This document shows, one piece after another, positions 1-64,000 of a stretch of DNA of 64,000 nucleotides. Below the pieces are notes generated by a model. That model worked only from the letters and a program-made list of their open reading frames with translations, ran no database searches and was not told the origin of the DNA. The DNA lies in contig CAYNXC010000001.1 of assembly GCA_964401135.1 (NCBI GenBank), positions 210,264 to 274,263 of the forward strand, read 5' to 3'. Positions within the stretch are counted from its first letter, which is position 1, and every line of letters starts with the position of its first letter. The position numbers were made by a program, and so were the translations under genes. Source of the stretch: an uncultured Candidatus Saccharibacteria bacterium (lineage in GTDB: Bacteria > Patescibacteriota > Minisyncoccia > Phycocordibacterales > UBA9988).

Positions 1-395
1 GTACTCGTGTGTAATAATTTTTGCTCCTTTTGTAAATACAGACTCAGAGAATTGATAGAGATCCTCCATAAGGATAAAGAATGATGGACTGGTCATACCA
101 AACCCATCTTTTGTCTCCCCTCCGGTAAGCACCATACGAATGCTCGCATCGGCGACACGATTTTTCCTACATAACTTGGTTATCAGGTCGCGCACCATCA
201 CTTCTCCCACAGGGACATTGAGACCGATAATATCTGCCGAGCGCTTGAAACGGGCAAAATGCTCATGAAAGTAGAAGGGTTTACCATTGTAGGTACGCAA
301 AAAATCAAAGACTCCGTAGCCACGCAAGACGCCAAGGTCAGAGAGAGAAAGCCTCGCCTTGGCGAGGGGGACAATCTTCCCATCCAAGTAGCAAT
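1..395 (-). CDS. Class IV aminotransferase (branched-chain/D-amino-acid aminotransferase family), partial; C-terminus lies beyond the window start
   Basis: My own minus-strand translation from a GTG near 395 gives VKPYCYLDGKIVPLAKARLSLSDLGVLRGYGVFDFLRTYNGKPFYFHEHFARF..., a classic IlvE/DAAT N-terminal pattern. The ORF track omits it because it runs off the window edge. Start codon is uncertain. Confidence 0.65.
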
Positions 396-408
396 ATGGC
401 TTCACAGG

Positions 409-479
409 TGCGGGTAGGGAGAATCGAACTCCCGTCTCATCCTTGGCAAGGACGTGTTCTACCACTAAACCATACCCGC
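409..479 (-). tRNA. tRNA-Gly (anticodon GCC)
   Basis: Hand-folded cloverleaf. Acceptor GCGGGTA/TACCCGC, anticodon stem CGTCC/GGATG with loop TTGCCAA, T-loop GTTCGATTC. Confidence 0.8.
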
Positions 480-518
480 ATCATTACAAGGCTATCCTAA
501 CAAAGTAAGGTGCCCTCT

Positions 519-950
519 TCAATCCGCCATGACAGGACGAGTCTTGATAAAGGCAGTTGCCGCAATGGCAAAAATTGTGGTAGAGAGGATGGCCGAGATC
601 ATACAGTAGAAACATAATGCCTCAATTACAAAAATTTGTAGGTATACAAACCAGAGTGTGAAGAGGAATCCGGTAAGCCCAAGCAGTGGCATGAGCCTCT
701 CCATCCACGACTTCTTCATATCAAGATAGAGAAAGGCGAGGAGAAATACTGTTGTGTAAAAGAGGAGTCCGTATACCGAGACGGGGAGTCCTGCTATTTG
801 GCTATAGGCGCTCGTAAGCACATCACTACAGCCACCGGTAATGGGACACACCACTTCTCCCCCCGTGTAGTACTTCACGGTAATGTACCCAGCATCAATT
901 AATCCGATGAAGGCGAGGACAGTCCAAGCAAGTGCGACAGTTTTGTACAT
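519..950 (-). CDS. Vitamin K epoxide reductase (VKOR) family membrane protein (DsbB-like function)
   Basis: Polytopic membrane protein with loop cysteines CPITGGCSD and an in-membrane CFYC motif. The likely start is MYKTVALAW at 950, one nucleotide after the stop of the upstream DsbA-like gene. Confidence 0.65.
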   Translation of the reverse strand: MYKTVALAWTVLAFIGLIDAGYITVKYYTGGEVVCPITGGCSDVLTSAYSQIAGLPVSVYGLLFYTTVFLLAFLYLDMKKSWMERLMPLLGLTGFLFTLWFVYLQIFVIEALCFYCMISAILSTTIFAIAATAFIKTRPVMAD

Positions 951-951
951 A

Positions 952-1608
952 TTACCTGTTCTTAGCCGAGATAAGCCCGGCTCGCAGGTCATCAAAACTC
1001 TTAACTGCAAGCTTCTCACCATTTATAAAGAAACTTGGAGTCCCGCGCACCCCAATACGCACAGCATCGTCAGCATCTCGTTTTACACGAGCGGCGACTG
1101 TATCACTCCCCATATCTGTGGCAAAGCGTACTGTCTCTAAATCAAGCTGTTCAGCCAGTTTTACAAAGTAGTCCTTTGCTTGATCCTGAGGGATGCCGGA
1201 CCATTCACTTTGTGTATCAAAGAGGAGATCGTGCATCTCCCAAAACTTTCCCTGTAAGGCGGCTGCTTCGGACGCATAGGCAGCAAGTCCTGCATTCTTA
1301 TGCTGTGCTAAAGGCAGGTGACGGTACACAAAGGTCGTAGATGAAGCAAATTCCGCGTACAACGAGCGCAAGGCGGGTTGCGCCGCTTCACACGCAGGAC
1401 ATTCGAAGTCGCTGTATTCAACAAAAATAGGCGAAGTAGAGGAGCTTGCTCCCCTTATGTGATCATCTGACTGCAATTTTGGAGCAATGGCGCCCGTTCC
1501 TCCACTTGTATCGCGAGTAATCACATATACAGCAAATGCCGCCACAAGAACAAGAGTGAGTGCCGAGAGCCATAAAAAGACACGAGATCCAATGTGTTGT
1601 GCAGACAT
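952..1608 (-). CDS. DsbA-like thiol:disulfide oxidoreductase (thioredoxin fold), membrane-anchored
   Basis: Thioredoxin-fold active site FECPACEAA and an N-terminal hydrophobic anchor. The longer ORF-track start at 1665 would run up against tRNA-Pro (1672..1744), so the internal Met at 1608 is preferred. Confidence 0.65.
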   Translation of the reverse strand: MSAQHIGSRVFLWLSALTLVLVAAFAVYVITRDTSGGTGAIAPKLQSDDHIRGASSSTSPIFVEYSDFECPACEAAQPALRSLYAEFASSTTFVYRHLPLAQHKNAGLAAYASEAAALQGKFWEMHDLLFDTQSEWSGIPQDQAKDYFVKLAEQLDLETVRFATDMGSDTVAARVKRDADDAVRIGVRGTPSFFINGEKLAVKSFDDLRAGLISAKNR

Positions 1609-1671
1609 GACGAAGATTCTAACAGATTGGCAGACAAGCGCAATAGAATATGGTACTATCATCACGGCATA

Positions 1672-1744
1672 CGGGCCGTAGTGTAACGGCTAACATTCCC
1701 GCTTTGGGAGCGGGCGACTCCGGGTTCGAATCCCGGCGGCCCGA
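1672..1744 (+). tRNA. tRNA-Pro (anticodon UGG)
   Basis: Acceptor CGGGCCG/CGGCCCG, anticodon stem CCCGC/GCGGG with loop TTTGGGA, T-arm CCGGGTTCGAATCCCGG. Confidence 0.8.
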
Positions 1745-1765
1745 TTGTTCAGTGAAGAGAAAAAG

Positions 1766-1836
1766 CGGGCTGTAGTATACCGGTAGTACGCGCCCATGGG
1801 GTGGGTGCAGACCGGGTTCAATTCCCGGCAGCCCGA
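1766..1836 (+). tRNA. tRNA-Pro (anticodon GGG)
   Basis: Acceptor CGGGCTG/CAGCCCG, anticodon stem CGCCC/GGGTG with loop ATGGGGT, T-arm CCGGGTTCAATTCCCGG. Confidence 0.75.
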
Positions 1837-1854
1837 TAATCATTAGTCAATCAT

Positions 1855-3387
1855 ATGAGCTGGAGTGTATCTTCTTTTCTTGCAGTCATCATGCGGCGTC
1901 CATGGCGCTACAGTCTTATCGGCGTGGTACTGCTCGGGGTAATTGTCTGGTTTGTAGTCATCCGAGGTAGTGGGGATGGAGATTTTGAATCAGTAGTGGT
2001 TACACGAAGAACATTAATTGAATCGGTAATGGTGTCGGGAAAAGTCCAACCAGCACAGGAAGCAAGTCTCGCCTTTGAAACAAGCGGGGCTGTCTCGCGC
2101 ATCCCCGCCACCGTGGGGACAATGGTAATGCAGGGAGATACGATTATTGCTCTCAGTAATGGGGAAGTATCTGCCCAATATGATGCAGAGCTTATTAAAT
2201 TGAGCGAATTAAAAAATGGAACCCGCCCAGAGGAGATTGCCGTCTCTCTGCGAGAACTTGAGAGTGCCCGAGTAGCAGTAGCAGAAAAGGGGCTGGAGTT
2301 AAGTGTAGCACTCAACGATGCGTATGTTCGTGCAAGTAATGCGATAAATACTGTAGACCGAATTATAGATAATCCTAATTCACAGAATGCTACGCCCTCT
2401 TTTCCTATACCAGATGCAGATTTAAAGATTTCGATCGCTTTTGCTCGTAAAACGATCTCCACTGCTCTACCTGTATGGCGCACACTCACCTTACAAGCAA
2501 GTACGACTGATAGCCTGGCCTCAGCGATGACCGTCTCATTAAATACCATAAACATCATTCGTAATTACCTAACACTCCTCTCAGGAGCACTTACAGACCT
2601 TCCCAACGACATGGCAATCAGGAGTCTGAGTGTCGCTACCGTCCGTTCTGATATGACAAGTGCACGAACATCTCTAGAAACAGCTGCTTCATCACTAACT
2701 TCGGCACATACCGCGTGGCAGAACGCTCGTACTGCACTTGAGGTATCGGAACGCCAACTGACCCTCAAGCAATCAGGATCGCGGTCTGAAGTAATAGACG
2801 CACAAGAGGCCGTGGTAAGGCAGTATGAAGCAAAGCTTGCGAAAACAGTGCTCCGTGCCCCTTTTAACGGTATTGTGACCACTATTGCTGTTGAGCTTGG
2901 CGAATTGGCCCCCGCAAATCAAAAAGTGGCAGGACTCATGTCGGCAAACGTTTTTGAGGTAAAGGCGCAGGTGCCAGAAGTAGAGATTGCAAAAATTGCT
3001 GTGGGTAACACCGCAACAATTACATTAGATGCCTACGGCACTGGGGTATCCTTCCCAGCAACAGTGAGCGAAATAGAGCCAGCAGAGACGGTTGTGGGAG
3101 GTATACCTACTTACACCACGATACTCTCCTTCACGCAAGAAGATCCTCGCATTAGGAGTGGTATGACAGCAAACATCACCATTACCGGCAAAAGACGGCC
3201 AAACATACTAGCCATACCCGCATCTGCTCTTTCATTACATAACGGCAATCGCATTGTTAAAATTCCCGCACGCAATAAAGACGGCTTTACGGAGCGGACG
3301 GTGACAACAGGTGTTTTTGACTCCGATGGAAGTGTAGAGATTCTCTCTGGTCTCTCCGAGAATGAGACGGTACTGGTCCCACACTAA
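1855..3387 (+). CDS. HlyD/MacA-family periplasmic adaptor (membrane fusion protein) of an ABC exporter
   Basis: N-terminal TM anchor, coiled-coil and beta-barrel regions typical of membrane fusion proteins. It is followed immediately by the permease and ATPase genes. Confidence 0.7.
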   Translation: MSWSVSSFLAVIMRRPWRYSLIGVVLLGVIVWFVVIRGSGDGDFESVVVTRRTLIESVMVSGKVQPAQEASLAFETSGAVSRIPATVGTMVMQGDTIIALSNGEVSAQYDAELIKLSELKNGTRPEEIAVSLRELESARVAVAEKGLELSVALNDAYVRASNAINTVDRIIDNPNSQNATPSFPIPDADLKISIAFARKTISTALPVWRTLTLQASTTDSLASAMTVSLNTINIIRNYLTLLSGALTDLPNDMAIRSLSVATVRSDMTSARTSLETAASSLTSAHTAWQNARTALEVSERQLTLKQSGSRSEVIDAQEAVVRQYEAKLAKTVLRAPFNGIVTTIAVELGELAPANQKVAGLMSANVFEVKAQVPEVEIAKIAVGNTATITLDAYGTGVSFPATVSEIEPAETVVGGIPTYTTILSFTQEDPRIRSGMTANITITGKRRPNILAIPASALSLHNGNRIVKIPARNKDGFTERTVTTGVFDSDGSVEILSGLSENETVLVPH

Positions 3388-3395
3388 CTCTCCTT

Positions 3396-4649
3396 ATGCC
3401 TTCACACGCGCTCCGAGTTGGATTCTTTCTCGCCATCAGACAATTGCGCCGAGCGCATGTCTGGACCAATGTGCTCATAATTGCAGTAATGACACTCACC
3501 TTCTTAAACCTCGTCGTGGTAAGCGGAATTTTGGTTGGCTTGATTGAAGGAGCTGTTGAGACAATTCAGTCTCACTATACCAGTGATGTGATTGTGAGTA
3601 ATCGCTTAGAGCGTAACTACATAGAACGGACCCCATTCATTCTCTCGGTGATTGAGTCGCTCCCTGATGTCGTCTCCGCTACTCCACGCTATGTGGAAGG
3701 AGGAAATGTTGAAGCAGATTACTCAATCACCAAAAAAGATTCAGAGATTGGTAACGAAGCGGGGACCTCCATTGTGGGCATTGATCCCGAGAGAGAGCAG
3801 GCCGTCTCACGGTTAGGAGACCTTATTATCGAAGGATCCTATCTCTCTTCTCATGACTATGACCAAGTGCTTGTAGGTGCCCTTCTTCTTAAAAAGTATT
3901 TAAACATCGATTCGCAGTCCTTCCAGGCGCTTGCAAATGTAGAAGTGGGAACTAAAATACGCGTCACTGTCAATGGCAACACGCGAGATGTTACCGTAAA
4001 AGGGATTATTAGGAGTAAGGCGGATGAGATTGACCGGCGCGTTTTCTTTGTAGATAAGCAGTTGCGCCCTATGATTGGGCGCACAGATTATAACGCTGAT
4101 GAAATCGCCATCAAACTCCGCCCCGGGGCGGATCCTGCTGTAGTGCGTGATGCCATACTTGCGCAAGGTGTGGATGACTACGCCCGCGTACAGACGGCCG
4201 ACGATGCTGAACCAAAATTTGTGAAGGATATGAAGCAGACCTTTGCAATTTTAGGGAATATTATCAGCTCCGTTGGTCTCGTTGTTGCCTCCATCACCAT
4301 TTTCATCGTCATTTTTATTAACGCAATCACACGCAAAAAGTACATTGGTATTTTAAAAGGCATCGGTATTAGCGGTAGGACCATTGAGTACTCATACATA
4401 TTCCAAGCAGCATTCTACGCGATAGCGGGAACAGGACTCGGCATCCTTATAGTGTATGGAGTGTTAGAACCCTATCTGCGTGCGCATCCAATCAACTTCC
4501 CTTTCTCTGACGGCATTCTCGTAGTTACCGTACTCGGGACCACAGTACGCGCGGTTGTACTATTTGTTTCCACCTTCATCTCTGGATACATTCCTGCGCG
4601 CATTGTTATTTCAGGCAACACCTTAGATGCTATTTTAGGGAGAAAGTGA
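3396..4649 (+). CDS. ABC transporter permease, FtsX/MacB-like
   Basis: N-terminal TM, a large extracytoplasmic domain and three C-terminal TMs (FtsX-like topology). The stop overlaps the start of the next gene (ATGA). Confidence 0.75.
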   Translation: MPSHALRVGFFLAIRQLRRAHVWTNVLIIAVMTLTFLNLVVVSGILVGLIEGAVETIQSHYTSDVIVSNRLERNYIERTPFILSVIESLPDVVSATPRYVEGGNVEADYSITKKDSEIGNEAGTSIVGIDPEREQAVSRLGDLIIEGSYLSSHDYDQVLVGALLLKKYLNIDSQSFQALANVEVGTKIRVTVNGNTRDVTVKGIIRSKADEIDRRVFFVDKQLRPMIGRTDYNADEIAIKLRPGADPAVVRDAILAQGVDDYARVQTADDAEPKFVKDMKQTFAILGNIISSVGLVVASITIFIVIFINAITRKKYIGILKGIGISGRTIEYSYIFQAAFYAIAGTGLGILIVYGVLEPYLRAHPINFPFSDGILVVTVLGTTVRAVVLFVSTFISGYIPARIVISGNTLDAILGRK

Positions 4650-5323
4650 TGATTAGTGCAAGAAACATTATTAAGAGCTTCCACGATGGGGAACGCGAAC
4701 AGATGGTGCTCCGCGGTATCTCTCTTGAGGTGGACGACGGGGAATTTGTGGCAGTGATAGGGCGCTCTGGCGCAGGGAAGTCCACTCTCCTCTACCAGCT
4801 CTCGCTCTTAGATCACCCCACATCAGGATCAATCTCATTAGATGGGATAGAGACCAGCACCTTAAACCATGAAGAACGGGCGCGCTTCCGCTTAGAGCGG
4901 CTCGGGTATGTCTTCCAAGATTATGCGATTATGCCTGACCTCACAGCGGCAGAAAATGTAGCAATTACAGTAATGATGCGCGGAGAGACAAAGAATGATG
5001 CGCTTGCAGAGGCAGCACGAGTACTAGAGCGTGTTGGGTTGGAGAGCCGTCTTCACTACCTCCCCTCACAACTCTCTGGAGGGGAACAGCAACGCGTCTC
5101 TATTGCACGCGCGCTCGTGAACAACCCACGCATTCTCTTTGCTGATGAGCCAACAGCTAACCTTGATAGCGAGACGGGGTCGCGCGTTATTTCGCTTCTC
5201 ACAGAACTCAACAAAGCGGGACAGACTATTGTGATGGTCACTCACGAGGAAGAGTACAAAAACTTCGCCAAACGCGTCATCACTCTCTCTGATGGGCTCA
5301 TTGTAAGTGATAAAAAAATATAA
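4646..5323 (+). CDS. ABC transporter ATP-binding protein (MacB/LolD-like)
   Basis: Walker A GRSGAGKST, ABC signature LSGGEQQRVSIARAL and Walker B ILFADEPT. Confidence 0.9.
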   Translation: MMISARNIIKSFHDGEREQMVLRGISLEVDDGEFVAVIGRSGAGKSTLLYQLSLLDHPTSGSISLDGIETSTLNHEERARFRLERLGYVFQDYAIMPDLTAAENVAITVMMRGETKNDALAEAARVLERVGLESRLHYLPSQLSGGEQQRVSIARALVNNPRILFADEPTANLDSETGSRVISLLTELNKAGQTIVMVTHEEEYKNFAKRVITLSDGLIVSDKKI

Positions 5324-5457
5324 TCATGTTTTAGCTCTCAGCCACACAAGAGAAACTCTTCATCATCCAAGTACGAAACGCAGTCATCATGATTGGTAGA
5401 GTGCCTGCTTCGCCGAGTCAAGGCGGGCATAAGGATCCTCCCCTCTCTAAAAGAGAA

Positions 5458-5486
5458 ACCCGCCCTTCATACCCATAGGGCGGGTC
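5458..5486. terminator. Hairpin CCCGCCCT-N-AGGGCGGG; candidate bidirectional rho-independent terminator
   Basis: GC-rich stem seen in the sequence. On the minus strand it is followed by a TTTCTCTTTT tract directly after the stop of the 5492..5734 ORF. Confidence 0.4.
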
Positions 5487-5491
5487 ATATC

Positions 5492-5734
5492 TTACATCGT
5501 CGGGCCGAGGACATTGCGTTCACGCAATCCTCGCTCTTCCATCTTTTCACCGGGAACAATGGGGAGGTAATGAGGGAGGGTCTGTAGTCCTTCAACTTCA
5601 ACCGTTGGCTCGATATCTTCTCGTTCGTAGGATGAGAGTAACCCTGAGCTAATAATGATCAAAGTCTGATAGATTTTGGCAAGTAACCCTACAACGGCAA
5701 CACATACAGCGACCAAGATACTGAAGGTTAACAT
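5492..5734 (-). CDS. Small membrane protein, hypothetical
   Basis: 80-aa ORF with an N-terminal TM helix and its own downstream hairpin plus U-tract. Confidence 0.35.
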   Translation of the reverse strand: MLTFSILVAVCVAVVGLLAKIYQTLIIISSGLLSSYEREDIEPTVEVEGLQTLPHYLPIVPGEKMEERGLRERNVLGPTM

Positions 5735-5797
5735 CTTGTACCCCCTTGATGAGCGTTCTTCCTGTATTGTGCAGGATACAAAAGCTAAGTCAATCCA

Positions 5798-5870
5798 TCG
5801 GAATGCCGGGATTCGAACCCGGAGTCACGCGAACCCGAATCGCGTATGTTACCGTTACACCACATTCCGC
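5798..5870 (-). tRNA. tRNA-Pro (anticodon CGG)
   Basis: Acceptor CGGAATG/CATTCCG, anticodon stem CGCGA/TCGCG with loop TTCGGGT, T-arm CCGGGTTCGAATCCCGG. Confidence 0.75.
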
Positions 5871-5901
5871 TTACCCGCCTGTATTGAGGCGGATATACGC
5901 A

Positions 5902-6441
5902 CTATTCTGCTACAAACGATATTTGGATGATAGCGCCAGTGCTATCAGCAATTGGTTTATCCTTTTTGAGATCAAAGACCTTGTCTCCGTCATCAGTGTG
6001 AAGCATTGCGTAATAAGTCTTCCCCTTCTCAGTCTTACGCATCAGCTCAACAGAGACGGCGTTGTGCTCCCCTACAAAGACGAGTGCTGCGCCAAGTACA
6101 TTACCCGGTTTACCACCTACTTCTTCATGTATAACAACCCACCCCATCTGATTAAGCTCTACTGATGAGATCGTCACAAGGTTTCCTGCACGCTGGTTCT
6201 CAATATCTATGGTGTTCTTGCCCGAGAGCACTACTCCTGATGTTGTTCGTGTATCCTGATCTACATCAACGGTTGTCCCCGCCACATCTTGTTCCCCCTT
6301 ATCTACCGTTGAGGTTGCAGTATCATTATTTCCACTTACATCTACCGAGGAGAGGATGAATCCCCTATCAACAGCAAGTGCTCCGACAATAAAACCCACC
6401 ACAAGCCCTATAATGAGGAACTGTACTGATTTTTTATCCAT
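5902..6441 (-). CDS. Hypothetical membrane-anchored exported protein
   Basis: N-terminal signal-anchor MDKKSVQFLIIGLVVGFIVGALA followed by a Thr/Asp-rich beta-rich domain. No family recognised. Confidence 0.5.
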   Translation of the reverse strand: MDKKSVQFLIIGLVVGFIVGALAVDRGFILSSVDVSGNNDTATSTVDKGEQDVAGTTVDVDQDTRTTSGVVLSGKNTIDIENQRAGNLVTISSVELNQMGWVVIHEEVGGKPGNVLGAALVFVGEHNAVSVELMRKTEKGKTYYAMLHTDDGDKVFDLKKDKPIADSTGAIIQISFVAE

Positions 6442-6543
6442 ACGGTTACGGTTAATCCTTAGTAATTTCACTTCATCATACTGGGGCGAGATTAAAAAGC
6501 AATGGCCCATACAGTTTAGAAAGCGGTATGGGCCAAAATATCC

Positions 6544-6786
6544 CTATTCATCCCACGAAAAACCGTCGGCGAGAGGTTGAGTAAGGAGAGGTAGTGTTCC
6601 ACCGCAACAACTACATTGTGCAACAATGGGTAATGCACCAATCTCATTCAGTTCCCCGGCGTCAATCAGTGTCATTCCCCGTTCTATTTCCACAAGTACA
6701 CTCCCTTGATTGCGTCTCTGACATAAAATAGACGCGCATCTAAAGCGTACCGCACCACCATCACTTACTCCGAGTGAGTCTATCAT
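6544..6786 (-). CDS. Small Cys-containing hypothetical protein
   Basis: 80-aa ORF with four Cys arranged C..C...CSCC, possibly a zinc ribbon. Weak support. Confidence 0.25.
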   Translation of the reverse strand: MIDSLGVSDGGAVRFRCASILCQRRNQGSVLVEIERGMTLIDAGELNEIGALPIVAQCSCCGGTLPLLTQPLADGFSWDE

Positions 6787-6846
6787 TAACCTTCTCCTTT
6801 CCTTTTATTAAAGAACTAAACAAACCCTCCGTAGAAGACTCTACTC

Positions 6847-7230
6847 TTACAGCATAATATCTTCTAGGCATTCTATTGTAATCACTTCCCCTTGGCTGTC
6901 CAGTGTCACAGAGTAAGCATCAATCTGCCACACAACCTCCTCCCCTACCCTCTTGTCCAATAGGTAGGTCTGGATAATACGGGAGAGACGCTTGCGCTTC
7001 CACCTATGTATATTTTCAAAGGCTTCATAGTCTCTGGGGCTCCCTGTTACATGTGTAACAGTCTTAACCTCTATAAAATGAATACAGTCCTTATATTTAC
7101 TTACGATGTCTAGCTCTCCCCACGGTCTGAGATAATTTCGATCTAAAATGATGTGCCCAGCGTCAATCAATCTGTCAGATATGACATTTTCACCAACATC
7201 TCCTATCTTTCTTTTTTCTGTATCAGACAT
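6847..7230 (-). CDS. YraN-family (UPF0102) endonuclease
   Basis: GDVGENVISDRLIDAGHIILDRNYLRPWGELDIVS....IHFIEVKT matches the YraN PD-(D/E)xK-like core. Confidence 0.7.
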   Translation of the reverse strand: MSDTEKRKIGDVGENVISDRLIDAGHIILDRNYLRPWGELDIVSKYKDCIHFIEVKTVTHVTGSPRDYEAFENIHRWKRKRLSRIIQTYLLDKRVGEEVVWQIDAYSVTLDSQGEVITIECLEDIML

Positions 7231-7374
7231 GTTTCTTATGAAACACTTATGATTTCCTATACAAGATGACCTTTGTCCATGAGAATATCCTTATTTTTAG
7301 CCAATTTGATTTTATCCTATCTGTCTTTTATACACAGTATACACAGATTTATCCACAAAGAGACTGTCTTTTTG

Positions 7375-7445
7375 TGCGGGCAGGGAGAATCGAACTCCCA
7401 TATCCTGCTTGGAAGGCAGGTGTTCTACCATTAAACCATGCCCGC
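7375..7445 (-). tRNA. tRNA-Gly (anticodon UCC)
   Basis: Acceptor GCGGGCA/TGCCCGC, anticodon stem CCTGC/GCAGG with loop CTTCCAA. Confidence 0.8.
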
Positions 7446-7460
7446 TTTCTCTTTTCCTTG

Positions 7461-7532
7461 TGTCCCCGGCAGGACTCGAACCCGCAACGCATGGTCCGAA
7501 GCCATGAATGATATCCATTTCACCACAGGGAC
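7461..7532 (-). tRNA. tRNA-Arg (anticodon UCG)
   Basis: Acceptor GTCCCTG/CGGGGAC, anticodon stem CATGG/CCATG with loop CTTCGGA, T-arm GCGGGTTCGAGTCCTGC. Confidence 0.7.
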
Positions 7533-7586
7533 AGTGGTAATACCTAGCATATCATAGCTAAGCAAGGAAAAATACAGTACCATGAC

Positions 7587-9059
7587 ATGATGATACAGAA
7601 AGGGGATATACCGGCTCTCATCCAAAAAACCTCTCACACCCTTGAGAAGGCTGGTTTTGAGGCGTATATCGTTGGGGGTTGTGTACGAGATCTCGTAATG
7701 GGAAAGGAGCCACACGACTGGGATATCACTACAAGAGCGCGCCCGGATGAGATTATTGCACTTTTTGAGAAGACATTTTACGAGAATACCTACGGCACAG
7801 TCACGGTTGTTACCGAGGATGCAGAAGAGACACTCCGCCATATCCAAATTACTCCTTTTAGAGAGGAGGGTCAATACAGTGACTCACGACATCCAGATTC
7901 TGTTACTTTTGGCACTTCTATTGAGAATGACCTAGGGAGGAGGGATTTCACCATGAATGCGATCGCGTACCGGCCAGAGACCGATGTCTTTATTGACCCA
8001 TTTGGTGGACTAAAGGATATAAAGGACAACTGCATACGGGCGGTTGGGGATCCTATTGAACGATTGGAGGAGGATGCTCTGCGTAGTATACGGGCGATCC
8101 GTTTTGCGTCTACATTTGGCTTCTCTTTAGATGAAAAGACTTTCTCGGCCATTAAAAAAATGGCTAAAAATATAAAGAAACTCTCTACTGAGCGAATCCG
8201 TGATGAGTTTGAAAAGATTATCCTCTCTCCAGAACCACAAAAAGGACTCTTGCTTGCGGAGTCACTTGGGGTGTTACATGAGATAGCACCGGAGTTAGAA
8301 GAAACTATTGGCGTTAAACAGAACGGAGACCACCCATATCCAGTATGGGAACATATCCTCAAAGCAGTACAGCACTCGGCAGAGAGGAATTTCCCATTAG
8401 AAGTACGCTTTGCGGCTTTATTTCACGACATTGGCAAGCCTCGGACCAGAGATTTTTCACGTGAAAAGAATGATTACACCTTTTACGGGCATGATGTGCT
8501 TGGTGCACGAATGGTTAAAAAGATACTAACTCGCCTCAAGTTTCCCGTGAAAACAATAGAATCGGTCGAAAAATTGGTGAGATACCATATGTTCTTTACT
8601 GATATAGAGAAAATAACCCTCTCGGCTGTCCGCCGTATTGTCCGAAATGTTGGACCAGAACGAGTATGGGATCTGATGAAGGTGCGTGCTTGTGATCGAA
8701 TGGGGATGAATAGGCCAGTAGAAGAGCCATATCGCTTACGGAAATATGAGTCCATGATTGAAGAAGCCTTACGGGATCCCACCTCTGTAAAGATGCTCAA
8801 AATCGATGGTAAGCGGATTATGGATGTTACACAAGAAACACCTGGCCCAAAGATAGGATTTATCCTCCATGCGCTCTTAGAAGAAGTACTGGACGACCCC
8901 TCACTAAACACCGAGGAGTATCTTGAAAAGAAGGCGCAGGAGCTAGTAAGACTCACCGAAGAAGAGCTGAAGAAGCGGGGAGAAAGTGGAAGACAAAAGA
9001 AAGGAGAAGTAGAAGAGGGAGAACTTAAGAAAATACGATCAAAGTATCGTGTAAAATAA
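7587..9059 (+). CDS. cca: CCA-adding tRNA nucleotidyltransferase with HD domain
   Basis: PolyA-polymerase head motif GGCVRDL..DWD and an HD domain (HDIGK). KE-rich C-terminal tail. Confidence 0.8.
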   Translation: MMIQKGDIPALIQKTSHTLEKAGFEAYIVGGCVRDLVMGKEPHDWDITTRARPDEIIALFEKTFYENTYGTVTVVTEDAEETLRHIQITPFREEGQYSDSRHPDSVTFGTSIENDLGRRDFTMNAIAYRPETDVFIDPFGGLKDIKDNCIRAVGDPIERLEEDALRSIRAIRFASTFGFSLDEKTFSAIKKMAKNIKKLSTERIRDEFEKIILSPEPQKGLLLAESLGVLHEIAPELEETIGVKQNGDHPYPVWEHILKAVQHSAERNFPLEVRFAALFHDIGKPRTRDFSREKNDYTFYGHDVLGARMVKKILTRLKFPVKTIESVEKLVRYHMFFTDIEKITLSAVRRIVRNVGPERVWDLMKVRACDRMGMNRPVEEPYRLRKYESMIEEALRDPTSVKMLKIDGKRIMDVTQETPGPKIGFILHALLEEVLDDPSLNTEEYLEKKAQELVRLTEEELKKRGESGRQKKGEVEEGELKKIRSKYRVK

Positions 9060-9060
9060 A

Positions 9061-9092
9061 AAACCCTCCCGTTGTCTGTTGGGGAGGGCTGC
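9061..9092. terminator. Hairpin CCCTCCC-N-GGGGAGGG after the cca stop
   Basis: Strong GC stem. The minus-strand orientation is followed by a TTTTTTATTTT tract. Confidence 0.4.
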
Positions 9093-9259
9093 GTTGGCTA
9101 TTTGTCTTATAGAACAAAGAAATTATCTGAAACAAGGGTGGAGAACCTCTATTTAGTGTTCTTTGTCTTAAAAGACAAAAAGGCCTCTGCGTAAGGACAA
9201 ATCATATCTGTCCTTTATTGTACTTTGTCCTTTATATCCGTCAACTCAGTTATCCACAA
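9093..9259. repeat. Repeat-rich intergenic region 3' of xerD
   Basis: Inverted repeat TTTGTCTTAAAAGACAAA, direct repeats of GTCCTTTAT, and several TTGTC/GACAA half-sites. Confidence 0.4.
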
Positions 9260-10180
9260 TTAACCCTTCCGCCCTTTGGCGTGAAAGTTTTGGTGTATCT
9301 CTTTGAGATGCTTATCGGTAACATGGGTATAGATTTGCGTGGTAGAGACAGAAGAGTGACCTAACATCATCTGCACCGACCGGATGTCTGCGCCATTTTG
9401 TAACAAGTCTGTTGCAAATGAGTGGCGTAGGATGTGTGGAGTCATCTTTTTACCAATGCCCGCCTTGACTGCGTACTGTTTTACTATCCGTTCAATACTC
9501 CGCGAGGTAAGGCGCTCACTCTTATTCTTATTGATAGTTGAGAGGCCAACAAAGAGTGCATCCTCCATATCCTTTCTCTTCTTTAAGTACTCATGGAGAG
9601 CATCCTTAGCAGAAGGGGAGAGAAAGACGACGCGGACCTTTTCACCCTTACCGCGAACAGAGAACTCATCCCGCGAGAGATCGATGCTGTCGGTATTGAG
9701 CGAACAGAGCTCCGATACGCGCAAGCCAGTAGAAAAGAAGAGCTCTAGGATTGCCCGGTCGCGGAGCCCTTTTGCTTGGGTAGTATCTGGGGCAGAGAGG
9801 AGGCGTTCTAACTCCGTACCTGAGACAAGATCAAGGTTGCGTGCTGGTGTTTTTGCCAGCTCAATGGTGTCTGGCGCCAGAGAGCTGATCTTTCGCTTCA
9901 CTAGATATCGGAGAAAGGCGCGTAAAGCAATGAGATGATAGTTCTGGGTGTTTCTCTTGAGCGTACCGCCATACTTTTGCCTATTCTCCTGACGATTGAG
10001 CCAGAGACGGTATGAGCGCACAAGCTCCTCTGTTATCAGAGAAGCATCGTCAATACTCGTTTGCTTAATAAAACGAGAGAGATAGCGATCATAATTCTCA
10101 ACTGTTTTGAGGCTACGGCCCTTCTCTATCTCCAGATATTCCAAAAACTCTCGTTTAAGAGCCGTAATATTGTGCGACAT
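9260..10180 (-). CDS. xerD: Tyrosine site-specific recombinase XerC/XerD family
   Basis: C-terminal catalytic motifs HILRHSFAT and LGHSSVSTTQIYTHV (R-H-R-Y signature). Confidence 0.8.
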   Translation of the reverse strand: MSHNITALKREFLEYLEIEKGRSLKTVENYDRYLSRFIKQTSIDDASLITEELVRSYRLWLNRQENRQKYGGTLKRNTQNYHLIALRAFLRYLVKRKISSLAPDTIELAKTPARNLDLVSGTELERLLSAPDTTQAKGLRDRAILELFFSTGLRVSELCSLNTDSIDLSRDEFSVRGKGEKVRVVFLSPSAKDALHEYLKKRKDMEDALFVGLSTINKNKSERLTSRSIERIVKQYAVKAGIGKKMTPHILRHSFATDLLQNGADIRSVQMMLGHSSVSTTQIYTHVTDKHLKEIHQNFHAKGRKG

Positions 10181-10244
10181 TGCTTCAGTATAGAGGTAAG
10201 GGGGGAACCTTGCAAAGTCTAAAGTTCTATGCTACTATTGCCCC

Positions 10245-10484
10245 ATGCTTGCTACTAAGAAAAAGCAGACGGTAATCAAAAAGTCACAGGTACACGACAC
10301 GGACACTGGCTCTTCTGCTGTGCAGATTGCGCTCCTGACGGAACGGATTGAGACTCTCGCCAGGCACTTGAAGAAAAACGCCAAGGATAATCACTCCCGC
10401 CGCGGCCTCCTCAAGATGGTTGCTGATCGTCGCATACATCAAAAGTATGTAGATAAGCAGACCAAGAAAGCTAAAATAAAATAA
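10245..10484 (+). CDS. rpsO: 30S ribosomal protein S15
   Basis: [28 protein letters not shown] is the canonical S15 motif. Confidence 0.9.
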
Positions 10485-11008
10485 TGCCTGTTATTAAGCA
10501 CAGCGACCAGCGCGTGGGAGTCTTCATAGACACCCAGAACCTTTACCATAGTGCAAAAAACCTCTATAAAGCCCGAGTCAACTTTGGCAATATTGTTAAA
10601 GATGCGGTAGGGAGTCGCCGCCTTGTGTGCGCGCTCGCCTATGTTATTACTACCGAGGGCGGTGAAGAAAAAAACTTTTTTGAGGCACTCGCTAAAGTAG
10701 GGATAGAGACAAAGACGAAGGATCTGCAGGTCTTTGCTGGAGGGGCAAAGAAAGCGGACTGGGATGTGGGGCTTGCCGTTGATGTGATTATGTTTGCCCC
10801 CAAATTGGACTCTGTTATCCTCGTGACCGGAGACGGGGACTTTATCCCGCTCGTTGAGTACCTTCAGCGCACCTTCGGCATACAGGTGGAAGTCTTCTCA
10901 TTTGGCAAAAGCACTTCCGGAAAGCTCCGTGAGGCGGCAGACAGCTTTACCGACCTCTCCGAGAACCCTCGCCGCTACCTCATCCCCGTCAGAAACGGAG
11001 GGAAATAA
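10484..11008 (+). CDS. NYN-domain (LabA-like, PIN-related) protein
   Basis: VGVFIDTQNLYHSA...VTGDGDF are NYN/DUF88 signature residues. The start overlaps the rpsO stop (TAATG). Confidence 0.7.
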   Translation: MPVIKHSDQRVGVFIDTQNLYHSAKNLYKARVNFGNIVKDAVGSRRLVCALAYVITTEGGEEKNFFEALAKVGIETKTKDLQVFAGGAKKADWDVGLAVDVIMFAPKLDSVILVTGDGDFIPLVEYLQRTFGIQVEVFSFGKSTSGKLREAADSFTDLSENPRRYLIPVRNGGK

Positions 11009-11014
11009 TATAGT

Positions 11015-11500
11015 ATGGAATATCACACTCTATCATTTAAAAAAGATAGGGATGCAGTATCGGAACCTCCAAAATTTTTATATTGGATAGTATTTGACGG
11101 GAATCATACAGACTGCGCTTTTGATGAAATTGCCCTAAAAGCAAGCTCTGAAAAAGATGGTGTTTACCCACTCGTGGTTTGTGGGTGTGGCTATATTGGC
11201 TGTAATGGTATGTATGTCACAACTCGTATTGAAAAAGATGATGTAATCTGGGAAAAATTCTGGCAAGGACAATGTTGTGGGGAAACAGAAAAAGACGACG
11301 AATTATCGGAATTTTCCTTAATTAAGAATAGTGCAAAAGGGAAAAATATTACATTAAAACCGCCTGTAAAATTTCATCTCGGTGAATATCGTGACCTTAT
11401 AGAAACAATAGAGCATGATATAAAAAGTGATCCGATCAGTAGTAAAGAATATGATGAAGCTCTTTCATATTATAAAGATGGTAATGTTTTTAGAATGTAA
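11015..11500 (+). CDS. Hypothetical Cys-rich protein in a low-GC islet
   Basis: 161-aa ORF in a markedly AT-rich stretch, containing CGCGYIGCNG and QGQCCGE Cys clusters. Confidence 0.45.
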   Translation: MEYHTLSFKKDRDAVSEPPKFLYWIVFDGNHTDCAFDEIALKASSEKDGVYPLVVCGCGYIGCNGMYVTTRIEKDDVIWEKFWQGQCCGETEKDDELSEFSLIKNSAKGKNITLKPPVKFHLGEYRDLIETIEHDIKSDPISSKEYDEALSYYKDGNVFRM

Positions 11501-11502
11501 AA

Positions 11503-12006
11503 ATGAATTGGCTATCTAAATTTTTTTTAACATACGGCTTCGGCTCAGTTGGATCCATTGCAAAATGGATGGCAGTGAACTATACAAAAGCTAAGAAAAA
11601 ATTTCCAAAAAAAACTCACCGAGAATTATTACTGCACCTTATTGAACTGCGATACCCAAATGGTAAAGCGATAATAGGCCCTGAACGACTGCCTGAACCG
11701 AGCATGGCAATAATTGAAAAATGCCAAGGATCTTTGGAAAAAATCACTATGTATATAGAACATCTGGAACACAATGAATTGGATGAAGTAAAAATAACTC
11801 GACCATATTTATATAGGGCCGTAAAAAAAATAGTTCGGGAAAGATTAAATAAATTTGCTCCTGATATTAAGAGAGATTTAATAGATGATGCCCTTGAAGT
11901 TTTTAAATCTGGCAAGGGAATTAAGAATGACAATTGGAGTATTGAACCTATAGCAAAAAACTTTTGCTCAATATCTTTTCCAGAAGATAAAGAAACGGAG
12001 AAGTAG
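11503..12006 (+). CDS. Hypothetical protein in a low-GC islet
   Basis: 167-aa ORF, AT-rich, two nucleotides after the previous gene. No recognisable motif. Confidence 0.45.
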   Translation: MNWLSKFFLTYGFGSVGSIAKWMAVNYTKAKKKFPKKTHRELLLHLIELRYPNGKAIIGPERLPEPSMAIIEKCQGSLEKITMYIEHLEHNELDEVKITRPYLYRAVKKIVRERLNKFAPDIKRDLIDDALEVFKSGKGIKNDNWSIEPIAKNFCSISFPEDKETEK

Positions 12007-12037
12007 ACAATTTCTCTTATTCAATCTTAATAATTCC

Positions 12038-12820
12038 TCACGGATTACTACGCGGTAAAGTAGTATAAAATTGATGTACGATTTCTTTCATGTCTTTCAG
12101 TAATTTTATTAGAACCGCATCGACTATTTCTTGAGGGATATTCTTGTAAAATGCTTCAGCGATTGCACCAGAAATACATGCGAGAGTATCGCTGTCTCCT
12201 CCGAGAGTTATCGCATTCCGTACTGCACTTTCAAAATCAGTAGACTCTAAAAAGCACATGATGGCTTCTGGGACTGTTTCTTGACAGGTTTCATTAAAAA
12301 AATATGTTGTCCTGATTTCTTTCAGAGTGCGGCCAAGATCATAATCAAATATTTTTTGGATACTTTGAGTTATATCTTTTTTAGTGACGCCACTTCGAGA
12401 TAAAAAGATTGAAAGAGCAACCGCTTGTGCCCCTTTTATTCCTTCTGAATGATTATGACTTACTTCTGCGCTCTTTTTTGCTTCTCTTAAAACCTGATCT
12501 TCGTTGTGAAAAAACCATCCAATAGAGCTTACGCGCATTGCTGAACCGTTACCGTAGCTGTTGTAGGGTTGTGGATCACGAGACTTAATCCATGAATAAA
12601 AACGGTCTCCATATCCACGATCTAAGTATTTTTGCCCCCATTCTCGCATCGTCAAACCATATTCCTTATGATTTAAAATGGCGTCAGCAACAGCAATTGT
12701 CATAACAGTATCATCAGTAAAATCTGATTCTGTATTAAATAAAGAAAAATCAGGATTAGCACGCTTATATTCAAAAGGTGACCCAATTATGTCCCCAATG
12801 ATTGCCCCTAACATCATCAC
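12038..12820 (-). CDS. ADP-ribosylglycohydrolase (ARH/DraG family)
   Basis: N-terminal GAIIGDIIGSPFE, GNGSAMRVSSIG, and C-terminal GGDSDTLACISGAIAEAFY (dimetal-binding Asp/Thr motifs). Confidence 0.75.
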   Translation of the reverse strand: MMMLGAIIGDIIGSPFEYKRANPDFSLFNTESDFTDDTVMTIAVADAILNHKEYGLTMREWGQKYLDRGYGDRFYSWIKSRDPQPYNSYGNGSAMRVSSIGWFFHNEDQVLREAKKSAEVSHNHSEGIKGAQAVALSIFLSRSGVTKKDITQSIQKIFDYDLGRTLKEIRTTYFFNETCQETVPEAIMCFLESTDFESAVRNAITLGGDSDTLACISGAIAEAFYKNIPQEIVDAVLIKLLKDMKEIVHQFYTTLPRSNP

Positions 12821-12870
12821 ACTGTAATCTTATTCTGAAGTAATACAAATGGCTTCTATCTTGGAGATTC

Positions 12871-12898
12871 TAGACATGTTGGTTTGCAATGCTATACT
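12871..12898 (+). promoter_or_regulatory. Candidate sigma70-like promoter for pnp (TAGACA-16-TATACT)
   Basis: Hexamers read directly from the sequence with a 16-nt spacer, about 95 nt upstream of the pnp start. Confidence 0.3.
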
Positions 12899-12942
12899 CT
12901 CCACATTAGCCAGTAATTAATAATGGTGGTCAGCGGATAGGA

Positions 12943-12980
12943 GGTCCGAAACGAGGGTTTCGAATCTAAATTCGAGGACC
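12943..12980 (+). promoter_or_regulatory. Structured pnp leader hairpin (nested GGTCC...GGACC / CGAAAC-GAGG-GTTTCG)
   Basis: Nested perfect stems immediately upstream of the pnp start. Analogous position to PNPase autoregulatory leaders. Confidence 0.35.
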
Positions 12981-12991
12981 ACTACAGCGTT

Positions 12992-15232
12992 ATGGAGAAA
13001 AAAGAATACTCAATGGAGTTGGGAGGCAAGACCCTGACGGCAACTTTTAGTGACCTCGCCGATCAGGCGCAGGGCTCAGTACTGATTAAGCACGGCGAGA
13101 CCGTCGTACTTGTCACAGCGGTGATGAGTAAGGATGCGAAGGAGGCAGCTGGATACTTCCCGCTCACTGTTGATTACGAAGAAAAGTTCTACGCCACCGG
13201 CCGTATCTTGGGGAGTCGTTTTGTAAAACGAGAGGGAAGGCCATCTGACGAGGCCATCCTCACCGGTCGAGTAGTAGACCGTACTATCCGTCCACTCTTT
13301 GATAGCCACATCAGAAACGAGGTACATGTGGTGGTGACAGTCCTCTCTATAGATGAAGAGAACGACCCCGATGTGCTTGGGATCATTGGCGCATCTCTCG
13401 CGCTCGGCACTTCAGAGATCCCGTGGAATGGCCCCGTCTCAGCCGTCCGCATTGGAGCAAAAGAGATGAGCTCTCCCTTTATGGTGACTCCCGGGTACTC
13501 CGAGAGAGAGCAGTGTGCCTTTGACCTGCTCATATGCGGGAAGGATGGCTCAATCAACATGATAGAAGCAGAAGCAACCGAGATTCCTGAAGCACGGATC
13601 AGCGAGGCCTTTGCGCTTGCTATTACAGAGCTTGCCAAGATTGAAGCATGGCAAAAGAGCATCATCATCGAGCGAGGAAAAAAGAAACTTTCCCTGCCTA
13701 AACCAGTACTTGCCCCAGAGATTATTGCAATCTTTAAGAAAGAAATTGAGCCGAAACTTGATTCGGCCATCTTTAGCGGAGCAGGGAAAGAGGCAATCCA
13801 CGCGCTTGAGGAGGAATGGATGACGCTCATTTTGGGACAATCCCCTGATGCGCCAAAAAATGACGCCTTGGATTACTATATGGATTCGGTCAATAACCTC
13901 CTCCACACAGAGGCAATCACAAAAAAGCGCCGTGCTGATGGCCGGAAGGTTGACGAGGTACGACCTCTCTTTGCGCAAGCGGGAGGACTCTCAAGTATCG
14001 TCCATGGAGCAGGATTCTTTTACCGTGGCGGGACACACATCCTCTCGGTACTCACTCTCGGGAGCCCTAAGGACTCACAAGTAATTGAGGGTATGGAAGT
14101 GCGCACTAAGAAGTACTTTATGCACCACTACAACTTCCCTCCATTCTCTTCAGGAGAGACCGGACGCATGGGGGGCACCAATCGTCGTGCCATTGGCCAC
14201 GGCGCACTTGCAGAAAAGGCGCTCCGTGCAGTCATCCCTCCAAAAGAGAAGTTCCCTTACAGTATCCGCATCGTGTCAGAGTCAATGGCCTCAAACGGTT
14301 CCACCTCAATGGGGAGCGTTTGCGGAAGTACCTTAGCCCTCATGGATGGTGGCGTACCGATTAAAAATCCTGTTGCAGGGATTGCGATGGGGGTGATGAT
14401 GGGGAATAACGGAGTCGAGCTTCCAGAGGGATGTCCGACTCCGTACCAGATACTCACCGACATTCAAGGCCCAGAAGATGAGCATGGCGATATGGACTTT
14501 AAGGTTGCGGGAACCAAGGAAGGGGTAACCGCTATCCAACTAGACATCAAAGTGGGGAGCATTCCCGTTGCAATCTTAAATGAGGCTCTCGACGGAGCGA
14601 GGGCCGCGCGGCTTCACATTCTAGAGACTATTACCACTGCAATCCCTGCGCCTCGCGCAGATCTAGCGCCCTCCGCACCGCGAATCATCCAAATCAGTAT
14701 CCCTGTTGAGAAGATTGGCGCAGTCATCGGCTCGGGAGGGAAGGTGATCAACTCAATTATTGAAGATACCGGTGCAGACATTGAGATAGAGGACGATGGA
14801 ACAGTCTACATCTCCGGCATGGTAGAGGCGGTGACAAAGGCAAAAGAGACTGTTGAGGGGATAACTCACGAGTACCAAGTAGGAGAGCGCTTTGAGGGAG
14901 AGGTAATCAAAGTATTGGACTTTGGCATTGTGGTAAAAATTGGACCAACACAAGAAGGACTCGTGCACATTTCAGAGATAGCGCCCTATCGCATTGATAC
15001 TGTAACTGGGTTCTTCTCCGTAGGAGAGAAAGTGCCGGTTGCCATCTGTGGACTTGACCCAGAGAAGGGAAAAGTAAGTCTCTCTATTAAAGATGCCGAT
15101 CCGAGCCTTGCAGAGAAAAAAGGCTTCACTCGTTCCGCCAGTATGGGATATAATGGGAGTGATCATGGACACACATCAGAAGAACGCAGGGGGAGACGCG
15201 GCGGCGGCAGACCCGGTAGCTCTGGACGATAA
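12992..15232 (+). CDS. pnp: Polynucleotide phosphorylase/polyadenylase with a Gly/Arg-rich C-terminal tail
   Basis: Two RNase PH domains (FPLTVDYEEKFYATGRI..; FSSGETGRMGG), then KH (GAVIGSGGKVIN) and S1 (GEVIKVLDFGIVVKI) domains. The RGRRGGGRPGSSGR tail is unusual. Confidence 0.9.
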   Translation: MEKKEYSMELGGKTLTATFSDLADQAQGSVLIKHGETVVLVTAVMSKDAKEAAGYFPLTVDYEEKFYATGRILGSRFVKREGRPSDEAILTGRVVDRTIRPLFDSHIRNEVHVVVTVLSIDEENDPDVLGIIGASLALGTSEIPWNGPVSAVRIGAKEMSSPFMVTPGYSEREQCAFDLLICGKDGSINMIEAEATEIPEARISEAFALAITELAKIEAWQKSIIIERGKKKLSLPKPVLAPEIIAIFKKEIEPKLDSAIFSGAGKEAIHALEEEWMTLILGQSPDAPKNDALDYYMDSVNNLLHTEAITKKRRADGRKVDEVRPLFAQAGGLSSIVHGAGFFYRGGTHILSVLTLGSPKDSQVIEGMEVRTKKYFMHHYNFPPFSSGETGRMGGTNRRAIGHGALAEKALRAVIPPKEKFPYSIRIVSESMASNGSTSMGSVCGSTLALMDGGVPIKNPVAGIAMGVMMGNNGVELPEGCPTPYQILTDIQGPEDEHGDMDFKVAGTKEGVTAIQLDIKVGSIPVAILNEALDGARAARLHILETITTAIPAPRADLAPSAPRIIQISIPVEKIGAVIGSGGKVINSIIEDTGADIEIEDDGTVYISGMVEAVTKAKETVEGITHEYQVGERFEGEVIKVLDFGIVVKIGPTQEGLVHISEIAPYRIDTVTGFFSVGEKVPVAICGLDPEKGKVSLSIKDADPSLAEKKGFTRSASMGYNGSDHGHTSEERRGRRGGGRPGSSGR

Positions 15233-15713
15233 ACTAAAAGCGGCCCGTCTCGCGATGGAGGGGCCAGAGTATGCCGCAAGACGAGAAGAGCGCGAGCGCA
15301 GTGAAGAACTCCACAAAAAGCGCGAGGTGGCAGAGCGACGCTTGGAAAGTATCAAGGAAGAAAAAGAAAAGCTGGAGCTCGCGTGGATTGCACTTGACGA
15401 GAAGCGTGTTCGCGCCCGCCAAACTCTGATGCCACTCTTGGAAGAAGAAAAGAAAATAGAGGCGGAAGAGACGGCTCTGGAAGAGAAAGAGCGTATCAAT
15501 GTGGTAGCAGAAGAACGACAGGTGATAGAGAAAGAGCGTTACGAGGTACAAAAAAGACGCCGCGCGGCAGAAGAGAAAAAATGGCAGAGCGAGGAGGCTC
15601 TTACCGACATTGAAGAAGAAGTTGATATACACACCAAAGCGTACCAAAAACTCTTGGATGAAGAGGAGGATCTGTATTCTAACCTAGAATCATTAGATAA
15701 AAAGATGCCATGA
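15165..15713 (+). CDS. KE/R-rich coiled-coil hypothetical protein
   Basis: Highly charged heptad-like sequence. The ORF overlaps the 3' end of pnp in another frame. Start taken as 15165 or 15177 (ORF-track start is 15093). Confidence 0.45.
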   Translation: MDTHQKNAGGDAAAADPVALDDKLKAARLAMEGPEYAARREERERSEELHKKREVAERRLESIKEEKEKLELAWIALDEKRVRARQTLMPLLEEEKKIEAEETALEEKERINVVAEERQVIEKERYEVQKRRRAAEEKKWQSEEALTDIEEEVDIHTKAYQKLLDEEEDLYSNLESLDKKMP

Positions 15714-16870
15714 TGCCGCTTGATGAACAGCGCCGCAAAGCGGCGCTTGCAATGGCAAGTCCCGAACAGCGGAAGCGGCAATTAGAGCGAGAGAAGCGCG
15801 AAGCAGAACTACAATCAGAGAGGGAAAAGCAAGCAGAACAAGCACAGGCACTTGAACTCGCACGCCAGAAGAAAGAAGCAGAGGCGCGTATTTTGAGAGA
15901 GGCAGAAGAACGAGAACAAAAACAACGAGAAAATAGTCGTCTTGAAAAAGCGCGCAAAGCGGAGGAGCAGATCAGTATGTTAAAGCGCCAAGCGCTGGGT
16001 ATCAATCAGCTCCGCACCATGAAGAGTGACTTGGAGCGAGCACAAAAGAAAGAGGCATCCCCTACATGGGCAGGATCTGCTGTTCCTGTCGGGACGCCAA
16101 TACTCAACGCACATTCACAAAAGCGTTATGTAGCAGAAGAGGAACCAACGCGATCTCGTCCAATACTCTGGTGGCTCGGAGGAGGACTCCTTGCGCTCCT
16201 TGCGCTTGGGGGCGGCGCGGCCTACATCATTTTTTCATCACAGGGGAGTATCCCAGGAGCGGCGAAGGAGCCAAGTGCTCCAGGCGCCCTCGTTACAGCA
16301 GAACAAACAATCGCTATTGATACTACGGGGAAAAATCCAGAGAACCTGCGCAGTATCATCACTCAGAAAATTATTACCGAGACACATAAAACAGGTTTAA
16401 CGCGCGCTTACTTTACCTACCAAGCAACACCAACCTCAAGCCCTGTCGTGTTAGGGGTAGGGGAGTGGCTCAATCGTGTAGGAGCATCTGCGCCAGGACT
16501 CCTAGTGCGCTCACTTGATAACTCCTTTGATTACGGAGCCTACCAATTGGTACCAAACGCGGCCTACATTATTCTCTCAAGCAAGGCCCCACAGAACGCC
16601 TTCTCTGGTATGCTCCAGTGGGAAGACACGACACTAGCCAAAGATCTGATCCCGCTTGTAAGCGGGAGCACGGTGGATGAAGGGCTCCTGCGTGGGACAT
16701 TTGAAGATAAGGTACTCTCTGGACTCAATATAGATGCGCGCATCTTGCGAGATACTACGGGGAACACTCGTCTTGTATACACCGTTTTGAGTGCACAAGG
16801 CGTTATCATCATTACCAAAGACGAAAAGACTCTTGCCGAGCTCTACCGGAGGGTCATTATTCCAGGTTAG
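15710..16870 (+). CDS. Hypothetical bitopic membrane protein (charged coiled-coil N-terminus, one TM, extracytoplasmic domain)
   Basis: ATGA overlap with the previous gene. TM segment WWLGGGLLALLALGGGAAYIIF. Confidence 0.5.
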   Translation: MMPLDEQRRKAALAMASPEQRKRQLEREKREAELQSEREKQAEQAQALELARQKKEAEARILREAEEREQKQRENSRLEKARKAEEQISMLKRQALGINQLRTMKSDLERAQKKEASPTWAGSAVPVGTPILNAHSQKRYVAEEEPTRSRPILWWLGGGLLALLALGGGAAYIIFSSQGSIPGAAKEPSAPGALVTAEQTIAIDTTGKNPENLRSIITQKIITETHKTGLTRAYFTYQATPTSSPVVLGVGEWLNRVGASAPGLLVRSLDNSFDYGAYQLVPNAAYIILSSKAPQNAFSGMLQWEDTTLAKDLIPLVSGSTVDEGLLRGTFEDKVLSGLNIDARILRDTTGNTRLVYTVLSAQGVIIITKDEKTLAELYRRVIIPG

Positions 16871-16902
16871 ACAGCCTCTACAGGCTCTGTTACACTGCAA
16901 CT

Positions 16903-17271
16903 ATGAATACAGACGCGCTAAAAAAGAAACTTCTCGCAGAAAAAGAGAGTTTGGAGTCCGAGTTGGGCTATATTGGAGATAAAGATGAACTAAATCCGGG
17001 CAATTACAACGCAAAACCAGCAGAAACAGATCCGATTGGCTTCCGTGATGAGGTTGCCGACCGGCTTGAAGAGTTGGATGAACGACTTGCAACCGAGCAA
17101 CCGCTTGAAGCTCACCTAAAAAATGTACGCGAGGCACTCAAGCGCATTGAAGAGGGAAACTACGGGATATGTGTGGTATGTGGTGAAAAGATAGAAGAAG
17201 ACCGACTCAGCGCCAGCCCCTCTGCTCGAACCTGTAAAGAACATTTGAGCTCAGACAGTAACGGCGGATAA
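16903..17271 (+). CDS. DksA/TraR-family zinc-finger protein
   Basis: Coiled-coil N-terminus plus a C-terminal CVVCGEKIEEDRL...TC zinc-finger-like motif. Confidence 0.55.
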   Translation: MNTDALKKKLLAEKESLESELGYIGDKDELNPGNYNAKPAETDPIGFRDEVADRLEELDERLATEQPLEAHLKNVREALKRIEEGNYGICVVCGEKIEEDRLSASPSARTCKEHLSSDSNGG

Positions 17272-17295
17272 CAGTAAATCTGCTACAATTGAGTC

Positions 17296-18843
17296 ATGCT
17301 TGCGAAGGTGCATAGCGCACAGGTGAGCGGGCTCTCGGCAGATATCATTGATGTAGAAGTAGATATCTCGCAGGGACTTCACTCTTTCTCTATTGTCGGA
17401 CTTCCCGACAAGGCGGTTGAAGAATCCAAAGATAGGATTACAGCCGCAATAAAAAACTCCGGCTTCAAATCGCCGCAAAAAGGGAACTTGAAGGTGATAG
17501 TCTCCCTCTCACCGGCGGATGTCAAAAAAGAGGGCTCCTCTTTTGACCTCGCCATTGCTCTCGCACATCTTCTCGCCACACGAGAGCTCTCTTTCAATCC
17601 GAAAGAGAAGCTCTTTTTAGGTGAACTTGCCTTAGACGGAGCATTGCGACCTTTGCGCGGCGCACTCATGATGGCGCAAAAAGCGAAGAGCGCCGGATTC
17701 AGCGGACTCTACCTCCCACAAGAGAATGCTCGTGAAGCGGCACTTGTAGAGGGGATACAGATATTCCCAGTGCGTACACTCAAGCAATTAGCTGAACATC
17801 TCTCGCCATTTCAAGAGCAGAGTACTAAGCCCTCCATCATCATCCCGCAAGAAAAAACAGAAATTATTTTTGAACAGTCCTCACACCTAACCGACTTTGC
17901 GGATGTCAAGGGGCAAGAGAGTGCCAAGCGTGGGCTTGAGATTGCCGCGGCTGGTGGACACAACATTGCCATGTCTGGCCCACCGGGGACAGGAAAGACG
18001 ATGCTTGCAAAAGCATTCATTGGTGTACTACCGCCACTCTCGTTTGAACATATTTTAGAAGTAACGGGCATACACTCCTCGGCAGGCATTCTACAAGAAG
18101 ATCTTGTTACTCATCCACCCTTACGATCCCCGCATCACACAGCATCCTATGTCTCTATGGTTGGCGGCGGTGCAAGCCCCCGCCCCGGAGAGATTACACT
18201 TGCGCATCGTGGAGTGCTCTTTCTTGATGAGTTCCCCGAGTTTGAGCGGCGCGTACTGGAGTCCTTACGGCAGCCACTAGAGGATCGTGTCATTTCTATT
18301 TCACGGGCAAAGGGAACGCTCTCATTCCCTGCTGACTTTATTCTAATTGCAACGATGAACCCATGCCCCTGCGGGAATAGGGGAGTACGCGGTAAGGAGT
18401 GCGTCTGTTCTCAATCCTCCATCATGAAGTATGAACGAAAAATTTCTGGTCCTATCATTGATCGTATAGATCTCTGGCTCTCTGTCCCACAAGTTGATCC
18501 ACAGAAATTAGGGAGCGACGCTGAAGGAGAGGGGAGTGCAAAAGTACGCGAGCGAGTTGCACGAGCACGCAGAGTACAAGAAAAGCGTTTCCGCGAAGTG
18601 CCGGGACTCTGCACCAACAGTGGAATGAGCGTGCGAGAGATCAAGCGCTTCTGCCCATTATCTGGAGAGGCTGCGGATGTACTCAATAGTTCTGCGACGC
18701 GACTCAATCTCTCGGCACGCGTCTACCATCGTCTCATCAAGCTTGCGCGAACAATCGCCGACTTGAGTGGAGCAGAGGACATTACTCCGGAGCACCTCCT
18801 TGAGGCCCTACAGTATAGGCCAAAAGAAAAAACAGGATATTAA
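17296..18843 (+). CDS. comM: YifB/ComM Mg-chelatase-like AAA+ ATPase
   Basis: N-terminal Lon-protease-like S5 domain, Walker A GPPGTGKT, Walker B LFLDEFPEF, C-terminal ChlI-like. Confidence 0.85.
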   Translation: MLAKVHSAQVSGLSADIIDVEVDISQGLHSFSIVGLPDKAVEESKDRITAAIKNSGFKSPQKGNLKVIVSLSPADVKKEGSSFDLAIALAHLLATRELSFNPKEKLFLGELALDGALRPLRGALMMAQKAKSAGFSGLYLPQENAREAALVEGIQIFPVRTLKQLAEHLSPFQEQSTKPSIIIPQEKTEIIFEQSSHLTDFADVKGQESAKRGLEIAAAGGHNIAMSGPPGTGKTMLAKAFIGVLPPLSFEHILEVTGIHSSAGILQEDLVTHPPLRSPHHTASYVSMVGGGASPRPGEITLAHRGVLFLDEFPEFERRVLESLRQPLEDRVISISRAKGTLSFPADFILIATMNPCPCGNRGVRGKECVCSQSSIMKYERKISGPIIDRIDLWLSVPQVDPQKLGSDAEGEGSAKVRERVARARRVQEKRFREVPGLCTNSGMSVREIKRFCPLSGEAADVLNSSATRLNLSARVYHRLIKLARTIADLSGAEDITPEHLLEALQYRPKEKTGY

Positions 18844-19120
18844 TAATAAAGACCGTCCGAGAAGCGAAATATAGAACAAATTAGTCACATCATTATGAGT
18901 AAGTACCAATTTGTTTCATCTGTCCGCAGAGAGATTGACGGACTCAACTCTGCCGTTGGCTTGAGAATAGTGAGGAGGAGAATCTATCGCGACCTTGTGC
19001 GTCGACACAAGAAGCTCACGCACACACTGCGGATGCTTGAGCGGAAAAGAGGATCTGGTATTCTCTCATTCTTTTTTTCGTAGCATCACATATTTCATCC
19101 GTAGTATACTTACAAGGATG

Positions 19121-19507
19121 CAGTATCTTTCTCTCGTCGGAAATTATCTCGTATGGCACTACACGCGCGGGTATCACGACCTCGCAGAAAACGCGTACAA
19201 CCTGCTCTATTTCTTATACCACTTTTTTTCAATACGAGAGCTCCTGCGCACTTTTTTCTCTCCATGGAAAAATTTTCATGGAGGGCTCGCGAGTGTGCAA
19301 ACGAGTGCGGAGTATCTCTCACTCATTACTCTAAATAGTGTCCTCCGGATTGTTGGTATCATCCTCCGAAGTATTATTATCGCAACCGGTTGTGCATCCC
19401 TCATCATCGGAGGAGGACTCACTATACTTGCACTCCTCTTATGGGCTATCATCCCTGGCATTATTGTATTTTGTTTCATTACTGGATTCTCTCTCCTATT
19501 TTTGTAG
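19121..19507 (+). CDS. Hypothetical polytopic membrane protein
   Basis: 128 aa with three or four hydrophobic helices. Its stop is one nucleotide before the start of the next gene. Confidence 0.4.
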   Translation, partial: QYLSLVGNYLVWHYTRGYHDLAENAYNLLYFLYHFFSIRELLRTFFSPWKNFHGGLASVQTSAEYLSLITLNSVLRIVGIILRSIIIATGCASLIIGGGLTILALLLWAIIPGIIVFCFITGFSLLFL

Positions 19508-19508
19508 T

Positions 19509-21503
19509 ATGGCATACTCACTTACCGAGCAGATGAGTACAGGGTTACAGAGGGCTTTGCGCGCAGAGCGTATTGTTTCACCTAGAAAAAAACGCTTTCT
19601 TTTACTCGTTGCGGACTGCATCATTATTCTCTTTGTACTCTGTACCATACTCGGGTACAGTGACCCATCTTGGAAAGAGGCGCGTATGCCTCTCATTGGA
19701 GGACTCTTAATGGTAAGTTCTCTCATTCTCTCGTGGTATCTCGTAAAGAGTTACATCCATTCACTCCTTGGGCGAGTAGAAGAACATGAGGGACCCTGCT
19801 CAATTGAAGCGGGACGAATATTGTTTCATCATAAAAAAAATCTACTCCGTGCATGTATCACAAGTCCCGTGGGGCGCAAATTATTTTTACGCGCAGGTAT
19901 CGCTCAAGAAAAAATTTCAAAGCTTACACACGCATTTGTTTCAAAAGAACTTATTGAAGAGCATGAGGGACACATCACACTAAAAGAGATTGCGCGAGTG
20001 CTCATAGAAAAAAGTGAAGAACTCAGACAACTCTTAGAAGAAGTGGGGCTAACACAGAGTGAGTTTATTGGCACAGCAGAGTGGATAGAACGAGAGAGTG
20101 GATGGATAAGAGAAAGAGAGTTGTGGTGGAGGAGGGGAGCCTTAAATCGCATCCCTGGCATTGCGAAGGATTGGGCAAAAGGAGACACGCCCACACTTGA
20201 TCATTACGCACACGACATCGTTGTCCCTCCCACTGTACGCTTCATCACACACAACAGGGAACTGAGAAAAGTGGAGGAGATACTCATGAAAGAAAAAAAT
20301 GCGCATGTCCTCATTGTTGGGGAACATGAGAGAGCATACAGGAGTCTCACTATAGGACTTGCGAGAGAAATTGGGAGCGGACACATCGTGCCACAGCTAG
20401 AGTCATTCCGCGTGGTGATGCTAGAGTCCAATCTTTTGGCTCAGAGCTTCACAGAGGCAGAGGGATTAAAAAAAGTATGTACTATGATACGAGAAGAGTT
20501 ACAACGAGTACATAATATCATCCTCGTGATTGATGCTCCGCATAATAAGATCATATTAGAGTCTCTCCTTACCATAAGACACAGTAAGATACTCGTATGC
20601 GTGCATAAAGAACAGCATCGAGATCTCCCCATAACAGAAGAGGTACGAGCAGGGCTCCACACCATCGTTGTGGAACCTCTCTCTGAAGAAGGAGAGATTG
20701 CGCTTCTTGAAGCACAATTACTTCGTATAAGTACTAGTCGTTACATTGAGATAAACTATCCGGCAATCGTACTCCTCGCACGATACACGAGCGAAGAAAA
20801 TGGTATTGCGAAACTATCAGAGATCATTCCCTGGGCGCGCAAAAAAAACATTTTTCTCATCAACCGCACGGTTTGTGAACAGTTTCTAAAAGAGGCACGA
20901 CTTATGCCGGAAGATGAAAGGGATCATATCCGTGCTCATCGCCTTTCTGATATTACAAAAGAGATGAATGTTTGCGCTCCTGCACAAACACTAGCGATAA
21001 AAGAGATTTCGCAGACGATACAGAAAAAGTATGTGGACTCAAAAAAGAAAGGTGGGCCACTTACAAGACTCCTCTTCTTAGGGCCAGAAGAACAAAAGCT
21101 GGTAGTGGCACAAGCACTCGCGCGAACTCTCTTTGGTGGAGAAGAAGCATTCATACATATCTCTCTCCCACACTATACAGATGTCACAACAATATCCAAT
21201 ACGATGCGAGAATATGTAGCACATCGCCCTGCTGTACTTATCTATGTAGAACAATTTGAGCATGCGAAAGAGGAGTTACGAGAAGCTATACTCAATTTCC
21301 CCGACATAACACAAGAGGCAGTCCTGATTGTATCAAGCCGTGCAGGAGAGCGGCACATAGAGTGGCTCATTGAGACTGGAAAAAATATTGAAGAGGAGGC
21401 GGACGCAATTCTCTCTGGTATCGTCCACGATGGAGTACTCACACAAGAGACATTAGAGAGCTTTGACACCATCGCTCTCTTTAGCCCCACACTCAATAGC
21501 TAG
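19509..21503 (+). CDS. Membrane-anchored Clp (ClpA/B/C)-like protein with degenerate ATPase motifs
   Basis: Two N-terminal TMs. The first domain aligns to Clp NBD1 but has LIVGEHERAYRS in place of GEPGVGKT. The second aligns to NBD2 but has LFLGPEEQKL in place of GPTGVGKT and VEQFEHA in place of DEVEKAH. Confidence 0.6.
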   Translation: MAYSLTEQMSTGLQRALRAERIVSPRKKRFLLLVADCIIILFVLCTILGYSDPSWKEARMPLIGGLLMVSSLILSWYLVKSYIHSLLGRVEEHEGPCSIEAGRILFHHKKNLLRACITSPVGRKLFLRAGIAQEKISKLTHAFVSKELIEEHEGHITLKEIARVLIEKSEELRQLLEEVGLTQSEFIGTAEWIERESGWIRERELWWRRGALNRIPGIAKDWAKGDTPTLDHYAHDIVVPPTVRFITHNRELRKVEEILMKEKNAHVLIVGEHERAYRSLTIGLAREIGSGHIVPQLESFRVVMLESNLLAQSFTEAEGLKKVCTMIREELQRVHNIILVIDAPHNKIILESLLTIRHSKILVCVHKEQHRDLPITEEVRAGLHTIVVEPLSEEGEIALLEAQLLRISTSRYIEINYPAIVLLARYTSEENGIAKLSEIIPWARKKNIFLINRTVCEQFLKEARLMPEDERDHIRAHRLSDITKEMNVCAPAQTLAIKEISQTIQKKYVDSKKKGGPLTRLLFLGPEEQKLVVAQALARTLFGGEEAFIHISLPHYTDVTTISNTMREYVAHRPAVLIYVEQFEHAKEELREAILNFPDITQEAVLIVSSRAGERHIEWLIETGKNIEEEADAILSGIVHDGVLTQETLESFDTIALFSPTLNS

Positions 21504-22465
21504 AAAGGATTCTGTGCGCCGCGGACTTCGAAGTGGAGGTGGGCGCCAGTAGAGCGTCCAGTCATCCCGACAGTACCAATAGCGTCACCTTGCTCAACAA
21601 ACATACCTTGAGAGACAGTAATGCTATCCATATGCGCATAGAGTGTCTGCGTGCTGTTACCATGTTTAATGACCACATAGTTCCCGTAGCCGCCATTCCA
21701 GCCGCTTGAACGGCTCACGATGACTTGACCACTTGCGGCGGCCATGACTGTTGTACCAACAGGAGAGGCAAGATCAATACCATTGTAGCCATGTATGCCT
21801 TGAGAGCGCATAGAACGAGTAAGAGGTTTAATAAAGTAACCACTGACTGATTTCTTTGTAGAATTATCTGCAATAGGAATGGTAGATTGGCCAGAAGAAA
21901 CAGTAATGTCTCCATCGGGGACCATAATAAGCGCCCCTACGATAAGAGGGTGATGTACATCGATTCCGTTAAATTGAGCAATCTCTTCACTGTCGGCTCC
22001 ATAGCGTTTGGCGATACGGCTTACGGTATCTCCTTTTCTGACCGTATGACGGACTCCAGACACTGGCAAGATGACGAGAGTCTGATCAGGAGACACTTTT
22101 GATCCACTGGTAAGGTCATTTGCCCAGAGAATAGTTGAGGGAGAGACTCCGAACATCTCTGCAATTCCGCCAATTGTGTCCCCCTCGCGTACCACATAGA
22201 GACTGATTTGATCGCTTGGAGGAGCCTCCTTTATATCCGCAACAGTACCAAGGGGCCCCGAATCTGCGAGGAGAGCATTCCCCACAATAATCGTATCCCC
22301 ACCACCTCTTGCTGGATGTGGGTTTTGGTTTACTGCTGGTTGAAGGAGGGGTATGGTCTGGGAATTTAAAGATTGTGAGGCCAATGCCTCTTGTCTGCCG
22401 ACATAGACGAGTCGTTCTTTAATGAGTGAGAAAAAATCTACAAAGGTAGTGTTGTGATCCAACAA
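21500..22465 (-). CDS. Peptidoglycan hydrolase: two LysM domains plus M23 (LytM) metallopeptidase
   Basis: Two LysM repeats (YVVREGDTIGGIAEMFGV; HTVRKGDTVSRIAKRYG) and M23 motifs (HGYNGIDLA...GAHLHFEV). The TTG start lacks a signal peptide, and an in-frame upstream extension encodes a hydrophobic anchor. Confidence 0.75.
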   Translation of the reverse strand: MLDHNTTFVDFFSLIKERLVYVGRQEALASQSLNSQTIPLLQPAVNQNPHPARGGGDTIIVGNALLADSGPLGTVADIKEAPPSDQISLYVVREGDTIGGIAEMFGVSPSTILWANDLTSGSKVSPDQTLVILPVSGVRHTVRKGDTVSRIAKRYGADSEEIAQFNGIDVHHPLIVGALIMVPDGDITVSSGQSTIPIADNSTKKSVSGYFIKPLTRSMRSQGIHGYNGIDLASPVGTTVMAAASGQVIVSRSSGWNGGYGNYVVIKHGNSTQTLYAHMDSITVSQGMFVEQGDAIGTVGMTGRSTGAHLHFEVRGAQNPF

Positions 22466-22654
22466 AGAGAAAAGGCAGACGAAGACGACAAACAGAGCCT
22501 GCTTACCGCGGAGTGAGTGTGTTCTTTGATTTCCGTCTCGTACAGGAGTCGGGGAGTTTTTAAAAAGGTATAGTATAAGCCAATATCCGTGCAGCCATTA
22601 CTTCCATACAGGCATCGTACATCCTAACAGAGGGAGGGATATGCTTCAAGTCTC

Positions 22655-25024
22655 TCAACTGCGCAGACGGGTAAGGATGGCGGCTTCAACACTTGTAAGA
22701 TCTCTCCCATATGAGAGGCGGGAAAGTTCTTTTAATTTTTCTGCAACTTCTTGAGATCCTCTCTCGGTAGTGCGCGTTTGGATAGCGAATGCAGGTGAGG
22801 GCTCCCCGTTCACCAAGAGCTTCATAATTGCGTGACGATTTTCTGTACTCATGAGATCAGATGCAGAAAAGGTTGGCTCTACATACTGCTTTAAATACTC
22901 GGCATCTTCAGCCCCCACACGGAAGAGTGCGAGTGACCCCACATTTCCGAAGACTGCCGCCTTGATGGTATCCGAAAGCTGGGCAATAAACTGATGTGCA
23001 AGAGTAAGTGAGAGATGATACTTGCGTGCTTCGGAGAGAATAACCGCAATTGAGTCTGTGGTAAAGTTTTGAAACTCGTCAATGTAGAGATAAAAATCTG
23101 TTCGTGATTGTTCCGACATATCACCTCGAGCAAGCGCGGCCAAAAGAATGCGTCCGGTAATAATCATCCCCAAGAGACCTGCATTAAGATCTCCAATCTT
23201 CCCTTTTGAGAGATTAACGAGTAAAATCTTCTTCGTATCAAGCACTTCCCTAAAGTTAAATGACGATGAAGTTTGCCCAATAATAGGTCGAATGTAATCG
23301 TTTGCAATAAAATTATTAAACTTCGAGGTAATGTAGGGGGTCATATTCGCAAGCCCCTGTTCTCCAGATGTCTTCACTGCCTCTTTTTCCCAAAAATCTA
23401 TGACAACCGGGTTGAGGATGCGAGAGAGCTTACGCTTTCTAAACTCCGGATCGGTAAAGATGCGCGGCACCTCAATCAAAGTGGCGGGTTCATTCTTCAT
23501 ATCCTCCATAAGAAGAAGGAGTGCATTACGCATATACTGCTCAAACATTGGCCCCATTGTCTCCGCCGTAAAAAGACGGTTAAAAATAGACTGGAGTTCG
23601 TTCACAATAAAGGTTCGTTCCTCCGGCTTTTCTGTCTGATGTTCCAACATATTAAGCCCTAGTGGACGCTCGCGATCTCCGGGGTCAAACACGATGACAT
23701 CATTAATACGGCTCTTTGGCACGACGCTCAAGAGGTCGGTAATAAGATCGCCATGCGGGTCTATCACACAGAGGCCGTTCCCAGCCTCAATATCTTGTGC
23801 CGCCATAGTGCGCAGAAGAGAGCTCTTCCCCGTACCTGTCTGGCCAATGAGGTAGAAGTGCCGTAGACGATCAGTGGTGGAGAGGCGCACCGCCTGTGCA
23901 TCGCCACGAAACAGGTTCTCACCAATGGTGACTCCTTCTTGGGAAAGATTTGCGGGGGGAGCCGACTCTCGTGTGCGCAACCAACTTACCCGAGGGATGT
24001 CTAAGGAGTTGGTAGGTAAGTGGAAGATACTAGCCAACTCTTCTGTATTCAAATACATACTCTCGGCATCTCTCCACTCTCTGAATGAGTAACGATACAA
24101 GAGCGACTGTGTGTCGCGAGGAAGCACCGTAACAAAGCCGTTATGTTTTGTGGTAGTGAATTGGGAAAAAGACCCCGCAATAGAAGTAAAGAGGTCATGT
24201 GCCCTATCTTCATTCCCGCCAGAAGTTACAATACGGGCAATCACAGAAAGGAGGGGACTGCCCGCCTTCCGCTCAAGCATAGCAACAGATTCTGTATCAA
24301 CGAGGGATGCGGGTTGAATCTCTACCTTCTTACTCGGTGTTGCGGTAAGCTCTTCATGGAGCTCTTTTAGCCCAAAACTAACTCCTTTCTTTACATCTTC
24401 AAGCTTTACTCCTTTTCTTAGTTGCTCAAGTGCTGATACGAGGCGCTTCTTCGCATTTTGATCAGCGGGGCGGATAAGAAACTGCAGTGAGGCACCGTCC
24501 CCTACACTCTCTAGGTGAGATAAGGTGCTCACGATTGGCGTAAAGGTGTCTAGCGAGGACTCACGATATGTCCGGATGGGGAGGATAAACGACTCTTTGA
24601 GTGAAAGATACCCCGCAACCGCAATACCATGCGGATTGAATACTGAATAGTCGTTCACACGCTCAATGCGTGCCTCAGGGTACAGGCCTCGCACCTGATC
24701 ACTTACATACGCTGCACTCTCACGAGGCACTGATGTATAGAAATAAATTTCCTCTCCAATGTGATGTACCGAGACCTCAAACACAACCGGCCTCCCGATG
24801 GCAGAGAGTGAAGAGAAGAGCTGTTCAGAGAGCGCAATATCTCGGAGTCTTCTCTCTGCATCTCCTCCCGTACCACGAGGCACAGAGATGCGTAAGAGTA
24901 CATACGAGAGGGTAGAGAGGCGCGGACTTCTAAACCACTGAAAGAGGAGTACCAGCATCACCGCGCACGAGAGTGCAGCAATCCCTCCACCAGCTATCCA
25001 CAACAGGCTAGGTAATGAGACCAT
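22655..25024 (-). CDS. VirD4/TraD/TraG-like type IV coupling protein-family ATPase (FtsK/HerA superfamily), membrane-anchored
   Basis: N-terminal TM, Walker A IGQTGTGKSSLL, CVIDPHGDL, Walker B-like YLYIDEFQNF, and LAHQF. A long roughly 380-aa domain precedes the P-loop, which is atypical. Confidence 0.6.
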   Translation of the reverse strand: MVSLPSLLWIAGGGIAALSCAVMLVLLFQWFRSPRLSTLSYVLLRISVPRGTGGDAERRLRDIALSEQLFSSLSAIGRPVVFEVSVHHIGEEIYFYTSVPRESAAYVSDQVRGLYPEARIERVNDYSVFNPHGIAVAGYLSLKESFILPIRTYRESSLDTFTPIVSTLSHLESVGDGASLQFLIRPADQNAKKRLVSALEQLRKGVKLEDVKKGVSFGLKELHEELTATPSKKVEIQPASLVDTESVAMLERKAGSPLLSVIARIVTSGGNEDRAHDLFTSIAGSFSQFTTTKHNGFVTVLPRDTQSLLYRYSFREWRDAESMYLNTEELASIFHLPTNSLDIPRVSWLRTRESAPPANLSQEGVTIGENLFRGDAQAVRLSTTDRLRHFYLIGQTGTGKSSLLRTMAAQDIEAGNGLCVIDPHGDLITDLLSVVPKSRINDVIVFDPGDRERPLGLNMLEHQTEKPEERTFIVNELQSIFNRLFTAETMGPMFEQYMRNALLLLMEDMKNEPATLIEVPRIFTDPEFRKRKLSRILNPVVIDFWEKEAVKTSGEQGLANMTPYITSKFNNFIANDYIRPIIGQTSSSFNFREVLDTKKILLVNLSKGKIGDLNAGLLGMIITGRILLAALARGDMSEQSRTDFYLYIDEFQNFTTDSIAVILSEARKYHLSLTLAHQFIAQLSDTIKAAVFGNVGSLALFRVGAEDAEYLKQYVEPTFSASDLMSTENRHAIMKLLVNGEPSPAFAIQTRTTERGSQEVAEKLKELSRLSYGRDLTSVEAAILTRLRS

Positions 25025-25391
25025 TATGTTTTAACTCGTCATAGAGCTTATCCGTAAGTGCATCATGGAACGCATCCATCAAAAAAGGTCGTTCTTGTTT
25101 AATAAGTGCAATAGTTTTCTTCATACCCAGTTCAGGGATGCGTGTAATGTAGGCATTCAGCTCGGTAAGTGAATCATCATCCATTGCATCAAGGTAATGA
25201 GCGGTTGGGGAGCTCTGTATTATAGGCACCCCTCCTCCACTAAAAATCTCCTCGTGTAATACTTGGCGGACCAAGTCCTTCTCTTTACTCACCCCCTGCT
25301 CTGTTTCTATCGCATTTCTGCGTGATTCAATTGCCTTACTCAACTCAAGCAGTTCAGCAGGTACTGCTTCTGGCGAAAAATGTTCTGGCAT
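25008..25391 (-). CDS. Hypothetical protein
   Basis: Protein-like 128 to 133-aa ORF overlapping the start of the coupling-ATPase gene by about 17 nt. No motif recognised. Confidence 0.35.
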   Translation of the reverse strand: MPEHFSPEAVPAELLELSKAIESRRNAIETEQGVSKEKDLVRQVLHEEIFSGGGVPIIQSSPTAHYLDAMDDDSLTELNAYITRIPELGMKKTIALIKQERPFLMDAFHDALTDKLYDELKHNGLIT

Positions 25392-25448
25392 ACGCAAATT
25401 ATAGCGCACTTCAGAGAGGGCAAAAAGGACGCTATACTAGAGACCGTC

Positions 25449-27359
25449 ATGAAATCATTGGAAGGATTAAATGAACAACAGCGGAAAGCGGCAGAGATGA
25501 CAGAAGGACCGCTTCTCATTGTTGCAGGAGCAGGCGCCGGAAAGACAAAAACACTCACTCACCGCATTATGCGACTCATGGAGAACAGGGTAGCGCCCGA
25601 GTCTATACTTGCCGTTACCTTTACCAATAAAGCGGCAAAAGAGATGAGTGATCGCGTCCGGCTCTTAACCCCAGAAGGAAAAAGCATTCCGTTTATGAGC
25701 ACCTTCCACGCACTCTGCGTGTATATACTCCGTGAGAACGCATCAAAGATTGGATATCCAAGATACTTCCACATTGCAGATAAAGAGGATTCCCTCTCCC
25801 TCGTCAAGCAAGCAATGGATGAGCTTGGTATCTCACAAAAAGAACACGAACCAAGGAAAATTTTGTCCGCGATCTCACGAGAAAAGAACGCTATGGTTTC
25901 CCGTGTTACCTATGACGAGAAAGCACGCGACCCCTTCAGGAGAAGGGTCGCACAAATCTGGCGTCGCTATGCGGATCTGTGTAAAAAGACACATATGCTA
26001 GACTTCGATGATCTCGTGGGGAAGACGGTGGAGCTATTCCGTAGTGACCCTGAGACCTTGGGACAGTATCAAGATCGCTGGCGCTACATACATATCGACG
26101 AATACCAAGACACAAACACTGCCCAGTATGAGTTGGTATCACTCCTTGCGAAAAAATACAAAAATATTGCCGTCGTGGGAGACGCTGACCAATCTATTTA
26201 TGGGTGGCGAGGTGCCGACTTTACCAATATGCTCAACTTTGAGCGCGACTACCCTGGAGCCGCGGTGGTAATACTGGAAGAAAACTATCGTTCAACACAA
26301 ACCATTATCGCAGCCGCAAATGAGGTGATACAAAAAAATCAGGAACGAACAGAAAAATCACTCTTCACTAAAAATAAAGTTGGCGAAAAGATAGGACTAA
26401 TCACCGCGCTCCATGAGACAGGGGAAGCCCGTGAGGTGGCAAAAAAAGTCCGAGAAGCAATCCACTCTGGTGGTGTGCGAGCATCGGATATTGCAGTACT
26501 CTATCGGGCAAACTTTCAATCTCGCGCACTGGAAGAAGCTTTCCTCTCTCTCGGCATACCCTACCGCGTACTGGGAACTCGCTTCTTTGAACGCAAAGAA
26601 GTAAAAGATATGCTCGCATACCTGCGCGCAGCACTAGATACGGAAGATATAGAGAGTGTGAAGCGTATTATCAATACTCCCAGACGAGGCTTGGGGAAGG
26701 CCGCCGTGGCAAAAATTTTTTCTGGGGCACAGAGTGCCTTAACAGGAACTGCGGCACGGGGTGCTCAACAATTTTTTTCTCTCCTTTCGCATATTAAAGA
26801 GAAGGTAGAGCAAGTACCACTCTCTGAAGTAATGAAATATGTACTTATAGAGAGTGGATGGGAAAGAGAACTACGCGAGGGAGGTGATGAGGGAGAGGAA
26901 CGGTTAGAAAACTTGCGAGAATTAGTAACTATCGCGAACGGGTACGACGCACTCCCGAGAGAGGAGGGGATAGAGCGCTTTCTCACCGATGCGGCACTCC
27001 TCTCTGCAGAAGAGGAAGAGGAGGAGAAAGGGAAGGAGGGAGTGCGGATGATGACTGTGCATGCCGCAAAAGGGCTAGAATTTAACTATGTATTTGTGGT
27101 TGGACTTGAGCAAGACCTATTCCCTCACGCACGCATCTCGGGTGATGGGCGTAATGCGGAAGAGGAGCGAAGACTCTTTTATGTTGCAATTACTCGTGCA
27201 CGGGAGAAATTGTATCTCTCGTACGCACAGACAAGAACCATCTACGGCTCACGGAGAATCAATCTCCCCTCCGAATTCCTCCTTGATATCAGCGACGATC
27301 TTATAGACATGGAGGCGATACACCCCATGGATTCCGAGGATGTGATAGAGTGGGATTAA
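25449..27359 (+). CDS. pcrA: ATP-dependent DNA helicase UvrD/PcrA family
   Basis: Helicase motifs I (AGAGAGKT), II (DEYQDTN) and V/VI (MTVHAAKGLEF; VAITRA). Confidence 0.85.
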   Translation: MKSLEGLNEQQRKAAEMTEGPLLIVAGAGAGKTKTLTHRIMRLMENRVAPESILAVTFTNKAAKEMSDRVRLLTPEGKSIPFMSTFHALCVYILRENASKIGYPRYFHIADKEDSLSLVKQAMDELGISQKEHEPRKILSAISREKNAMVSRVTYDEKARDPFRRRVAQIWRRYADLCKKTHMLDFDDLVGKTVELFRSDPETLGQYQDRWRYIHIDEYQDTNTAQYELVSLLAKKYKNIAVVGDADQSIYGWRGADFTNMLNFERDYPGAAVVILEENYRSTQTIIAAANEVIQKNQERTEKSLFTKNKVGEKIGLITALHETGEAREVAKKVREAIHSGGVRASDIAVLYRANFQSRALEEAFLSLGIPYRVLGTRFFERKEVKDMLAYLRAALDTEDIESVKRIINTPRRGLGKAAVAKIFSGAQSALTGTAARGAQQFFSLLSHIKEKVEQVPLSEVMKYVLIESGWERELREGGDEGEERLENLRELVTIANGYDALPREEGIERFLTDAALLSAEEEEEEKGKEGVRMMTVHAAKGLEFNYVFVVGLEQDLFPHARISGDGRNAEEERRLFYVAITRAREKLYLSYAQTRTIYGSRRINLPSEFLLDISDDLIDMEAIHPMDSEDVIEWD

Positions 27360-28126
27360 TGTACGCAAAAAAGAGCCTCGGGCAACACTTTCTTAACTCA
27401 CAGAGTGTCCTTTCGGCAATCCGTGATGCAGGCGATGTCAATGCGGATGATATCGTACTTGAGATCGGACCTGGGAAAGGAGTGCTAACTGAAATACTTC
27501 TCACATCCGTGGCTAAGGTGGTCGCTGTTGAAAAAGATTCCGCACTTGTGATGTACTTGCGTGAGCGCTTCAATGACGCAATATGCGACGGCCGTCTTGA
27601 TCTTATAGAGCAGGACATATTGGATTTTGATCCGGAAACACTCTCATCTTATGGCTTTTCTTATAAGGTTGTTGCGAATATTCCCTACTACATCACAGGA
27701 GCCATCATTAAGAAATTTTTATCAGCAAGACGACAGCCAGAGCGGATGGTGCTCCTCATACAAAAGGATGTTGCCGAGCGGATCCTTGCAAAGGACGGGA
27801 AGGAGAGCATCCTCTCGCTCTCGGTTAAGGCATACGGGGAGCCGTACTATGAGCAGACGGTAAGGAGTGGATCTTTTAGCCCTGCACCGAAGGTAGATTC
27901 GGCAATTATATGCATACAGGACATATCGCGGGCGCATTTTACACAGGTTTCTGAAGAACAATTCTTTACTCTCATAAAAAAGGGTTTCTCGTCTAAGCGG
28001 AAAATGCTCAAGAATAATATTGAAGCAGATGCTGGGCTACTTACCGGATGTGGTGTTGATGAGAAGGCCCGAGCTGAAGACCTCACACTCACACAATGGC
28101 TATGCCTCGCGTCTCATACCTCATAA
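27350..28126 (+). CDS. rsmA: 16S rRNA (adenine1518/1519-N6)-dimethyltransferase
   Basis: LGQHFL...IGPGKGVLTE SAM-binding motif and the KsgA family pattern. Confidence 0.8.
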   Translation: MGLMYAKKSLGQHFLNSQSVLSAIRDAGDVNADDIVLEIGPGKGVLTEILLTSVAKVVAVEKDSALVMYLRERFNDAICDGRLDLIEQDILDFDPETLSSYGFSYKVVANIPYYITGAIIKKFLSARRQPERMVLLIQKDVAERILAKDGKESILSLSVKAYGEPYYEQTVRSGSFSPAPKVDSAIICIQDISRAHFTQVSEEQFFTLIKKGFSSKRKMLKNNIEADAGLLTGCGVDEKARAEDLTLTQWLCLASHTS

Positions 28127-28524
28127 TCGCCGCTTTAGCTCTTGTCATTCTTGAAGTCGGACTTCCTTCTGGAAGCGGAAGTCCGACTTCAGCTCGTGAC
28201 TGGAGTCGAACTTCAGTCATTACTGTAGAAGGAGTAGATTATCGCGTGCGCGTTGTAGATACACCAAGAGAGCGGGCTCAGGGACTCTCGGGTACCACGA
28301 GACTTGCTCCTAATGAGGGGATGCTCTTTGTGTTTGAGGAAGTGGGACTACACGGCTTCTGGATGAAAGATATGAACTACGCTATAGACATTTTATGGCT
28401 CAATGATGAGTTTAAACCTGTAGGAGTCACAGAAAATATTTCTCCTGACAGCTTCCCCACTATCTTCTACCCTCCTATACCTGTCCGATATGCACTAGAG
28501 ATCGCTACGAAGTCCCCACAATAG
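28096..28524 (+). CDS. DUF192-family exported protein
   Basis: GMLFVF....FWMKDM...DILW motif typical of DUF192, with an N-terminal signal peptide. Confidence 0.6.
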   Translation: MAMPRVSYLIIAALALVILEVGLPSGSGSPTSARDWSRTSVITVEGVDYRVRVVDTPRERAQGLSGTTRLAPNEGMLFVFEEVGLHGFWMKDMNYAIDILWLNDEFKPVGVTENISPDSFPTIFYPPIPVRYALEIATKSPQ

Positions 28525-28846
28525 AGATAATCCCTTCATTAGGGATGATTTGGCAATGATGACGGACTCTTATATAGCACGCGTTACCAGTACCTGGGAT
28601 ATAGTTCCCTAAGAGCCAAGTCCCTGGAGAGGATACATTGTGAAATTGATATAGACGGGTACTACCAGGAACATAGTGATATCTCCCTGCACGAGGAGGA
28701 CCTACCATCACTACATGACCTACAGTACAAGTACAATAGATTGGCCGTCCTGTAATCCGGCCGCCAAAGGGGAGTGTGCCAGCCGCAAAAAGAGGAGAAG
28801 GGAGAAGTGTTGCCAAAAAAGCCAGTGTAATAAGTATCTTTTTCAT
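28505..28846 (-). CDS. Small secreted hypothetical protein
   Basis: Signal peptide MKKILITLAFLATLLPSPLFAAG, with Cys- and Gly-rich mature region. Confidence 0.4.
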   Translation of the reverse strand: MKKILITLAFLATLLPSPLFAAGTLPFGGRITGRPIYCTCTVGHVVMVGPPRAGRYHYVPGSTRLYQFHNVSSPGTWLLGNYIPGTGNACYIRVRHHCQIIPNEGIISIVGTS

Positions 28847-28847
28847 A

Positions 28848-29372
28848 CTAAGGGTCCAGCTGCTCTATAAAAGTGGCCGTGTTACTGTCGCCATTCTCAT
28901 TATGAATATACAGAAAAATATCTTGGGTGTTTCCATGAACTGGGTTTTGAGGTAATCCCGGAGCACCTAAGCTGATGCCCCAATGTGAGAGGGTAGAGAG
29001 AGCTTCTTCCTCCGACTGTACGACGGGTGGGTAACGGTGAATGAAGCGTATTTCTGTACCATTTTTTTGTGATGGGACAGAGTAGCGCGTCTCAAATATG
29101 GTATGCACGGTATTACTTGCCGTAAAACCCTTACCCTGTATCACTATTTCAGTCCCCGAGACCCCGCGGGAAGGCGAGAGTGCAGTAATCATGGGAGTGC
29201 TCGCACTCACCACAACGGTGGTAGGCACGGTAGAGATCGGCGTGGGATACAGAGCCAACCTTCGTAAGAGCAAGAGTAGTGTCGCACGCATTGATGGAGA
29301 AAAAGAAGCCCCATATACAATACCGGGGGAGATAAGTGCGCCTAGTACGAAGATAAGGTGGATGCGCCTCAT
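28848..29372 (-). CDS. Secreted protein with an IPT/TIG-like domain
   Basis: Signal peptide, then ITALSPSRGVSGTEIVIQGKGF, an IPT/TIG-like strand pattern. Confidence 0.45.
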   Translation of the reverse strand: MRRIHLIFVLGALISPGIVYGASFSPSMRATLLLLLRRLALYPTPISTVPTTVVVSASTPMITALSPSRGVSGTEIVIQGKGFTASNTVHTIFETRYSVPSQKNGTEIRFIHRYPPVVQSEEEALSTLSHWGISLGAPGLPQNPVHGNTQDIFLYIHNENGDSNTATFIEQLDP

Positions 29373-29439
29373 ATAAGTAGTATACTGTAATTGCGTTATC
29401 CACCCAACAGGCACTCAAAATCACGCTATACTTACAGTT

Positions 29440-30297
29440 ATGAATAAGTTTGCCGCTGGTCTACTCACGGCCTTTGTTTGTGTACTCGCTTTTCTATGGT
29501 GGTTTGGTGGGAAAGTAGAACGGGGAGAAATTGGCAATGCGCTCTACACCGCAGAGAAAAAGGATGCAAAAGCCGAGATTGCCGACAGCGACAAGGATGG
29601 CCTGCGAGATTGGGAAGAACGACTCTGGGGTACTGACATACATTCAACAGATAGTGATGGAGACGGAACAGGGGATGGTGAAGAGGTCGCCCTCGGGAGA
29701 GATCCCAAGAAAAAGTCACCAGGAGATACCCTCTCAAATAAGGAGGACATTGCCCGTGCCGCAATTCACGAGAGTGTGAGCGAGGGAGGGGGCACCATAA
29801 TACCCACAACGGAGGATTTAAAACCAACACTTACTTACACCGCATTTGATATCCATACAGTGGACTCAAAGGATCAGGCTTTTCTCATAAACTATGGGGC
29901 AAGTTTGCGCACAAACTTACGGCCACTCAGCACAGGATTTGGCTCTGCAGCGAGTAATACTATTGCAGTGCTCTCAAAAAAAGATTCGGGGAGTATAGAA
30001 CGGATTAAGGCAGAAGAAACACTACTTATTACAATTACCAAAGAGTTACTCGTTCTTGATGTGCCAGAGTCAGCGAGCGTAATCCACCTTAAACTCCTCA
30101 ATTCACTCACAGAATTAGCAGAGCTCGCGTATACTATGGAGCAAGTGGAGCGTGAACCTGCGTTTGCGCTCGCCAGTGCTGAGGCATACGAAAAGAAAAA
30201 GCCCGAACTCTTGGCAGTGCTCGGTGAGATAAACGCATATTTCAAAGGAGAGGGGGTACGCTTTGATTCAAAAAATGCCGTCACTATAAGTCTATGA
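29440..30297 (+). CDS. Membrane-anchored protein with thrombospondin-type-3-like Ca-binding repeats
   Basis: N-terminal anchor, then DSDKDGLRDWEE and DSDGDGTGDGEE (DxDxDG repeats). Confidence 0.5.
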   Translation: MNKFAAGLLTAFVCVLAFLWWFGGKVERGEIGNALYTAEKKDAKAEIADSDKDGLRDWEERLWGTDIHSTDSDGDGTGDGEEVALGRDPKKKSPGDTLSNKEDIARAAIHESVSEGGGTIIPTTEDLKPTLTYTAFDIHTVDSKDQAFLINYGASLRTNLRPLSTGFGSAASNTIAVLSKKDSGSIERIKAEETLLITITKELLVLDVPESASVIHLKLLNSLTELAELAYTMEQVEREPAFALASAEAYEKKKPELLAVLGEINAYFKGEGVRFDSKNAVTISL

Positions 30298-32390
30298 AGG
30301 TACGAGAACATACACTCATTATAATCTCGCTCGGAATCGCCTTTCTTTCAATCTTTTTTGTAGGGTCGCTCACGGTACAGGCAGAGGAACAAAGGGCAAA
30401 CGATAACAGTCTTATTCAAGCTGGTTTTGATTACGGCCCACAAGAAACAATTGCTCAAGAAATTATTAATGGTCGTGCCGAGAACGACCTCAAAGAGTGT
30501 GTCGCAGAAACAGGGAATACTACCTCGGGAGGATCATCCGGTGGCGACTATGTTCCCGTGCATGAAGTGGGGGAGCTCCTCTCGCTCACCACGGGCATCA
30601 ATAAAAAAGTAACGCACGGCAACGATCTCTTGGTAGATATCTGTATGCACTTAAAGGCGATACGACGCGTGCAGTATGTAATGGAGGCACAAGTGCTCTA
30701 CCATGACCCCAATGCGCGCAAGGCCGCGGCAAAGGCAATCTTTGAACACAAACAGTCCTTCATAGAGAACAACATTAAGAAGGGTTATGAAGTTTCTCCC
30801 GCACTCCTCGGTACCAGCGGGACAGAGAGTAGTTCGGAAAATAAGCAGCCGCTCTATGTGGCAAATATGGACGAGCACCTCAAGTCTGTACGCAGTGAGG
30901 CCTACGGAGTTTTTGATGCTGATTTAACCACACTCAACTCTTCAGCAAATCCAAATATCTTCACCGATAGCATCCGCAAAAATCTTGCAGTCTCTGAAGC
31001 AGCAGGGGAGAGTGAGGAATCACGATTGAGGACATCTCTCGGGTCTACTATCACGAAAGATGAATTCAACGCCTTTACCAACGACTTCTCACAAGGTGGG
31101 TGGGATATGTGGCTCAAGGTACTTGATCCACGCAACAACTACAGAGGCTCAAAAATTCTTGCACAGGATGAGCTCAATTATAGAAAGTCACTCGCAGAGA
31201 CAAACGCGAGAGAAGAAATTGCATCAGCAAAAGGATTTCTCCCTGTTCGTGAATGTGCCACAGAAAACTGGGTAACAACTGCTGATGGGAAGAAGTACTG
31301 TAGAAAGTGGACGGTCAAAACTCCTGGGACCATCAACGAGAGTTACCTTGCAGACATTGTCGGGTCAACTCTGCGTCAAAATGAGATAGCAGATCAGTCG
31401 GTGGAAGATTTTAGCAAGACAGAGTTTGCACGCGTAGAGAGTGAGTTAACTAACCTAGAAAAGGTGGGGAAGACGGAGGACAGAGTAGCAGTACAGAGCA
31501 TCTTCCAAAAAGAGGATCCATGCCCCGGACCAGGGCCTTGTGAAGATTCTGGCTGGGTGGGGAGTAGTGCAGGAGGAGGGATAGGCGGAGGAGGAGGTAT
31601 CACTAACCCAACAACACTCGCGCAACAAATTTATAACAATAAAAATACATTACCAGGTCTCCCTGATGGATTACAATCAATCTTCAACATCCCTGGACTC
31701 TCACAGGAAGCAATCATCAAACAGATTACAGAGTGGCTTAAAAAAGATACCAATGGAAATGGTACTCCCGACTACTTAGAGAGTGAGCCCCCGAAGATTG
31801 TCTTTACTGCCGAAACCAACTCCCTTGCAATTGCGGCCGATGCGGATAGAAACACCACAAAACTTACCTGGAATGCGTGGAATGCAACGGAGTGCAGTGC
31901 GGTCAACGACTGGTTGAGTGCAAGTACGATTACAAAATCGCGCGATACCAAGCTCGCCCCAACAGGGACGCTCACCGTACGACACCCATACACCTTTACC
32001 GTGAGTCTCTCTCGGAGTCCTGACTTAAGTGGATGGAGCACGGGGAGAGTAACGAGCGTGGCGGATCAATTTCTCCTCTCTCAAAAAACAACCATTGATC
32101 TCTCTGGTCTTACTGCCGCGTCGGGGTTAAGCTTCACCCTCTCACTTGGCACCAATGCCAACCTCACTGTAGTGGGAAATAGTTCAAATCAAAATCTGAC
32201 ACAGTCATTCAAAGAAGCGTATAACACACTCTCACAGACAGATGTGAATTATTCTGCTTTGCGTGGTAAGTACGCATTCACTTTTGATATCTCAAACAAA
32301 AAAATCTACATCAGTGCCAATCCGATATACAAAATCTCTTGCACGAATGCGAACAGTACAGAATATAAAGATGTAACGATTACGCGATGA
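30294..32390 (+). CDS. Large secreted or surface hypothetical protein (698 aa), T4SS-cluster associated
   Basis: Signal peptide, a Gly-rich stretch GGGIGGGGGITNP, and no recognisable family. ATGA overlap with the previous gene. Confidence 0.5.
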   Translation: MKVREHTLIIISLGIAFLSIFFVGSLTVQAEEQRANDNSLIQAGFDYGPQETIAQEIINGRAENDLKECVAETGNTTSGGSSGGDYVPVHEVGELLSLTTGINKKVTHGNDLLVDICMHLKAIRRVQYVMEAQVLYHDPNARKAAAKAIFEHKQSFIENNIKKGYEVSPALLGTSGTESSSENKQPLYVANMDEHLKSVRSEAYGVFDADLTTLNSSANPNIFTDSIRKNLAVSEAAGESEESRLRTSLGSTITKDEFNAFTNDFSQGGWDMWLKVLDPRNNYRGSKILAQDELNYRKSLAETNAREEIASAKGFLPVRECATENWVTTADGKKYCRKWTVKTPGTINESYLADIVGSTLRQNEIADQSVEDFSKTEFARVESELTNLEKVGKTEDRVAVQSIFQKEDPCPGPGPCEDSGWVGSSAGGGIGGGGGITNPTTLAQQIYNNKNTLPGLPDGLQSIFNIPGLSQEAIIKQITEWLKKDTNGNGTPDYLESEPPKIVFTAETNSLAIAADADRNTTKLTWNAWNATECSAVNDWLSASTITKSRDTKLAPTGTLTVRHPYTFTVSLSRSPDLSGWSTGRVTSVADQFLLSQKTTIDLSGLTAASGLSFTLSLGTNANLTVVGNSSNQNLTQSFKEAYNTLSQTDVNYSALRGKYAFTFDISNKKIYISANPIYKISCTNANSTEYKDVTITR

Positions 32391-34447
32391 AGCACTGCTC
32401 ACGGATAATTGCGGGGACACTCTTTTTTCTCACTATTTTTGTTTTGTTTTTTGGTGTAGTCCAGACAGTAAATGCTCAAGCCCCTTTACCAGTAATTCCT
32501 GGGTATAACGCTCCTGACACTCCTGAATGGCATGAGATAGCAAGAAAACAAAACACAATGGTAACAGAGTCAGTGGGAGGAGAAGGGGGATTGCTTTCAT
32601 TTCTTCTTCCCAGTTTCAGTGATTTAACAAATTGGATTGGGGATGTTATTTCAACCGCACTCATTTGGCTTGCTGGCAACTTCCTTTGGTTGGGCGGCAA
32701 ACTTCTGGATGCTTCCGTCCAATTTAATGTCTGCGATATGAAGAGTCTAATGGGGACGGCTGTTGTCTCCCAGGGGTGGCTTATCGCTCGTAATATCGCT
32801 AACTTCTTCTTCATCTTCATCCTCCTCTACATTGCCATCTCTATTATTTTAAATGTTGGAGAAAGTCAAAAGAGGTTAATTGTATGGGTCGTGATCATTG
32901 CGCTCGTCATTAACTTTAGCGCCGTGCTTACGCGCTTTGTTATTGATGTATCTAACATCTTTGCCTATCAATTCTATTCAAGCATTGTGGGGGGAGGGGA
33001 TCCGTGCACCGAAGAGAGTCGTAATACAACAGGAATTTCTGCTAATTATATGACTGCATTGAAGTTTCAGAAATATGCAGAAGAAGAATCGAGCTCTGAC
33101 TCTCTCTATAAGGGTATTGAAGGATTTGGAGCAAAGACAGTGACAGGAATCATGACGGCAACATTTATTACCATCACTGCATGGAGTTTTATTATTGTCG
33201 CAGCACTAATGATTATCCGTTCCGCGGTGTTAATGATTCTTATTGTGCTCTCACCAATCGCATTTATGGGATTTATCCTACCACAAATAAAACAGGTAAT
33301 GACTAAGTGGTGGGGCGCACTTATTAGTCAAGCCTTCTTTGCGCCGGTGTACCTCTTCTTTGCCTACATCACCCTCGTCCTCGCTAAGGGTACTGTGGCA
33401 CTTTTTTCACAAGAGACTTTTGCCTCTGGATCTGAACAGATATTCAAAATCTTTTTGCAGTACTCAATCCTCATTACACTCATTGTCGTAGGACTCATCC
33501 AAGCAAAAAAGATGAGTGCCGCCGGCGGAGGGGCAGTGCAAGCGCGAGTACTTAAGTCTCTTGATTGGATGCGCGGACAAGCAACAGGAGCCATGGGACG
33601 CAATACAGTGGGGAGACTCGGCCGTCAAATCGCTGATAGTGATCGTGTTAAGAGATGGTCATCAGGCTCTGGTGGTATCTTAAAGAAAGCCGCGGGGATT
33701 CCTATTAAGAATGCAAGTGCTTCTATGGCTGGAGGGAAGTATGGTGGCGGGAAGAGTTACGATGATATTGTTAAGAAGCAAATTGAACGGGCAAAGGGAA
33801 TTGAAGACCCTGCAGATAAAGCGCGCGTCTTGGGAGGAATGAGTACTGCCGCGCGCAGAGAGTACTTTGATAGTCTCTCTGACCGTGAGAAAGCAGAGAC
33901 ACTTGATGCGGCAAAGACTCTCGGGGGCTTCACGCAAGCACGGGTAGAAGGACAGCGTGAGCGACTTACCGCAGAGCAGGTTGAAAAAATGGAGAAGGCA
34001 GGTGGAGAGGGGAAGGATGCTACACGCAAAAAAGAGCAATCCGCAGATATTGAAGCAGTGGTTGGTAATACAGAAAAAGGTATAGCTGGTCTACCAAGAG
34101 GTTCAGACGAGAGAAGAATTAAGATTGAAAAGGTGGTCACAGGACTTAAAGATGATGAGGGACGCAAACTGGCAAAGATTGTTGAAGATGCGGACACGAC
34201 CGACATTGCCACAATGTACGGGAAGATGAACCCACTTGATCTTGTAGACTTAATGGGGAAGGCTAAACTCTCAAATGATGCTAAAGAAAAACTACGAAAG
34301 GGGATGTTGGATCTTGGAGAAGATCACCCAACATTTATTGAGCTACACAGTAATCCAAAATTAAAGATCCTCTTTGGTAGTACACCAATAAACGCACCTA
34401 GGTCAGCACCGACTCCTGCTAATCCTCCAGGAACCACTACAGCATGA
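32387..34447 (+). CDS. VirB6/TrbL-like polytopic membrane protein (T4SS inner-membrane component) with a long hydrophilic C-terminal tail
   Basis: Signal peptide, then at least five or six TM helices in a TrbL/VirB6-like arrangement, then a charged roughly 250-aa tail. Start overlaps the previous gene. Confidence 0.5.
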   Translation: MKHCSRIIAGTLFFLTIFVLFFGVVQTVNAQAPLPVIPGYNAPDTPEWHEIARKQNTMVTESVGGEGGLLSFLLPSFSDLTNWIGDVISTALIWLAGNFLWLGGKLLDASVQFNVCDMKSLMGTAVVSQGWLIARNIANFFFIFILLYIAISIILNVGESQKRLIVWVVIIALVINFSAVLTRFVIDVSNIFAYQFYSSIVGGGDPCTEESRNTTGISANYMTALKFQKYAEEESSSDSLYKGIEGFGAKTVTGIMTATFITITAWSFIIVAALMIIRSAVLMILIVLSPIAFMGFILPQIKQVMTKWWGALISQAFFAPVYLFFAYITLVLAKGTVALFSQETFASGSEQIFKIFLQYSILITLIVVGLIQAKKMSAAGGGAVQARVLKSLDWMRGQATGAMGRNTVGRLGRQIADSDRVKRWSSGSGGILKKAAGIPIKNASASMAGGKYGGGKSYDDIVKKQIERAKGIEDPADKARVLGGMSTAARREYFDSLSDREKAETLDAAKTLGGFTQARVEGQRERLTAEQVEKMEKAGGEGKDATRKKEQSADIEAVVGNTEKGIAGLPRGSDERRIKIEKVVTGLKDDEGRKLAKIVEDADTTDIATMYGKMNPLDLVDLMGKAKLSNDAKEKLRKGMLDLGEDHPTFIELHSNPKLKILFGSTPINAPRSAPTPANPPGTTTA

Positions 34448-34956
34448 ACACATTAACACCAGATCAGCTCCGTGAGATATACAACTCGCTCCCTGAGGAT
34501 CTTCAAGACGCAATGGGTTCGGCACAGACCTCAGAGACAGTACGCCGTATCAGCAACAACTACGGGCTCTCACTAGATCAAATGGGTGAACTTACAGAAG
34601 AGATTGGCCTCACTATGCTTGGTGTAAACACGCTTGAAGATATGCCAAAAAATATTGCGCTTCGACTTGGCACAGATCTCCCTATGGGAACTGCTATTTA
34701 TAGAGATATTAATGGGAGTATCTTCTTAAGGGTGCAGGGGAGCCTAAAGCAAGTACAGGAGCTCCGCGAATCCAAACCTCTACTTACCTACTCCATACAA
34801 AAGGAGAAGATTGTTCCACCTTCCTCACCAACCCCAGCCCCCGTACAAGCACGAGAACAAGCCCTCCCTCAAACACCACACACTGTACTAACTTCGCCAC
34901 ACACCCCAATGCCCAACAAGTCTGCAAATGATCCGTATCGTGAAATAATAGAGTAA
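34444..34956 (+). CDS. Hypothetical cytoplasmic protein, T4SS-cluster associated
   Basis: 170 aa, overlaps both neighbours by a few nucleotides. No motif recognised. Confidence 0.4.
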   Translation: MNTLTPDQLREIYNSLPEDLQDAMGSAQTSETVRRISNNYGLSLDQMGELTEEIGLTMLGVNTLEDMPKNIALRLGTDLPMGTAIYRDINGSIFLRVQGSLKQVQELRESKPLLTYSIQKEKIVPPSSPTPAPVQAREQALPQTPHTVLTSPHTPMPNKSANDPYREIIE

Positions 34957-35387
34957 TGGATTTCCAAGTACCACAATTTATTGAGATAGAGGACAAAATA
35001 TTCGGCCCACTCACCTTCAAACAGTTTGTCTACATTGCCGGTGGAGCGGGGGCGGCATTTGTGCTGTACTCAATTCTCTCTCAATTTCTTCCTTCAGCCA
35101 TCGCAATCATCATCGCTGTCCCCCTTGTTGGCTTGGGACTTGCGCTCGCATTCTATAAAATAAACGAGCGGCCACTCATTTACCTTGTACAAGCCGCGGT
35201 GCTCTATCTTCTTCGCGGAAAGCTGTACCGATGGAGAAAAGAAGAGTATCAGTTAGGAGAAGACCGGGTGAGTCTCCCTTCCGCGCAAAAAAATCCTCTA
35301 CAGGCAACGCCTGTTCGCGGCGACCGTCTCTCTGGTATTGCATGGAATTTAGATGTTCGCAAAGAGATCCCTACCGAACATACATAA
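34956..35387 (+). CDS. PrgI/VirB3-like small membrane protein
   Basis: KIFGPLTFKQF followed by two TM helices. Size and pattern fit the PrgI family of Gram-positive-type T4SS. Confidence 0.5.
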   Translation: MDFQVPQFIEIEDKIFGPLTFKQFVYIAGGAGAAFVLYSILSQFLPSAIAIIIAVPLVGLGLALAFYKINERPLIYLVQAAVLYLLRGKLYRWRKEEYQLGEDRVSLPSAQKNPLQATPVRGDRLSGIAWNLDVRKEIPTEHT

Positions 35388-35390
35388 GCT

Positions 35391-36050
35391 ATGGCAACAA
35401 AACAAGCAAACGCTTCACAAAAATTTCTCCCTATCCGCGAAATACGCGATAGTGTTGTGGTACTCTCTGATGGTGGAATGCGTATGGCCTTAATGGCCTC
35501 GTCTCTTAACTTTGCACTGAAATCACAAGACGAACAGATGGCAATACTACTCCAGTTTCAAAATTTTTTAAATGCTCTTGATTTTCATATTGAGTTTTTC
35601 ATAGAATCTCGCCGCTTGGACATACGACCCTACCTGCGCATCCTTGAGGACCGTATGAAGGAGCAGGTCAACGATCTGGTAAAAATACAAACCAAAGAGT
35701 ATCTGGACTTTGTGCGCAGTTTTACTGAGAGTACCAATGTGATGTCTAAATCATTCTTTGTGGTAGTGCCCTACAGTCCTCCAATCATCCAGAACTCAAG
35801 TGGATTTTTTGGGAAAATGTTTAATCGGGATAAAACTAATACTCAAGCTCTAGATGAGAGTGCATTTGAAGAACATCGGACACAACTTGAACAGCGTTCG
35901 TATGTCGTTGCACAGGGACTTGCCGCGTTCGGAGTACGATCAGTCATCCTTGGTACCGATGAGCTGGTAGAGCTCTATTACAAATTATTTAACCCCGGAG
36001 AGAAGGATGCGCCACAACCGGGAAGCTACACCAACAATGCCTCTGTTTAA
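35391..36050 (+). CDS. VirB4-like N-terminal domain as a separate ORF (possible split or frameshifted virB4)
   Basis: Immediately precedes, and overlaps in another frame, the VirB4 ATPase ORF. Size of about 219 aa matches the VirB4 N-terminal domain. Confidence 0.45.
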   Translation: MATKQANASQKFLPIREIRDSVVVLSDGGMRMALMASSLNFALKSQDEQMAILLQFQNFLNALDFHIEFFIESRRLDIRPYLRILEDRMKEQVNDLVKIQTKEYLDFVRSFTESTNVMSKSFFVVVPYSPPIIQNSSGFFGKMFNRDKTNTQALDESAFEEHRTQLEQRSYVVAQGLAAFGVRSVILGTDELVELYYKLFNPGEKDAPQPGSYTNNASV

Positions 36051-37875
36051 GAAAAAAGAAGTGTCTGAGGAGGAGGCAAGTGTCTCCGTCATCCCCCGTG
36101 ATTTTTATGAGGGCAATCAACTTTCTCTCAAGGATGTCATCGCCCCTGCTGCGCTCCAAGTTAATCCAAGCTTCATCAACATTGGCGGTAAGTACGCACG
36201 CACCTTCTTTGTTATCTCCTACCCTCGACAGTTAGCAAAGAGTTGGTTTAGTCCCATCATCAACCTTGACCGTGTGTTTGATATTTCTATCTATGTGCAC
36301 CCTATTGACACTTCGGTAGTCCTCCGACAATTACAGAAAAAAGTTGCCGAGGTACAGAGCCAAATTTCAGTACGAGAGGAGCGGGGAATGGTGCGTGACC
36401 CCAAACTAGACACCGCGTACCAAGATATAGAATTCCTCCGCGACCAGCTCCAGCAATCGCGAGAAAAAATGTTTGATGTGGGTCTCTATCTCACCTTTTA
36501 TGGAGAGAGCGAGGAAGAGCTCAACAAAACAGAATCGGAAGTAAAAAGTATGTTGGAGTCAAAACTGGTATATGTGAAGCCTGCTGTATTTCAACAAGAA
36601 GATGGTTGGAAGAGCACTTTGCCGCTCGGTATGGACTTACTCTCTGTACATTCAAAATTGAACTCCTCTCCACTCTCATCACTCTTCCCCTTTACCTCGT
36701 TTGACCTTACCAGTAACCAAGGGATCCTCTACGGCATCAACCGTCACAACGCCTCACTGGTGATGTTTGATCGCTTTTCAATGGAGAATTACAACTCCGT
36801 CACCTTTGCCAAGTCTGGATCGGGCAAGTCTTACGCCACCAAACTAGAGATCCTCCGGAGTCTTATGTTTGATGTGGATGTGATAGTGATAGACCCTGAA
36901 CGAGAGTATGAGTATATGGCGGAATCTGCAGGAGGGCGTTATTTTAACATTTCACTCACTTCAGAGCACCATATTAACCCATTTGATTTACCATTTCCCC
37001 GCGAAGATGAATCGCCTGCAGATGTATTACGGAGTAACATCATTAACCTCGTTGGGCTCTTTCGTATTATGTTGGGAGGCCTCACCCCTGAAGAAGACTC
37101 TATCATTGATTCTGCTATTACAGAGACTTACGCACTCAAAGATATTACTGCAGACAGCGATTTTACCGGAAAACCTGCCCCTATCCTCTCTGACCTTAAC
37201 CTCGTACTTGCCTCTATGGAAGGAGGGGAGTCGCTCTCACAGAGACTCAATAAGTACACTCAAGGCACCTGGGCGGGGTTCTTAAACCAACCAACCAATG
37301 TAGACATCAATAAAAAGTTTGTAGTCTTTTCAATCCGTGATATGGAGGATGAGCTCAAGCCTGTCGCAATGTACATTATTATGCACCATATTTGGAATGT
37401 AGTGCGCCGGACGCTTAAAAAAAGGATTCTAGTGGTAGATGAGGCGTGGTGGATGATGAAGGCAGAAGATACAGCCTCCTTTCTCTTCTCACTCGCTAAG
37501 CGCGGAAGAAAGTACTACTTAGGTCTCGCTACCATTACACAAGATGTAGGCGACTTCTTAAAGTCACCTTACGGGCTCCCTATGATTACCAACTCATCTA
37601 TACAAATACTCCTAAAACAATCGCCGGCATCTATTGATCTTGTTCAACAAACCTTTAACCTCACCGATGAGGAGAAGTACCTCCTCCTTGAGTCAGCAGT
37701 GGGGGAGGGAATCTTTTTTGCTGGGCTAAAGCATGTAGCGATTAAGGTAATCGCTTCGTACACCGAGGATCAAATCATTACCTCCGATCCTTCGCAGGTA
37801 CTCGCCATTAAAAAAGCGAAGGATGAACTGCGAGCGGCAGAGAGTGCTGGTCCCGTTGCAGGAGCTACGGCATGA
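36037..37875 (+). CDS. virB4: VirB4/TrbE/CagE-family conjugative transfer ATPase (C-terminal ATPase portion)
   Basis: Walker A FAKSGSGKSY, Walker B LVVDEAWWMM, and the overall VirB4 motor pattern. Confidence 0.8.
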   Translation: MPLFKKKEVSEEEASVSVIPRDFYEGNQLSLKDVIAPAALQVNPSFINIGGKYARTFFVISYPRQLAKSWFSPIINLDRVFDISIYVHPIDTSVVLRQLQKKVAEVQSQISVREERGMVRDPKLDTAYQDIEFLRDQLQQSREKMFDVGLYLTFYGESEEELNKTESEVKSMLESKLVYVKPAVFQQEDGWKSTLPLGMDLLSVHSKLNSSPLSSLFPFTSFDLTSNQGILYGINRHNASLVMFDRFSMENYNSVTFAKSGSGKSYATKLEILRSLMFDVDVIVIDPEREYEYMAESAGGRYFNISLTSEHHINPFDLPFPREDESPADVLRSNIINLVGLFRIMLGGLTPEEDSIIDSAITETYALKDITADSDFTGKPAPILSDLNLVLASMEGGESLSQRLNKYTQGTWAGFLNQPTNVDINKKFVVFSIRDMEDELKPVAMYIIMHHIWNVVRRTLKKRILVVDEAWWMMKAEDTASFLFSLAKRGRKYYLGLATITQDVGDFLKSPYGLPMITNSSIQILLKQSPASIDLVQQTFNLTDEEKYLLLESAVGEGIFFAGLKHVAIKVIASYTEDQIITSDPSQVLAIKKAKDELRAAESAGPVAGATA

Positions 37876-38198
37876 AGCGTCGGATCAGTAACACCACTGC
37901 AGGTCTCCTTATTTTAGGAACACTTATTGCGGAACTACTCCAAGCAGTGACTAACTTTATTGGGGTTGGCTTCGTCTTAAACCCCATCGTGAGCATATTT
38001 ATCTGGCTCACAGCATACTTTGTATTCGCTACACATAATGTAAGTGTGTTTAGCTCTCGTAAGCTCGCCGCGGCACTCACGAGCGCTACAATAGAGATGA
38101 TCCCTTTTATTGCGGTAATCCCTGCGTGGACACTCTATGTGATATCCATTATTGTTATTTCCCGCAGAGAGGATCGTATACATCATACCGATGAGTAA
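37872..38198 (+). CDS. Small three-TM membrane protein, T4SS-cluster associated
   Basis: 108 aa, hydrophobic, overlapping start. Possibly a VirB2/VirB3-like accessory. Confidence 0.4.
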   Translation: MKRRISNTTAGLLILGTLIAELLQAVTNFIGVGFVLNPIVSIFIWLTAYFVFATHNVSVFSSRKLAAALTSATIEMIPFIAVIPAWTLYVISIIVISRREDRIHHTDE

Positions 38199-38217
38199 AT
38201 CCACAACACACCAAGGT

Positions 38218-39246
38218 ATGCGCTCCTTTCAATGGTACAATGTGCTCATGGTAAGATGCGCCATCTGTTTAATACTTCTCTTGTGTATACCAATGGGAGT
38301 GTCTGCGGCGATACTCAGTGGAGATGAGGGAGTCTCTGTGTCAGTCTCACCGGAGTACCCAGGTGCCGGAGAAGCTGTGACTATAAGTCTCTCGGGAAGA
38401 ACTTTTGATATCGATGCGGCCACTGTCACATGGACAGTAGAAGGAAAAAAAGTATTAGAAGGACCTGCTGAAAAAAATTATTCATTCACTACAAGTGAGT
38501 CCGGTGCAGTAAGTGCGATCACCGCAACAGTGCTCACGAGTGATGGCACCCGCTACCAAAAGGGAATAAGCATCAGCCCTTCGAAAGTAGACCTGATTTG
38601 GGAAGCACAAACCTATACACCACCTTTTTTTAAAGGGCACTCTCTTGCAAGTTCCGAGAGTGTAATCACCGTCGTTGCTCTCGCAGAGCTCAAGGGGGGT
38701 AACGGAACAAAAATACCTGCGAGTAAACTGATTTATAAATGGAGTAAGGATGGAAAAAATATCTCAAGCGCGTCAGGCTTAGGGAAGCAATCGTTTACTT
38801 TCACTGGAGCAAAATTATTTAATGACAATAAAGTAACGGTAAGTATTACTTCGCAAGACGGACTAGTAACAGCCGAGCGGAGCATTAGTATCCCTGTCTC
38901 TAATCCTCGTATTGTTGTCTATCCAGCTCCAGCGCTCTTAGGGACAGAGTATGGAAATGCACTCACGAACTCGTTCACATTACAAGAAGATGAGATGGGG
39001 GTCCGTGCGGTACCATTCTACTTTAGTACTACCGCAGTGGGGGCTCCTGCAACAAGGCTTGTATGGTCCTTGAATGGGAAAATTCTCCCCACAGAGCCTG
39101 GCTCAGATATGCTGGCAATATTACGAAAGGGGACGAGCGCTGGTACTGCTCGCATTAGAGTGGAGGGAGCGCACACAAGTAACCTACTCCAATCAGCCGA
39201 GTGGTCAGGAATAATTAATTTAGGATCTGGGACAAATACCTTTTAA
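38218..39246 (+). CDS. Secreted hypothetical protein (beta-rich, Ig-like repeats)
   Basis: Signal peptide MRSFQWYNVLMVRCAICLILLLCIPMGVSAA, then a repetitive beta-strand-rich sequence. Confidence 0.45.
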   Translation: MRSFQWYNVLMVRCAICLILLLCIPMGVSAAILSGDEGVSVSVSPEYPGAGEAVTISLSGRTFDIDAATVTWTVEGKKVLEGPAEKNYSFTTSESGAVSAITATVLTSDGTRYQKGISISPSKVDLIWEAQTYTPPFFKGHSLASSESVITVVALAELKGGNGTKIPASKLIYKWSKDGKNISSASGLGKQSFTFTGAKLFNDNKVTVSITSQDGLVTAERSISIPVSNPRIVVYPAPALLGTEYGNALTNSFTLQEDEMGVRAVPFYFSTTAVGAPATRLVWSLNGKILPTEPGSDMLAILRKGTSAGTARIRVEGAHTSNLLQSAEWSGIINLGSGTNTF

Positions 39247-39248
39247 CT

Positions 39249-40496
39249 ATGAAAATTATTCTTCACACACTCGTAGCATTCTCTATTTTTTCAAGCATCA
39301 TCACAGTTGCTTTTGCAGCAGAAGGGGGTGGTATTATTCTCTTAGAGCCGAGTGTGGTAAATGCGGGTGAAAATAGCCGAGTCCAATTTGGTCAGTATAT
39401 GTCAACGCTCTTTACCACCTTTATTACCGTAGCGGCAGTGCTTGCGGTACTTATGATTGTGATTGGCGGCATCCAATACATCACTTCATTCTCTGGTAGC
39501 GGTAAAGAACAGGGGAGGGTGCGCATTACCAATGCTATTTTTGGCCTCCTTTTGGCGGTATCTGCGTTCCTCATTCTCCAAACAGTGAATCCGGACTTAG
39601 TCTCGAGCGACACTCTCTCGCTTGATATTGGTAAGTTCTCTCCTATCACACAAAGTATTGCAAATGGATTATATAGCAAAGATGGAACTCGCGATGAGGC
39701 TCATGAGACTAAAGAAACAGATAAATCTGAGGAGGCCGCTGAATGGGGCCGTTGCACTCAAAATGGGTACAAAAAGTGTGTATGGATGGAAAATTGTGTC
39801 TCCATCGGGCCAGACAACCAACCTCTACCATATGTGGAAATACCAAAAAACAACTGTGACAAGCCGGCTATTGCGGACCAGATTGCCTCTTCTATATGTT
39901 GTGGAATGATAGATACTGAAAATAAAAAATATTATTTTATTAACACTGACGAAAGCTGTATTTCTTCTGCTTATAACAGCCTGAATGAATGTAACTCAGC
40001 AAAACCGAGTAACACTGCATGTAGGGATACCGAGATGACTCGTAGAGCCAACGAGACTTTAAATTACCCTCAATGTAGCAATCCTTCTGGGGGTAGTGAA
40101 GGGGGAGACACTTCAACAATTGGACAATGGCAGTATCAAACAGGGATTGAGAGACAAGCGGGAGACATGTCTAGCTCCGTTACTTCATTACTCTCCTGCA
40201 TGAGAGAGAAAATTCCTGACACATCTGTCGGGCAGATTTCTTCAATCAGTGACTCTAGACATATAGGAAACTTGTCTTCTTGTAATCAGGCAAACTGTAG
40301 TGGATGTTCTCACTCATGTAGATCTTGTCACTACGGGGGAGGAGTTTCTGGAGCTAAATCTATGGCAGTTGACTTCGGTGATGAGTGGAATAAGAAAAAG
40401 ATTATAAGTGCAGCAAGAGCATGTGACCCAGAGGCCTATATTCTTGACGAAGGGAACCATATCCACGTAAGCACAAGCGCCTGTCCTCGTGATTAA
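39249..40496 (+). CDS. Pilin-like (VirB2/TrbC-like hairpin) N-terminus fused to a Cys-rich C-terminal domain with a putative M15-like zinc-hydrolase motif
   Basis: Signal peptide plus two long hydrophobic helices separated by a short loop. C-terminal region has more than 20 Cys, SCHYGGGVSGAKSMAVDF and EGNHIHVS. Confidence 0.45.
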   Translation: MKIILHTLVAFSIFSSIITVAFAAEGGGIILLEPSVVNAGENSRVQFGQYMSTLFTTFITVAAVLAVLMIVIGGIQYITSFSGSGKEQGRVRITNAIFGLLLAVSAFLILQTVNPDLVSSDTLSLDIGKFSPITQSIANGLYSKDGTRDEAHETKETDKSEEAAEWGRCTQNGYKKCVWMENCVSIGPDNQPLPYVEIPKNNCDKPAIADQIASSICCGMIDTENKKYYFINTDESCISSAYNSLNECNSAKPSNTACRDTEMTRRANETLNYPQCSNPSGGSEGGDTSTIGQWQYQTGIERQAGDMSSSVTSLLSCMREKIPDTSVGQISSISDSRHIGNLSSCNQANCSGCSHSCRSCHYGGGVSGAKSMAVDFGDEWNKKKIISAARACDPEAYILDEGNHIHVSTSACPRD

Positions 40497-40504
40497 ATAG
40501 AACT

Positions 40505-41758
40505 ATGTCTTCCACTATTGTTAAAATTCTCTTCGGTCTCGCCATCGTCATACTCCTTTCCATTGGTGGGGGACTCATCTGGTACACACTCTTCTACCAA
40601 GCAGTGCCAGAGCCAATCAATACCGCGACAAGTTCTCCAGAGAATCTCTTTCCTGTTGGCGGAGAAGTAGAAGTAAGTACGGCAACCAGCACCGCAAGCT
40701 CTACACTTGGCGTGGCGGTAACAGGAGGAGGAGTAAGGGCGCGAGAGTTGCTTTCAAACCCGATCGCCGGATTTGGAGTATTTGGCTACTCAGCAACAAA
40801 TACGGTAGTTATTGCGGTGGATCGGAGCAATGGCCATGTGTACCGCATCTCTATTGCGTCTAGCACGGTTGAAAAAATCGCCAACACAACACTAGTAGGA
40901 GTGCAGGAGGCGTATGTAGGGGAGACTAAGAGCCTGTACTACATTATTTCTCGCTACGAGGCAAATTCAGGCTCACATACGCATATACAAAGCATTAAGA
41001 AGAGCTTGATAGCCATTACTGCAAGCTCAACAGTAAATTCGGGATCTCTACTCCCTCAAACGATCACGAGTATTGCTCTCTCCCCTAAACGAGATAGGTA
41101 TGCAACAGTGGTGAAGGGGAGTACTGGAGGGAGTATTGTATACATCACCGACTTTGCAACTGGGAAAAAACGGGAGTTGTACCGCTCACCACTTACTGAA
41201 TGGAATCTCCTCTGGCCCAACGAGAGTACACTCACCTTAGAGACAAAGGGATCATCTCGTGTACGAGGCACTCTTTTAAGTATCAACGCACAAACAGGAG
41301 CAGCGACGCGGATACTCGGTAATATAGCAGGGCTTACCTCACTTCCATCTCCCTCTCTCTCATACATCCTCGCTTCAGAGAGTAGAGATGATGGTGGAAT
41401 CAACCTATTCCGCTACACACCAAAATCGGGAGACCGAACACCACTCCCATTCTCTGTATTCCCTTACTGGTGTGTATGGGCACAAAAAACAGAAGGGTTG
41501 CTGTATTGTGCAGCTCCAGACACTATTCCTTCTGTACCCTTCCCCGACACATGGTACCGAGGGGAACTTTCTTTTAACACAAAAATATGGGAGTTTAATG
41601 TAAAAACAGGGGATAGTGAGATCGTGTGGAATCCAAATCTCACAGGGACTCTAAGAACAGAGGCACGGAACCTTGCTCTAAACTCTTCCGGGACACTCCT
41701 CTTCTACATAGACGACAATAATCTGACACTCTGGTCAGTGCGTCTCACTGATCTATAA
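40505..41758 (+). CDS. Membrane-anchored beta-propeller (TolB/WD40-like) protein
   Basis: N-terminal TM, then repeated beta-blade-like segments (ATVVKGSTGGSIVYITDFATGKKREL...). Confidence 0.45.
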   Translation: MSSTIVKILFGLAIVILLSIGGGLIWYTLFYQAVPEPINTATSSPENLFPVGGEVEVSTATSTASSTLGVAVTGGGVRARELLSNPIAGFGVFGYSATNTVVIAVDRSNGHVYRISIASSTVEKIANTTLVGVQEAYVGETKSLYYIISRYEANSGSHTHIQSIKKSLIAITASSTVNSGSLLPQTITSIALSPKRDRYATVVKGSTGGSIVYITDFATGKKRELYRSPLTEWNLLWPNESTLTLETKGSSRVRGTLLSINAQTGAATRILGNIAGLTSLPSPSLSYILASESRDDGGINLFRYTPKSGDRTPLPFSVFPYWCVWAQKTEGLLYCAAPDTIPSVPFPDTWYRGELSFNTKIWEFNVKTGDSEIVWNPNLTGTLRTEARNLALNSSGTLLFYIDDNNLTLWSVRLTDL

Positions 41759-41765
41759 GCGTATA

Positions 41766-42464
41766 CTACGCGTGGAGGCGTTTATAGCCCTGTTCGTAAG
41801 CAATAGAGAAGAGGGTGTTAGTAAGCCAGTACAGAGCAACTGCGGCAGGGAGGCCAGCTGATACCACACCAATCACTATCGGCATAATATACTTCATTTG
41901 GAACTGCAGACTTCGATTAAAATCCTCAGCAAACGAGCGTTCTTCAGTTTGATTTGGAGAGGATGAGGGGAGAGAGAGTTTTGTGTGAATAAACTGTGCA
42001 ATGGTAATAATTACTGCAAACACAATACTTTTTGCACCTAGATCAACACCAAGAAAGATGGCATTAACATACGATGGCGCATGAACAAATGAGTAGAGCC
42101 CGTACTTGAGAGACTCCAGACCATCCCGAAAGACAAGAAATAAGCCAATAAATATGGGTATTTGCACTAAAATAACGGCAAACCCAGCAAAGGGATTGAC
42201 CCGGTGTTCTTTATAGAGCGCCATGACGCGACGAGCCTCCTCTTCACGATTACCAACAGTGTCTTTTTTGATTTTTTTCAGCTCCGGTTCTATTTTTTTC
42301 AGCTCTTTCTGTGTAGATAGAGCTCTATTTTGGAGAGGGATAAGCACTATCTTTACCAGCACTGTAAGAACAATAATAGAAAGTCCAATACTATTCCCAG
42401 GGAGTACTCCTGTTAAAAACACGAGGGCATTATAGAGAGGTTCGGATATGAGTGTATGGAACAT
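41766..42464 (-). CDS. yidC: Membrane protein insertase YidC/Oxa1 (short form)
   Basis: Conserved YidC core LIPLQNRALSTQKELKKIEPELKKIKK...NPFAG. Position is downstream of rnpA. Confidence 0.85.
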   Translation of the reverse strand: MFHTLISEPLYNALVFLTGVLPGNSIGLSIIVLTVLVKIVLIPLQNRALSTQKELKKIEPELKKIKKDTVGNREEEARRVMALYKEHRVNPFAGFAVILVQIPIFIGLFLVFRDGLESLKYGLYSFVHAPSYVNAIFLGVDLGAKSIVFAVIITIAQFIHTKLSLPSSSPNQTEERSFAEDFNRSLQFQMKYIMPIVIGVVSAGLPAAVALYWLTNTLFSIAYEQGYKRLHA

Positions 42465-42471
42465 ACAGTGA

Positions 42472-42804
42472 CTACCTTAGCATATTCTTGATAGAAGTGA
42501 GAAGTTCATCTGTCTTCATCTTTAACTCCTTCTCACTCATTGTAGAGGGGTACGCAGTGAGACGGAGTACCATATCTACACCCTTGCCAATAAAATTATG
42601 TTGTTCAATACTCGTGTAGAGTATGCGTTTGACACGATGGCGATCAACAGAGCTCTTCACCACCACTTTTGGGACAACCACAGAGATTTTCGTCTCTGTG
42701 GAGGAGTGGGCAATGCGAATAGTAGTGAAAGGATTAGTGTATGTTAACCATCTTCTACGGATAGAAAAATCGGCCCTCTTCAGCCGATTTTTTTTAGGCA
42801 ACAT
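42472..42804 (-). CDS. rnpA: Ribonuclease P protein component
   Basis: MLPKKNRLKRADF.. basic N-terminus, between rpmH and yidC. Confidence 0.75.
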   Translation of the reverse strand: MLPKKNRLKRADFSIRRRWLTYTNPFTTIRIAHSSTETKISVVVPKVVVKSSVDRHRVKRILYTSIEQHNFIGKGVDMVLRLTAYPSTMSEKELKMKTDELLTSIKNMLR

Positions 42805-42815
42805 ACACAGTATGG

Positions 42816-42950
42816 CTACACAGCAAGCTTTTTGCGACCTTTTCGCATCCGCCGCAACAAAACACCACGCCCAGAAGAAGTCTTTGTTCTGGTAAGAAAC
42901 CCATGGGTCTTCTGCCTCTTTCTATTCTTTGGATTATAGGTAAACGACAT
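42816..42950 (-). CDS. rpmH: 50S ribosomal protein L34
   Basis: Own translation: [44 protein letters not shown] (44 aa). Below the ORF-track size cutoff. Confidence 0.8.
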
Positions 42951-43096
42951 ACGAATGGAGTATACAGAATGTATATACTTTTTTCAAGAGAATATACTTA
43001 TCCACCATAATCCACTCCTTATAAACATCTTGGATAGGTTTGTAGTTTAGTACTAAGAGTACTATAATCGCAACATAAAAATAACGAGCGGACCCT

Positions 43097-44440
43097 ATGG
43101 ACAACAAAGATCTTTGGGACAACGCCCTTGCGGAGATTGAAGTATATGTATCAAAAGCTAATTTTGGAACATGGTTTCGTAATACAGTAATTCTAAAGAC
43201 GGAAGGTGGGACAGTACATCTCGGAGTACCTAATGCTTTTGTGAAGGATTGGCTATCTAATAAATACCATCTTTCTATTCTTAAAGCGTTGAGAAATCAC
43301 TCTGAACAAATAAAGCATGTTGAATATATTGTTATTCGTGGAGAAAAGATAAAGATAGAAGAACTGCCAGTTAAACCCCTCTTTCGCGATCAATTAGAGC
43401 TATCTGAGTTGTATGTAAACAAAGAAGACAACTTAAACCCAAAATACATCTTTGATTCTTTTATTGTTGGACCATTTAACGAGACAGCATACGCCGCAGG
43501 ACAAGCAATCATTAAATCTCCAGGGACTACATACAATCCCTTATACATCTATGGAGGTACAGGGTTAGGAAAAACACACCTCACCCAAGCAATAGGGAAC
43601 ACCATCAAACAATTACACCCAAATAAAAAAGTTTACTACATTACTTCGGAGAAATTTGTTATCGAGGTAGTAAATGCAATTCAGAACAATAAAGCAAATG
43701 TATTCAAGGAAAAATATCGTAAGTATGATGTGTTTATTATGGATGATGTTCAATTTATTGCTAATAAAGATAAAACACAAGAAGAATTATTCCATTTATT
43801 TAATAGCCTATACGATCAAAATAAGCAGATTATTTTTTCATCAGATAAAATTCCAAAATATATACCAAACTTAGAAGAACGGTTACGATCTCGTTTTGAA
43901 GGTGGAATGATTATTGATATTGCACTACCAGACTACGAATCTCGCCTAGCAATATTAAAATCTAAGATAAAACAGAGTGATTTTTCTCCATCTGATGAGA
44001 TCATTGAATATGTTGCGTCAGTTATTAAGGGAAATATTAGAGAATTAGAAGGTGTTCTTAACTCTATTATTTGCCAATGCCAGTTAAAAAATAGAAATTT
44101 GAATTTGAGTGAGGTAAAAAACCTTATAAAAAATACCATAAAACCACAAAAAACCATCTCTATTAAGGATGTTCTTAAGATTATTGCTGGGTTTTATAGT
44201 ATTGATGAGAAGGTACTCTATGAAAAAACAAGGAGGAAGGAGGTAGTAAAACCGAGACAAATTATTATGTATATCCTCCGTGAAGATTTCAACATCTCTT
44301 ATCCTTACATTGGTCAAAAATTAGGTGGGAGAGATCACACAACTGTGATTCATGCATATGAAAAAATAAAAAAAGAAGTAAAACAGAATAATCTTATTAC
44401 ACAAGAAGTCGAACAAATACGGTCATTACTATACAACTAA
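43097..44440 (+). CDS. dnaA: Chromosomal replication initiator DnaA
   Basis: AAA+ Walker A GGTGLGKTHL, box VII, and the C-terminal DNA-binding signature KLGGRDHTTV. Confidence 0.9.
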   Translation: MDNKDLWDNALAEIEVYVSKANFGTWFRNTVILKTEGGTVHLGVPNAFVKDWLSNKYHLSILKALRNHSEQIKHVEYIVIRGEKIKIEELPVKPLFRDQLELSELYVNKEDNLNPKYIFDSFIVGPFNETAYAAGQAIIKSPGTTYNPLYIYGGTGLGKTHLTQAIGNTIKQLHPNKKVYYITSEKFVIEVVNAIQNNKANVFKEKYRKYDVFIMDDVQFIANKDKTQEELFHLFNSLYDQNKQIIFSSDKIPKYIPNLEERLRSRFEGGMIIDIALPDYESRLAILKSKIKQSDFSPSDEIIEYVASVIKGNIRELEGVLNSIICQCQLKNRNLNLSEVKNLIKNTIKPQKTISIKDVLKIIAGFYSIDEKVLYEKTRRKEVVKPRQIIMYILREDFNISYPYIGQKLGGRDHTTVIHAYEKIKKEVKQNNLITQEVEQIRSLLYN

Positions 44441-44657
44441 TATGTATAACTTGTGAATTATTAGTGAATAAAAAGTAGATAGTAAATTTTAAAAATAAAA
44501 AAATAAAAGATAATTCACTTACATACATACCTTATGTTCATACTATATCCACAATTCATAATAGTAAAAAATTAACACTAAACTCCTTTATAAGACTTAT
44601 CCACTTTATCAACAATACTAATAGTAATAAGTATTTAAAAAAAAGAATTTAATTATT
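44441..44657. other. Candidate oriC: AT-rich dnaA-dnaN intergenic region with DnaA-box-like 9-mers
   Basis: More than 80% AT. Contains ATATCCACA (44555-44563), TTATCCACT (44597-44605) and TGTGAATTA (44453-44461). Further boxes TTATCCACC, TAATCCACT and TGGATAGGT lie upstream of dnaA (42998-43039). Confidence 0.5.
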
Positions 44658-45752
44658 ATGAAAGTAGAATGTGTAAAAGAAAAACTAAAGGACGCATTAC
44701 TTACTGCTGATCGTATTACAGGTAAAAATTTATCGCTCCCCATCCTTTCTTATATTTATCTGCGAGCAATAAAAAATAAAATAATTATTAGATCAACAAA
44801 CCTTGATATTGGTGTTGAGATTATACTACCAGCAAAAGTAGTGAGAGAAGGACTAGTTGTTGTTCCTGGTTCATTACTTATTTCTGTACTATCAAATTCA
44901 ACCCATGAGATGATTACCCTTGAAGAAGTGAATGGTAATATAACAATTACTACACCAAATTTAAATACAATTATTAAGAGTGTCCCGAGTGATGATTATC
45001 CAAATTTACCTAAAAACGAAACAAGTGATGAGTATACACTACATACTTCACTCCTTACTTTAGGTATACAATCTGTTGTATTTGCGGCCTCATTGAGTGA
45101 TATTAAACCAGAAATAGCGAGTGTTTATATCTACTCTCACGACTCTCAATTATTATTTGTTTCGACTGATGGATTTAGATTGGCTGAAAAAAAGTTTCCA
45201 ATAAAATTATCACATGAATTTAAAGCCATTATTCCTTATAGAAATGCACTTGAAATAGCAAAGATCTTAGTTGGAAGTGATGAAGATTCTAAGATATTAC
45301 TCTCACCATCACTTATATCAATTCAAAGTGGGAACTATACTATTACTTCACGACTTATTGATGGGGTATATCCAGATTATCCACAATTAATACCATCATC
45401 ATTTTCTACTACATCAAGAATACCAAAACAGGACCTTGTAAACACATTACGACTCGCTCATATTTTTTGTGATAGAACAAATCAAATTCAACTTACTATT
45501 CAAGTGAGTGAAGCACTTTTTATGATTTATTCTCAAAATACTGAGAAGGGTGAATACTCGTCATCATTACAGTCAATTGTTGATGGTGAAGATCTACAGA
45601 TGAATGTTAATGTACGATATTTAGTGGATATATTATCCATTCTTCACAACCCAACAGTGTTTATTGGGTGTAATGGTCGTGGTAAGCCACTTTTTGTTCG
45701 GGATGATGGTGATAATTCTTTTCTATATCTTGTCATGCCAATGAATCGGTAA
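44658..45752 (+). CDS. dnaN: DNA polymerase III beta sliding clamp
   Basis: Position after dnaA, roughly 364 aa, three-domain clamp-like pattern. Confidence 0.8.
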   Translation: MKVECVKEKLKDALLTADRITGKNLSLPILSYIYLRAIKNKIIIRSTNLDIGVEIILPAKVVREGLVVVPGSLLISVLSNSTHEMITLEEVNGNITITTPNLNTIIKSVPSDDYPNLPKNETSDEYTLHTSLLTLGIQSVVFAASLSDIKPEIASVYIYSHDSQLLFVSTDGFRLAEKKFPIKLSHEFKAIIPYRNALEIAKILVGSDEDSKILLSPSLISIQSGNYTITSRLIDGVYPDYPQLIPSSFSTTSRIPKQDLVNTLRLAHIFCDRTNQIQLTIQVSEALFMIYSQNTEKGEYSSSLQSIVDGEDLQMNVNVRYLVDILSILHNPTVFIGCNGRGKPLFVRDDGDNSFLYLVMPMNR

Positions 45753-45755
45753 TGT

Positions 45756-46016
45756 ATGAACTCAATCTCTGATTTTTTAGGTAAATTTTCACAATTTCAA
45801 GATAATCAATCTCGGATAAAAAAAACGATATCCAGTATTATTCAAAATATATCAGGGATGGATATTCCTGAAACAAATATAGATATTATAGAAGATAGAG
45901 TCTATCTTAAGGTACACCCGGCTATATTAAATGAAATACTCATTCACAAATCTGTGGTGCTAACAGAAATTGAAAAAAAAACAAAAAAAATGTATAGAAT
46001 TATCGGCTTATCGTAG
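45756..46016 (+). CDS. DUF721-like small protein (possible DciA-like helicase-loader homologue)
   Basis: 86 aa immediately after dnaN, with a pattern reminiscent of DUF721. Weak support. Confidence 0.35.
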   Translation: MNSISDFLGKFSQFQDNQSRIKKTISSIIQNISGMDIPETNIDIIEDRVYLKVHPAILNEILIHKSVVLTEIEKKTKKMYRIIGLS

Positions 46017-48177
46017 AGGTAGCTGTGGTGGTATTTATAGGCGCAGTAGTAATCGTCGGTTTGTTAACATAGTGATGCTGTTGCGCCCACTTCTGTATAG
46101 GGGTTTCCCAAAGTATATACTGCGGATCGTTCTCTGGGCGGATAGGTCGTGCACCTAATGGGTTATTTTTGTTTACCCAATATAGAATTGAGTGAATGTT
46201 TGCTGCCACTTCTCCTTGCCAATATCCTCGTAATACAGGTTTAATATCAGTGGGTGTAGTTTCCGGTTTTGTGAATGACTCTTTGGGAATAATCGTTAAA
46301 GCTTCACTCATAAATGTATTCCAGAGAGGCGCAACAATATAGCGCGCCACTCGTTTCTCCATAGGTGTATTGTCGTTATTACCAACCCATGCTCCAACAC
46401 TAATAGTTGGTGTATACCCAAGTATCCACGCGTCTTTGTAATCATTTGTGGTACCAGTTTTTACCGCAACATCATATCCAGGGAAGTAGAGAGGGGAGTT
46501 TGCTCCAAATGCAGGTGTCCTTGCTACATTATCTGAAAGTACATCAGTAATTTGACGAGCAACATTAACGGTGATGACTTGTTTGGGGTTTTGTGTGAAC
46601 TCCTCAACAATTCTCCCTTTTGAATCTTCTATTTTTAAGATAAATGCAGGCTGGTTGCGTACTCCATCATTCGCAAATACACCATAAGCACTCGTAAGTT
46701 CAAGCAATGTTACTTCACCGCCACCAAGTGCGAGAGAGAGACCGTACTGATTTGAATTACCAAGATTTTTAATACCCATTACATTTGCTGTATTAATTGA
46801 GTCGCTTATCCCTGCAAGGTACATTACTTTTACTGATGGGATGTTAATCGACTGTGCAAGTGCGTTTCGCATACTAATTGGACCACGGAATATTGAGTCG
46901 TAGTTTTCTGGGTGATAACAAGAGGATCCATCCGCGCCTGTTTTTGATGTCCCGTCAGGATTACAAGAAGTATCAAACTCAGTAAATAAATCAAAAAGGA
47001 CAGTGTCTGGTGTGTATCCTTTTGCAAATGCGGTTGCGTATGCGAAGGGTTTAAATGTAGATCCCGGTTGGCGGTGTGCAAGGGTGATATTGAAGTTGCC
47101 CTCATTGTCTCTATCAAAATAATTTCGTGATCCTACCATTGCGAGAATTTGTCCTGTCTTTGGGTCTAGTGCTACGAGCCCTGCATTCTTTGCATTGAAA
47201 TTAGTCTCATTCTCTGCTGCGTATTTTGCAACAATTTCTTGTGCACGACTTTGAAGGTGCCAATCAAGTGTTGTGACTACAGAGTATCCCTCTTGTTCAA
47301 TCGTCTCTCTCCCGTACTTCTCTTCAAGGTATGAGCGGACATAATCTACAAAGTGTGGGGCTTTGATACCGCCTCCGCCTCGTTGGTTGAAGGTTATTTT
47401 CTCTGATCGTGCTTGGATGAATTGTTCTTTATTAATCTTTCCTAAATCAAGCATCCTCTGCAGAATAAGATTCTTTCGTTCCTCAAGCCTGTCTTGGTGG
47501 GACCCGTACGGTGAGAGGTATGATGGAGCTTGCGGGAGTGCCGCAAGGTATGCAGATTCCGCAAGACTTAAGACTCGAGCGCTCTTCCCAAAGAATGACT
47601 GCGACGCCTCCTCAACCCCATAAATACTTCCGCCATAGGGAGCTTCATTTAAGTAAATAGCAAGAATATCATCCTTAGCCATTGAGCGCTCTAGTTTTAC
47701 TGCAAGGATTACTTCTTTTATTTTTCTGGTGATACTCCTATCACTAGTCAAGATTGCCATTTTAATAACTTGCTGGGTTATGGTTGAGCCACCCTGCCGT
47801 ACCGATCCAGCCCCTAGGTTTACGAGGAATGCCCGTGCGATACCTCTAGGATCTACACCATTGTGCTCAAAAAAGTTAGCATCCTCGATTGCTATTGTTG
47901 CGTCCTGGACTGTCTTTGCTATGTCGCTTAATGGGACAATAGTCCTCTTTACATTCCCGTGTACATCGTAGAGTACCACCTTCCCCGTGCGATCATAAAT
48001 CTTAGTTGATTCAAAGATGTCTCGAGCTTGGAATGAGTCAAATGTTGGTATGTCTAAAGTGACTGCCCATAAGACAGAGACGCCGGTGGTGACAAAAAAA
48101 ATAATCCCCGCAAGTGCAAGGCTCTTGAGTGCAAGACGAGTGGTGGAACTCTGTTTAATTTTCTTTACCCAACCCAT
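46000..48177 (-). CDS. Class A penicillin-binding protein (transglycosylase/transpeptidase) PBP1A
   Basis: Glycosyltransferase motifs EDANFFEHNGVD and GGSTITQQ. Transpeptidase SxxK (STFK) and KTGT. Confidence 0.85.
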   Translation of the reverse strand: MGWVKKIKQSSTTRLALKSLALAGIIFFVTTGVSVLWAVTLDIPTFDSFQARDIFESTKIYDRTGKVVLYDVHGNVKRTIVPLSDIAKTVQDATIAIEDANFFEHNGVDPRGIARAFLVNLGAGSVRQGGSTITQQVIKMAILTSDRSITRKIKEVILAVKLERSMAKDDILAIYLNEAPYGGSIYGVEEASQSFFGKSARVLSLAESAYLAALPQAPSYLSPYGSHQDRLEERKNLILQRMLDLGKINKEQFIQARSEKITFNQRGGGGIKAPHFVDYVRSYLEEKYGRETIEQEGYSVVTTLDWHLQSRAQEIVAKYAAENETNFNAKNAGLVALDPKTGQILAMVGSRNYFDRDNEGNFNITLAHRQPGSTFKPFAYATAFAKGYTPDTVLFDLFTEFDTSCNPDGTSKTGADGSSCYHPENYDSIFRGPISMRNALAQSINIPSVKVMYLAGISDSINTANVMGIKNLGNSNQYGLSLALGGGEVTLLELTSAYGVFANDGVRNQPAFILKIEDSKGRIVEEFTQNPKQVITVNVARQITDVLSDNVARTPAFGANSPLYFPGYDVAVKTGTTNDYKDAWILGYTPTISVGAWVGNNDNTPMEKRVARYIVAPLWNTFMSEALTIIPKESFTKPETTPTDIKPVLRGYWQGEVAANIHSILYWVNKNNPLGARPIRPENDPQYILWETPIQKWAQQHHYVNKPTITTAPINTTTATSTISR

Positions 48178-48217
48178 TGCTCTTTATCATACCACACATT
48201 TATGGTACTTTGAAGCG

Positions 48218-49381
48218 ATGCACTTATCTCAAACTATTTCTCATTTACTCTCACGAGGGGTATCTCAAATTTATCCAACCGTTGATCTGCTCGCGGAGAG
48301 GCTCAGAAAGGGGCCTATACGCCTCTATAGCGGCATTGATCCTACAGGTCCTACCCTTCACCTAGGACACGCGTCTATACTCCGTAAAATGCGGATGTTT
48401 CAAGATGAGGGGCATCAAGTAGTTCTCCTTGTTGGTGATTTTACTGCGATGATCGGAGATCCAACTGGTAAGGCGAGTGCTCGTAAACAGCTGAGTCAAA
48501 AGGAGGTGCAAAGCAATATGGAGGCGTATCTGGAGCAAGTGGGGAGGATACTCAACCTTGATTCAGTTGAAATACGCTACAACAGTGAATGGTTGAGCGG
48601 ACTTTCTCTCCGCGATATGGTGGGGCTCTTGAGTGAATTTACTGTCCAGCAGATGATAGAGCGGGATATGTTTGAAAGACGGATTAGTGTAGGAGAGCCA
48701 GTGTATGTGCACGAATTTCTCTATCCAGCGCTCCAAGGCTATGACTCAGTTGCCTTGGGTGTTGATCTTGAAGTAGGGGGGAGTGATCAGATTTTTAATA
48801 TGTTGGCAGGACGGACACTCCTCAAAAAGAGGGGAAAAGAAAAATTTATTCTCGCAACAAAATTGCTCATTGATCCAACAGGAAAGAAGATGGGGAAGAC
48901 GGAGGGGAATATGGTGGCTCTCTCTGACTCAGTGAATGATGCCTTTGGAAAGGTGATGAGTTGGTCAGATGAGCTTATGGAGCCGGCCTTTGAATTACTT
49001 ACCTCAAAAGACTTAGATGAAGTACGAGACCTTATATCACGCAATCCTAGAGAGGCAAAGATGACTCTCGCTTATTCCATCACCGAGTGGATTTGGGGGA
49101 AGGAGAGTGCTGAGAGTGCCCAAGAGACTTTCACCGACCGCTTTAGTAATGGGATCATCACAGGGACAATACCAGAAATTACTGTTACGCGCGGATCTCT
49201 CCTTGCTGATGCAGTACTCCAGTCTGGGCTCATTGCCTCTAAATCGGAGTGGCGTCGCCTCGTGTTGGAAGGGGCGATAGAGGTGGAGGGAAATAAAATA
49301 TCTGATCCGTCCATTTCAGTATCCCAAGCTTCCCAACAGTTGCGAATAGGAAAGAGTCGTTTTCTCTCTATTCATACATAG
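48218..49381 (+). CDS. tyrS: Tyrosyl-tRNA synthetase
   Basis: HIGH-like HLGH, KMSKS-like KMGKT, and a C-terminal S4-like domain. The start is set at the Met after the PBP1A gene ends. Confidence 0.85.
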   Translation: MHLSQTISHLLSRGVSQIYPTVDLLAERLRKGPIRLYSGIDPTGPTLHLGHASILRKMRMFQDEGHQVVLLVGDFTAMIGDPTGKASARKQLSQKEVQSNMEAYLEQVGRILNLDSVEIRYNSEWLSGLSLRDMVGLLSEFTVQQMIERDMFERRISVGEPVYVHEFLYPALQGYDSVALGVDLEVGGSDQIFNMLAGRTLLKKRGKEKFILATKLLIDPTGKKMGKTEGNMVALSDSVNDAFGKVMSWSDELMEPAFELLTSKDLDEVRDLISRNPREAKMTLAYSITEWIWGKESAESAQETFTDRFSNGIITGTIPEITVTRGSLLADAVLQSGLIASKSEWRRLVLEGAIEVEGNKISDPSISVSQASQQLRIGKSRFLSIHT

Positions 49382-49382
49382 T

Positions 49383-49415
49383 AATAAAAAATACCGGTGT
49401 AAGACCAGTATTTTT
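49383..49415. terminator. Hairpin AATACCGGT-gtaag-ACCAGTATT followed by a T-run; bidirectional terminator candidate
   Basis: Stem seen in the sequence directly after the tyrS stop, with a TTTTTTAT tract downstream. Confidence 0.45.
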
Positions 49416-49437
49416 TATCGGAGAAAGTTTTTAGCTT

Positions 49438-49560
49438 TTATTCTTCGAAAGAACCAGAACCAAAACCTTCTTCGTCCTCGTCTTTAAAACCTACCTCCTC
49501 TTCATCCTCATCTTTATCTTCCTTATCTTCAAAATCGTCCTTCATCAAATCGTCATCCAT
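49438..49560 (-). CDS. Highly acidic 40-aa micro-ORF (speculative)
   Basis: Own translation: MDDDLMKDDFEDKEDKDEDEEEVGFKDEDEEGFGSGSFEE. No homology can be asserted. Confidence 0.15.
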   Translation of the reverse strand: MDDDLMKDDFEDKEDKDEDEEEVGFKDEDEEGFGSGSFEE

Positions 49561-49661
49561 ATAATTACATTAACTTAATAATGAAAGTCTCTGCGAGACC
49601 ATTTTTTTGTATCATACCACCAATCATTTGCAATGCGGTGCTATGATAGCGTGTGGATAAG

Positions 49662-50153
49662 TTAGCGCATCAGGGGTCGCGCCGTCAAGGCCACCGCAAT
49701 TGCGTCGTACTCATCGTCATGCCGGCGCGTGGCATCCATCATAAGGAGCGTCCGTACCATTGAACTCACCTGTCTCTTATCTGCATTCCCATACCCAGTA
49801 ACTGCGCGCTTAATCTCTTGTGGGGTGAACTCTAGAAAAGAGAGTGCATGCTGTGTAGCAATGTATCGGATAATCCCGCGCAGTTCAGCAACCGCGATGC
49901 CTGTTTTTTGGTTCTTGGTAAAAAAAATCTTTTCGCACGCAAGAATTTTTGGACACCACTTTGTAATAGTGTGTTCCAACACTGTCCCAATTTCTAAAAA
50001 ACGAACATCCAGTGCTCCTGGAACTGGAGTTATGCATGATGACCAGAGAAGCACATCTTTATTGTGTTGTTGCTCAACAACTGCGATACCGCAACGATCG
50101 TACCCAGGGTCTACCCCAAGAACAATAACAGGCTTTTTATGCGTAGGCAGCAT
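49662..50153 (-). CDS. ruvC: Holliday junction resolvase RuvC
   Basis: VLGVDPGYDRCGIAVV (catalytic Asp) and RNase H-like fold residues. The start is set at the internal Met, four codons downstream of the ORF-track start. Confidence 0.8.
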   Translation of the reverse strand: MLPTHKKPVIVLGVDPGYDRCGIAVVEQQHNKDVLLWSSCITPVPGALDVRFLEIGTVLEHTITKWCPKILACEKIFFTKNQKTGIAVAELRGIIRYIATQHALSFLEFTPQEIKRAVTGYGNADKRQVSSMVRTLLMMDATRRHDDEYDAIAVALTARPLMR

Positions 50154-50673
50154 TTGAGAAGACATTTTTCACATCCGGATGCTCGTCTAATGCATCAATA
50201 ATAAGACCTAGTGTCTCAACCTCATCCTCTCGTATAGGTACTACAGTCTGCGCTTCCCACTCATCACCTTTGTGGGTAAACGCCCACTGAGCGCTCCCCG
50301 GACTTGCGAAGTTTGCACCGTGCGATGAAAGGAGATGACGGATCTCTGCAGCAGTTCTATTTTTATTATCAGTCATCCCTACAATGAGTAGCGCGCTCCC
50401 TCCGGGGCCATAAGCCTCGTAGAGCACTTCTTCGTACTGTGCGTCTCCTCCACCACTTCCCTTAACAATTGCTCGTTCAATATTCTCTGTTGGCATATTT
50501 GACGAGCGAGCTTTCTCTATCACAGCGCGTAGGCGTGGATGATTACGATCTCCGCTAGATGCGCGAGCTTCCATTGTAATTGCTCGTACTAGCATAGAGA
50601 ATAACTTACTCTTCTTTGCATCTTCGGCCGCTTTCTTATTTTTTATCTGTGACCATTTATTATGTCCTGACAT
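50137..50673 (-). CDS. YebC/PmpR-family protein (shortened)
   Basis: MSGHNKWSQIKNKKAAEDAKKSKLF... is the canonical YebC N-terminus. 178 aa, shorter than typical. Confidence 0.7.
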   Translation of the reverse strand: MSGHNKWSQIKNKKAAEDAKKSKLFSMLVRAITMEARASSGDRNHPRLRAVIEKARSSNMPTENIERAIVKGSGGGDAQYEEVLYEAYGPGGSALLIVGMTDNKNRTAAEIRHLLSSHGANFASPGSAQWAFTHKGDEWEAQTVVPIREDEVETLGLIIDALDEHPDVKNVFSNAAYA

Positions 50674-50676
50674 AGT

Positions 50677-51693
50677 CTAGAGTAATGAAGATTGTGCTGG
50701 TGTGTCGTAGCCGAGGTGTTTGTAGGCGCGTTCTGTTGCTGTCCTACCGCGTGGTGTTCTCTCAATCAATCCTAACTGTATGAGGTAAGGCTCGTTGATC
50801 TCTTCTATCGTAGATTCATCCTCGGCGAGTGCAGTGGCAATTGTCCCGACCCCGACTGGTCCTCCGTGGAAAGTCTCTATGATAACCGAGAGAACTCGAC
50901 GGTCAATAGAGGAGAGTCCTAGCTCGTCAATTTCTAACAGAGAGAGTGCCTCGTGCACCGTTTCTTTGTTGAGTACCCGTCGTTTGACTTGTGCGTAGTC
51001 ACGAGCCCGTTTCAGGTATTGGTTAGCTATACGGGGAGTGAAGCGGCTCCGCCGAGCAATCTCGGTAATCGCACTCTCTTCGATAGGAACAGCGAGGATC
51101 CGTGCGGATCTTCGAATGATAGTACCTATCTCCTCCTCGGTGTAGAACTCTAATCGGAATGTGCCACCACCAAATCGTGAGCGGAGCGGTGCAGAGAGGA
51201 GTGAGATGCGCGTAGTTGCCGCAATGAGAGTGAATGGGGGAAGTTCTAACTGGATACTGCGTGCTCCTGGCCCCTTCCCAATAATAATATTGAGCATACC
51301 TGATTCCATCGCGGGGTAGAGTACTTCCTCGATCAATTTATTGAGACGATGAGCCTCGTCTATAAATAGAATATCACCCGGTGATAGGTTGGTGAGAATA
51401 GATGCAATGTCTCCTACCTTTTCAATTGCTGGTCCGGAGGTTGTTTTTATTTGTGCGCCCATCTCTCGTGCAATTAAGTAGGCGATGGTGGTCTTCCCCA
51501 AGCCCGGAGGCCCGTAGAAGAGAAGGTGTTCTGGAGGGTGTTTACGCTCTTCTGCTGCTGATAGGAGGATACGAAGGTTCCCTTTAATGTGCTCCTGTCC
51601 CACATACTCATCCCACGAGTTCGGGCGTAGGGCGCTGTCTAAGTGCCGCTCGTGTTCCGAAATTTCTATCTCTAGTGTTTTATTACTTGACAT
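50677..51693 (-). CDS. ruvB: Holliday junction branch-migration helicase RuvB
   Basis: Walker A GPPGLGKTT, Walker B ILFIDEAHRL, sensor motifs and a C-terminal winged helix. Confidence 0.9.
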   Translation of the reverse strand: MSSNKTLEIEISEHERHLDSALRPNSWDEYVGQEHIKGNLRILLSAAEERKHPPEHLLFYGPPGLGKTTIAYLIAREMGAQIKTTSGPAIEKVGDIASILTNLSPGDILFIDEAHRLNKLIEEVLYPAMESGMLNIIIGKGPGARSIQLELPPFTLIAATTRISLLSAPLRSRFGGGTFRLEFYTEEEIGTIIRRSARILAVPIEESAITEIARRSRFTPRIANQYLKRARDYAQVKRRVLNKETVHEALSLLEIDELGLSSIDRRVLSVIIETFHGGPVGVGTIATALAEDESTIEEINEPYLIQLGLIERTPRGRTATERAYKHLGYDTPAQSSLL

Positions 51694-51735
51694 GAAATAT
51701 AATGTATGCTAGTGTCAACCCTGACTGAACGGAGT

Positions 51736-51880
51736 AATCTCTAAGCAATCGGGGCGCAAGCCTATGGGTCTGTCTGCTAGGACGCTTTGGTCTTCTCACT
51801 TTAGTGAGACTGCTGGTGCTATCCTCGTGGGCAAGCCTGCCTTCTTGGAGTTCCAAGAAGGATTGTTTAGAGATTTTTTC
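51736..51880 (+). ncRNA. Candidate structured small RNA of unknown class, ending in an intrinsic terminator
   Basis: A 15-bp closing helix AAUCUCUAAGCAAUC/GAUUGUUUAGAGAUU is perfect with one G-U pair on the plus strand but needs an A-C mismatch on the minus strand. It is followed by UUUUU. Internal perfect hairpins include CCUUCUUGG-aguu-CCAAGAAGG and UCUCAC-uuua-GUGAGA, plus a GNRA-type GGC-GCAA-GCC. A TATAAT lies at 51698-51703. Confidence 0.3.
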
Positions 51881-51888
51881 GCTCAGTC

Positions 51889-53607
51889 TCAATGATCTTC
51901 ACCCGTAAGGTCAATGACACGCCCTAACTCATCTAAGGAGGTATCACCGCGTAATACCTTTAAGACACCATCCTCGCGCATGGTGAGGATATTTTGAGGG
52001 AGTGCTGCGCGTCTGATTTCCCGTTCGCTCGGATTGCTTAAGGTGACAGTGGTAATTGCCTCATCCGAGCGTATTGCCTCAAAAATACCACTTCGTCCTT
52101 TGTAGCCTGTCATGTTACAGAGAGGACAACCAACTGCCACAAAGTAGTGATCTGTGGTGGAGGCGCTAATGTCAGGGCGCCGCGAAGAGATTGCCTCCGT
52201 TGTCTTTTGTAGGAGAGCCAACTCCTCAGGTGAAGGGGTGGCCTCTTTTTTGCATCTCTCACAAAGCTTCCGTACGAGGCGTTGCGCAATAGCGATTGTG
52301 AGCGCTGATCCAATCACTTTTGGATTAACGCCAAGATCGATGAGGCGTGGGATGGTGCCTGCCGCGGTGTTTGTGTGGAGGGTGCTAAAGACCAAGTGCC
52401 CCGTGAGTGCGGAGTTGACCGCGACTCCTGCCGTCTCTTTGTCACGAATCTCACCAACCATAATAATGTCTGGGTCTTGGCGCAAGGCAGAACGGAGCCC
52501 CTCCAAAAAAGTATAGCCCTTATCTTCCTCCACCTGCGTTTGGTTGATACCATCAAGGTGATACTCAACAGGGTCCTCAATGGTGATGATTTTATTCCCC
52601 GTGTTTGAGACATAGCGCAAGAATGCGTAGAGTGTGGTGGTCTTACCACTTCCTGTTGGCCCAGTGAGCAGGATCATCCCGTTTGGTTTGGAGAGCTCCT
52701 CTTCAAAAACGCTCTTGAGTCGCGGCTCAATACCTAACTTGTCAAAAGTGAGCGCTATTGTCTCTGGGTTGAGTATGCGCATAACTACCGACTCTCCGTA
52801 AGTGCCGGGTATGATGGAGCTACGGATCTCCATCTCGGTACCCTTAAGCCGGACGCTAAAGCGACCATCTTGCGCAACATTTTTTAAGTTCAACTTCATT
52901 GCAGAGACGAGTTTAATACGCATGAGTACATTGTGGAAAATCTTTGCGTCTATGTGCACAATGTCTTGGAGTACTCCGTCTAGCCGGTAGCGTAGGCGTA
53001 TAGAAGCATCTTCTGGCTCGATGTGAATATCGGACGATGAGAGTGCGATGGCTCCAGAGAGAATAACCTCGACGAGGTTGGAGATGCCTTGCCCTGATCG
53101 GACCGCCACCTCTTCCTGTTCAACGAGCTTTTGCGCGTCATCGATACTTTTTATTTTCTCTAGGTATGATGAGAGTACCTCTTCAGAAATTGAGATAACT
53201 CCCGCGTCGGTCCGGGAACTCTTAGAGATCTCTGCGTAGTGCTCCCATGCGCGCGCGAGACTCTTTTTTGATGCAATATATAGGGATGGGATGAAGCCCT
53301 TCTCCCTCAACTCCTCAAGTATTCCAGAGACGGCTGGAGAGTCTGGAATCGCGGCGGCAATGTCGATTTTTTTTCCTGTGGCTCGGAAGGAAGCGACAGA
53401 AGACTGCTCTGCTTCTTCTTGGGGTATGATACGGAGAGCATCAGTGTTAATGGCGATGGTGGAGAGGTCAATGTAGGGGATACCGAACTTTGCCGCTACA
53501 ATTTGCGCCAGATCTTCCTCCTCTTTAGCGTGGAGGTCAGCAATACGCTTATCTTGCTTCTCTTCATCAAAACTAATCATCTTTATAGTGTAGCACGAGA
53601 AGCCCAC
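51889..53607 (-). CDS. pilB: Type II/IV secretion-system ATPase (PilB/GspE family; type IV pilus assembly ATPase)
   Basis: Walker A GPTGSGKTTT, Asp/His boxes, and a C-terminal tetracysteine C..C...C..C. Confidence 0.85.
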   Translation of the reverse strand: MGFSCYTIKMISFDEEKQDKRIADLHAKEEEDLAQIVAAKFGIPYIDLSTIAINTDALRIIPQEEAEQSSVASFRATGKKIDIAAAIPDSPAVSGILEELREKGFIPSLYIASKKSLARAWEHYAEISKSSRTDAGVISISEEVLSSYLEKIKSIDDAQKLVEQEEVAVRSGQGISNLVEVILSGAIALSSSDIHIEPEDASIRLRYRLDGVLQDIVHIDAKIFHNVLMRIKLVSAMKLNLKNVAQDGRFSVRLKGTEMEIRSSIIPGTYGESVVMRILNPETIALTFDKLGIEPRLKSVFEEELSKPNGMILLTGPTGSGKTTTLYAFLRYVSNTGNKIITIEDPVEYHLDGINQTQVEEDKGYTFLEGLRSALRQDPDIIMVGEIRDKETAGVAVNSALTGHLVFSTLHTNTAAGTIPRLIDLGVNPKVIGSALTIAIAQRLVRKLCERCKKEATPSPEELALLQKTTEAISSRRPDISASTTDHYFVAVGCPLCNMTGYKGRSGIFEAIRSDEAITTVTLSNPSEREIRRAALPQNILTMREDGVLKVLRGDTSLDELGRVIDLTGEDH

Positions 53608-53680
53608 GAGATATTATTGACGAGTCAAATAAAGATATGTACATTCTTCGCTCAGAAGAACATTTCAAAAAAGAAATAAG

Positions 53681-53703
53681 TGTTCAACCTCGGAGGTTGA
53701 ACA
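53681..53703. promoter_or_regulatory. Perfect 23-bp palindrome TGTTCAACCTC-G-GAGGTTGAACA (candidate operator or bidirectional terminator)
   Basis: Read directly. It lies in the divergent intergenic region between pilB and the 53848 gene. The minus-strand orientation is followed by a U-rich tract. Confidence 0.4.
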
Positions 53704-53750
53704 GCTGGCGGGGGGGGTCAAGCCGTTGTCGCGGTCACATTATAGGGAAC

Positions 53751-53778
53751 TTGACAGATAAACCATATATGCTATAAT
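53751..53778 (+). promoter_or_regulatory. Near-consensus sigma70 promoter TTGACA-16-TATAAT
   Basis: Consensus hexamers with a 16-nt spacer, about 70 nt upstream of the 53848 start codon. A G8 homopolymer lies at 53710-53717 just upstream. Confidence 0.45.
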
Positions 53779-53847
53779 GGACACAGAGTCGTTGAAAATC
53801 CCCTAAATTCGCGTTAGCGAATGGGAATATATGAGGAGGAGAAGAAA

Positions 53848-54429
53848 ATGAAGTTGAATAAGGAAGATGCTTTCTATCTTGTCGTGGCGGCGCTTGTTAT
53901 CACATTCTTTGCACTCTCGGCCTATGCAGGCGAGCCAGGGAGCGAAGAGCGGGCCAGAGTCACTACAGTGGATGCTCCACTACAAGCGACCCCAATCCCC
54001 GCATGGCAGCCCGCACAGGCACCTGCTCCACAACCGGAGATCCGCTATGTGGATCGGATTGTGGAGAAGCCAATCTATGTTGATCGGGAAGTTTATGTGG
54101 ACAAGCCGATCTACATTGACCGACCAGTAGAGAAGATCATCGTGGAAGAATGCCCTGTATTCATCCCGCCTGCCCCGCCGATGCCGGTCTACATTCCTGA
54201 TCCGGCTCCGTCCCTGTTTGGGATCGGATTTGACCTCAATGTGGGCTTCGGTCATCGTCAACCACGGAATCATCCGCAGTACGATAGATACAATCGGTAT
54301 GTTGACTACAACTACCAGCCACGCTATCAGCAACTCCGATACCAACAACGGTATGATCATCTCGATCATCATTACGATCGCAGGTCGTCATACCGCCCAT
54401 CGCGCCACTATCATGACGATTGTTGGTGA
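53848..54429 (+). CDS. Secreted hypothetical protein with tandem (V/I)DR..(E)KPIY repeats and a His/Tyr/Arg/Gln-rich C-terminus
   Basis: Signal peptide, the repeats YVDRIVEKPIYVDREVYVDKPIYIDRPVEK, and a low-complexity RYQQRYDHLDHHYDRR tail. Confidence 0.45.
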   Translation: MKLNKEDAFYLVVAALVITFFALSAYAGEPGSEERARVTTVDAPLQATPIPAWQPAQAPAPQPEIRYVDRIVEKPIYVDREVYVDKPIYIDRPVEKIIVEECPVFIPPAPPMPVYIPDPAPSLFGIGFDLNVGFGHRQPRNHPQYDRYNRYVDYNYQPRYQQLRYQQRYDHLDHHYDRRSSYRPSRHYHDDCW

Positions 54430-54512
54430 GTAGCTCCTCCCCCCTAGCCCCCTTGTTTGGTAATTCGCCTCCGGCGGACCAGCAAGGGGGTTTTGTTTGT
54501 TACAATAGGGCG

Positions 54513-54959
54513 ATGCAACGAAGTACCCTCAGTGCAGAAGAGATGAAAGGGTGTGCCAAAGAGATCATAGCACCACTTCTTCCTCAAGAGAGGAGTCATG
54601 CCCTCGTGCTTGCGCTCTCAGGAGATTTAGGAGCAGGGAAGACGACCTTTACCCAAGGAGTGGCAGAAGCGCTCGGCATTCGTGAAGCGGTGGTTAGTCC
54701 AACCTTCACCATCATGAGGATCTATAAAATTCAAAAAGAAGGCCCCTTCACTCATCTCGTTCACATAGATGCCTATCGTTTAGAGAGTGCAGATGAACTG
54801 TTTCGTCTCGGGTGGGATGCCCTCGTGAAGGATCCGCAGTGCTGTATTGTGATAGAGTGGCCGGAGCGTGTGAGCGACTGTATCCCTCCTTCTGCCCACT
54901 CTATTATTCTTAGACTTGTCTCTGATGCTCGCCATGAAATCAGTTACCAAAAAAACTAA
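54513..54959 (+). CDS. tsaE: tRNA threonylcarbamoyladenosine biosynthesis protein TsaE
   Basis: P-loop GDLGAGKTTF followed by SPTFT, the canonical YjeE/TsaE motifs. Confidence 0.75.
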   Translation: MQRSTLSAEEMKGCAKEIIAPLLPQERSHALVLALSGDLGAGKTTFTQGVAEALGIREAVVSPTFTIMRIYKIQKEGPFTHLVHIDAYRLESADELFRLGWDALVKDPQCCIVIEWPERVSDCIPPSAHSIILRLVSDARHEISYQKN

Positions 54960-57315
54960 TACTTTTCATCCACGTTTGCTTGTCCTCCTGGATGCGCACG
55001 CGATCATCCATCGTGCCTACCATGCACTCCCAGATCTACGCACTAAGGCGGGGGAGCCGACAGGCGGACTTTACGGGATAGCTTCAATGCTGATGAAGAT
55101 TATTACAGAGCTTAACCCTGATTACCTCGTTGCCTGCTATGATCTCCCCGAACCAACTTTCCGTAAGAAAATATATGAGGACTATAAAGCTGGGAGAGTA
55201 AAAGCTGATGATGATTTAATTACACAGATTGAGCGCTCGCGGAGCATCTTCACCGCCTTTGGGATTCCAATCATTTCACATCCCGGATTTGAGGCAGATG
55301 ACATACTTGGTACCTTAGTGGAGCGTTTTAAAAAAGAAAAAAACCTCTCCATCATTATTGCTTCTGGTGATATGGATACACTCCAGTTGGTGGATGGAGA
55401 ACGCGTGCGTGTATATACCTTGCGCAAAGGGCTTACCGACACGGTTCTCTATGATGAAAAGACAGTGAAAGAACGATTTGGTTTTGAACCAATATTAGTT
55501 GCCGACTACAAAGGTCTCCGAGGCGATCCATCAGATAATATTGTAGGAGTGCCGGGGATAGGGGAGAAGACGGCCACAGAACTTATTACACGGTTTGGCA
55601 CCATAGAAGAGATTTATCAGAAACTCAAAAAGACCCCGGAAGTATTTACAAAGTCCGGTATCAAGCCTCGCGTGGTGAGTCTGCTTACCGAGAATGAAGA
55701 AGAGGCGATGTTTTCAAAAACACTCGCGACCATACGCCGTGACGCTCCCATCCAATACACGCTCCCAGAGGGAAATTGGAGGGAGGGAGTGGGTGAGCCT
55801 GCCTTAGTGAGTCTTTTTAATGAACTTGAGTTTGAGAGTCTTAAACGCCGAGCCCTTGCGATCCTGCGTAACACTCCTTTGGATGCGTCAGCTTCAACGA
55901 CTACTGAAGAATCACCCCACGATGAGGAGCTGGGTGAATCACTCCATCGAGCCCGCATCGCACTCTGGCTCCTTGACTCTACGCGTACCACAGCAAGTCG
56001 CACTGATGTGAGTATCTACACTAAGAAAAAAGATATTTCCTCTGCTCTCGCTACGCTTGAAAAAGAATTGAAAGAGAAGGATCTCTTGTCTGTGTACGAA
56101 GAAATAGAGCTCCCTCTCATCCCTATTCTCGCACGGGCGGAGAATCGTGGGATATTGGTGGACACTGCACTCCTCCGCTCACTCTCGGTCGAGTATCACA
56201 AAAGACTCGGTGTGATTGAACGGCGTATCTACAAGGAGGCAGGAGAAGAGTTTAATATCAATTCCCCAAAACAGATTTCAGGGCTCCTGTTTGAAAAACT
56301 AGGACTTTCCACCAAAGGAATTGCGAAGACAGGTGGAGGAGCGCTCTCTACTAAAGAAAGTGAATTAGCAAAATTACAAGGGGAGCACTCAATTATTGAT
56401 GATATTCTCCTCTATCGTGAGCTACAAAAGTTACTGGGAACCTACATTGACGCCATCCCCTCATTAGTTGATGGAGAGAGTCGGCTCCATACGCACTTGA
56501 ATCAGACGGGGACGACTACAGGGAGAATGTCTTCAGACAGCCCTAATCTCCAAAACATCCCTGCGCGAGATGGTTACGGTGTAGCCATCAGAGAGGCTTT
56601 CATTGCGGCTCCCGGCCATACCTGGGTCTCCTGTGATTACTCACAGATTGAGATGCGCGTGCTTGCAGTGATGGCGGAGGATGAGGAGTTAATTAAAATT
56701 TTTAAAGAAGGAAAGGATGTACACAGCTCTGTTGCCTCACGCGTATTTCGTGTGCCAGAAGGTGAGGTGACCAAGGATATGCGACGGAAGGCGAAGGTGA
56801 TCAACTTTGGCATTATCTACGGGATGGGGGTGCAGGCACTCCGAAAAAATCTTGGGACGGATTTGAAAGAAGCGAAAGAGTTTTACGAGCAGTACTTTGC
56901 GAGCTTCCCACGCATCGAGCTCTTTTTTGAAGGGGTTAAAGAGTATGCACGCAGAAACGGTTATACAAAAACATTCTTTGGACGGAGGCGCTACTTCCCG
57001 GAGATCAAATCCCACCTACCCTACTTGCGCGCGAGCGCCGAACGGATGGCAATGAACGCTCCCTTGCAGGGGACTGCGGCAGACCTCATCAAGATTGCGA
57101 TGCGTCGCTCTGAAGAGATACTGACAGAGCGGGGTCTCTCGGGGAGGGCGCATCTCATTCTACAAGTACATGATGAGCTTATTTATGAAGTGGAGCGCGA
57201 AGTGGTGGAAGAAGTCTCCATGATTATCACAGAGGCAATGGAAGGCGCCGCACATGTTGCCGTGCCGCTCTCTGTCTCGCTAGGCATAGGAAGAAATTGG
57301 AAGGAGGCAGGATAG
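54934..57315 (+). CDS. polA: DNA polymerase I (5'-3' exonuclease plus polymerase; 3'-5' exonuclease motifs not evident)
   Basis: N-terminal 5' nuclease (LLVLLDAHAIIHRAYHA, GIPGIGEKTA). Polymerase motifs A (DYSQIEMRVLA), B (RRKAKVINFGIIYG) and C (VHDEL). Confidence 0.85.
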   Translation: MKSVTKKTNTFHPRLLVLLDAHAIIHRAYHALPDLRTKAGEPTGGLYGIASMLMKIITELNPDYLVACYDLPEPTFRKKIYEDYKAGRVKADDDLITQIERSRSIFTAFGIPIISHPGFEADDILGTLVERFKKEKNLSIIIASGDMDTLQLVDGERVRVYTLRKGLTDTVLYDEKTVKERFGFEPILVADYKGLRGDPSDNIVGVPGIGEKTATELITRFGTIEEIYQKLKKTPEVFTKSGIKPRVVSLLTENEEEAMFSKTLATIRRDAPIQYTLPEGNWREGVGEPALVSLFNELEFESLKRRALAILRNTPLDASASTTTEESPHDEELGESLHRARIALWLLDSTRTTASRTDVSIYTKKKDISSALATLEKELKEKDLLSVYEEIELPLIPILARAENRGILVDTALLRSLSVEYHKRLGVIERRIYKEAGEEFNINSPKQISGLLFEKLGLSTKGIAKTGGGALSTKESELAKLQGEHSIIDDILLYRELQKLLGTYIDAIPSLVDGESRLHTHLNQTGTTTGRMSSDSPNLQNIPARDGYGVAIREAFIAAPGHTWVSCDYSQIEMRVLAVMAEDEELIKIFKEGKDVHSSVASRVFRVPEGEVTKDMRRKAKVINFGIIYGMGVQALRKNLGTDLKEAKEFYEQYFASFPRIELFFEGVKEYARRNGYTKTFFGRRRYFPEIKSHLPYLRASAERMAMNAPLQGTAADLIKIAMRRSEEILTERGLSGRAHLILQVHDELIYEVEREVVEEVSMIITEAMEGAAHVAVPLSVSLGIGRNWKEAG

Positions 57316-57414
57316 ACTGACTCATGTGCACATATACGCTATTTCCTCTCAATTCCGTATTTAATGATGGCATGCTATTATTTCTTACGCTGACTCCACG
57401 CCGTCATAATAGTC

Positions 57415-58173
57415 ATGGTAATTCGCACTAGAAATATTTTTGATCCCAATTCACAGGATCCTTTTAAGCTCTCTCGTTCAAAAATTGAAGACTTTTTACG
57501 CTGCCCGCGCTGTTTCTACCTAGATCGTCGTCTGGGGGTGGGGAAGCCGGCACAGCTCCCTTTCAATCTAAACTCCGCGGTAGACCATTTGTTTAAAAAA
57601 GAGTTCGATATCCATCGAGCAAAGGGAGAATCACACCCGCTTATGGAGCGATATGGGATTAAGGCCATTCCCTTCTCACACCCACAGCTCAACGAATGGC
57701 GAGAGAACTTTGTGGGAATCCAGTATTACCACGAGCCGAGTAATTTTATTATCACCGGAGCCGTGGATGATCTCTGGGTTGCTTCGGAAGGGGATATCAT
57801 CGTTGTAGATTATAAATCTACGAGTAAAGATTCGGAGGTAAATCTTGATGCAGAGTGGCAGAGAGGCTATAAGAATCAGATGGAGATATACCAGTGGCTT
57901 TTACGGAAGCTTGGTTTCATAGTCTCTCCCGTTGGATATTTCGTGTATGCAAATGGGCGACGAGATAGAAAGGCCTTTGATGCAAAACTAGAGTTTGATA
58001 TCAGCATTATTCCCTACGAGGGGGACGACAGTTGGGTTGAGGGTGTTATACTAGATATACACAAGTGCTTGATGGGGGACAAGCTCCCAGGAAGTACATC
58101 GCAATGTGAGTATTGTCAATATAGACAAGCAGCGGCAAGTGCGATACGATCGCATTCACAGGAGGATTATTAG
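57415..58173 (+). CDS. PD-(D/E)XK nuclease (Cas4/RecB-like) with four Cys suggestive of an Fe-S cluster
   Basis: N-terminal CPRC, core D...VVDYKS (D-x(n)-DYK), and C-terminal C...CEYC. Confidence 0.6.
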   Translation: MVIRTRNIFDPNSQDPFKLSRSKIEDFLRCPRCFYLDRRLGVGKPAQLPFNLNSAVDHLFKKEFDIHRAKGESHPLMERYGIKAIPFSHPQLNEWRENFVGIQYYHEPSNFIITGAVDDLWVASEGDIIVVDYKSTSKDSEVNLDAEWQRGYKNQMEIYQWLLRKLGFIVSPVGYFVYANGRRDRKAFDAKLEFDISIIPYEGDDSWVEGVILDIHKCLMGDKLPGSTSQCEYCQYRQAAASAIRSHSQEDY

Positions 58174-58191
58174 TTGATACATAAGAGCATT

Positions 58192-58704
58192 ATGAACAAG
58201 CAACTTATATTATTTATTGTTGCCATCATCATCATTGCGATTTTGGTGATTTTGGGCTACCAAAGTCGTGGCTCAGACGAGCTTCCCGCACAAGAAGCAT
58301 CGGTCGGAGTGACGCAGGGCACTATGATAGAAGATACACTTGTTGGTACGAGTACAGAAGAGGCAAAAGTGGGGGATACCGTCACTGTCCACTATGTGGG
58401 TACCCTTGCTGATGGGACAAAGTTTGATTCCAGTATTGACCGTGGAGAGCCCTTTAGCTTCACGATTGGTGCAGGGCAGGTCATACAAGGGTGGGAGCAA
58501 GGTTTACTCGGTATGAAGGTCGGAGGTAAGCGTGTACTCACTGTACCTCCAGAGCTTGGATATGGAGCACAGACTGTTGGTCCTATTCCCGCAAATGCAA
58601 CACTTAAGTTTGAAATAGAACTCATTAAGGTCGCACCTGCGAGCACGAGTACTACTTCAGTTATAGATGACAAAGCAAGCACCTCTACAAAAGAAGTAGA
58701 GTAA
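58192..58704 (+). CDS. FKBP-type peptidyl-prolyl cis-trans isomerase, membrane-anchored
   Basis: VTVHYVGTLADGTKFDSS...GWEQGLLGMKVGGKRVLTVPPELGYG, the canonical FKBP domain, with an N-terminal TM. Confidence 0.8.
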   Translation: MNKQLILFIVAIIIIAILVILGYQSRGSDELPAQEASVGVTQGTMIEDTLVGTSTEEAKVGDTVTVHYVGTLADGTKFDSSIDRGEPFSFTIGAGQVIQGWEQGLLGMKVGGKRVLTVPPELGYGAQTVGPIPANATLKFEIELIKVAPASTSTTSVIDDKASTSTKEVE

Positions 58705-58734
58705 TCCAGAAAACCTAAAGACTAAACGAATATT

Positions 58735-59295
58735 ATGAAAAACGCTATTATCCTGATCGTCATCATTGCGCTCATCGTTGTTGGATACCTCGTATTCAAG
58801 AATAAGGGTGACGAATCTGAACTTCCTACAGACAATGAGACAGCCACCACCACTCCCGTCGCGGAACCAGCCCGCGTGAATGTTACCCTCAATGAAGTGG
58901 CAAAGTCTGGAGAGTCTGGAGCGGCAGTATTAGAAAATGTAGATGGCAAACTGAAAATCACCATAACAGTAAGTGATACTCCTGCCGGAGTCGCTCAACC
59001 TGCATTTGTGTACGCAGGATCCTGCGCGAAGCTTGGTGAGGCTAAGTATACACTTGCTGATGTTGTTGGGGGCACTTCAGAGACTGTTCTTGATACGGAG
59101 ACGGTGGAGCAGTTCCTCACAGGACTCCCGCTCGCCATCAGTATTCAGAAGTCGGAGAAAGATGTGAAAAAGTCTATTGCCTGTGGAGATATCAGTAATC
59201 CCACAGTAACAGAGACAGTGAGTACTACGGCAACAACAACTAGTGCTACGACCACAACAAGCACAACCACAAAAGGAGTTACGACTACTCCTTAA
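58735..59295 (+). CDS. Secreted hypothetical protein with a Thr-rich C-terminal tail
   Basis: Signal anchor and a TTATTTSATTTTSTTT tail. Family not recognised. Confidence 0.45.
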   Translation: MKNAIILIVIIALIVVGYLVFKNKGDESELPTDNETATTTPVAEPARVNVTLNEVAKSGESGAAVLENVDGKLKITITVSDTPAGVAQPAFVYAGSCAKLGEAKYTLADVVGGTSETVLDTETVEQFLTGLPLAISIQKSEKDVKKSIACGDISNPTVTETVSTTATTTSATTTTSTTTKGVTTTP

Positions 59296-59370
59296 GGTTA
59301 GGCAGAATTCTTTATCCATAATCCCGCCCTATCACTTTGGTAGGGCGTGGTTTGTGTTATATTTCAAATT

Positions 59371-59985
59371 ATGGCAGAAGATGCTCGTAATGAAGCACTC
59401 AAGCGAATAAAAGACGAGGTTCTTGCACTTGAACGATCTTCACTCTATGAATACCGAACAAAAAATCACTATTTTCCTGTGATCGGGGAGGGAGACCACT
59501 ATGCAAAGCTCATGTTTGTGGGAGAAGCCCCTGGACGGACAGAGGCACTGACGGGAAGGCCCTTTGTGGGTGCGGCTGGAAGGATATTGGAAGAATTATT
59601 GGAGAGTGTTGGCATGACTCGTGCTGAAGTCTACATTGCGAATATTTTAAAAGATCGTCCACCAGAAAATCGTGACCCACTCCCTGAAGAGATTAGTGTC
59701 TACGGACCCTTTCTTGATCAGCAAATTGAGATTATTCAACCATCCGTCATCGCGACGCTTGGTCGTTACTCGCTTGGCTACATTATTCGGAAGTTTGAGT
59801 TGGAGCTCTATCTCCAACCAATCTCGTATATGCACGGGAAGAGTTTTGCCGCTAAAGCTCCATACGGAGACATCTCCATTGTCTGCCTCTACCACCCAGC
59901 GGTAGCAGTATACAACAACAAGATGAAGGATACATTGAAGAAAGATTTTCAGATTGTGAAGACATTGATTTCTCACCATGAGTAA
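59371..59985 (+). CDS. Uracil-DNA glycosylase, family 4
   Basis: LMFVGEAPGRTE...GRPFVGAAGRIL (motif A GEAPG) and a C-terminal HPAVAVYN-type motif B. Confidence 0.8.
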   Translation: MAEDARNEALKRIKDEVLALERSSLYEYRTKNHYFPVIGEGDHYAKLMFVGEAPGRTEALTGRPFVGAAGRILEELLESVGMTRAEVYIANILKDRPPENRDPLPEEISVYGPFLDQQIEIIQPSVIATLGRYSLGYIIRKFELELYLQPISYMHGKSFAAKAPYGDISIVCLYHPAVAVYNNKMKDTLKKDFQIVKTLISHHE

Positions 59986-60769
59986 ACTCACCCTGATATC
60001 GTGGAATGTGAATGGGATCCGTGCGGCAGTGAATAAGGGCTTTATAGATTTTTTAAAGCATAAAAATCCAGATGTGTTCGGCATTCAAGAAATTAAGATC
60101 AGTAACGAAGCACGAGAGAAAGTGGAGTTTGACTTTGCTGGATATGCCGAGTTTTGGAATCCAGCAGAGAAGCCTGGCTACAGCGGCACCGCTACACTTA
60201 CAAGAGTTGCGCCAATCGCAGTGAGTGAGGGGTTTGTAGTACCTGGAACTAACACAAAAATGCTCGCAGAAGAGAGGGAGGGGCGTGTGCAGACATTAGA
60301 ATTTGAAAAATTTTATTTTTTAAACTGCTACTTCCCTAATGCAAATAACGAGCTCTCCCGTTTGAATTTCAAAGAAGAATTCAATGATACTTTTTTGAAG
60401 CATGTATCTCGTCTGGAAAAAAATAAACCAGTACTTGCTTGTGGAGATTTTAATGTAGCACACCAAGAGATTGATCTCGCGCGTCCACAAGAAAATATGG
60501 GTAATCCAGGATTTACTGGTGAGGAACGACGCTGGGCAGACAAGTTTATCTCACACGGACTCGTGGACAGCTTCCGCCATCTCCACCCCAGTAAAAGAGA
60601 GTACTCATGGTGGAGCTACCGTGCGCTCGCTCGTGAGCGGAATGTGGGCTGGCGTATTGATTACTTTTTTGTGAGCGGGTGCTTTATGAAGCATGTGAAG
60701 GATGCGTTTATCTTGACACAGATAGAAGGATCTGATCATTGCCCCGTTGGGATTACCATTGAGATCTAG
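59978..60769 (+). CDS. xth: Exodeoxyribonuclease III (AP endonuclease)
   Basis: LISWNVNGIRA..., QEIK, CGDFNVAH and GSDHCPV, the EEP-fold catalytic residues. Confidence 0.85.
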   Translation: MSKLTLISWNVNGIRAAVNKGFIDFLKHKNPDVFGIQEIKISNEAREKVEFDFAGYAEFWNPAEKPGYSGTATLTRVAPIAVSEGFVVPGTNTKMLAEEREGRVQTLEFEKFYFLNCYFPNANNELSRLNFKEEFNDTFLKHVSRLEKNKPVLACGDFNVAHQEIDLARPQENMGNPGFTGEERRWADKFISHGLVDSFRHLHPSKREYSWWSYRALARERNVGWRIDYFFVSGCFMKHVKDAFILTQIEGSDHCPVGITIEI

Positions 60770-60772
60770 TCT

Positions 60773-61489
60773 ATGATCTACGCAGTGGTAGGGAATGGGA
60801 ATCCGAAAGCAATAGAAAAGTACCGTTTCTTAAAGGAGCAATTTTTTCGTAAGTATCCTAATGCGCAACGACTCTCGTTTACTGAAGAGACCCTTGATGC
60901 GAAGGAGATTTTTGACGCAGCATCTCAACAAAGTCTTTTTGGTGGGGCATACCTCGTTTCCTGCTTCAGGTTAAGTGAAAATGCAGTAATAAAAGAGATT
61001 TTTTCTGATCTCATCGCAGTGATGTGGAAGTCAGAGAATCACTTTCTCCTCTTTGAACACTCCCTTGATAAAAAATCTCTAGCCCTGATTGAAGAGCATG
61101 GGAAGCTGTACTCATTTGTACCAGCCACAACGGCGCTTGAGTACAATGTCTTTTCTCTACCACAAAAAGTAGGGGAGCGCGATAGAAAAGGGGCGTGGAT
61201 TGAGTTGCAGCGCGCGCGGATGGTAGGCGTCTCTGATGATGAGCTCTTACGCCCGCTTCTCTGGCAGATGAAGACCATACTCCTTGTTCACCCCGCCTTG
61301 GGAGGAGCGAGTGTAGAAGAGTCAGGACTGAAACCCACTGTCTATAGCAGAGCGCTTAGTTATGGGGAAAATTATTCTCGTGAAGAATTAAATGAGCTCT
61401 CCTTTGCTCTTGCCATGCTCCCCTCGCGTGTGGTCTCTGGTGAAGTAGAGATGGATATTGCTCTAGAGTCAATCATTCTGAGTGTATAG
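60773..61489 (+). CDS. Hypothetical protein, possibly a divergent DNA polymerase III delta subunit (HolA-like)
   Basis: Weak resemblance to delta N-terminus and C-terminus patterns (MIYAVVGNGN...; LLRPLLWQMKTILLV). Confidence 0.35.
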   Translation: MIYAVVGNGNPKAIEKYRFLKEQFFRKYPNAQRLSFTEETLDAKEIFDAASQQSLFGGAYLVSCFRLSENAVIKEIFSDLIAVMWKSENHFLLFEHSLDKKSLALIEEHGKLYSFVPATTALEYNVFSLPQKVGERDRKGAWIELQRARMVGVSDDELLRPLLWQMKTILLVHPALGGASVEESGLKPTVYSRALSYGENYSREELNELSFALAMLPSRVVSGEVEMDIALESIILSV

Positions 61490-61527
61490 CGTGGACAGAG
61501 GGGGAGTCTGTGGTATTATTTCGCGAG

Positions 61528-61600
61528 CCGCCCATAGCTCAGTCGGTAGAGCAGCTCCCTTTTAAGGAGAGGGTCGTAGGTTCGAATCCTACTGGGCGGA
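61528..61600 (+). tRNA. tRNA-Lys (anticodon UUU)
   Basis: Acceptor CCGCCCA/TGGGCGG, D-arm GCTCAGTCGGTAGAGC, anticodon loop CTTTTAA, T-arm GTAGGTTCGAATCCTAC. Confidence 0.8.
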
Positions 61601-61602
61601 TA

Positions 61603-62088
61603 ATGATGCAAAACTCTCTCTCCCTTATCCTCCACAATGTGCGAAGCTGTGAAAATGTGGGGAGTATCTTGCGTAGCGCGGATGCAGCAGGAGTAGAAAA
61701 AGTGTACCTCTGTGGGATCACCCCTGCACCAATAGATCGTTTTGGGCGTCCTAATCCTCGCGTGCTCAAGGCCTCTCTTGGAGCGGAGAAAAATGTAGAG
61801 TGGGAAGAGAGAGAAGATAGCATGGCGCTCATTGAGGATTTACGGCAAAAAGATGTTCGTATCTATGCTTTGGAACAGAGTAAAGGCTCGGTAGATTATC
61901 GAACCGTCAAGATAAATACTGCGGCGGCACTTATTGTGGGGAATGAGGTTGACGGAATAGGAGATGAGCTTCTTACACTCGCTGATACTGTTATTGAGAT
62001 CCCTATGCGTGGTATAAAAGAGTCACTCAATGTCTCTGTTGCCTGCGGGATTATCCTGTTCTCTTTTAGTAACGATACTCCGCAATAA
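61603..62088 (+). CDS. SpoU/TrmH-family RNA 2'-O-methyltransferase
   Basis: SPOUT motifs NVGSILRSADAAG, IVGNEVDGI and IPMRGIKESLNVSVACGIILF. The ORF-track N-terminus overlaps tRNA-Lys, so the start is moved to MMQNS. Confidence 0.75.
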   Translation: MMQNSLSLILHNVRSCENVGSILRSADAAGVEKVYLCGITPAPIDRFGRPNPRVLKASLGAEKNVEWEEREDSMALIEDLRQKDVRIYALEQSKGSVDYRTVKINTAAALIVGNEVDGIGDELLTLADTVIEIPMRGIKESLNVSVACGIILFSFSNDTPQ

Positions 62089-62719
62089 TGAGTCCTCGTT
62101 CATCTCGCAGGATGATTGTGTCGTGTTCTGACGAGAACAGGGAGCTATCCGCGTCTAGGAATACTCTCCATTCAGGAGAAAAAAATTGCGGGTTCGCGTG
62201 CTCTCTTTCTACACAGTCGTTATAAAAACCTTCGGTAGTAGTCGCCCCTGTTTTTGTAAATGTAGGATAGAAATTTTGGAAGCGTTCTAGCCTTGGGCTA
62301 CAACTATTCACTTGAAATGAGATACCAACAGGGGAGGATCCTCCAGAGATGAGCGCACGCTCGCCAGGAAAGAGCGCTATAGGGGAACGTGTAGGGATAG
62401 CTCCTTGGCGAAAGAGTGTATTCCCTTCAGGGATAGTGATTCGTATTTTTTTTTCAGTACTCTCTAAGTTCCAACCAGAGATTTTTTGTGCGGTACCCTC
62501 ATGCGCGGTGTACACTACGATAAGGTACTCATGACTCTGTCCGCCTGAAGATATCTCCATCACTCGTGTCAGCGATACCATGCCATAGAGAGGACTCTTT
62601 GCTTCTGGTCGGATAGTAAGTGGAATGGTGACTTCTTTACTTGAAATCAGCAATATACCAAGGGCGGTGAGCACAATACCTACAATACAGGCTCCAGCAA
62701 TCTGCTGTGTTCGCGTCAT
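62066..62719 (-). CDS. Hypothetical membrane-anchored protein
   Basis: N-terminal TM, otherwise unrecognised. Four-nucleotide gap from the Mur ligase gene. Confidence 0.45.
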   Translation of the reverse strand: MTRTQQIAGACIVGIVLTALGILLISSKEVTIPLTIRPEAKSPLYGMVSLTRVMEISSGGQSHEYLIVVYTAHEGTAQKISGWNLESTEKKIRITIPEGNTLFRQGAIPTRSPIALFPGERALISGGSSPVGISFQVNSCSPRLERFQNFYPTFTKTGATTTEGFYNDCVEREHANPQFFSPEWRVFLDADSSLFSSEHDTIILRDERGLIIAEYRY

Positions 62720-62722
62720 AAA

Positions 62723-63895
62723 TTATCCAAGTTTTTCTAAGGCCTTCAGTTCTTCTCGTACCACGGCTGCATCGTCCCATGGGATTTTTGTCCCTCGGGG
62801 TCCCATAATGTACGGATCAGTACCTTTGCCGGTTATCATCACTATGTCACCCTGCCTCGCTTCTCGGAGCGCCGTTCTGATCGCTTCACGGCGATCAAGG
62901 ATGCTCCGTGATGCATCGTGTGGAAGTGCGGAACTCATGTCATTAATAATTGCTTCCGGGTCCTCGTCGTACGGATCTTCATTAGTAAAGATGATCTTTT
63001 CACAGTATTCATGTGCGGCCTGTGCCATGACGGGACGCTTCCACGCATCTCTCCCGCCACCACAACTCCCCAGTACGCAAAGCTTTGGCCCCTTACCAGC
63101 GGCCTCGTAGGCGGCACGAAGTGAATCTCTCGTATGTGCGTAATCTACATAGATGGTAATGCCACGATTATTTTCTATCCGCTCCATCCTACCACGCACA
63201 CCGTGGAACTTTTGGATTGCTGTCGCAATTATTTCTTCGCTTATACCAACTGTGCGTGCAGCCGCGGCGGCGATGAGGATATTAAAACGATTCATCTCTC
63301 CGGGGAGCCTTGTGGAGTAAGGGAAAGCGTCTTTTGCGCCCACTTCAATCTTTTGTGGTATAGAGAGTGAAAGAAACGGTAATTTTTCTTTATCGTCGCG
63401 GTTTACTATAATGGTGCGGTGTGGTTTTGTTGATCGTTCCAACTCTTGTGCAATGGATACTTTTGCCGCGAGATAGTTCTCGTAGGAGCCATGTGACTCA
63501 ATGTGCTCTGGAGAGATGTTAGTGACGACGAGTACATCAAGTGGGATAAAGCGGTGCCGATGTTGGCGGGCTCCCTCGCTCGTCATCTCAATGACCGCGT
63601 GAGTACAGCGCTCTTTCAGTCCTTGCGCAAGTAATCTTTGCAGGAAACCTTTCCCCGGCATAGACATCTTCGTAAGATTGCGTTCGCTCTTACCCGCGAT
63701 AGAGAAGTGTACCGTTGAGGAGATGACAGATTTTTTACCTGCTTCGGCAAGTATTGCTGCAATGATGTCTACTACCGTCGACTTGCCCTTGGTCCCTGTC
63801 ACGCCGATAATAAAAAAATTTTTCGCAGGGAAGTGGTACCAAAGCGCGGCGCAGTATGCCCAGAGGTAGTGGTAGATGGAAATGGATTTTTTCAT
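62723..63895 (-). CDS. Mur ligase family protein (MurE/MurF-like; N-terminal domain absent)
   Basis: P-loop GVTGTKGKST, DVLVVTNISPEHIESHG, and a C-terminal Mur ligase domain. Confidence 0.75.
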   Translation of the reverse strand: MKKSISIYHYLWAYCAALWYHFPAKNFFIIGVTGTKGKSTVVDIIAAILAEAGKKSVISSTVHFSIAGKSERNLTKMSMPGKGFLQRLLAQGLKERCTHAVIEMTSEGARQHRHRFIPLDVLVVTNISPEHIESHGSYENYLAAKVSIAQELERSTKPHRTIIVNRDDKEKLPFLSLSIPQKIEVGAKDAFPYSTRLPGEMNRFNILIAAAAARTVGISEEIIATAIQKFHGVRGRMERIENNRGITIYVDYAHTRDSLRAAYEAAGKGPKLCVLGSCGGGRDAWKRPVMAQAAHEYCEKIIFTNEDPYDEDPEAIINDMSSALPHDASRSILDRREAIRTALREARQGDIVMITGKGTDPYIMGPRGTKIPWDDAAVVREELKALEKLG

Positions 63896-63900
63896 ACGCT

Positions 63901-64000
63901 TAGATATCGTAGAGCTTCACGGATGCGTGCGCCCGTTTCAGTGCACCCTGCTGGTATATGTTTGAGCGCCTCACGAGACTCGTAGAGAGAGTAGCCGAGT
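63901..64000 (-). CDS. 3' end of an unidentified CDS (partial; starts beyond the window end)
   Basis: In-frame ...ALKHIPAGCTETGAHASVKLYDI* ending at 63901. Confidence 0.25.

Follow-up and report, generated by a model that had tools for sequence, protein, structure and literature searches.

The closest described counterpart of the locus analyzed here is the B. subtilis-type replication origin, which lies between dnaA and dnaN and consists of tandem DnaA boxes, a 4-bp gap, at least three NAN trios and an A/T tract, with a second box cluster upstream of dnaA and with rpmH as the left neighbor. The criteria for a basal unwinding system are a DnaA box and at least three DnaA-trios (NAN, consensus 3'-GAT-5') within 16 bp (PMC8287927). 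E. coli has the same gene families and an oriC that is itself AT-rich (0.41 over 232 bp), but its dnaA and dnaN genes lie 42 kb from oriC. The present locus, part of a 64,000-nt stretch of DNA (the window; overall GC 0.460), shares all of the B. subtilis-type elements listed above, and it differs in that the A+T enrichment reaches beyond the ∼200-bp spacer, spanning 1.5–4 kb into coding DNA, where it shows at both kinds of site, synonymous and non-synonymous, and in that a class of CPR bacteria has kept it. The searchable literature yielded no account of a kilobase-scale A+T shadow like this one. Unwinding at the locus is predicted. It is best explained as the native replication-initiation locus of a Paceibacteria-type (“Vogelbacteria”-like) Patescibacteria chromosome, with the gene order rpmH, dnaA, oriC spacer, dnaN and a minimal DciA-like gene.

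The dnaA gene (43097–44440, + strand) encodes a chromosomal replication initiator of 447 amino acids in which domain I, the AAA+ domain III and the helix-turn-helix domain IV are all present (Pfam DnaA_N, PF11638; Bac_DnaA, PF00308; Bac_DnaA_C, PF08299; all above the curated cut-offs). Its homologs, all from Patescibacteria, are 94, 87 and 83% identical, after which identity levels off on a plateau of 64–69%. The dnaN gene (44658–45752, + strand) encodes a beta sliding clamp of 364 amino acids with the three DNA_pol3_beta domains (PF00712, PF02767 and PF02768, above the cut-offs). To the left lie yidC, rnpA and rpmH (41766–42950, − strand; Pfam 60KD_IMP and Ribonuclease_P), of which rpmH (42816–42950) was recognized as an ORF that carries the L34 Pfam annotation in orthologous loci, and to the right lies the gene for a class A penicillin-binding protein, PBP1A (46000–48177, − strand; Pfam Transgly and Transpeptidase). 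The neighbors YidC, RnpA, PBP1A and TyrS were confirmed by Pfam.

Directly downstream of dnaN, beginning 4 nt past its stop codon, is an ORF for 86 amino acids (orf86; 45756–46016, + strand) whose position is kept in at least 60 species. This position beside oriC in the dnaN operon is that of one of the two known dciA classes (PMC5720831), exemplified by M. tuberculosis Rv0004 and V. cholerae DciA in dnaN(-recF) operons, although no recF is present in the operon here. The label “DUF721” given to this gene in the earlier note is borne out by the fold and not by Pfam: PF05258 (DciA/DUF721) does not match the window copy or four close orthologs even at E values up to 10, whereas the predicted fold is KH-like and DnaA-domain-I-like, as in the DUF721 domain, and its best matches are solved DciA structures. 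Weak Pfam matches were obtained for eight of 60 family members (best E 0.0028), and DciA is the only family that recurs among them. The protein differs from the known DciA proteins in comprising the domain alone, with no C-terminal tail, and its sequence lacks tryptophan; the conserved Trp of the DANL domain is critical in mycobacterial DciA (PMC5720831). The orf86 product is thus DciA-like, not a proven DciA, and is putatively a helicase loader or operator.

The 217-bp spacer between dnaA and dnaN (44441–44657, + strand; GC 0.184 across its full length) holds a single DnaA box at 44545–44553 and, further right, the tandem boxes TTATCCACT (44597–44605) and TTATCAACA (44606–44614), which have one mismatch apiece and are kept in six clade members (up to two mismatches were allowed in a box, and a tandem pair was preferred). 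Three prime of the tandem boxes there is a 4-bp gap, ATAC, followed by the DnaA-trios TAA-TAG-TAA-TAA at 44619–44630 (3'-GAT/AAT-5' when written 3' to 5') and then by an A/T tract that runs up to the dnaN ATG. The string CTAATA[G/A]TAA is invariant within the clade, and trios are present in nearly all of ∼75 species. A second cluster lies in the dnaA upstream region (42951–43096, + strand), where the box scan gave a DnaA box TTATCCACC at 42998–43006 and a second, box-like site ATAATCCAC at 43007–43015; a conserved TATAAT follows at 43063–43068, and the upstream boxes and TATAATCG are invariant in an alignment of the six clade members. The spacer has the boxes, trios and compositional switch of an oriC with a basal unwinding system, and is the predicted canonical replication origin.

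Genes on either strand show a change of sign in third-position GC skew at the spacer (p 6e-7 and 0.012 in the window), and the same flip is found in the pooled relatives (∼70 species). When all positions are taken, the raw GC skew of the window has no clear inflection at 44.5 kb, which counts against an origin-centered reading of the composition. Replication strand asymmetry of this ordinary kind resembles the compositional feature discussed below in being origin-centered, but the skew is replichore-wide and strand-asymmetric whereas the latter is local (kilobase-scale) and strand-symmetric. A second origin at ∼7.3 kb was considered, where DnaA boxes coincide with a minimum of the GC walk, and was rejected because that region holds two tRNA genes. 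Elsewhere in the window, a “tRNA-Stop(tta)” call at 61528–61600 results from a register error; the gene there is tRNA-Lys(UUU). An extended DnaA-binding platform within the genes was likewise rejected, as intragenic DnaA boxes are not above the expectation from synonymous shuffling (two observed in dnaN versus 2.45 expected), and the conserved intragenic box at codon 240 is there because the protein sequence requires it. Across species, box counts, trio counts and spacer length show no relation to the depth of the compositional trough, and spacer GC explains it only weakly, which also counts against the origin-centered reading.

The trough as a whole (42951–46016, no strand assigned) takes in the rpmH-dnaA intergenic region, dnaA, the oriC spacer, dnaN and the DciA-like ORF. 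In 200-bp windows its GC is 0.215–0.39 against ∼0.42–0.50 outside, with a minimum of 0.215–0.225 inside the dnaA-dnaN spacer; the edges fall at ∼42950, the start of rpmH, and at ∼46000, the convergent overlap with the PBP1A gene, where the change is sharp and coincides with a gene junction. GC is 0.327 in dnaA, 0.324 in dnaN and 0.280 in orf86, with GC1/2/3 values of 0.440/0.266/0.275, 0.449/0.342/0.181 and 0.345/0.253/0.241, respectively, against 0.553/0.410/0.454 (total 0.472) in 55 background genes; dnaN, by its GC3, is the deepest coding part. The sliding profile and the per-gene GC3 values bear out what the earlier note had estimated by eye, namely a block of 30–36% GC (measured as 0.33, 0.32 and 0.28 for the three genes) with A/T-rich codon choice (measured GC3 0.28, 0.18 and 0.24 against 0.45); its figure of 45–50% for the flanks is accurate overall, but yidC and rnpA (0.42–0.43) and PBP1A (0.43) lie slightly below it. 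PBP1A makes up the right shoulder of the trough, and yidC, rnpA and rpmH a weak one on the left. All three codon positions and intergenic DNA are shifted toward A/T, and among two-fold codons both the C-ending and the G-ending are depleted; the enrichment is strand-symmetric. About 40% of the total-GC deficit of dnaA is due to amino-acid composition and is common even to relatives without a trough: dnaA GC2 is ∼0.27 in all relatives compared, including the trough-less L016; this share of the deficit counts against the origin-centered reading. A probable accessory island at 11015–12820 has a synonymous composition like that of the trough; PADLOC gave no matches on the second island.

The trough is centered on a bona fide origin and depends on distance from it. 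Rightward from the spacer, the clade GC3 deficit in successive 500-bp bins is −0.263, −0.235, −0.182, −0.115, −0.090, −0.082, −0.053, −0.039 and −0.015; it is thus maximal beside the spacer (−0.26), fades over ∼3–4 kb with an e-folding distance of ∼1.4–1.8 kb, and crosses gene borders into the opposite-strand PBP1A. The same bins in 59 other species give −0.126, −0.096, −0.081, −0.052 and −0.027. It is the dnaN (unwinding) side that is most enriched; on the left, the clade deficit in yidC goes from 0 to −0.07 toward dnaA. Along PBP1A the clade deficit runs from −0.10 to −0.03, its oriC-proximal 3' part being more AT-rich at synonymous sites. In 69 of 75 species dnaN is depressed, the present window being the third deepest; how deep the trough goes depends on the lineage, from weak or moderate across most of the class to very deep in the present clade.

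The lower halves of dnaA (3') and dnaN (5') both face oriC, and proximal and distal parts differ within dnaN (p 2e-7), dnaA (p 0.01) and PBP1A (p 0.07), but these differences are no larger than the arbitrary ±0.03 of control genes, so the gradient could partly be gene-specific values standing in chance order. The within-gene comparison was dropped as proof of a gradient for this reason and replaced by a cross-species test of proximity. Over 67 species the dnaN deficit correlates with the PBP1A deficit at rho 0.74 in the proximal third, 0.51 in the middle and 0.43 in the distal third, and the PBP1A thirds are at −0.117/−0.071/−0.062 in deep-trough species and flat in shallow-trough species. Synteny is universal in the sample and no rearrangement separates position from gene identity, which counts against the origin-centered reading. 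In the E. coli control dnaA and dnaN have no deficit (GC3 0.615 and 0.594 versus 0.579), nor is there a kilobase-scale deficit at the neighbors of oriC; the trough is intrinsic neither to these genes nor to origins in general.

The low GC of the block is probably a vertically inherited, actively maintained and strand-symmetric A+T enrichment centered on the oriC of a native initiation locus. The “strong local compositional constraint around oriC” that the earlier note had offered as one possibility holds as a description only, given the canonical origin, the skew flip, the decay with distance and the recurrence in ∼70 species. As to what maintains the enrichment, we tentatively favor selection for low duplex stability, or for another physical property of the DNA, over a few kb around the origin, which may act in a setting of small genomes poor in accessory factors. 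We know of no functional reason for needing kilobases of AT-rich DNA, and this counts against the explanation.

A strand-symmetric mutational bias linked to initiation, in which extra G:C to A:T mutation falls within one or two kb of oriC and nothing is selected, is nearly as likely as selection on duplex stability; it might arise, for example, from DNA staying single-stranded for long in the open bubble or from early synthesis by a less accurate polymerase. Such a bias would fit the smooth decay with distance across genes and strands, with a length scale near 1.5 kb, the involvement of all site classes, the asymmetry toward the unwinding side, and the persistence of the effect in very AT-rich genomes (dnaN GC3 is 0.03 in L040). 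Strand-specific deamination, however, predicts a GC skew amplified near the origin, and none is seen; it was rejected as a local cause since the C-versus-G asymmetry is ordinary replichore skew. Synonymous sites in the trough have diverged about as much as those in the flanks and no more, which is neither support for hypermutation nor proof of selection; there is a gene of the UDG family, and E. coli has no such shadow. The density and direction of SNPs in contigs L001–L010 are uninformative, as these contigs were picked by exact DnaA identity, and the near-zero diversity in the linked block is an ascertainment effect.

It is less likely that the composition reflects gene-specific codon usage, with dnaA, dnaN and the small ORF being weakly expressed or slowly translated genes that have no preference for C/G-ending codons, and the gradient a coincidence. 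The loss at four-fold sites in dnaN is mainly of C in most species, rpsO and pnp have high GC3 (0.56 and 0.53), the within-gene gradients are no bigger than those of control genes, and the steepest change falls at the end of the operon, all of which suit this explanation. On the other hand, the shift toward A/T extends to two-fold codons ending in G, to the first two codon positions and to intergenic DNA; ruvC, tsaE and UDG, presumably of low expression, have GC3 of at least 0.43; the deficit of the opposite-strand PBP1A scales with proximity and with the dnaN deficit of the species; the ends of dnaA and dnaN that are lower are the two that face oriC; and in E. coli neither dnaA nor dnaN has a deficit.

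A recombination coldspot is more doubtful still. Here GC-biased gene conversion would uphold genome GC, and the less-recombining origin would relax to an AT-rich mutational equilibrium; the resemblance in synonymous composition to the probable accessory island is in keeping with this, and among contigs identical in the trough the flanks diverge by 1–4% (in a sample ascertained on DnaA identity). The trough, however, is no deeper where background GC3 is higher (slope 0.89; Spearman −0.18, p 0.13), and the trough persists at genome GC3 of 0.18–0.26, where dnaN is driven to 0.03–0.12.

The earlier note had also raised xenologous replacement of the initiator module, by which dnaA, dnaN and orf86 would have come from a low-GC donor and would not yet have ameliorated. 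The block does resemble genomic islands in its locally atypical GC and codon usage and its sharp right edge at a gene junction, its synonymous composition is like that of the probable accessory island, and DnaA identity falls sharply from at least 81% within the clade to at most 69% for everything else. Replacement is nonetheless very improbable, and the phylogenies contradict it. The neighbor-joining tree of DnaA and DnaN and that of four flanking proteins agree in topology (Mantel r 0.85, p 0.001), each clade node having 100% bootstrap, and they share a sister group, which also has deep troughs; eight proteins order the relatives identically. A congruent phylogeny is one of the outcomes that the earlier note had named as refuting its reading. 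The same block occurs in the same synteny in the six clade members and in ∼75–80 related species, down to 59% DnaA identity; it is at the same site in all those sampled, with no patchy presence, a weaker trough is found in the 69 of 75 species mentioned above, and the deficit spills into the neighboring PBP1A gene. The borders of the block show chance-level short repeats only, with no mobility genes, integrase or tRNA, and no tRNA or other RNA family was found within it.

The four-fold sites point the same way. They are nearly saturated between clade members, identity above the composition expectation being 0.02–0.09 versus L017, L014 and L018 and ∼0 versus the sister group, yet each genome retains the trough, and GC4 of dnaA and dnaN is far below the flanks in every genome compared. 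The trough follows genome GC with an offset (flank and dnaN GC3 are 0.58 and 0.28 in L017, and 0.26 and 0.03 in L040). Because synonymous sites are near saturation and the trough is kept everywhere, it is a maintained steady state and not un-ameliorated foreign DNA; the locus has descended vertically. A chimera of assembly or binning, with a low-GC fragment joined to a higher-GC genome, has nothing in its favor beyond the contrast in composition itself and is ruled out by independent assemblies, identical DnaA occurring in exactly this arrangement in 16 contigs that several sequencing projects assembled independently and the block in relatives assembled by different groups, with the junctions inside conserved synteny.

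Beyond a native, vertically inherited A+T enrichment at this locus, the broader proposition would be that throughout this class of CPR/Patescibacteria the essential genes around the origin lie within its A+T “shadow”, strand-symmetric and on the scale of kilobases, as a steady state held over deep time with an amplitude that evolves by lineage, and that this shadow stems either from selection on DNA properties beyond the recognized oriC elements or from an undescribed mutational footprint of initiation; we give this proposition an even chance. For annotation and for screens of horizontal transfer, this locus is a clear case of core genes whose composition departs strongly from the background without being foreign DNA, and island finders based on GC would take the replication origin in these genomes for an island. 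The combination of a GC3 trough, a third-position skew flip and the box/trio module could serve as a cheap, sequence-only marker of oriC in CPR genomes, where raw GC skew is weak. The very small DciA-like protein is likely, though putatively, the helicase-loading partner in this bacterial group. The findings suggest that either origin function constrains several kb in minimal genomes or initiation leaves a local mutational signature; if this is true, origin biology in uncultured bacteria could be read from the synonymous sites of dnaA, dnaN and their neighbors.

GC profiles and per-gene GC and GC3 agree with the earlier note that dnaA, dnaN and the small gene after them have lower GC than their flanks. 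Whole-window GC is 0.460, and a 1-kb profile gives 0.341, 0.281 and 0.314 over 43–46 kb against 0.41–0.52 nearly everywhere else, the sole other dip being at 11–13 kb. At 200-bp resolution this trough begins at the rpmH start (~42950; rpmH is a 44-aa ORF, 42816–42950) and reaches its minimum (0.215–0.225) in the dnaA-dnaN spacer; its right edge, at ~46000, is abrupt and coincides with the overlap between the small ORF and PBP1A, which converge. Pfam matches confirm DnaA, DnaN, YidC, RnpA, PBP1A and TyrS. GC, with GC1/2/3 in brackets, is 0.327 (0.440/0.266/0.275) for dnaA (43097–44440), 0.324 (0.449/0.342/0.181) for dnaN (44658–45752) and 0.280 (0.345/0.253/0.241) for the 86-aa small ORF (45756–46016); the 55 background genes of the window have GC1/2/3 of 0.553/0.410/0.454. 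All three codon positions are shifted to A+T, and FYMINK residues stand at 0.31–0.44 against 0.25. Part of the dnaA total-GC deficit is amino-acid composition common to the whole DnaA family; GC2 of dnaA is ~0.27 even at L016, a dnaA-dnaN locus with no trough. Among two-fold codons, those ending in C and those ending in G are both depleted. GC skew shows no amplification close to the origin, so the local A+T effect is strand-symmetric.

The second low-GC island (11015–12820; GC 0.34–0.38, GC3 0.23–0.28) seems to be a true accessory insertion, carrying two hypothetical ORFs and an ADP-ribosylglycohydrolase and sitting between rpsO/NYN-nuclease and pnp, which are usually neighbours. A XerC/D-like tyrosine recombinase lies at 9260–10180, and PADLOC gave no matches in the island. 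Elsewhere, ARAGORN called 61528–61600 (+) a "tRNA-Stop" with anticodon tta; Rfam confirms a tRNA (71 bits), and by canonical numbering its anticodon loop is C-U-UUU-A-A, making it an ordinary tRNA-Lys(UUU). It is overlapped by an ORF (61510–62088) whose 5' end is doubtful.

The 217-bp dnaA-dnaN spacer is, at 18% GC, the lowest of all intergenic regions in the window. It contains a DnaA box at 44545, tandem boxes TTATCCACT (44597–44605) and TTATCAACA (44606–44614), a 4-bp gap, the DnaA-trios TAA-TAG-TAA-TAA (44619–44630) and an A/T tract reaching the dnaN ATG. These elements satisfy published criteria for a basal unwinding system (PMC8287927) and are conserved in the clade formed by the window and its closest relatives (six members); two conserved boxes and a TATAAT lie 5' of dnaA. 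Nearly all of ~75 species have a comparable spacer. The sole locus lacking any DnaA box or trio there is L047 (CP011215.1, the complete genome of Campbellbacteria GW2011_OD1_34_28), whose spacer is 151 bp; it also lacks a trough (+0.03 and +0.07), and its origin may lie elsewhere. No inflection of raw GC skew was seen at the window's spacer. In pooled relatives, third-codon-position skew on the + strand changes sign at the spacer in genes of either orientation; in the window it goes from −0.055 to +0.094 in + strand genes (p = 6e-7) and from +0.009 to +0.111 in − strand genes (p = 0.012), with dnaA at −0.02 and dnaN at +0.17. This flip is a separate line of evidence for replication starting at the spacer. 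Perfect TTATCCACA boxes outside the origin (7328–7357, 9250–9258 and 49652–49660) may mark promoters under DnaA control or be chance matches: a pair at 7328–7357 lies just 3' of two tRNA genes (7374–7532, − strand), where the raw GC-skew walk reaches its minimum, and of the others one adjoins the recombinase gene and one is 5' of ruvC.

At least 60 species have an ORF of 83–87 aa just after dnaN. The window's copy has no Pfam match, and the only recurrent family match is DciA (PF05258, formerly DUF721), in 8 of 60 orthologs (best E 0.0028); dciA genes within dnaN operons are a known class (PMC5720831). The protein lacks tryptophan and a C-terminal tail, and is therefore called DciA-like, a putative member of that family.

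Several independent sequencing projects yielded the identical DnaA protein, in the same gene order, on a total of 16 contigs, which rules out an assembly artefact; five of ten fetched contigs match the window at every aligned base. In L003, L004, L005 and L010 the dnaA-dnaN block is that of the window, yet the left flank (39400–42950) differs by 1–4%, in the pilin-like and 417-aa ORFs of the T4SS-like cluster, against ≤0.4% on the right, suggesting recombination or diversifying surface proteins beside the origin. DnaA homologs are all from Patescibacteria (labels include Vogelbacteria, Nomurabacteria and Paceibacterota), at 94, 87, 83 and 80% identity and then a plateau of 64–69%. Relatives at 94, 87, 82 and 68% share one order: T4SS-like genes, yidC, rnpA, rpmH, dnaA, dnaN, small ORF, PBP1A (−), tyrS, ruvC, yebC, ruvB, pilB. 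Scanning species-representative genomes gave 80 further loci (96 to 59% DnaA identity) with synteny unchanged. The "Saccharibacteria" label on many of these seems generic, and two contigs titled "archaeon" (L053, DATDTO010000038.1) and "Nanoarchaeia archaeon" (L074, DATGWK010000074.1), with bacterial yidC-rpmH-dnaA-dnaN synteny and ~60% DnaA identity to the window's protein, are probably mis-binned or mislabelled.

The earlier note's suggestion of xenologous replacement of the initiator module, which it held to be incompatible with a congruent DnaA/DnaN phylogeny, does not survive. The trough is inherited vertically: every clade member has it, with GC3 of flank, dnaA and dnaN of 0.394, 0.213 and 0.192 (L059), 0.390, 0.282 and 0.198 (L011), 0.582, 0.396 and 0.282 (L017), 0.372, 0.274 and 0.164 (L014), and 0.329, 0.281 and 0.153 (L018). 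The ranking of relatives by similarity to the window is identical for eight proteins, and neighbour-joining trees of DnaA+DnaN and of PBP1A+TyrS+YidC+RuvB from the same 43 contigs agree in topology within the clade, each of its nodes having 100% bootstrap (distance matrices r = 0.85, Mantel p = 0.001). Vogelbacteria-like L027, L029, L034, L035 and L040, also with deep troughs, adjoin the clade in both. Conservation of DnaA inside the clade is unusually high: its identity between the window and L014/L018 is 81–82%, against 45% for DnaN, 46–49% for YidC and 54–55% for TyrS, and falls sharply to ≤69% outside the clade. Four-fold-site identity to L017, L014 and L018 is only 0.02–0.09 above composition expectation, and ~0 above it to the Vogelbacteria-like sister group, so synonymous sites have turned over; in every genome compared, GC4 of dnaA and dnaN nonetheless lies well under that of the flanks. 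A relic of old transfer would have ameliorated, and the low GC3 is therefore a steady state of the region. The block borders carry no repeats, integrase, tRNA or other RNA families.

Set against the other ORFs of its locus, dnaN has reduced GC3 in 69 of the 75 species (Wilcoxon p = 1e-13; median −0.10), and for dnaA the figure is 59 of 81, with a median of −0.02. In combined depth of trough the window ranks third among the species scanned. Depth is approximately an offset independent of background GC3 (slope 0.89), and the trough is kept in very AT-rich genomes such as L040 (PCSX01000035.1, Vogelbacteria CG22_combo_37_9; flank GC3 0.26), an extreme case with dnaN GC3 of 0.030 and GC4 of 0.000 at conserved four-fold sites. 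The deficit is centred on the origin and depends on distance from it. With GC3 of all ORFs binned by distance from the spacer (baseline beyond 4.5 kb), rightward 500-bp bins are −0.263, −0.235, −0.182, −0.115, −0.090, −0.082, −0.053, −0.039 and −0.015 in the clade and −0.126, −0.096, −0.081, −0.052, −0.027 and −0.021 in 59 other species; leftward they are −0.155, −0.162, −0.138, −0.07, −0.07 and −0.04, and −0.039, −0.023 and −0.009, respectively. The e-folding distance, by arithmetic from these bins, is ~1.4–1.8 kb, and the decay passes through the small ORF into PBP1A on the opposite strand. The half of a gene facing oriC is the lower for dnaN (p = 2e-7), dnaA (p = 0.01) and PBP1A (p = 0.07), a test weak by itself because control genes show differences of the same size (±0.03) with no consistent direction. 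A comparison across 67 species is a stronger test: the dnaN deficit predicts that of PBP1A best in its proximal third (rho 0.74, 0.51 and 0.43 for the proximal, middle and distal thirds); the thirds are −0.117, −0.071 and −0.062 in deep-trough species and flat (~−0.025) in shallow-trough ones. In E. coli, by contrast, dnaA-dnaN lies 42 kb from oriC and neither locus has a GC3 deficit.

As to cause, we tentatively prefer selection on the physical properties of DNA, such as easy melting, within a few kb of oriC; it might account for an enrichment that is strand-symmetric, affects every site class, persists where the genome is already AT-rich and has its maximum on the unwinding side. Nearly as plausible, if somewhat more doubtful, is a strand-symmetric mutational bias linked to initiation; synonymous divergence shows no rise that would support it. 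The domain content of the Pol I homolog (54916–57315, +) could bear on mutational hypotheses: Pfam finds 5'-3' exonuclease and polymerase A domains, whereas a 3'-5' proofreading exonuclease domain is absent from the matches with E ≤ 1e-5. Gene-specific codon usage, which is unlikely, and reduced GC-biased conversion, which is very improbable, each fit fewer of the observations; an extended DnaA-box platform was rejected. A full-text literature search, incomplete in coverage, found no description of such a kilobase-scale effect over coding DNA. The locus is otherwise of the ordinary dnaA-oriC-dnaN origin type, and its unusual part is the conserved A+T shadow extending over kilobases of coding DNA.

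Follow-up and report, generated by a model that had tools for sequence, protein, structure and literature searches.

A conserved structured small RNA gene predicted head-to-head with ruvB in the class Paceibacteria

Several described kinds of bacterial RNA share part of their makeup with the RNA that we report here, a predicted small RNA (sRNA) encoded between ruvB and pilB. 6S RNA (SsrS; RF00013) resembles it in size (∼150 to 200 nucleotides [nt]), in the long helix that joins the 5′ and 3′ ends, and in a second long helix; strong sigma-70 promoters, a precursor, and a lineage-wide distribution are further traits that our RNA is predicted to share. Unlike 6S RNA, it has a tight four-way junction with covarying hairpins in place of an open bubble, its 5′ junction strand goes down to 4 to 6 nt, and the primary sequence of two of its helices, P1 and P3, is strongly conserved. 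cis-Antisense sRNAs of the GadY type provide another likeness, because the RNA gene is located between pilB and ruvB, which are co-oriented, but on the other strand, and the RNA would be fully complementary to any read-through transcript. It differs from them in its elaborate four-helix structure and class-wide conservation of primary sequence, in a promoter that overlaps the start codon of the downstream gene, and in a linkage to ruvB alone, whether pilB is absent or not. With lineage-specific structured noncoding RNAs discovered by comparative genomics, such as the raiA motif RNA, OLE, and HEARO, it has in common that it is defined by covariation, multihelix, restricted to a lineage, and equipped with its own promoter and terminator, but no sequence or structure is shared (no Rfam hit); OLE and HEARO are larger, the rigid position of our RNA beside one gene is unusual, and it originates from bacteria of the candidate phyla radiation (CPR). 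Finally, Y RNAs (Ro60/Rsr) also have a conserved terminal stem formed by the 5′ and 3′ ends, variable internal hairpins, and frequently a U-rich 3′ end, whereas our RNA matched no bacterial Y RNA model of Rfam and has no tRNA-like module (ARAGORN negative). To our knowledge, Rsr is not known to be general in the class Paceibacteria.

CPR bacteria account for a large share of bacterial diversity, and almost no noncoding RNAs beyond the universal ones are described for them in Rfam 15 and the literature that we searched. The locus studied here comes from a poorly explored lineage, and the arrangement of its RNA gene is unusual. We refer to the whole stretch of DNA that was analyzed, 64 kb in length, as the window. 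The genes and the predicted RNA are arranged as follows.

50677 to 51693, minus strand: ruvB (Pfam RuvB_N, AAA, and WHD_RuvB on the identical protein), the divergent neighbor of the RNA
51723 to 51888, plus strand: predicted RNA, defined by its fold and a covariance-model match, with the 5′ end taken from the promoter (transcription start at ∼51722 to 51724)
51889 to 53607, minus strand: gene for a pilB-type T2SSE/MshEN ATPase, with its stop codon at 51889 to 51891

The initial annotation had placed a highly structured candidate sRNA of roughly 140 nt on the plus strand between two minus-strand genes, ruvB and pilB. The open reading frames (ORFs) of both genes are indeed on the minus strand, and Pfam hits precomputed on identical contigs provided the identities of ruvB and pilB. 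The position between the two genes stands, with the qualification that the element is tied to ruvB and is not merely intergenic (see below). The two genes are followed by yebC and ruvC, and tyrS is also among the called genes around the locus. The start codon of ruvB is the complement of CAT at 51691 to 51693. In the window, 29 nt separate this ATG from the extended P1 helix (51723), and 42 nt separate it from the P1 core (51736).

We then analyzed the fold of the RNA. On the plus strand, positions 51722 to 51890 (169 nt) formed a four-way junction at −82.8 kcal/mol (z = −7.6), an energy equaled by none of 200 shuffles, and 13 of the 66 pairs in this fold were G-U. The segment from 51730 to 51882 gave −72 kcal/mol (z = −6.9) on the plus strand versus −48.6 kcal/mol (z = −4.2) on the minus strand, and the covariance model described below matched 51726 to 51884 with 131.9 bits versus 27.8 bits on the opposite strand. 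The fold comprises the following parts.

51723 to 51750, plus strand: 5′ strand of P1, an inverted repeat with the conserved core AAUCUCUAAGCAAUC at 51736 to 51750
51752 to 51763, plus strand: P2 hairpin GGGC-GCAA-GCCU, a variable and dispensable arm
51766 to 51838, plus strand: P3, a long irregular arm with a conserved core at 51779 to 51791 and 51812 to 51825
51794 to 51809, plus strand: variable apical hairpin of P3, with UCUCAC/GUGAGA at 51794 to 51799 and 51804 to 51809
51840 to 51861, plus strand: P4 hairpin CCUUCUUGG-AGUU-CCAAGAAGG, a perfect inverted repeat and a variable arm
51861 to 51888, plus strand: 3′ strand of P1, which contains a U6 tract (51874 to 51879) and ends 1 nt before the pilB stop codon

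The 15-bp terminal helix of the initial annotation (51736 to 51750 with 51861 to 51875) was recovered, its sole G-U pair being 51745/51866, as were all three internal hairpins, including the arms CCTTCTTGG/CCAAGAAGG of P4 (51840 to 51848 and 51853 to 51861), and the U-tract that follows the helix. The helix continues outward, with P1 spanning 51723 to 51750 and 51861 to 51888 (28 positions, 26 pairs). As P1 reaches 51723/51888, the RNA would measure ∼157 to 166 nt in the window rather than the ∼140 nt first estimated; both ends are predicted, the 3′ end being placed either in the U-tract at 51874 to 51879 or at 51888, where the extended P1 stops. Nearly all bases of the junction are paired, with only 0 to 5 unpaired linker bases, and P3 of the window copy includes 9 G-U pairs.

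We then looked for homologues. A RuvB-anchored scan with one genome per species yielded 80 loci, all from metagenome-assembled genomes of Paceibacteria/Parcubacteria, with RuvB proteins 64 to 94% identical to that of the window and covering Vogel-, Yonath-, Nomura-, Taylor-, Lloyd-, Zambryski-, Adler-, and Campbellbacteria, among others. A RuvB protein search aimed beyond Paceibacteria returned only close relatives, at least 68% identical, and is uninformative on other CPR classes. In the 75 loci whose upstream flank was long enough, a covariance model built from 15 sequences found exactly one strong match per locus (46 to 142 bits), with scores of 25 to 50 bits on the reverse strand. As an RNA-anchored test, an exact-pattern scan of metagenome contigs provided 120 loci; the model confirmed 99 of 100 of them at an E value of ≤1e-10 (loci L081 to L180, with L181 to L200 left out). 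Several of the matching contigs originate from the Hainich wells H41, H43, and H51. In total, the Paceibacteria genomes and metagenomes gave 167 distinct RNA sequences. In the viral contigs, a stricter pattern returned 18 loci, none confirmed by the covariance model, and a looser pattern gave only saturating random matches.

Covariation and conservation of the helices in related genomes had been proposed as a check in the initial annotation, and the helices proved to be conserved and to covary among the 167 distinct homologues. In the genome set (70 distinct sequences), 89.8% of the cells held standard pairs; this share fell to 72.6% after column shuffling and to ∼45% after sliding of the 3′ partners. 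Compensatory changes on both sides were present in 44 of the 50 model pairs, a count equaled in none of 500 shuffles; 19 of the 21 pairs of P1 and all model pairs of P4 were affected. The independent metagenome set, in which the cores of P1 and P3 were fixed by the search pattern, had 89.7% paired cells and compensatory changes in 33/50 pairs, and an alignment made with MAFFT only still contained 35/50 compensatory pairs. The window and each locus contain one copy of the RNA, in a syntenic position throughout, the exception to the single copy being a tandem copy in locus L055. It is thus firmly supported that a structured RNA gene is conserved throughout the Paceibacteria (Parcubacteria) as a class, all of the related genomes that we examined having it.

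Plus-strand transcription had been deduced from G-U pairing, and the family as a whole agrees with this reading. Pairs read as G-U or U-G occupied 406 cells versus 98 for A-C or C-A, and one U-G pair was conserved in 54 of 70 sequences. Independently of any alignment, the minimum free energy was lower on the forward strand in 153 of the 167 homologues (mean of −60.7 versus −48.4 kcal/mol). Since the pair counts, the folding energies, the promoter, and the U-tracts and terminators all agree, the RNA is assigned to the strand opposite ruvB, an assignment that also led us to reject a cis-regulatory leader or riboswitch of ruvB. No conserved ORF was found on either strand, the median longest ORF in the homologues being 30 and 24 amino acids (aa) on the two strands; a coding reading was discarded, as the 43-aa and 69-aa ORFs across the element are not conserved.

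The region upstream of the RNA contains a promoter made of two elements.

51687 to 51692, plus strand: −35 hexamer TTGACA, overlapping the ruvB start codon
51705 to 51715, plus strand: extended −10 element, composed of TATG (51705 to 51708), C, and the hexamer TAGTGT (51710 to 51715), the hexamer being 17 nt past the −35

The consensus promoter of the family, CTTGACAT-N12-TATGCTAnnnT, was present in 62 of the 75 genome loci; it is a near-perfect promoter of the sigma-70 type, in which 17 nt separate TTGACA from an extended (TRTG) −10. The pattern TTGACA-N14-TGnTAnnnT has a single perfect match in the 64-kb window, which is the RNA promoter at 51687 to 51715, and only one other match at ≤1 mismatch, at 16868. 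The extended P1 begins right at the predicted start (∼51722 to 51724). The TATAAT to which the initial annotation had pointed does exist (51698 to 51703), but it is probably not the −10 element, as it lies within the spacer, 5 nt from the −35. Two candidate ruvB promoters were rejected: the bottom-strand TAGCAT within TATGCTA is better explained by the TRTG extended −10 of the RNA promoter (R being A or G), and TAnnnT at −13 to −8 was no more frequent than expected from composition.

Signals for termination were common. A run of at least four U residues at the end of P1 was found in 92 of the 167 homologues, and a separate canonical hairpin followed by a U-run, in the orientation of the RNA and within 90 nt downstream, was found in 39; either a U-tract or a terminator was present in 108. 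In several genomes, a bidirectional terminator separates pilB from the RNA. With its own promoter, a termination signal, a conserved structure, and no ORF, the element looks like a typical sRNA gene, its transcription being predicted. Across the homologues, a leader of 3 to 287 nt separates the promoter from P1, yet the paired ends of the RNA are constant, which suggests that the RNA, like other stable RNAs, is trimmed, in this case to P1. About 20% of the longer leaders carry a terminator-like hairpin with a U-run between the strong promoter and the RNA, which is awkward if the strong promoter is the main promoter of the RNA in those lineages.

We then looked into the position of the RNA relative to ruvB. 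The two were divergent and adjacent in all 75 genome loci with enough flank and, in the RNA-anchored metagenome scan, in 110/110 loci with enough flank, the remaining 10 of the 120 contigs stopping less than 400 nt upstream of the RNA. The other neighbor of the RNA is usually pilB; in loci L011, L017, and L036, pilB is elsewhere and the RNA is still beside ruvB. The base that follows TTGACA is a T in 143 of the 155 loci with a recognizable promoter (∼92%), and the complement of this heptamer, ATGTCAA, contains an ATG that opens a long ruvB ORF or runs off the contig in 132 cases and that is usually the sole upstream in-frame start of ruvB. As the complement of TTGACAT supplies the ATG of ruvB, the −35 element and the ruvB start codon are the same DNA. 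The promoter is fixed in position relative to ruvB, and it is the distance between promoter and RNA that varies.

In 48 of the 155 leaders, we found ATTATAGCA, which is TGCTATAAT, an extended −10, on the ruvB strand; in the two loci that we inspected closely, the ATG follows this element at a distance of 47 to 68 nt, and the element is oriented toward the strong promoter. No ruvB promoter was recognized between the RNA and the ATG in the lineage of the window, where the gap is 29 nt to the extended P1 or 42 nt to the P1 core, so that the ruvB transcript of this lineage may have to cross the RNA gene. A replacement of ruvA by the RNA was also considered and set aside, as ruvA is 8 to 9 kb away in several loci (the query being E. 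coli RuvA).

A search of Rfam, another check proposed in the initial annotation, matched no family of Rfam 15, either in the window (gathering thresholds, and E ≤ 10 on 51650 to 51950) or in 20 homologues (E ≤ 5). Permissive matches were chance-level snoRNA, miRNA, and lncRNA models, none of which recurred. ARAGORN predicted neither a tRNA nor a transfer-messenger RNA (tmRNA) in 51500 to 52100. The statement that signal recognition particle (SRP) RNA, 6S RNA, tmRNA, and RNase P RNA could not be matched by eye thus held against Rfam 15 and ARAGORN; when genes for these four RNAs were sought with Rfam elsewhere in 147 kb of related loci, only tRNAs were returned, a result that is uninformative on the identity of the element. 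Structural traits agree with these searches. The 6S RNA assignment lacks an Rfam match, and the junction is closed by the covarying P2 and P4, with no large central bubble. SRP RNA (4.5S/Bacteria_small_SRP) has no Rfam match here either, and the apex of P3 is variable in sequence and length, the conserved core lying below it, whereas SRP RNA has a conserved domain IV (a GNAR tetraloop, with symmetric and asymmetric loops beside the apex); this variable apex excludes an SRP-like role. RNase P RNA, also without an Rfam match, has ∼330 to 400 nt, compared with 129 to 196 nt for the element, and a tmRNA or tRNA-like RNA was rejected on the negative ARAGORN and Rfam results. For a bacterial Y RNA, there was no match to the Y RNA or YrlA models of Rfam and no TROVE protein among the called genes around the locus. 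Nor is the RNA described in the literature that we searched, which included systematic surveys of bacterial noncoding RNAs from the Breaker laboratory. The family is new in the sense that neither Rfam 15 nor this literature contains it, and its kind, a bacterial structured sRNA, is known.

Comparison of the homologues, which measure 129 to 196 nt, revealed which parts of the RNA are constant. P1 consists of 23 to 29 bp, with a nearly invariant core (AAUCUCUAAGCAAUC/GAUUGYUUAGAGAUU) and an outer part that covaries freely. The core of P3 has, in order, AGGA/UCCU, an unpaired C facing UA, a tandem U-G/G-U, and then a G-C pair. The unpaired C is invariant and faces Y-A, of which the A is invariant; the tandem wobble and the next pair were U-G in 66/79, G-U in 65/79, and G-C in 79/79 sequences. 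Above the C/UA loop, the helix continues for 8 to 9 bp and ends in the variable apical hairpin. These cores of P1 and P3 are nearly invariant even across lineages whose RuvB proteins are merely 64 to 70% identical. P2, which was left outside the covariance model, occurred as 128 distinct segments with a mean folding energy of −3.9 kcal/mol, compared with −2.0 kcal/mol for shuffled segments; its versions are hairpins of 4 to 8 bp, with stems unrelated between lineages and often capped by UUCG, GNRA, or CUUG. Of 170 homologues, 5 lack P2, their 5′ junction strand being just 4 to 6 nt, and 2 have almost no P4, so that the functional core would be P1 plus P3. The tandem second copy in L055 has a diverged P1 that is paired again and retains the P3 core; its folding energy is −59.8 kcal/mol (z = −7.0), and a U-run comes after it. 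A model of the P3 core only, run on 1.3 Mb of related DNA, had no match except the known copies and one tandem paralogue, and the 14-mer of the P1 core was not enriched elsewhere in the 64-kb window.

We regard it as very probable that the element is a real plus-strand RNA gene, and its prediction as an independently transcribed structured sRNA, from a family absent from Rfam 15 and head-to-head with ruvB, is firmly supported. Arguing from sequence, we propose as the rather probable overall reading that this RNA is stable and binds a protein and that, in addition, its transcription and ruvB expression are coupled in cis. Taken separately, a trans-acting role through protein binding is put forward tentatively, as somewhat short of probable, and we hold the cis coupling to ruvB with the same reserve. 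The primary transcript would be trimmed back to P1. The invariant duplex of the P1 core (CUCUAAG/CUUAGAG) and the core of P3 (C/UA loop and UGG/CUG tandem wobble) would be the recognition sites of a conserved partner, most likely a protein, and the RNA would act in trans, either as a ribonucleoprotein (RNP) or by titrating the protein. RNA polymerase on the RNA promoter would cover the initiation region of ruvB and, in many lineages, would also face a ruvB promoter inside the RNA leader; RNA synthesis and ruvB initiation would consequently be mutually antagonistic. The fusion of the −35 element with the ruvB start codon raises the question whether the sRNA gene, together with its promoter, controls recombination and repair by way of the gene of the Holliday-junction motor in organisms that may depend on the uptake of DNA, which has been suggested for CPR type IV pili. 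A bolder version, in which the RNA would be a trans regulator of the Ruv machinery, serving as a junction decoy or cofactor for RuvA, RuvB, or RuvC and tuning the processing of Holliday junctions in these DNA-scavenging symbionts, seems to us very unlikely. In a version that is less exotic yet also novel, the RNA would be a subunit of a housekeeping RNP specific to CPR bacteria; if true, it would join the very few RNPs that occur clade-wide in bacteria. Against a binding partner in trans stands the P3 motif, which occurs nowhere else in the 1.3 Mb and so offers no second binding site that would point to the partner. With ∼130 bits, 167 sequences, four covarying helices, and a consensus promoter, the RNA is well defined as an experimental target.

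What chiefly distinguishes the rival explanations is whether they give the RNA a function in trans. Its absolute linkage to ruvB fits a purely cis role just as well, in which the RNA would act on ruvB and on pilB-ruvB read-through by occlusion, polymerase collision, and antisense pairing, in the manner of GadY, with a structure that serves just stability, termination, and fast pairing. This account, which we judge rather unlikely, in its view of the structure as well, would make sense of the fusion of the −35 with the ruvB ATG and of a promoter whose position follows ruvB, not the RNA. It also draws on the convergent TGCTATAAT on the ruvB strand, as the 48/155 leaders that contain it would give a short mRNA overlap, and on the gap in the window (29 nt, or 42 nt), which is too small for a ruvB promoter and would make the ruvB transcript cross the RNA gene. 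However, a cis-antisense RNA needs no conserved primary sequence, whereas the P1 and P3 cores are nearly invariant; the tandem paralogue of L055 keeps the P3 core; and the bidirectional terminator between pilB and the RNA would leave no read-through in several genomes. Distinctly unlikely, in our view, is a divergent 6S-like RNA, a rod that would mimic open promoter DNA and sequester the sigma-70 holoenzyme; P1 would then correspond to the closing stem of 6S RNA, P3 to its internal stem, and the P2/P4 junction to its central bubble. A size of 129 to 196 nt, the long closing helix with a long second helix, the very strong promoter, the tandem promoters and variable precursors of some lineages, and the presence of the RNA in every genome examined would all suit such an RNA, and P2 and P4 are variable, as are the bubble-strand hairpins of some 6S RNAs. 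Yet no 6S family was detected at E ≤ 10 in the window or E ≤ 5 in the 20 homologues, the junction is almost without unpaired bases, P2 and P4 are real covarying hairpins, and a 5′ bubble side of 4 to 6 nt in five homologues leaves no template strand for a product RNA.

The remaining rivals question the RNA gene itself rather than its function. That the minus strand is the functional one, as a 3′ untranslated region of pilB, a 5′ leader of ruvB, or a processing element of a pilB-ruvB mRNA, is highly improbable, even though both flanking genes are on that strand, the element always precedes ruvB, and the minus strand also folds above chance (z = −4.2). Four independent lines of evidence on the strand contradict this reading. 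The 13 G-U pairs among the 66 of the window would become C-A mismatches, and the U-G pair conserved in 54/70 sequences would be a conserved mismatch; G-U outnumbers A-C by 406 to 98 family-wide, and the forward strand is more stable in 153/167 homologues. The promoter and terminators point in the opposite direction, and where pilB has another location, the element is still next to ruvB. The long inverted repeat with conserved arms could also suggest that there is no RNA gene at all but a palindrome in the DNA, a repeat or miniature mobile element, or hairpins clustered by chance, a reading to which we give practically no weight: the element has only one copy in the window and per locus, always in synteny, its compensatory changes include G-U intermediates that are sensible only in RNA, its P1 motif was not enriched elsewhere in the window, and no copy was confirmed in viral contigs.

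An additional feature of the leaders concerns DnaA. DnaA-box-like 9-mers occur in them at 7.5 per kb versus 0.98 per kb in the background, nearly all in one orientation, and 31 leaders contain at least two. The lineage of the window has none of these 9-mers in its leader and neither TAGTATAAT nor ATTATAGCA. In the lineages with DnaA-box-like leaders, a second −10-like element, TAGTATAAT, often precedes the RNA. The region is located 6 to 9 kb from dnaA-dnaN in at least 62 loci.

Within the window, the dnaA-dnaN region is, on sequence features, the likely replication origin. The two genes lie at the following window positions.

43097-44440, dnaA
44658-45752, dnaN

This placement rests on the GC content, which falls to 0.30-0.38 within positions 42000-46000, and on two clusters of DnaA boxes, one preceding dnaA (42998-43027) and the other lying between dnaA and dnaN (44545-44614). 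The likely origin is ∼6 to 7 kb away from the predicted structured RNA next to ruvB; this RNA and dnaA share a strand. At least 62 related loci show a comparably short distance between dnaA-dnaN and ruvB. Two further DnaA-box matches, TTATACACA and TTATCCACA, were seen 12 nt apart at 7328-7357 (+), adjoining a tRNA pair (7375-7532, minus strand).

In homologous loci from genomes (L001 to L080) and metagenome contigs (L081 to L200), we examined the spacer that separates the RNA promoter from P1, the closing helix of the RNA. Three to four tandem DnaA-box-like 9-mers (TTATCAACA, TATCCACA, and TATACACA), almost all in one orientation, were found there with a period of 12 nt in loci including L095, L106, L117, L136, L178, L162, L169, L143, L140, L011, L029, L031, L129, and L110. 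The density of such 9-mers was 7.5 per kb in promoter-P1 spacers versus 0.98 per kb in the background; the window's own spacer has no tandem array. In the array-bearing spacers, the array is followed by ATTATAGCA (which reads TGCTATAAT on the ruvB strand) and, ∼20 nt beyond, by TAGTATAAT on the RNA strand. Together, the arrays and these two elements suggest that ruvB and/or the RNA are under DnaA control in the lineages that carry them.

In 16 loci (L067, L058, L077, L063, L080, L066, L078, L071, L072, L075, L040, L050, L060, L065, L016, and L018), the strong promoter is separated from the RNA by a short GC-rich hairpin with a U-run after it, which together resemble an intrinsic terminator in the RNA orientation. 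This element could act as an attenuator or as a hairpin that stabilizes the 5' end, or it could indicate that the RNA is driven by a different promoter in these lineages.

One locus, L055, contains a second, diverged copy directly 3' of the main copy (3322-3492).

L055:3138-3294, minus strand, diverged tandem paralogue of the RNA

Its P1 is altered in sequence yet re-paired, the core of P3 (the long irregular arm) is retained, and it has its own U-run; the predicted fold reaches -59.8 kcal/mol (z = -7.0).

On the ruvB side, a 3-nt gap between ruvB and yebC and a 29-nt overlap of the yebC and ruvC reading frames (50137-50165; reduced to 16 nt when ruvC is given the shorter start of the gene calls on identical contigs) imply a tightly packed, putative ruvB-yebC-ruvC operon. 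No Shine-Dalgarno-like sequence precedes the ruvB ATG in the window. Searching the 64-kb window with an approximate E. coli RuvA query revealed no RuvA-like sequence. As in the window, ruvA is not adjacent to ruvB in several related genomes (L070:888-1442, L064, L058, L067, L071, L072, L074, and L076 to L078), where it lies 8 to 9 kb upstream on the same strand, the interval being occupied by type IV pilus genes.

The perfect TTGACA-N17-TGnTAnnnT promoter of the RNA was also seen a second time, preceding a long leader hairpin rich in A and T (e.g., TAGTATTGTTATATTT...AATATAACAATACTA), in L099 (-, ∼1992), L116 (+, ∼6415), L187 (+, ∼8288), L194 (-, ∼2178), L091, L086, L026, L124, L145, L152, and L154. 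The hairpin is followed, near pilB, by an open reading frame beginning with MKK, a candidate for a strongly expressed pilin gene whose 5' UTR would be structured.
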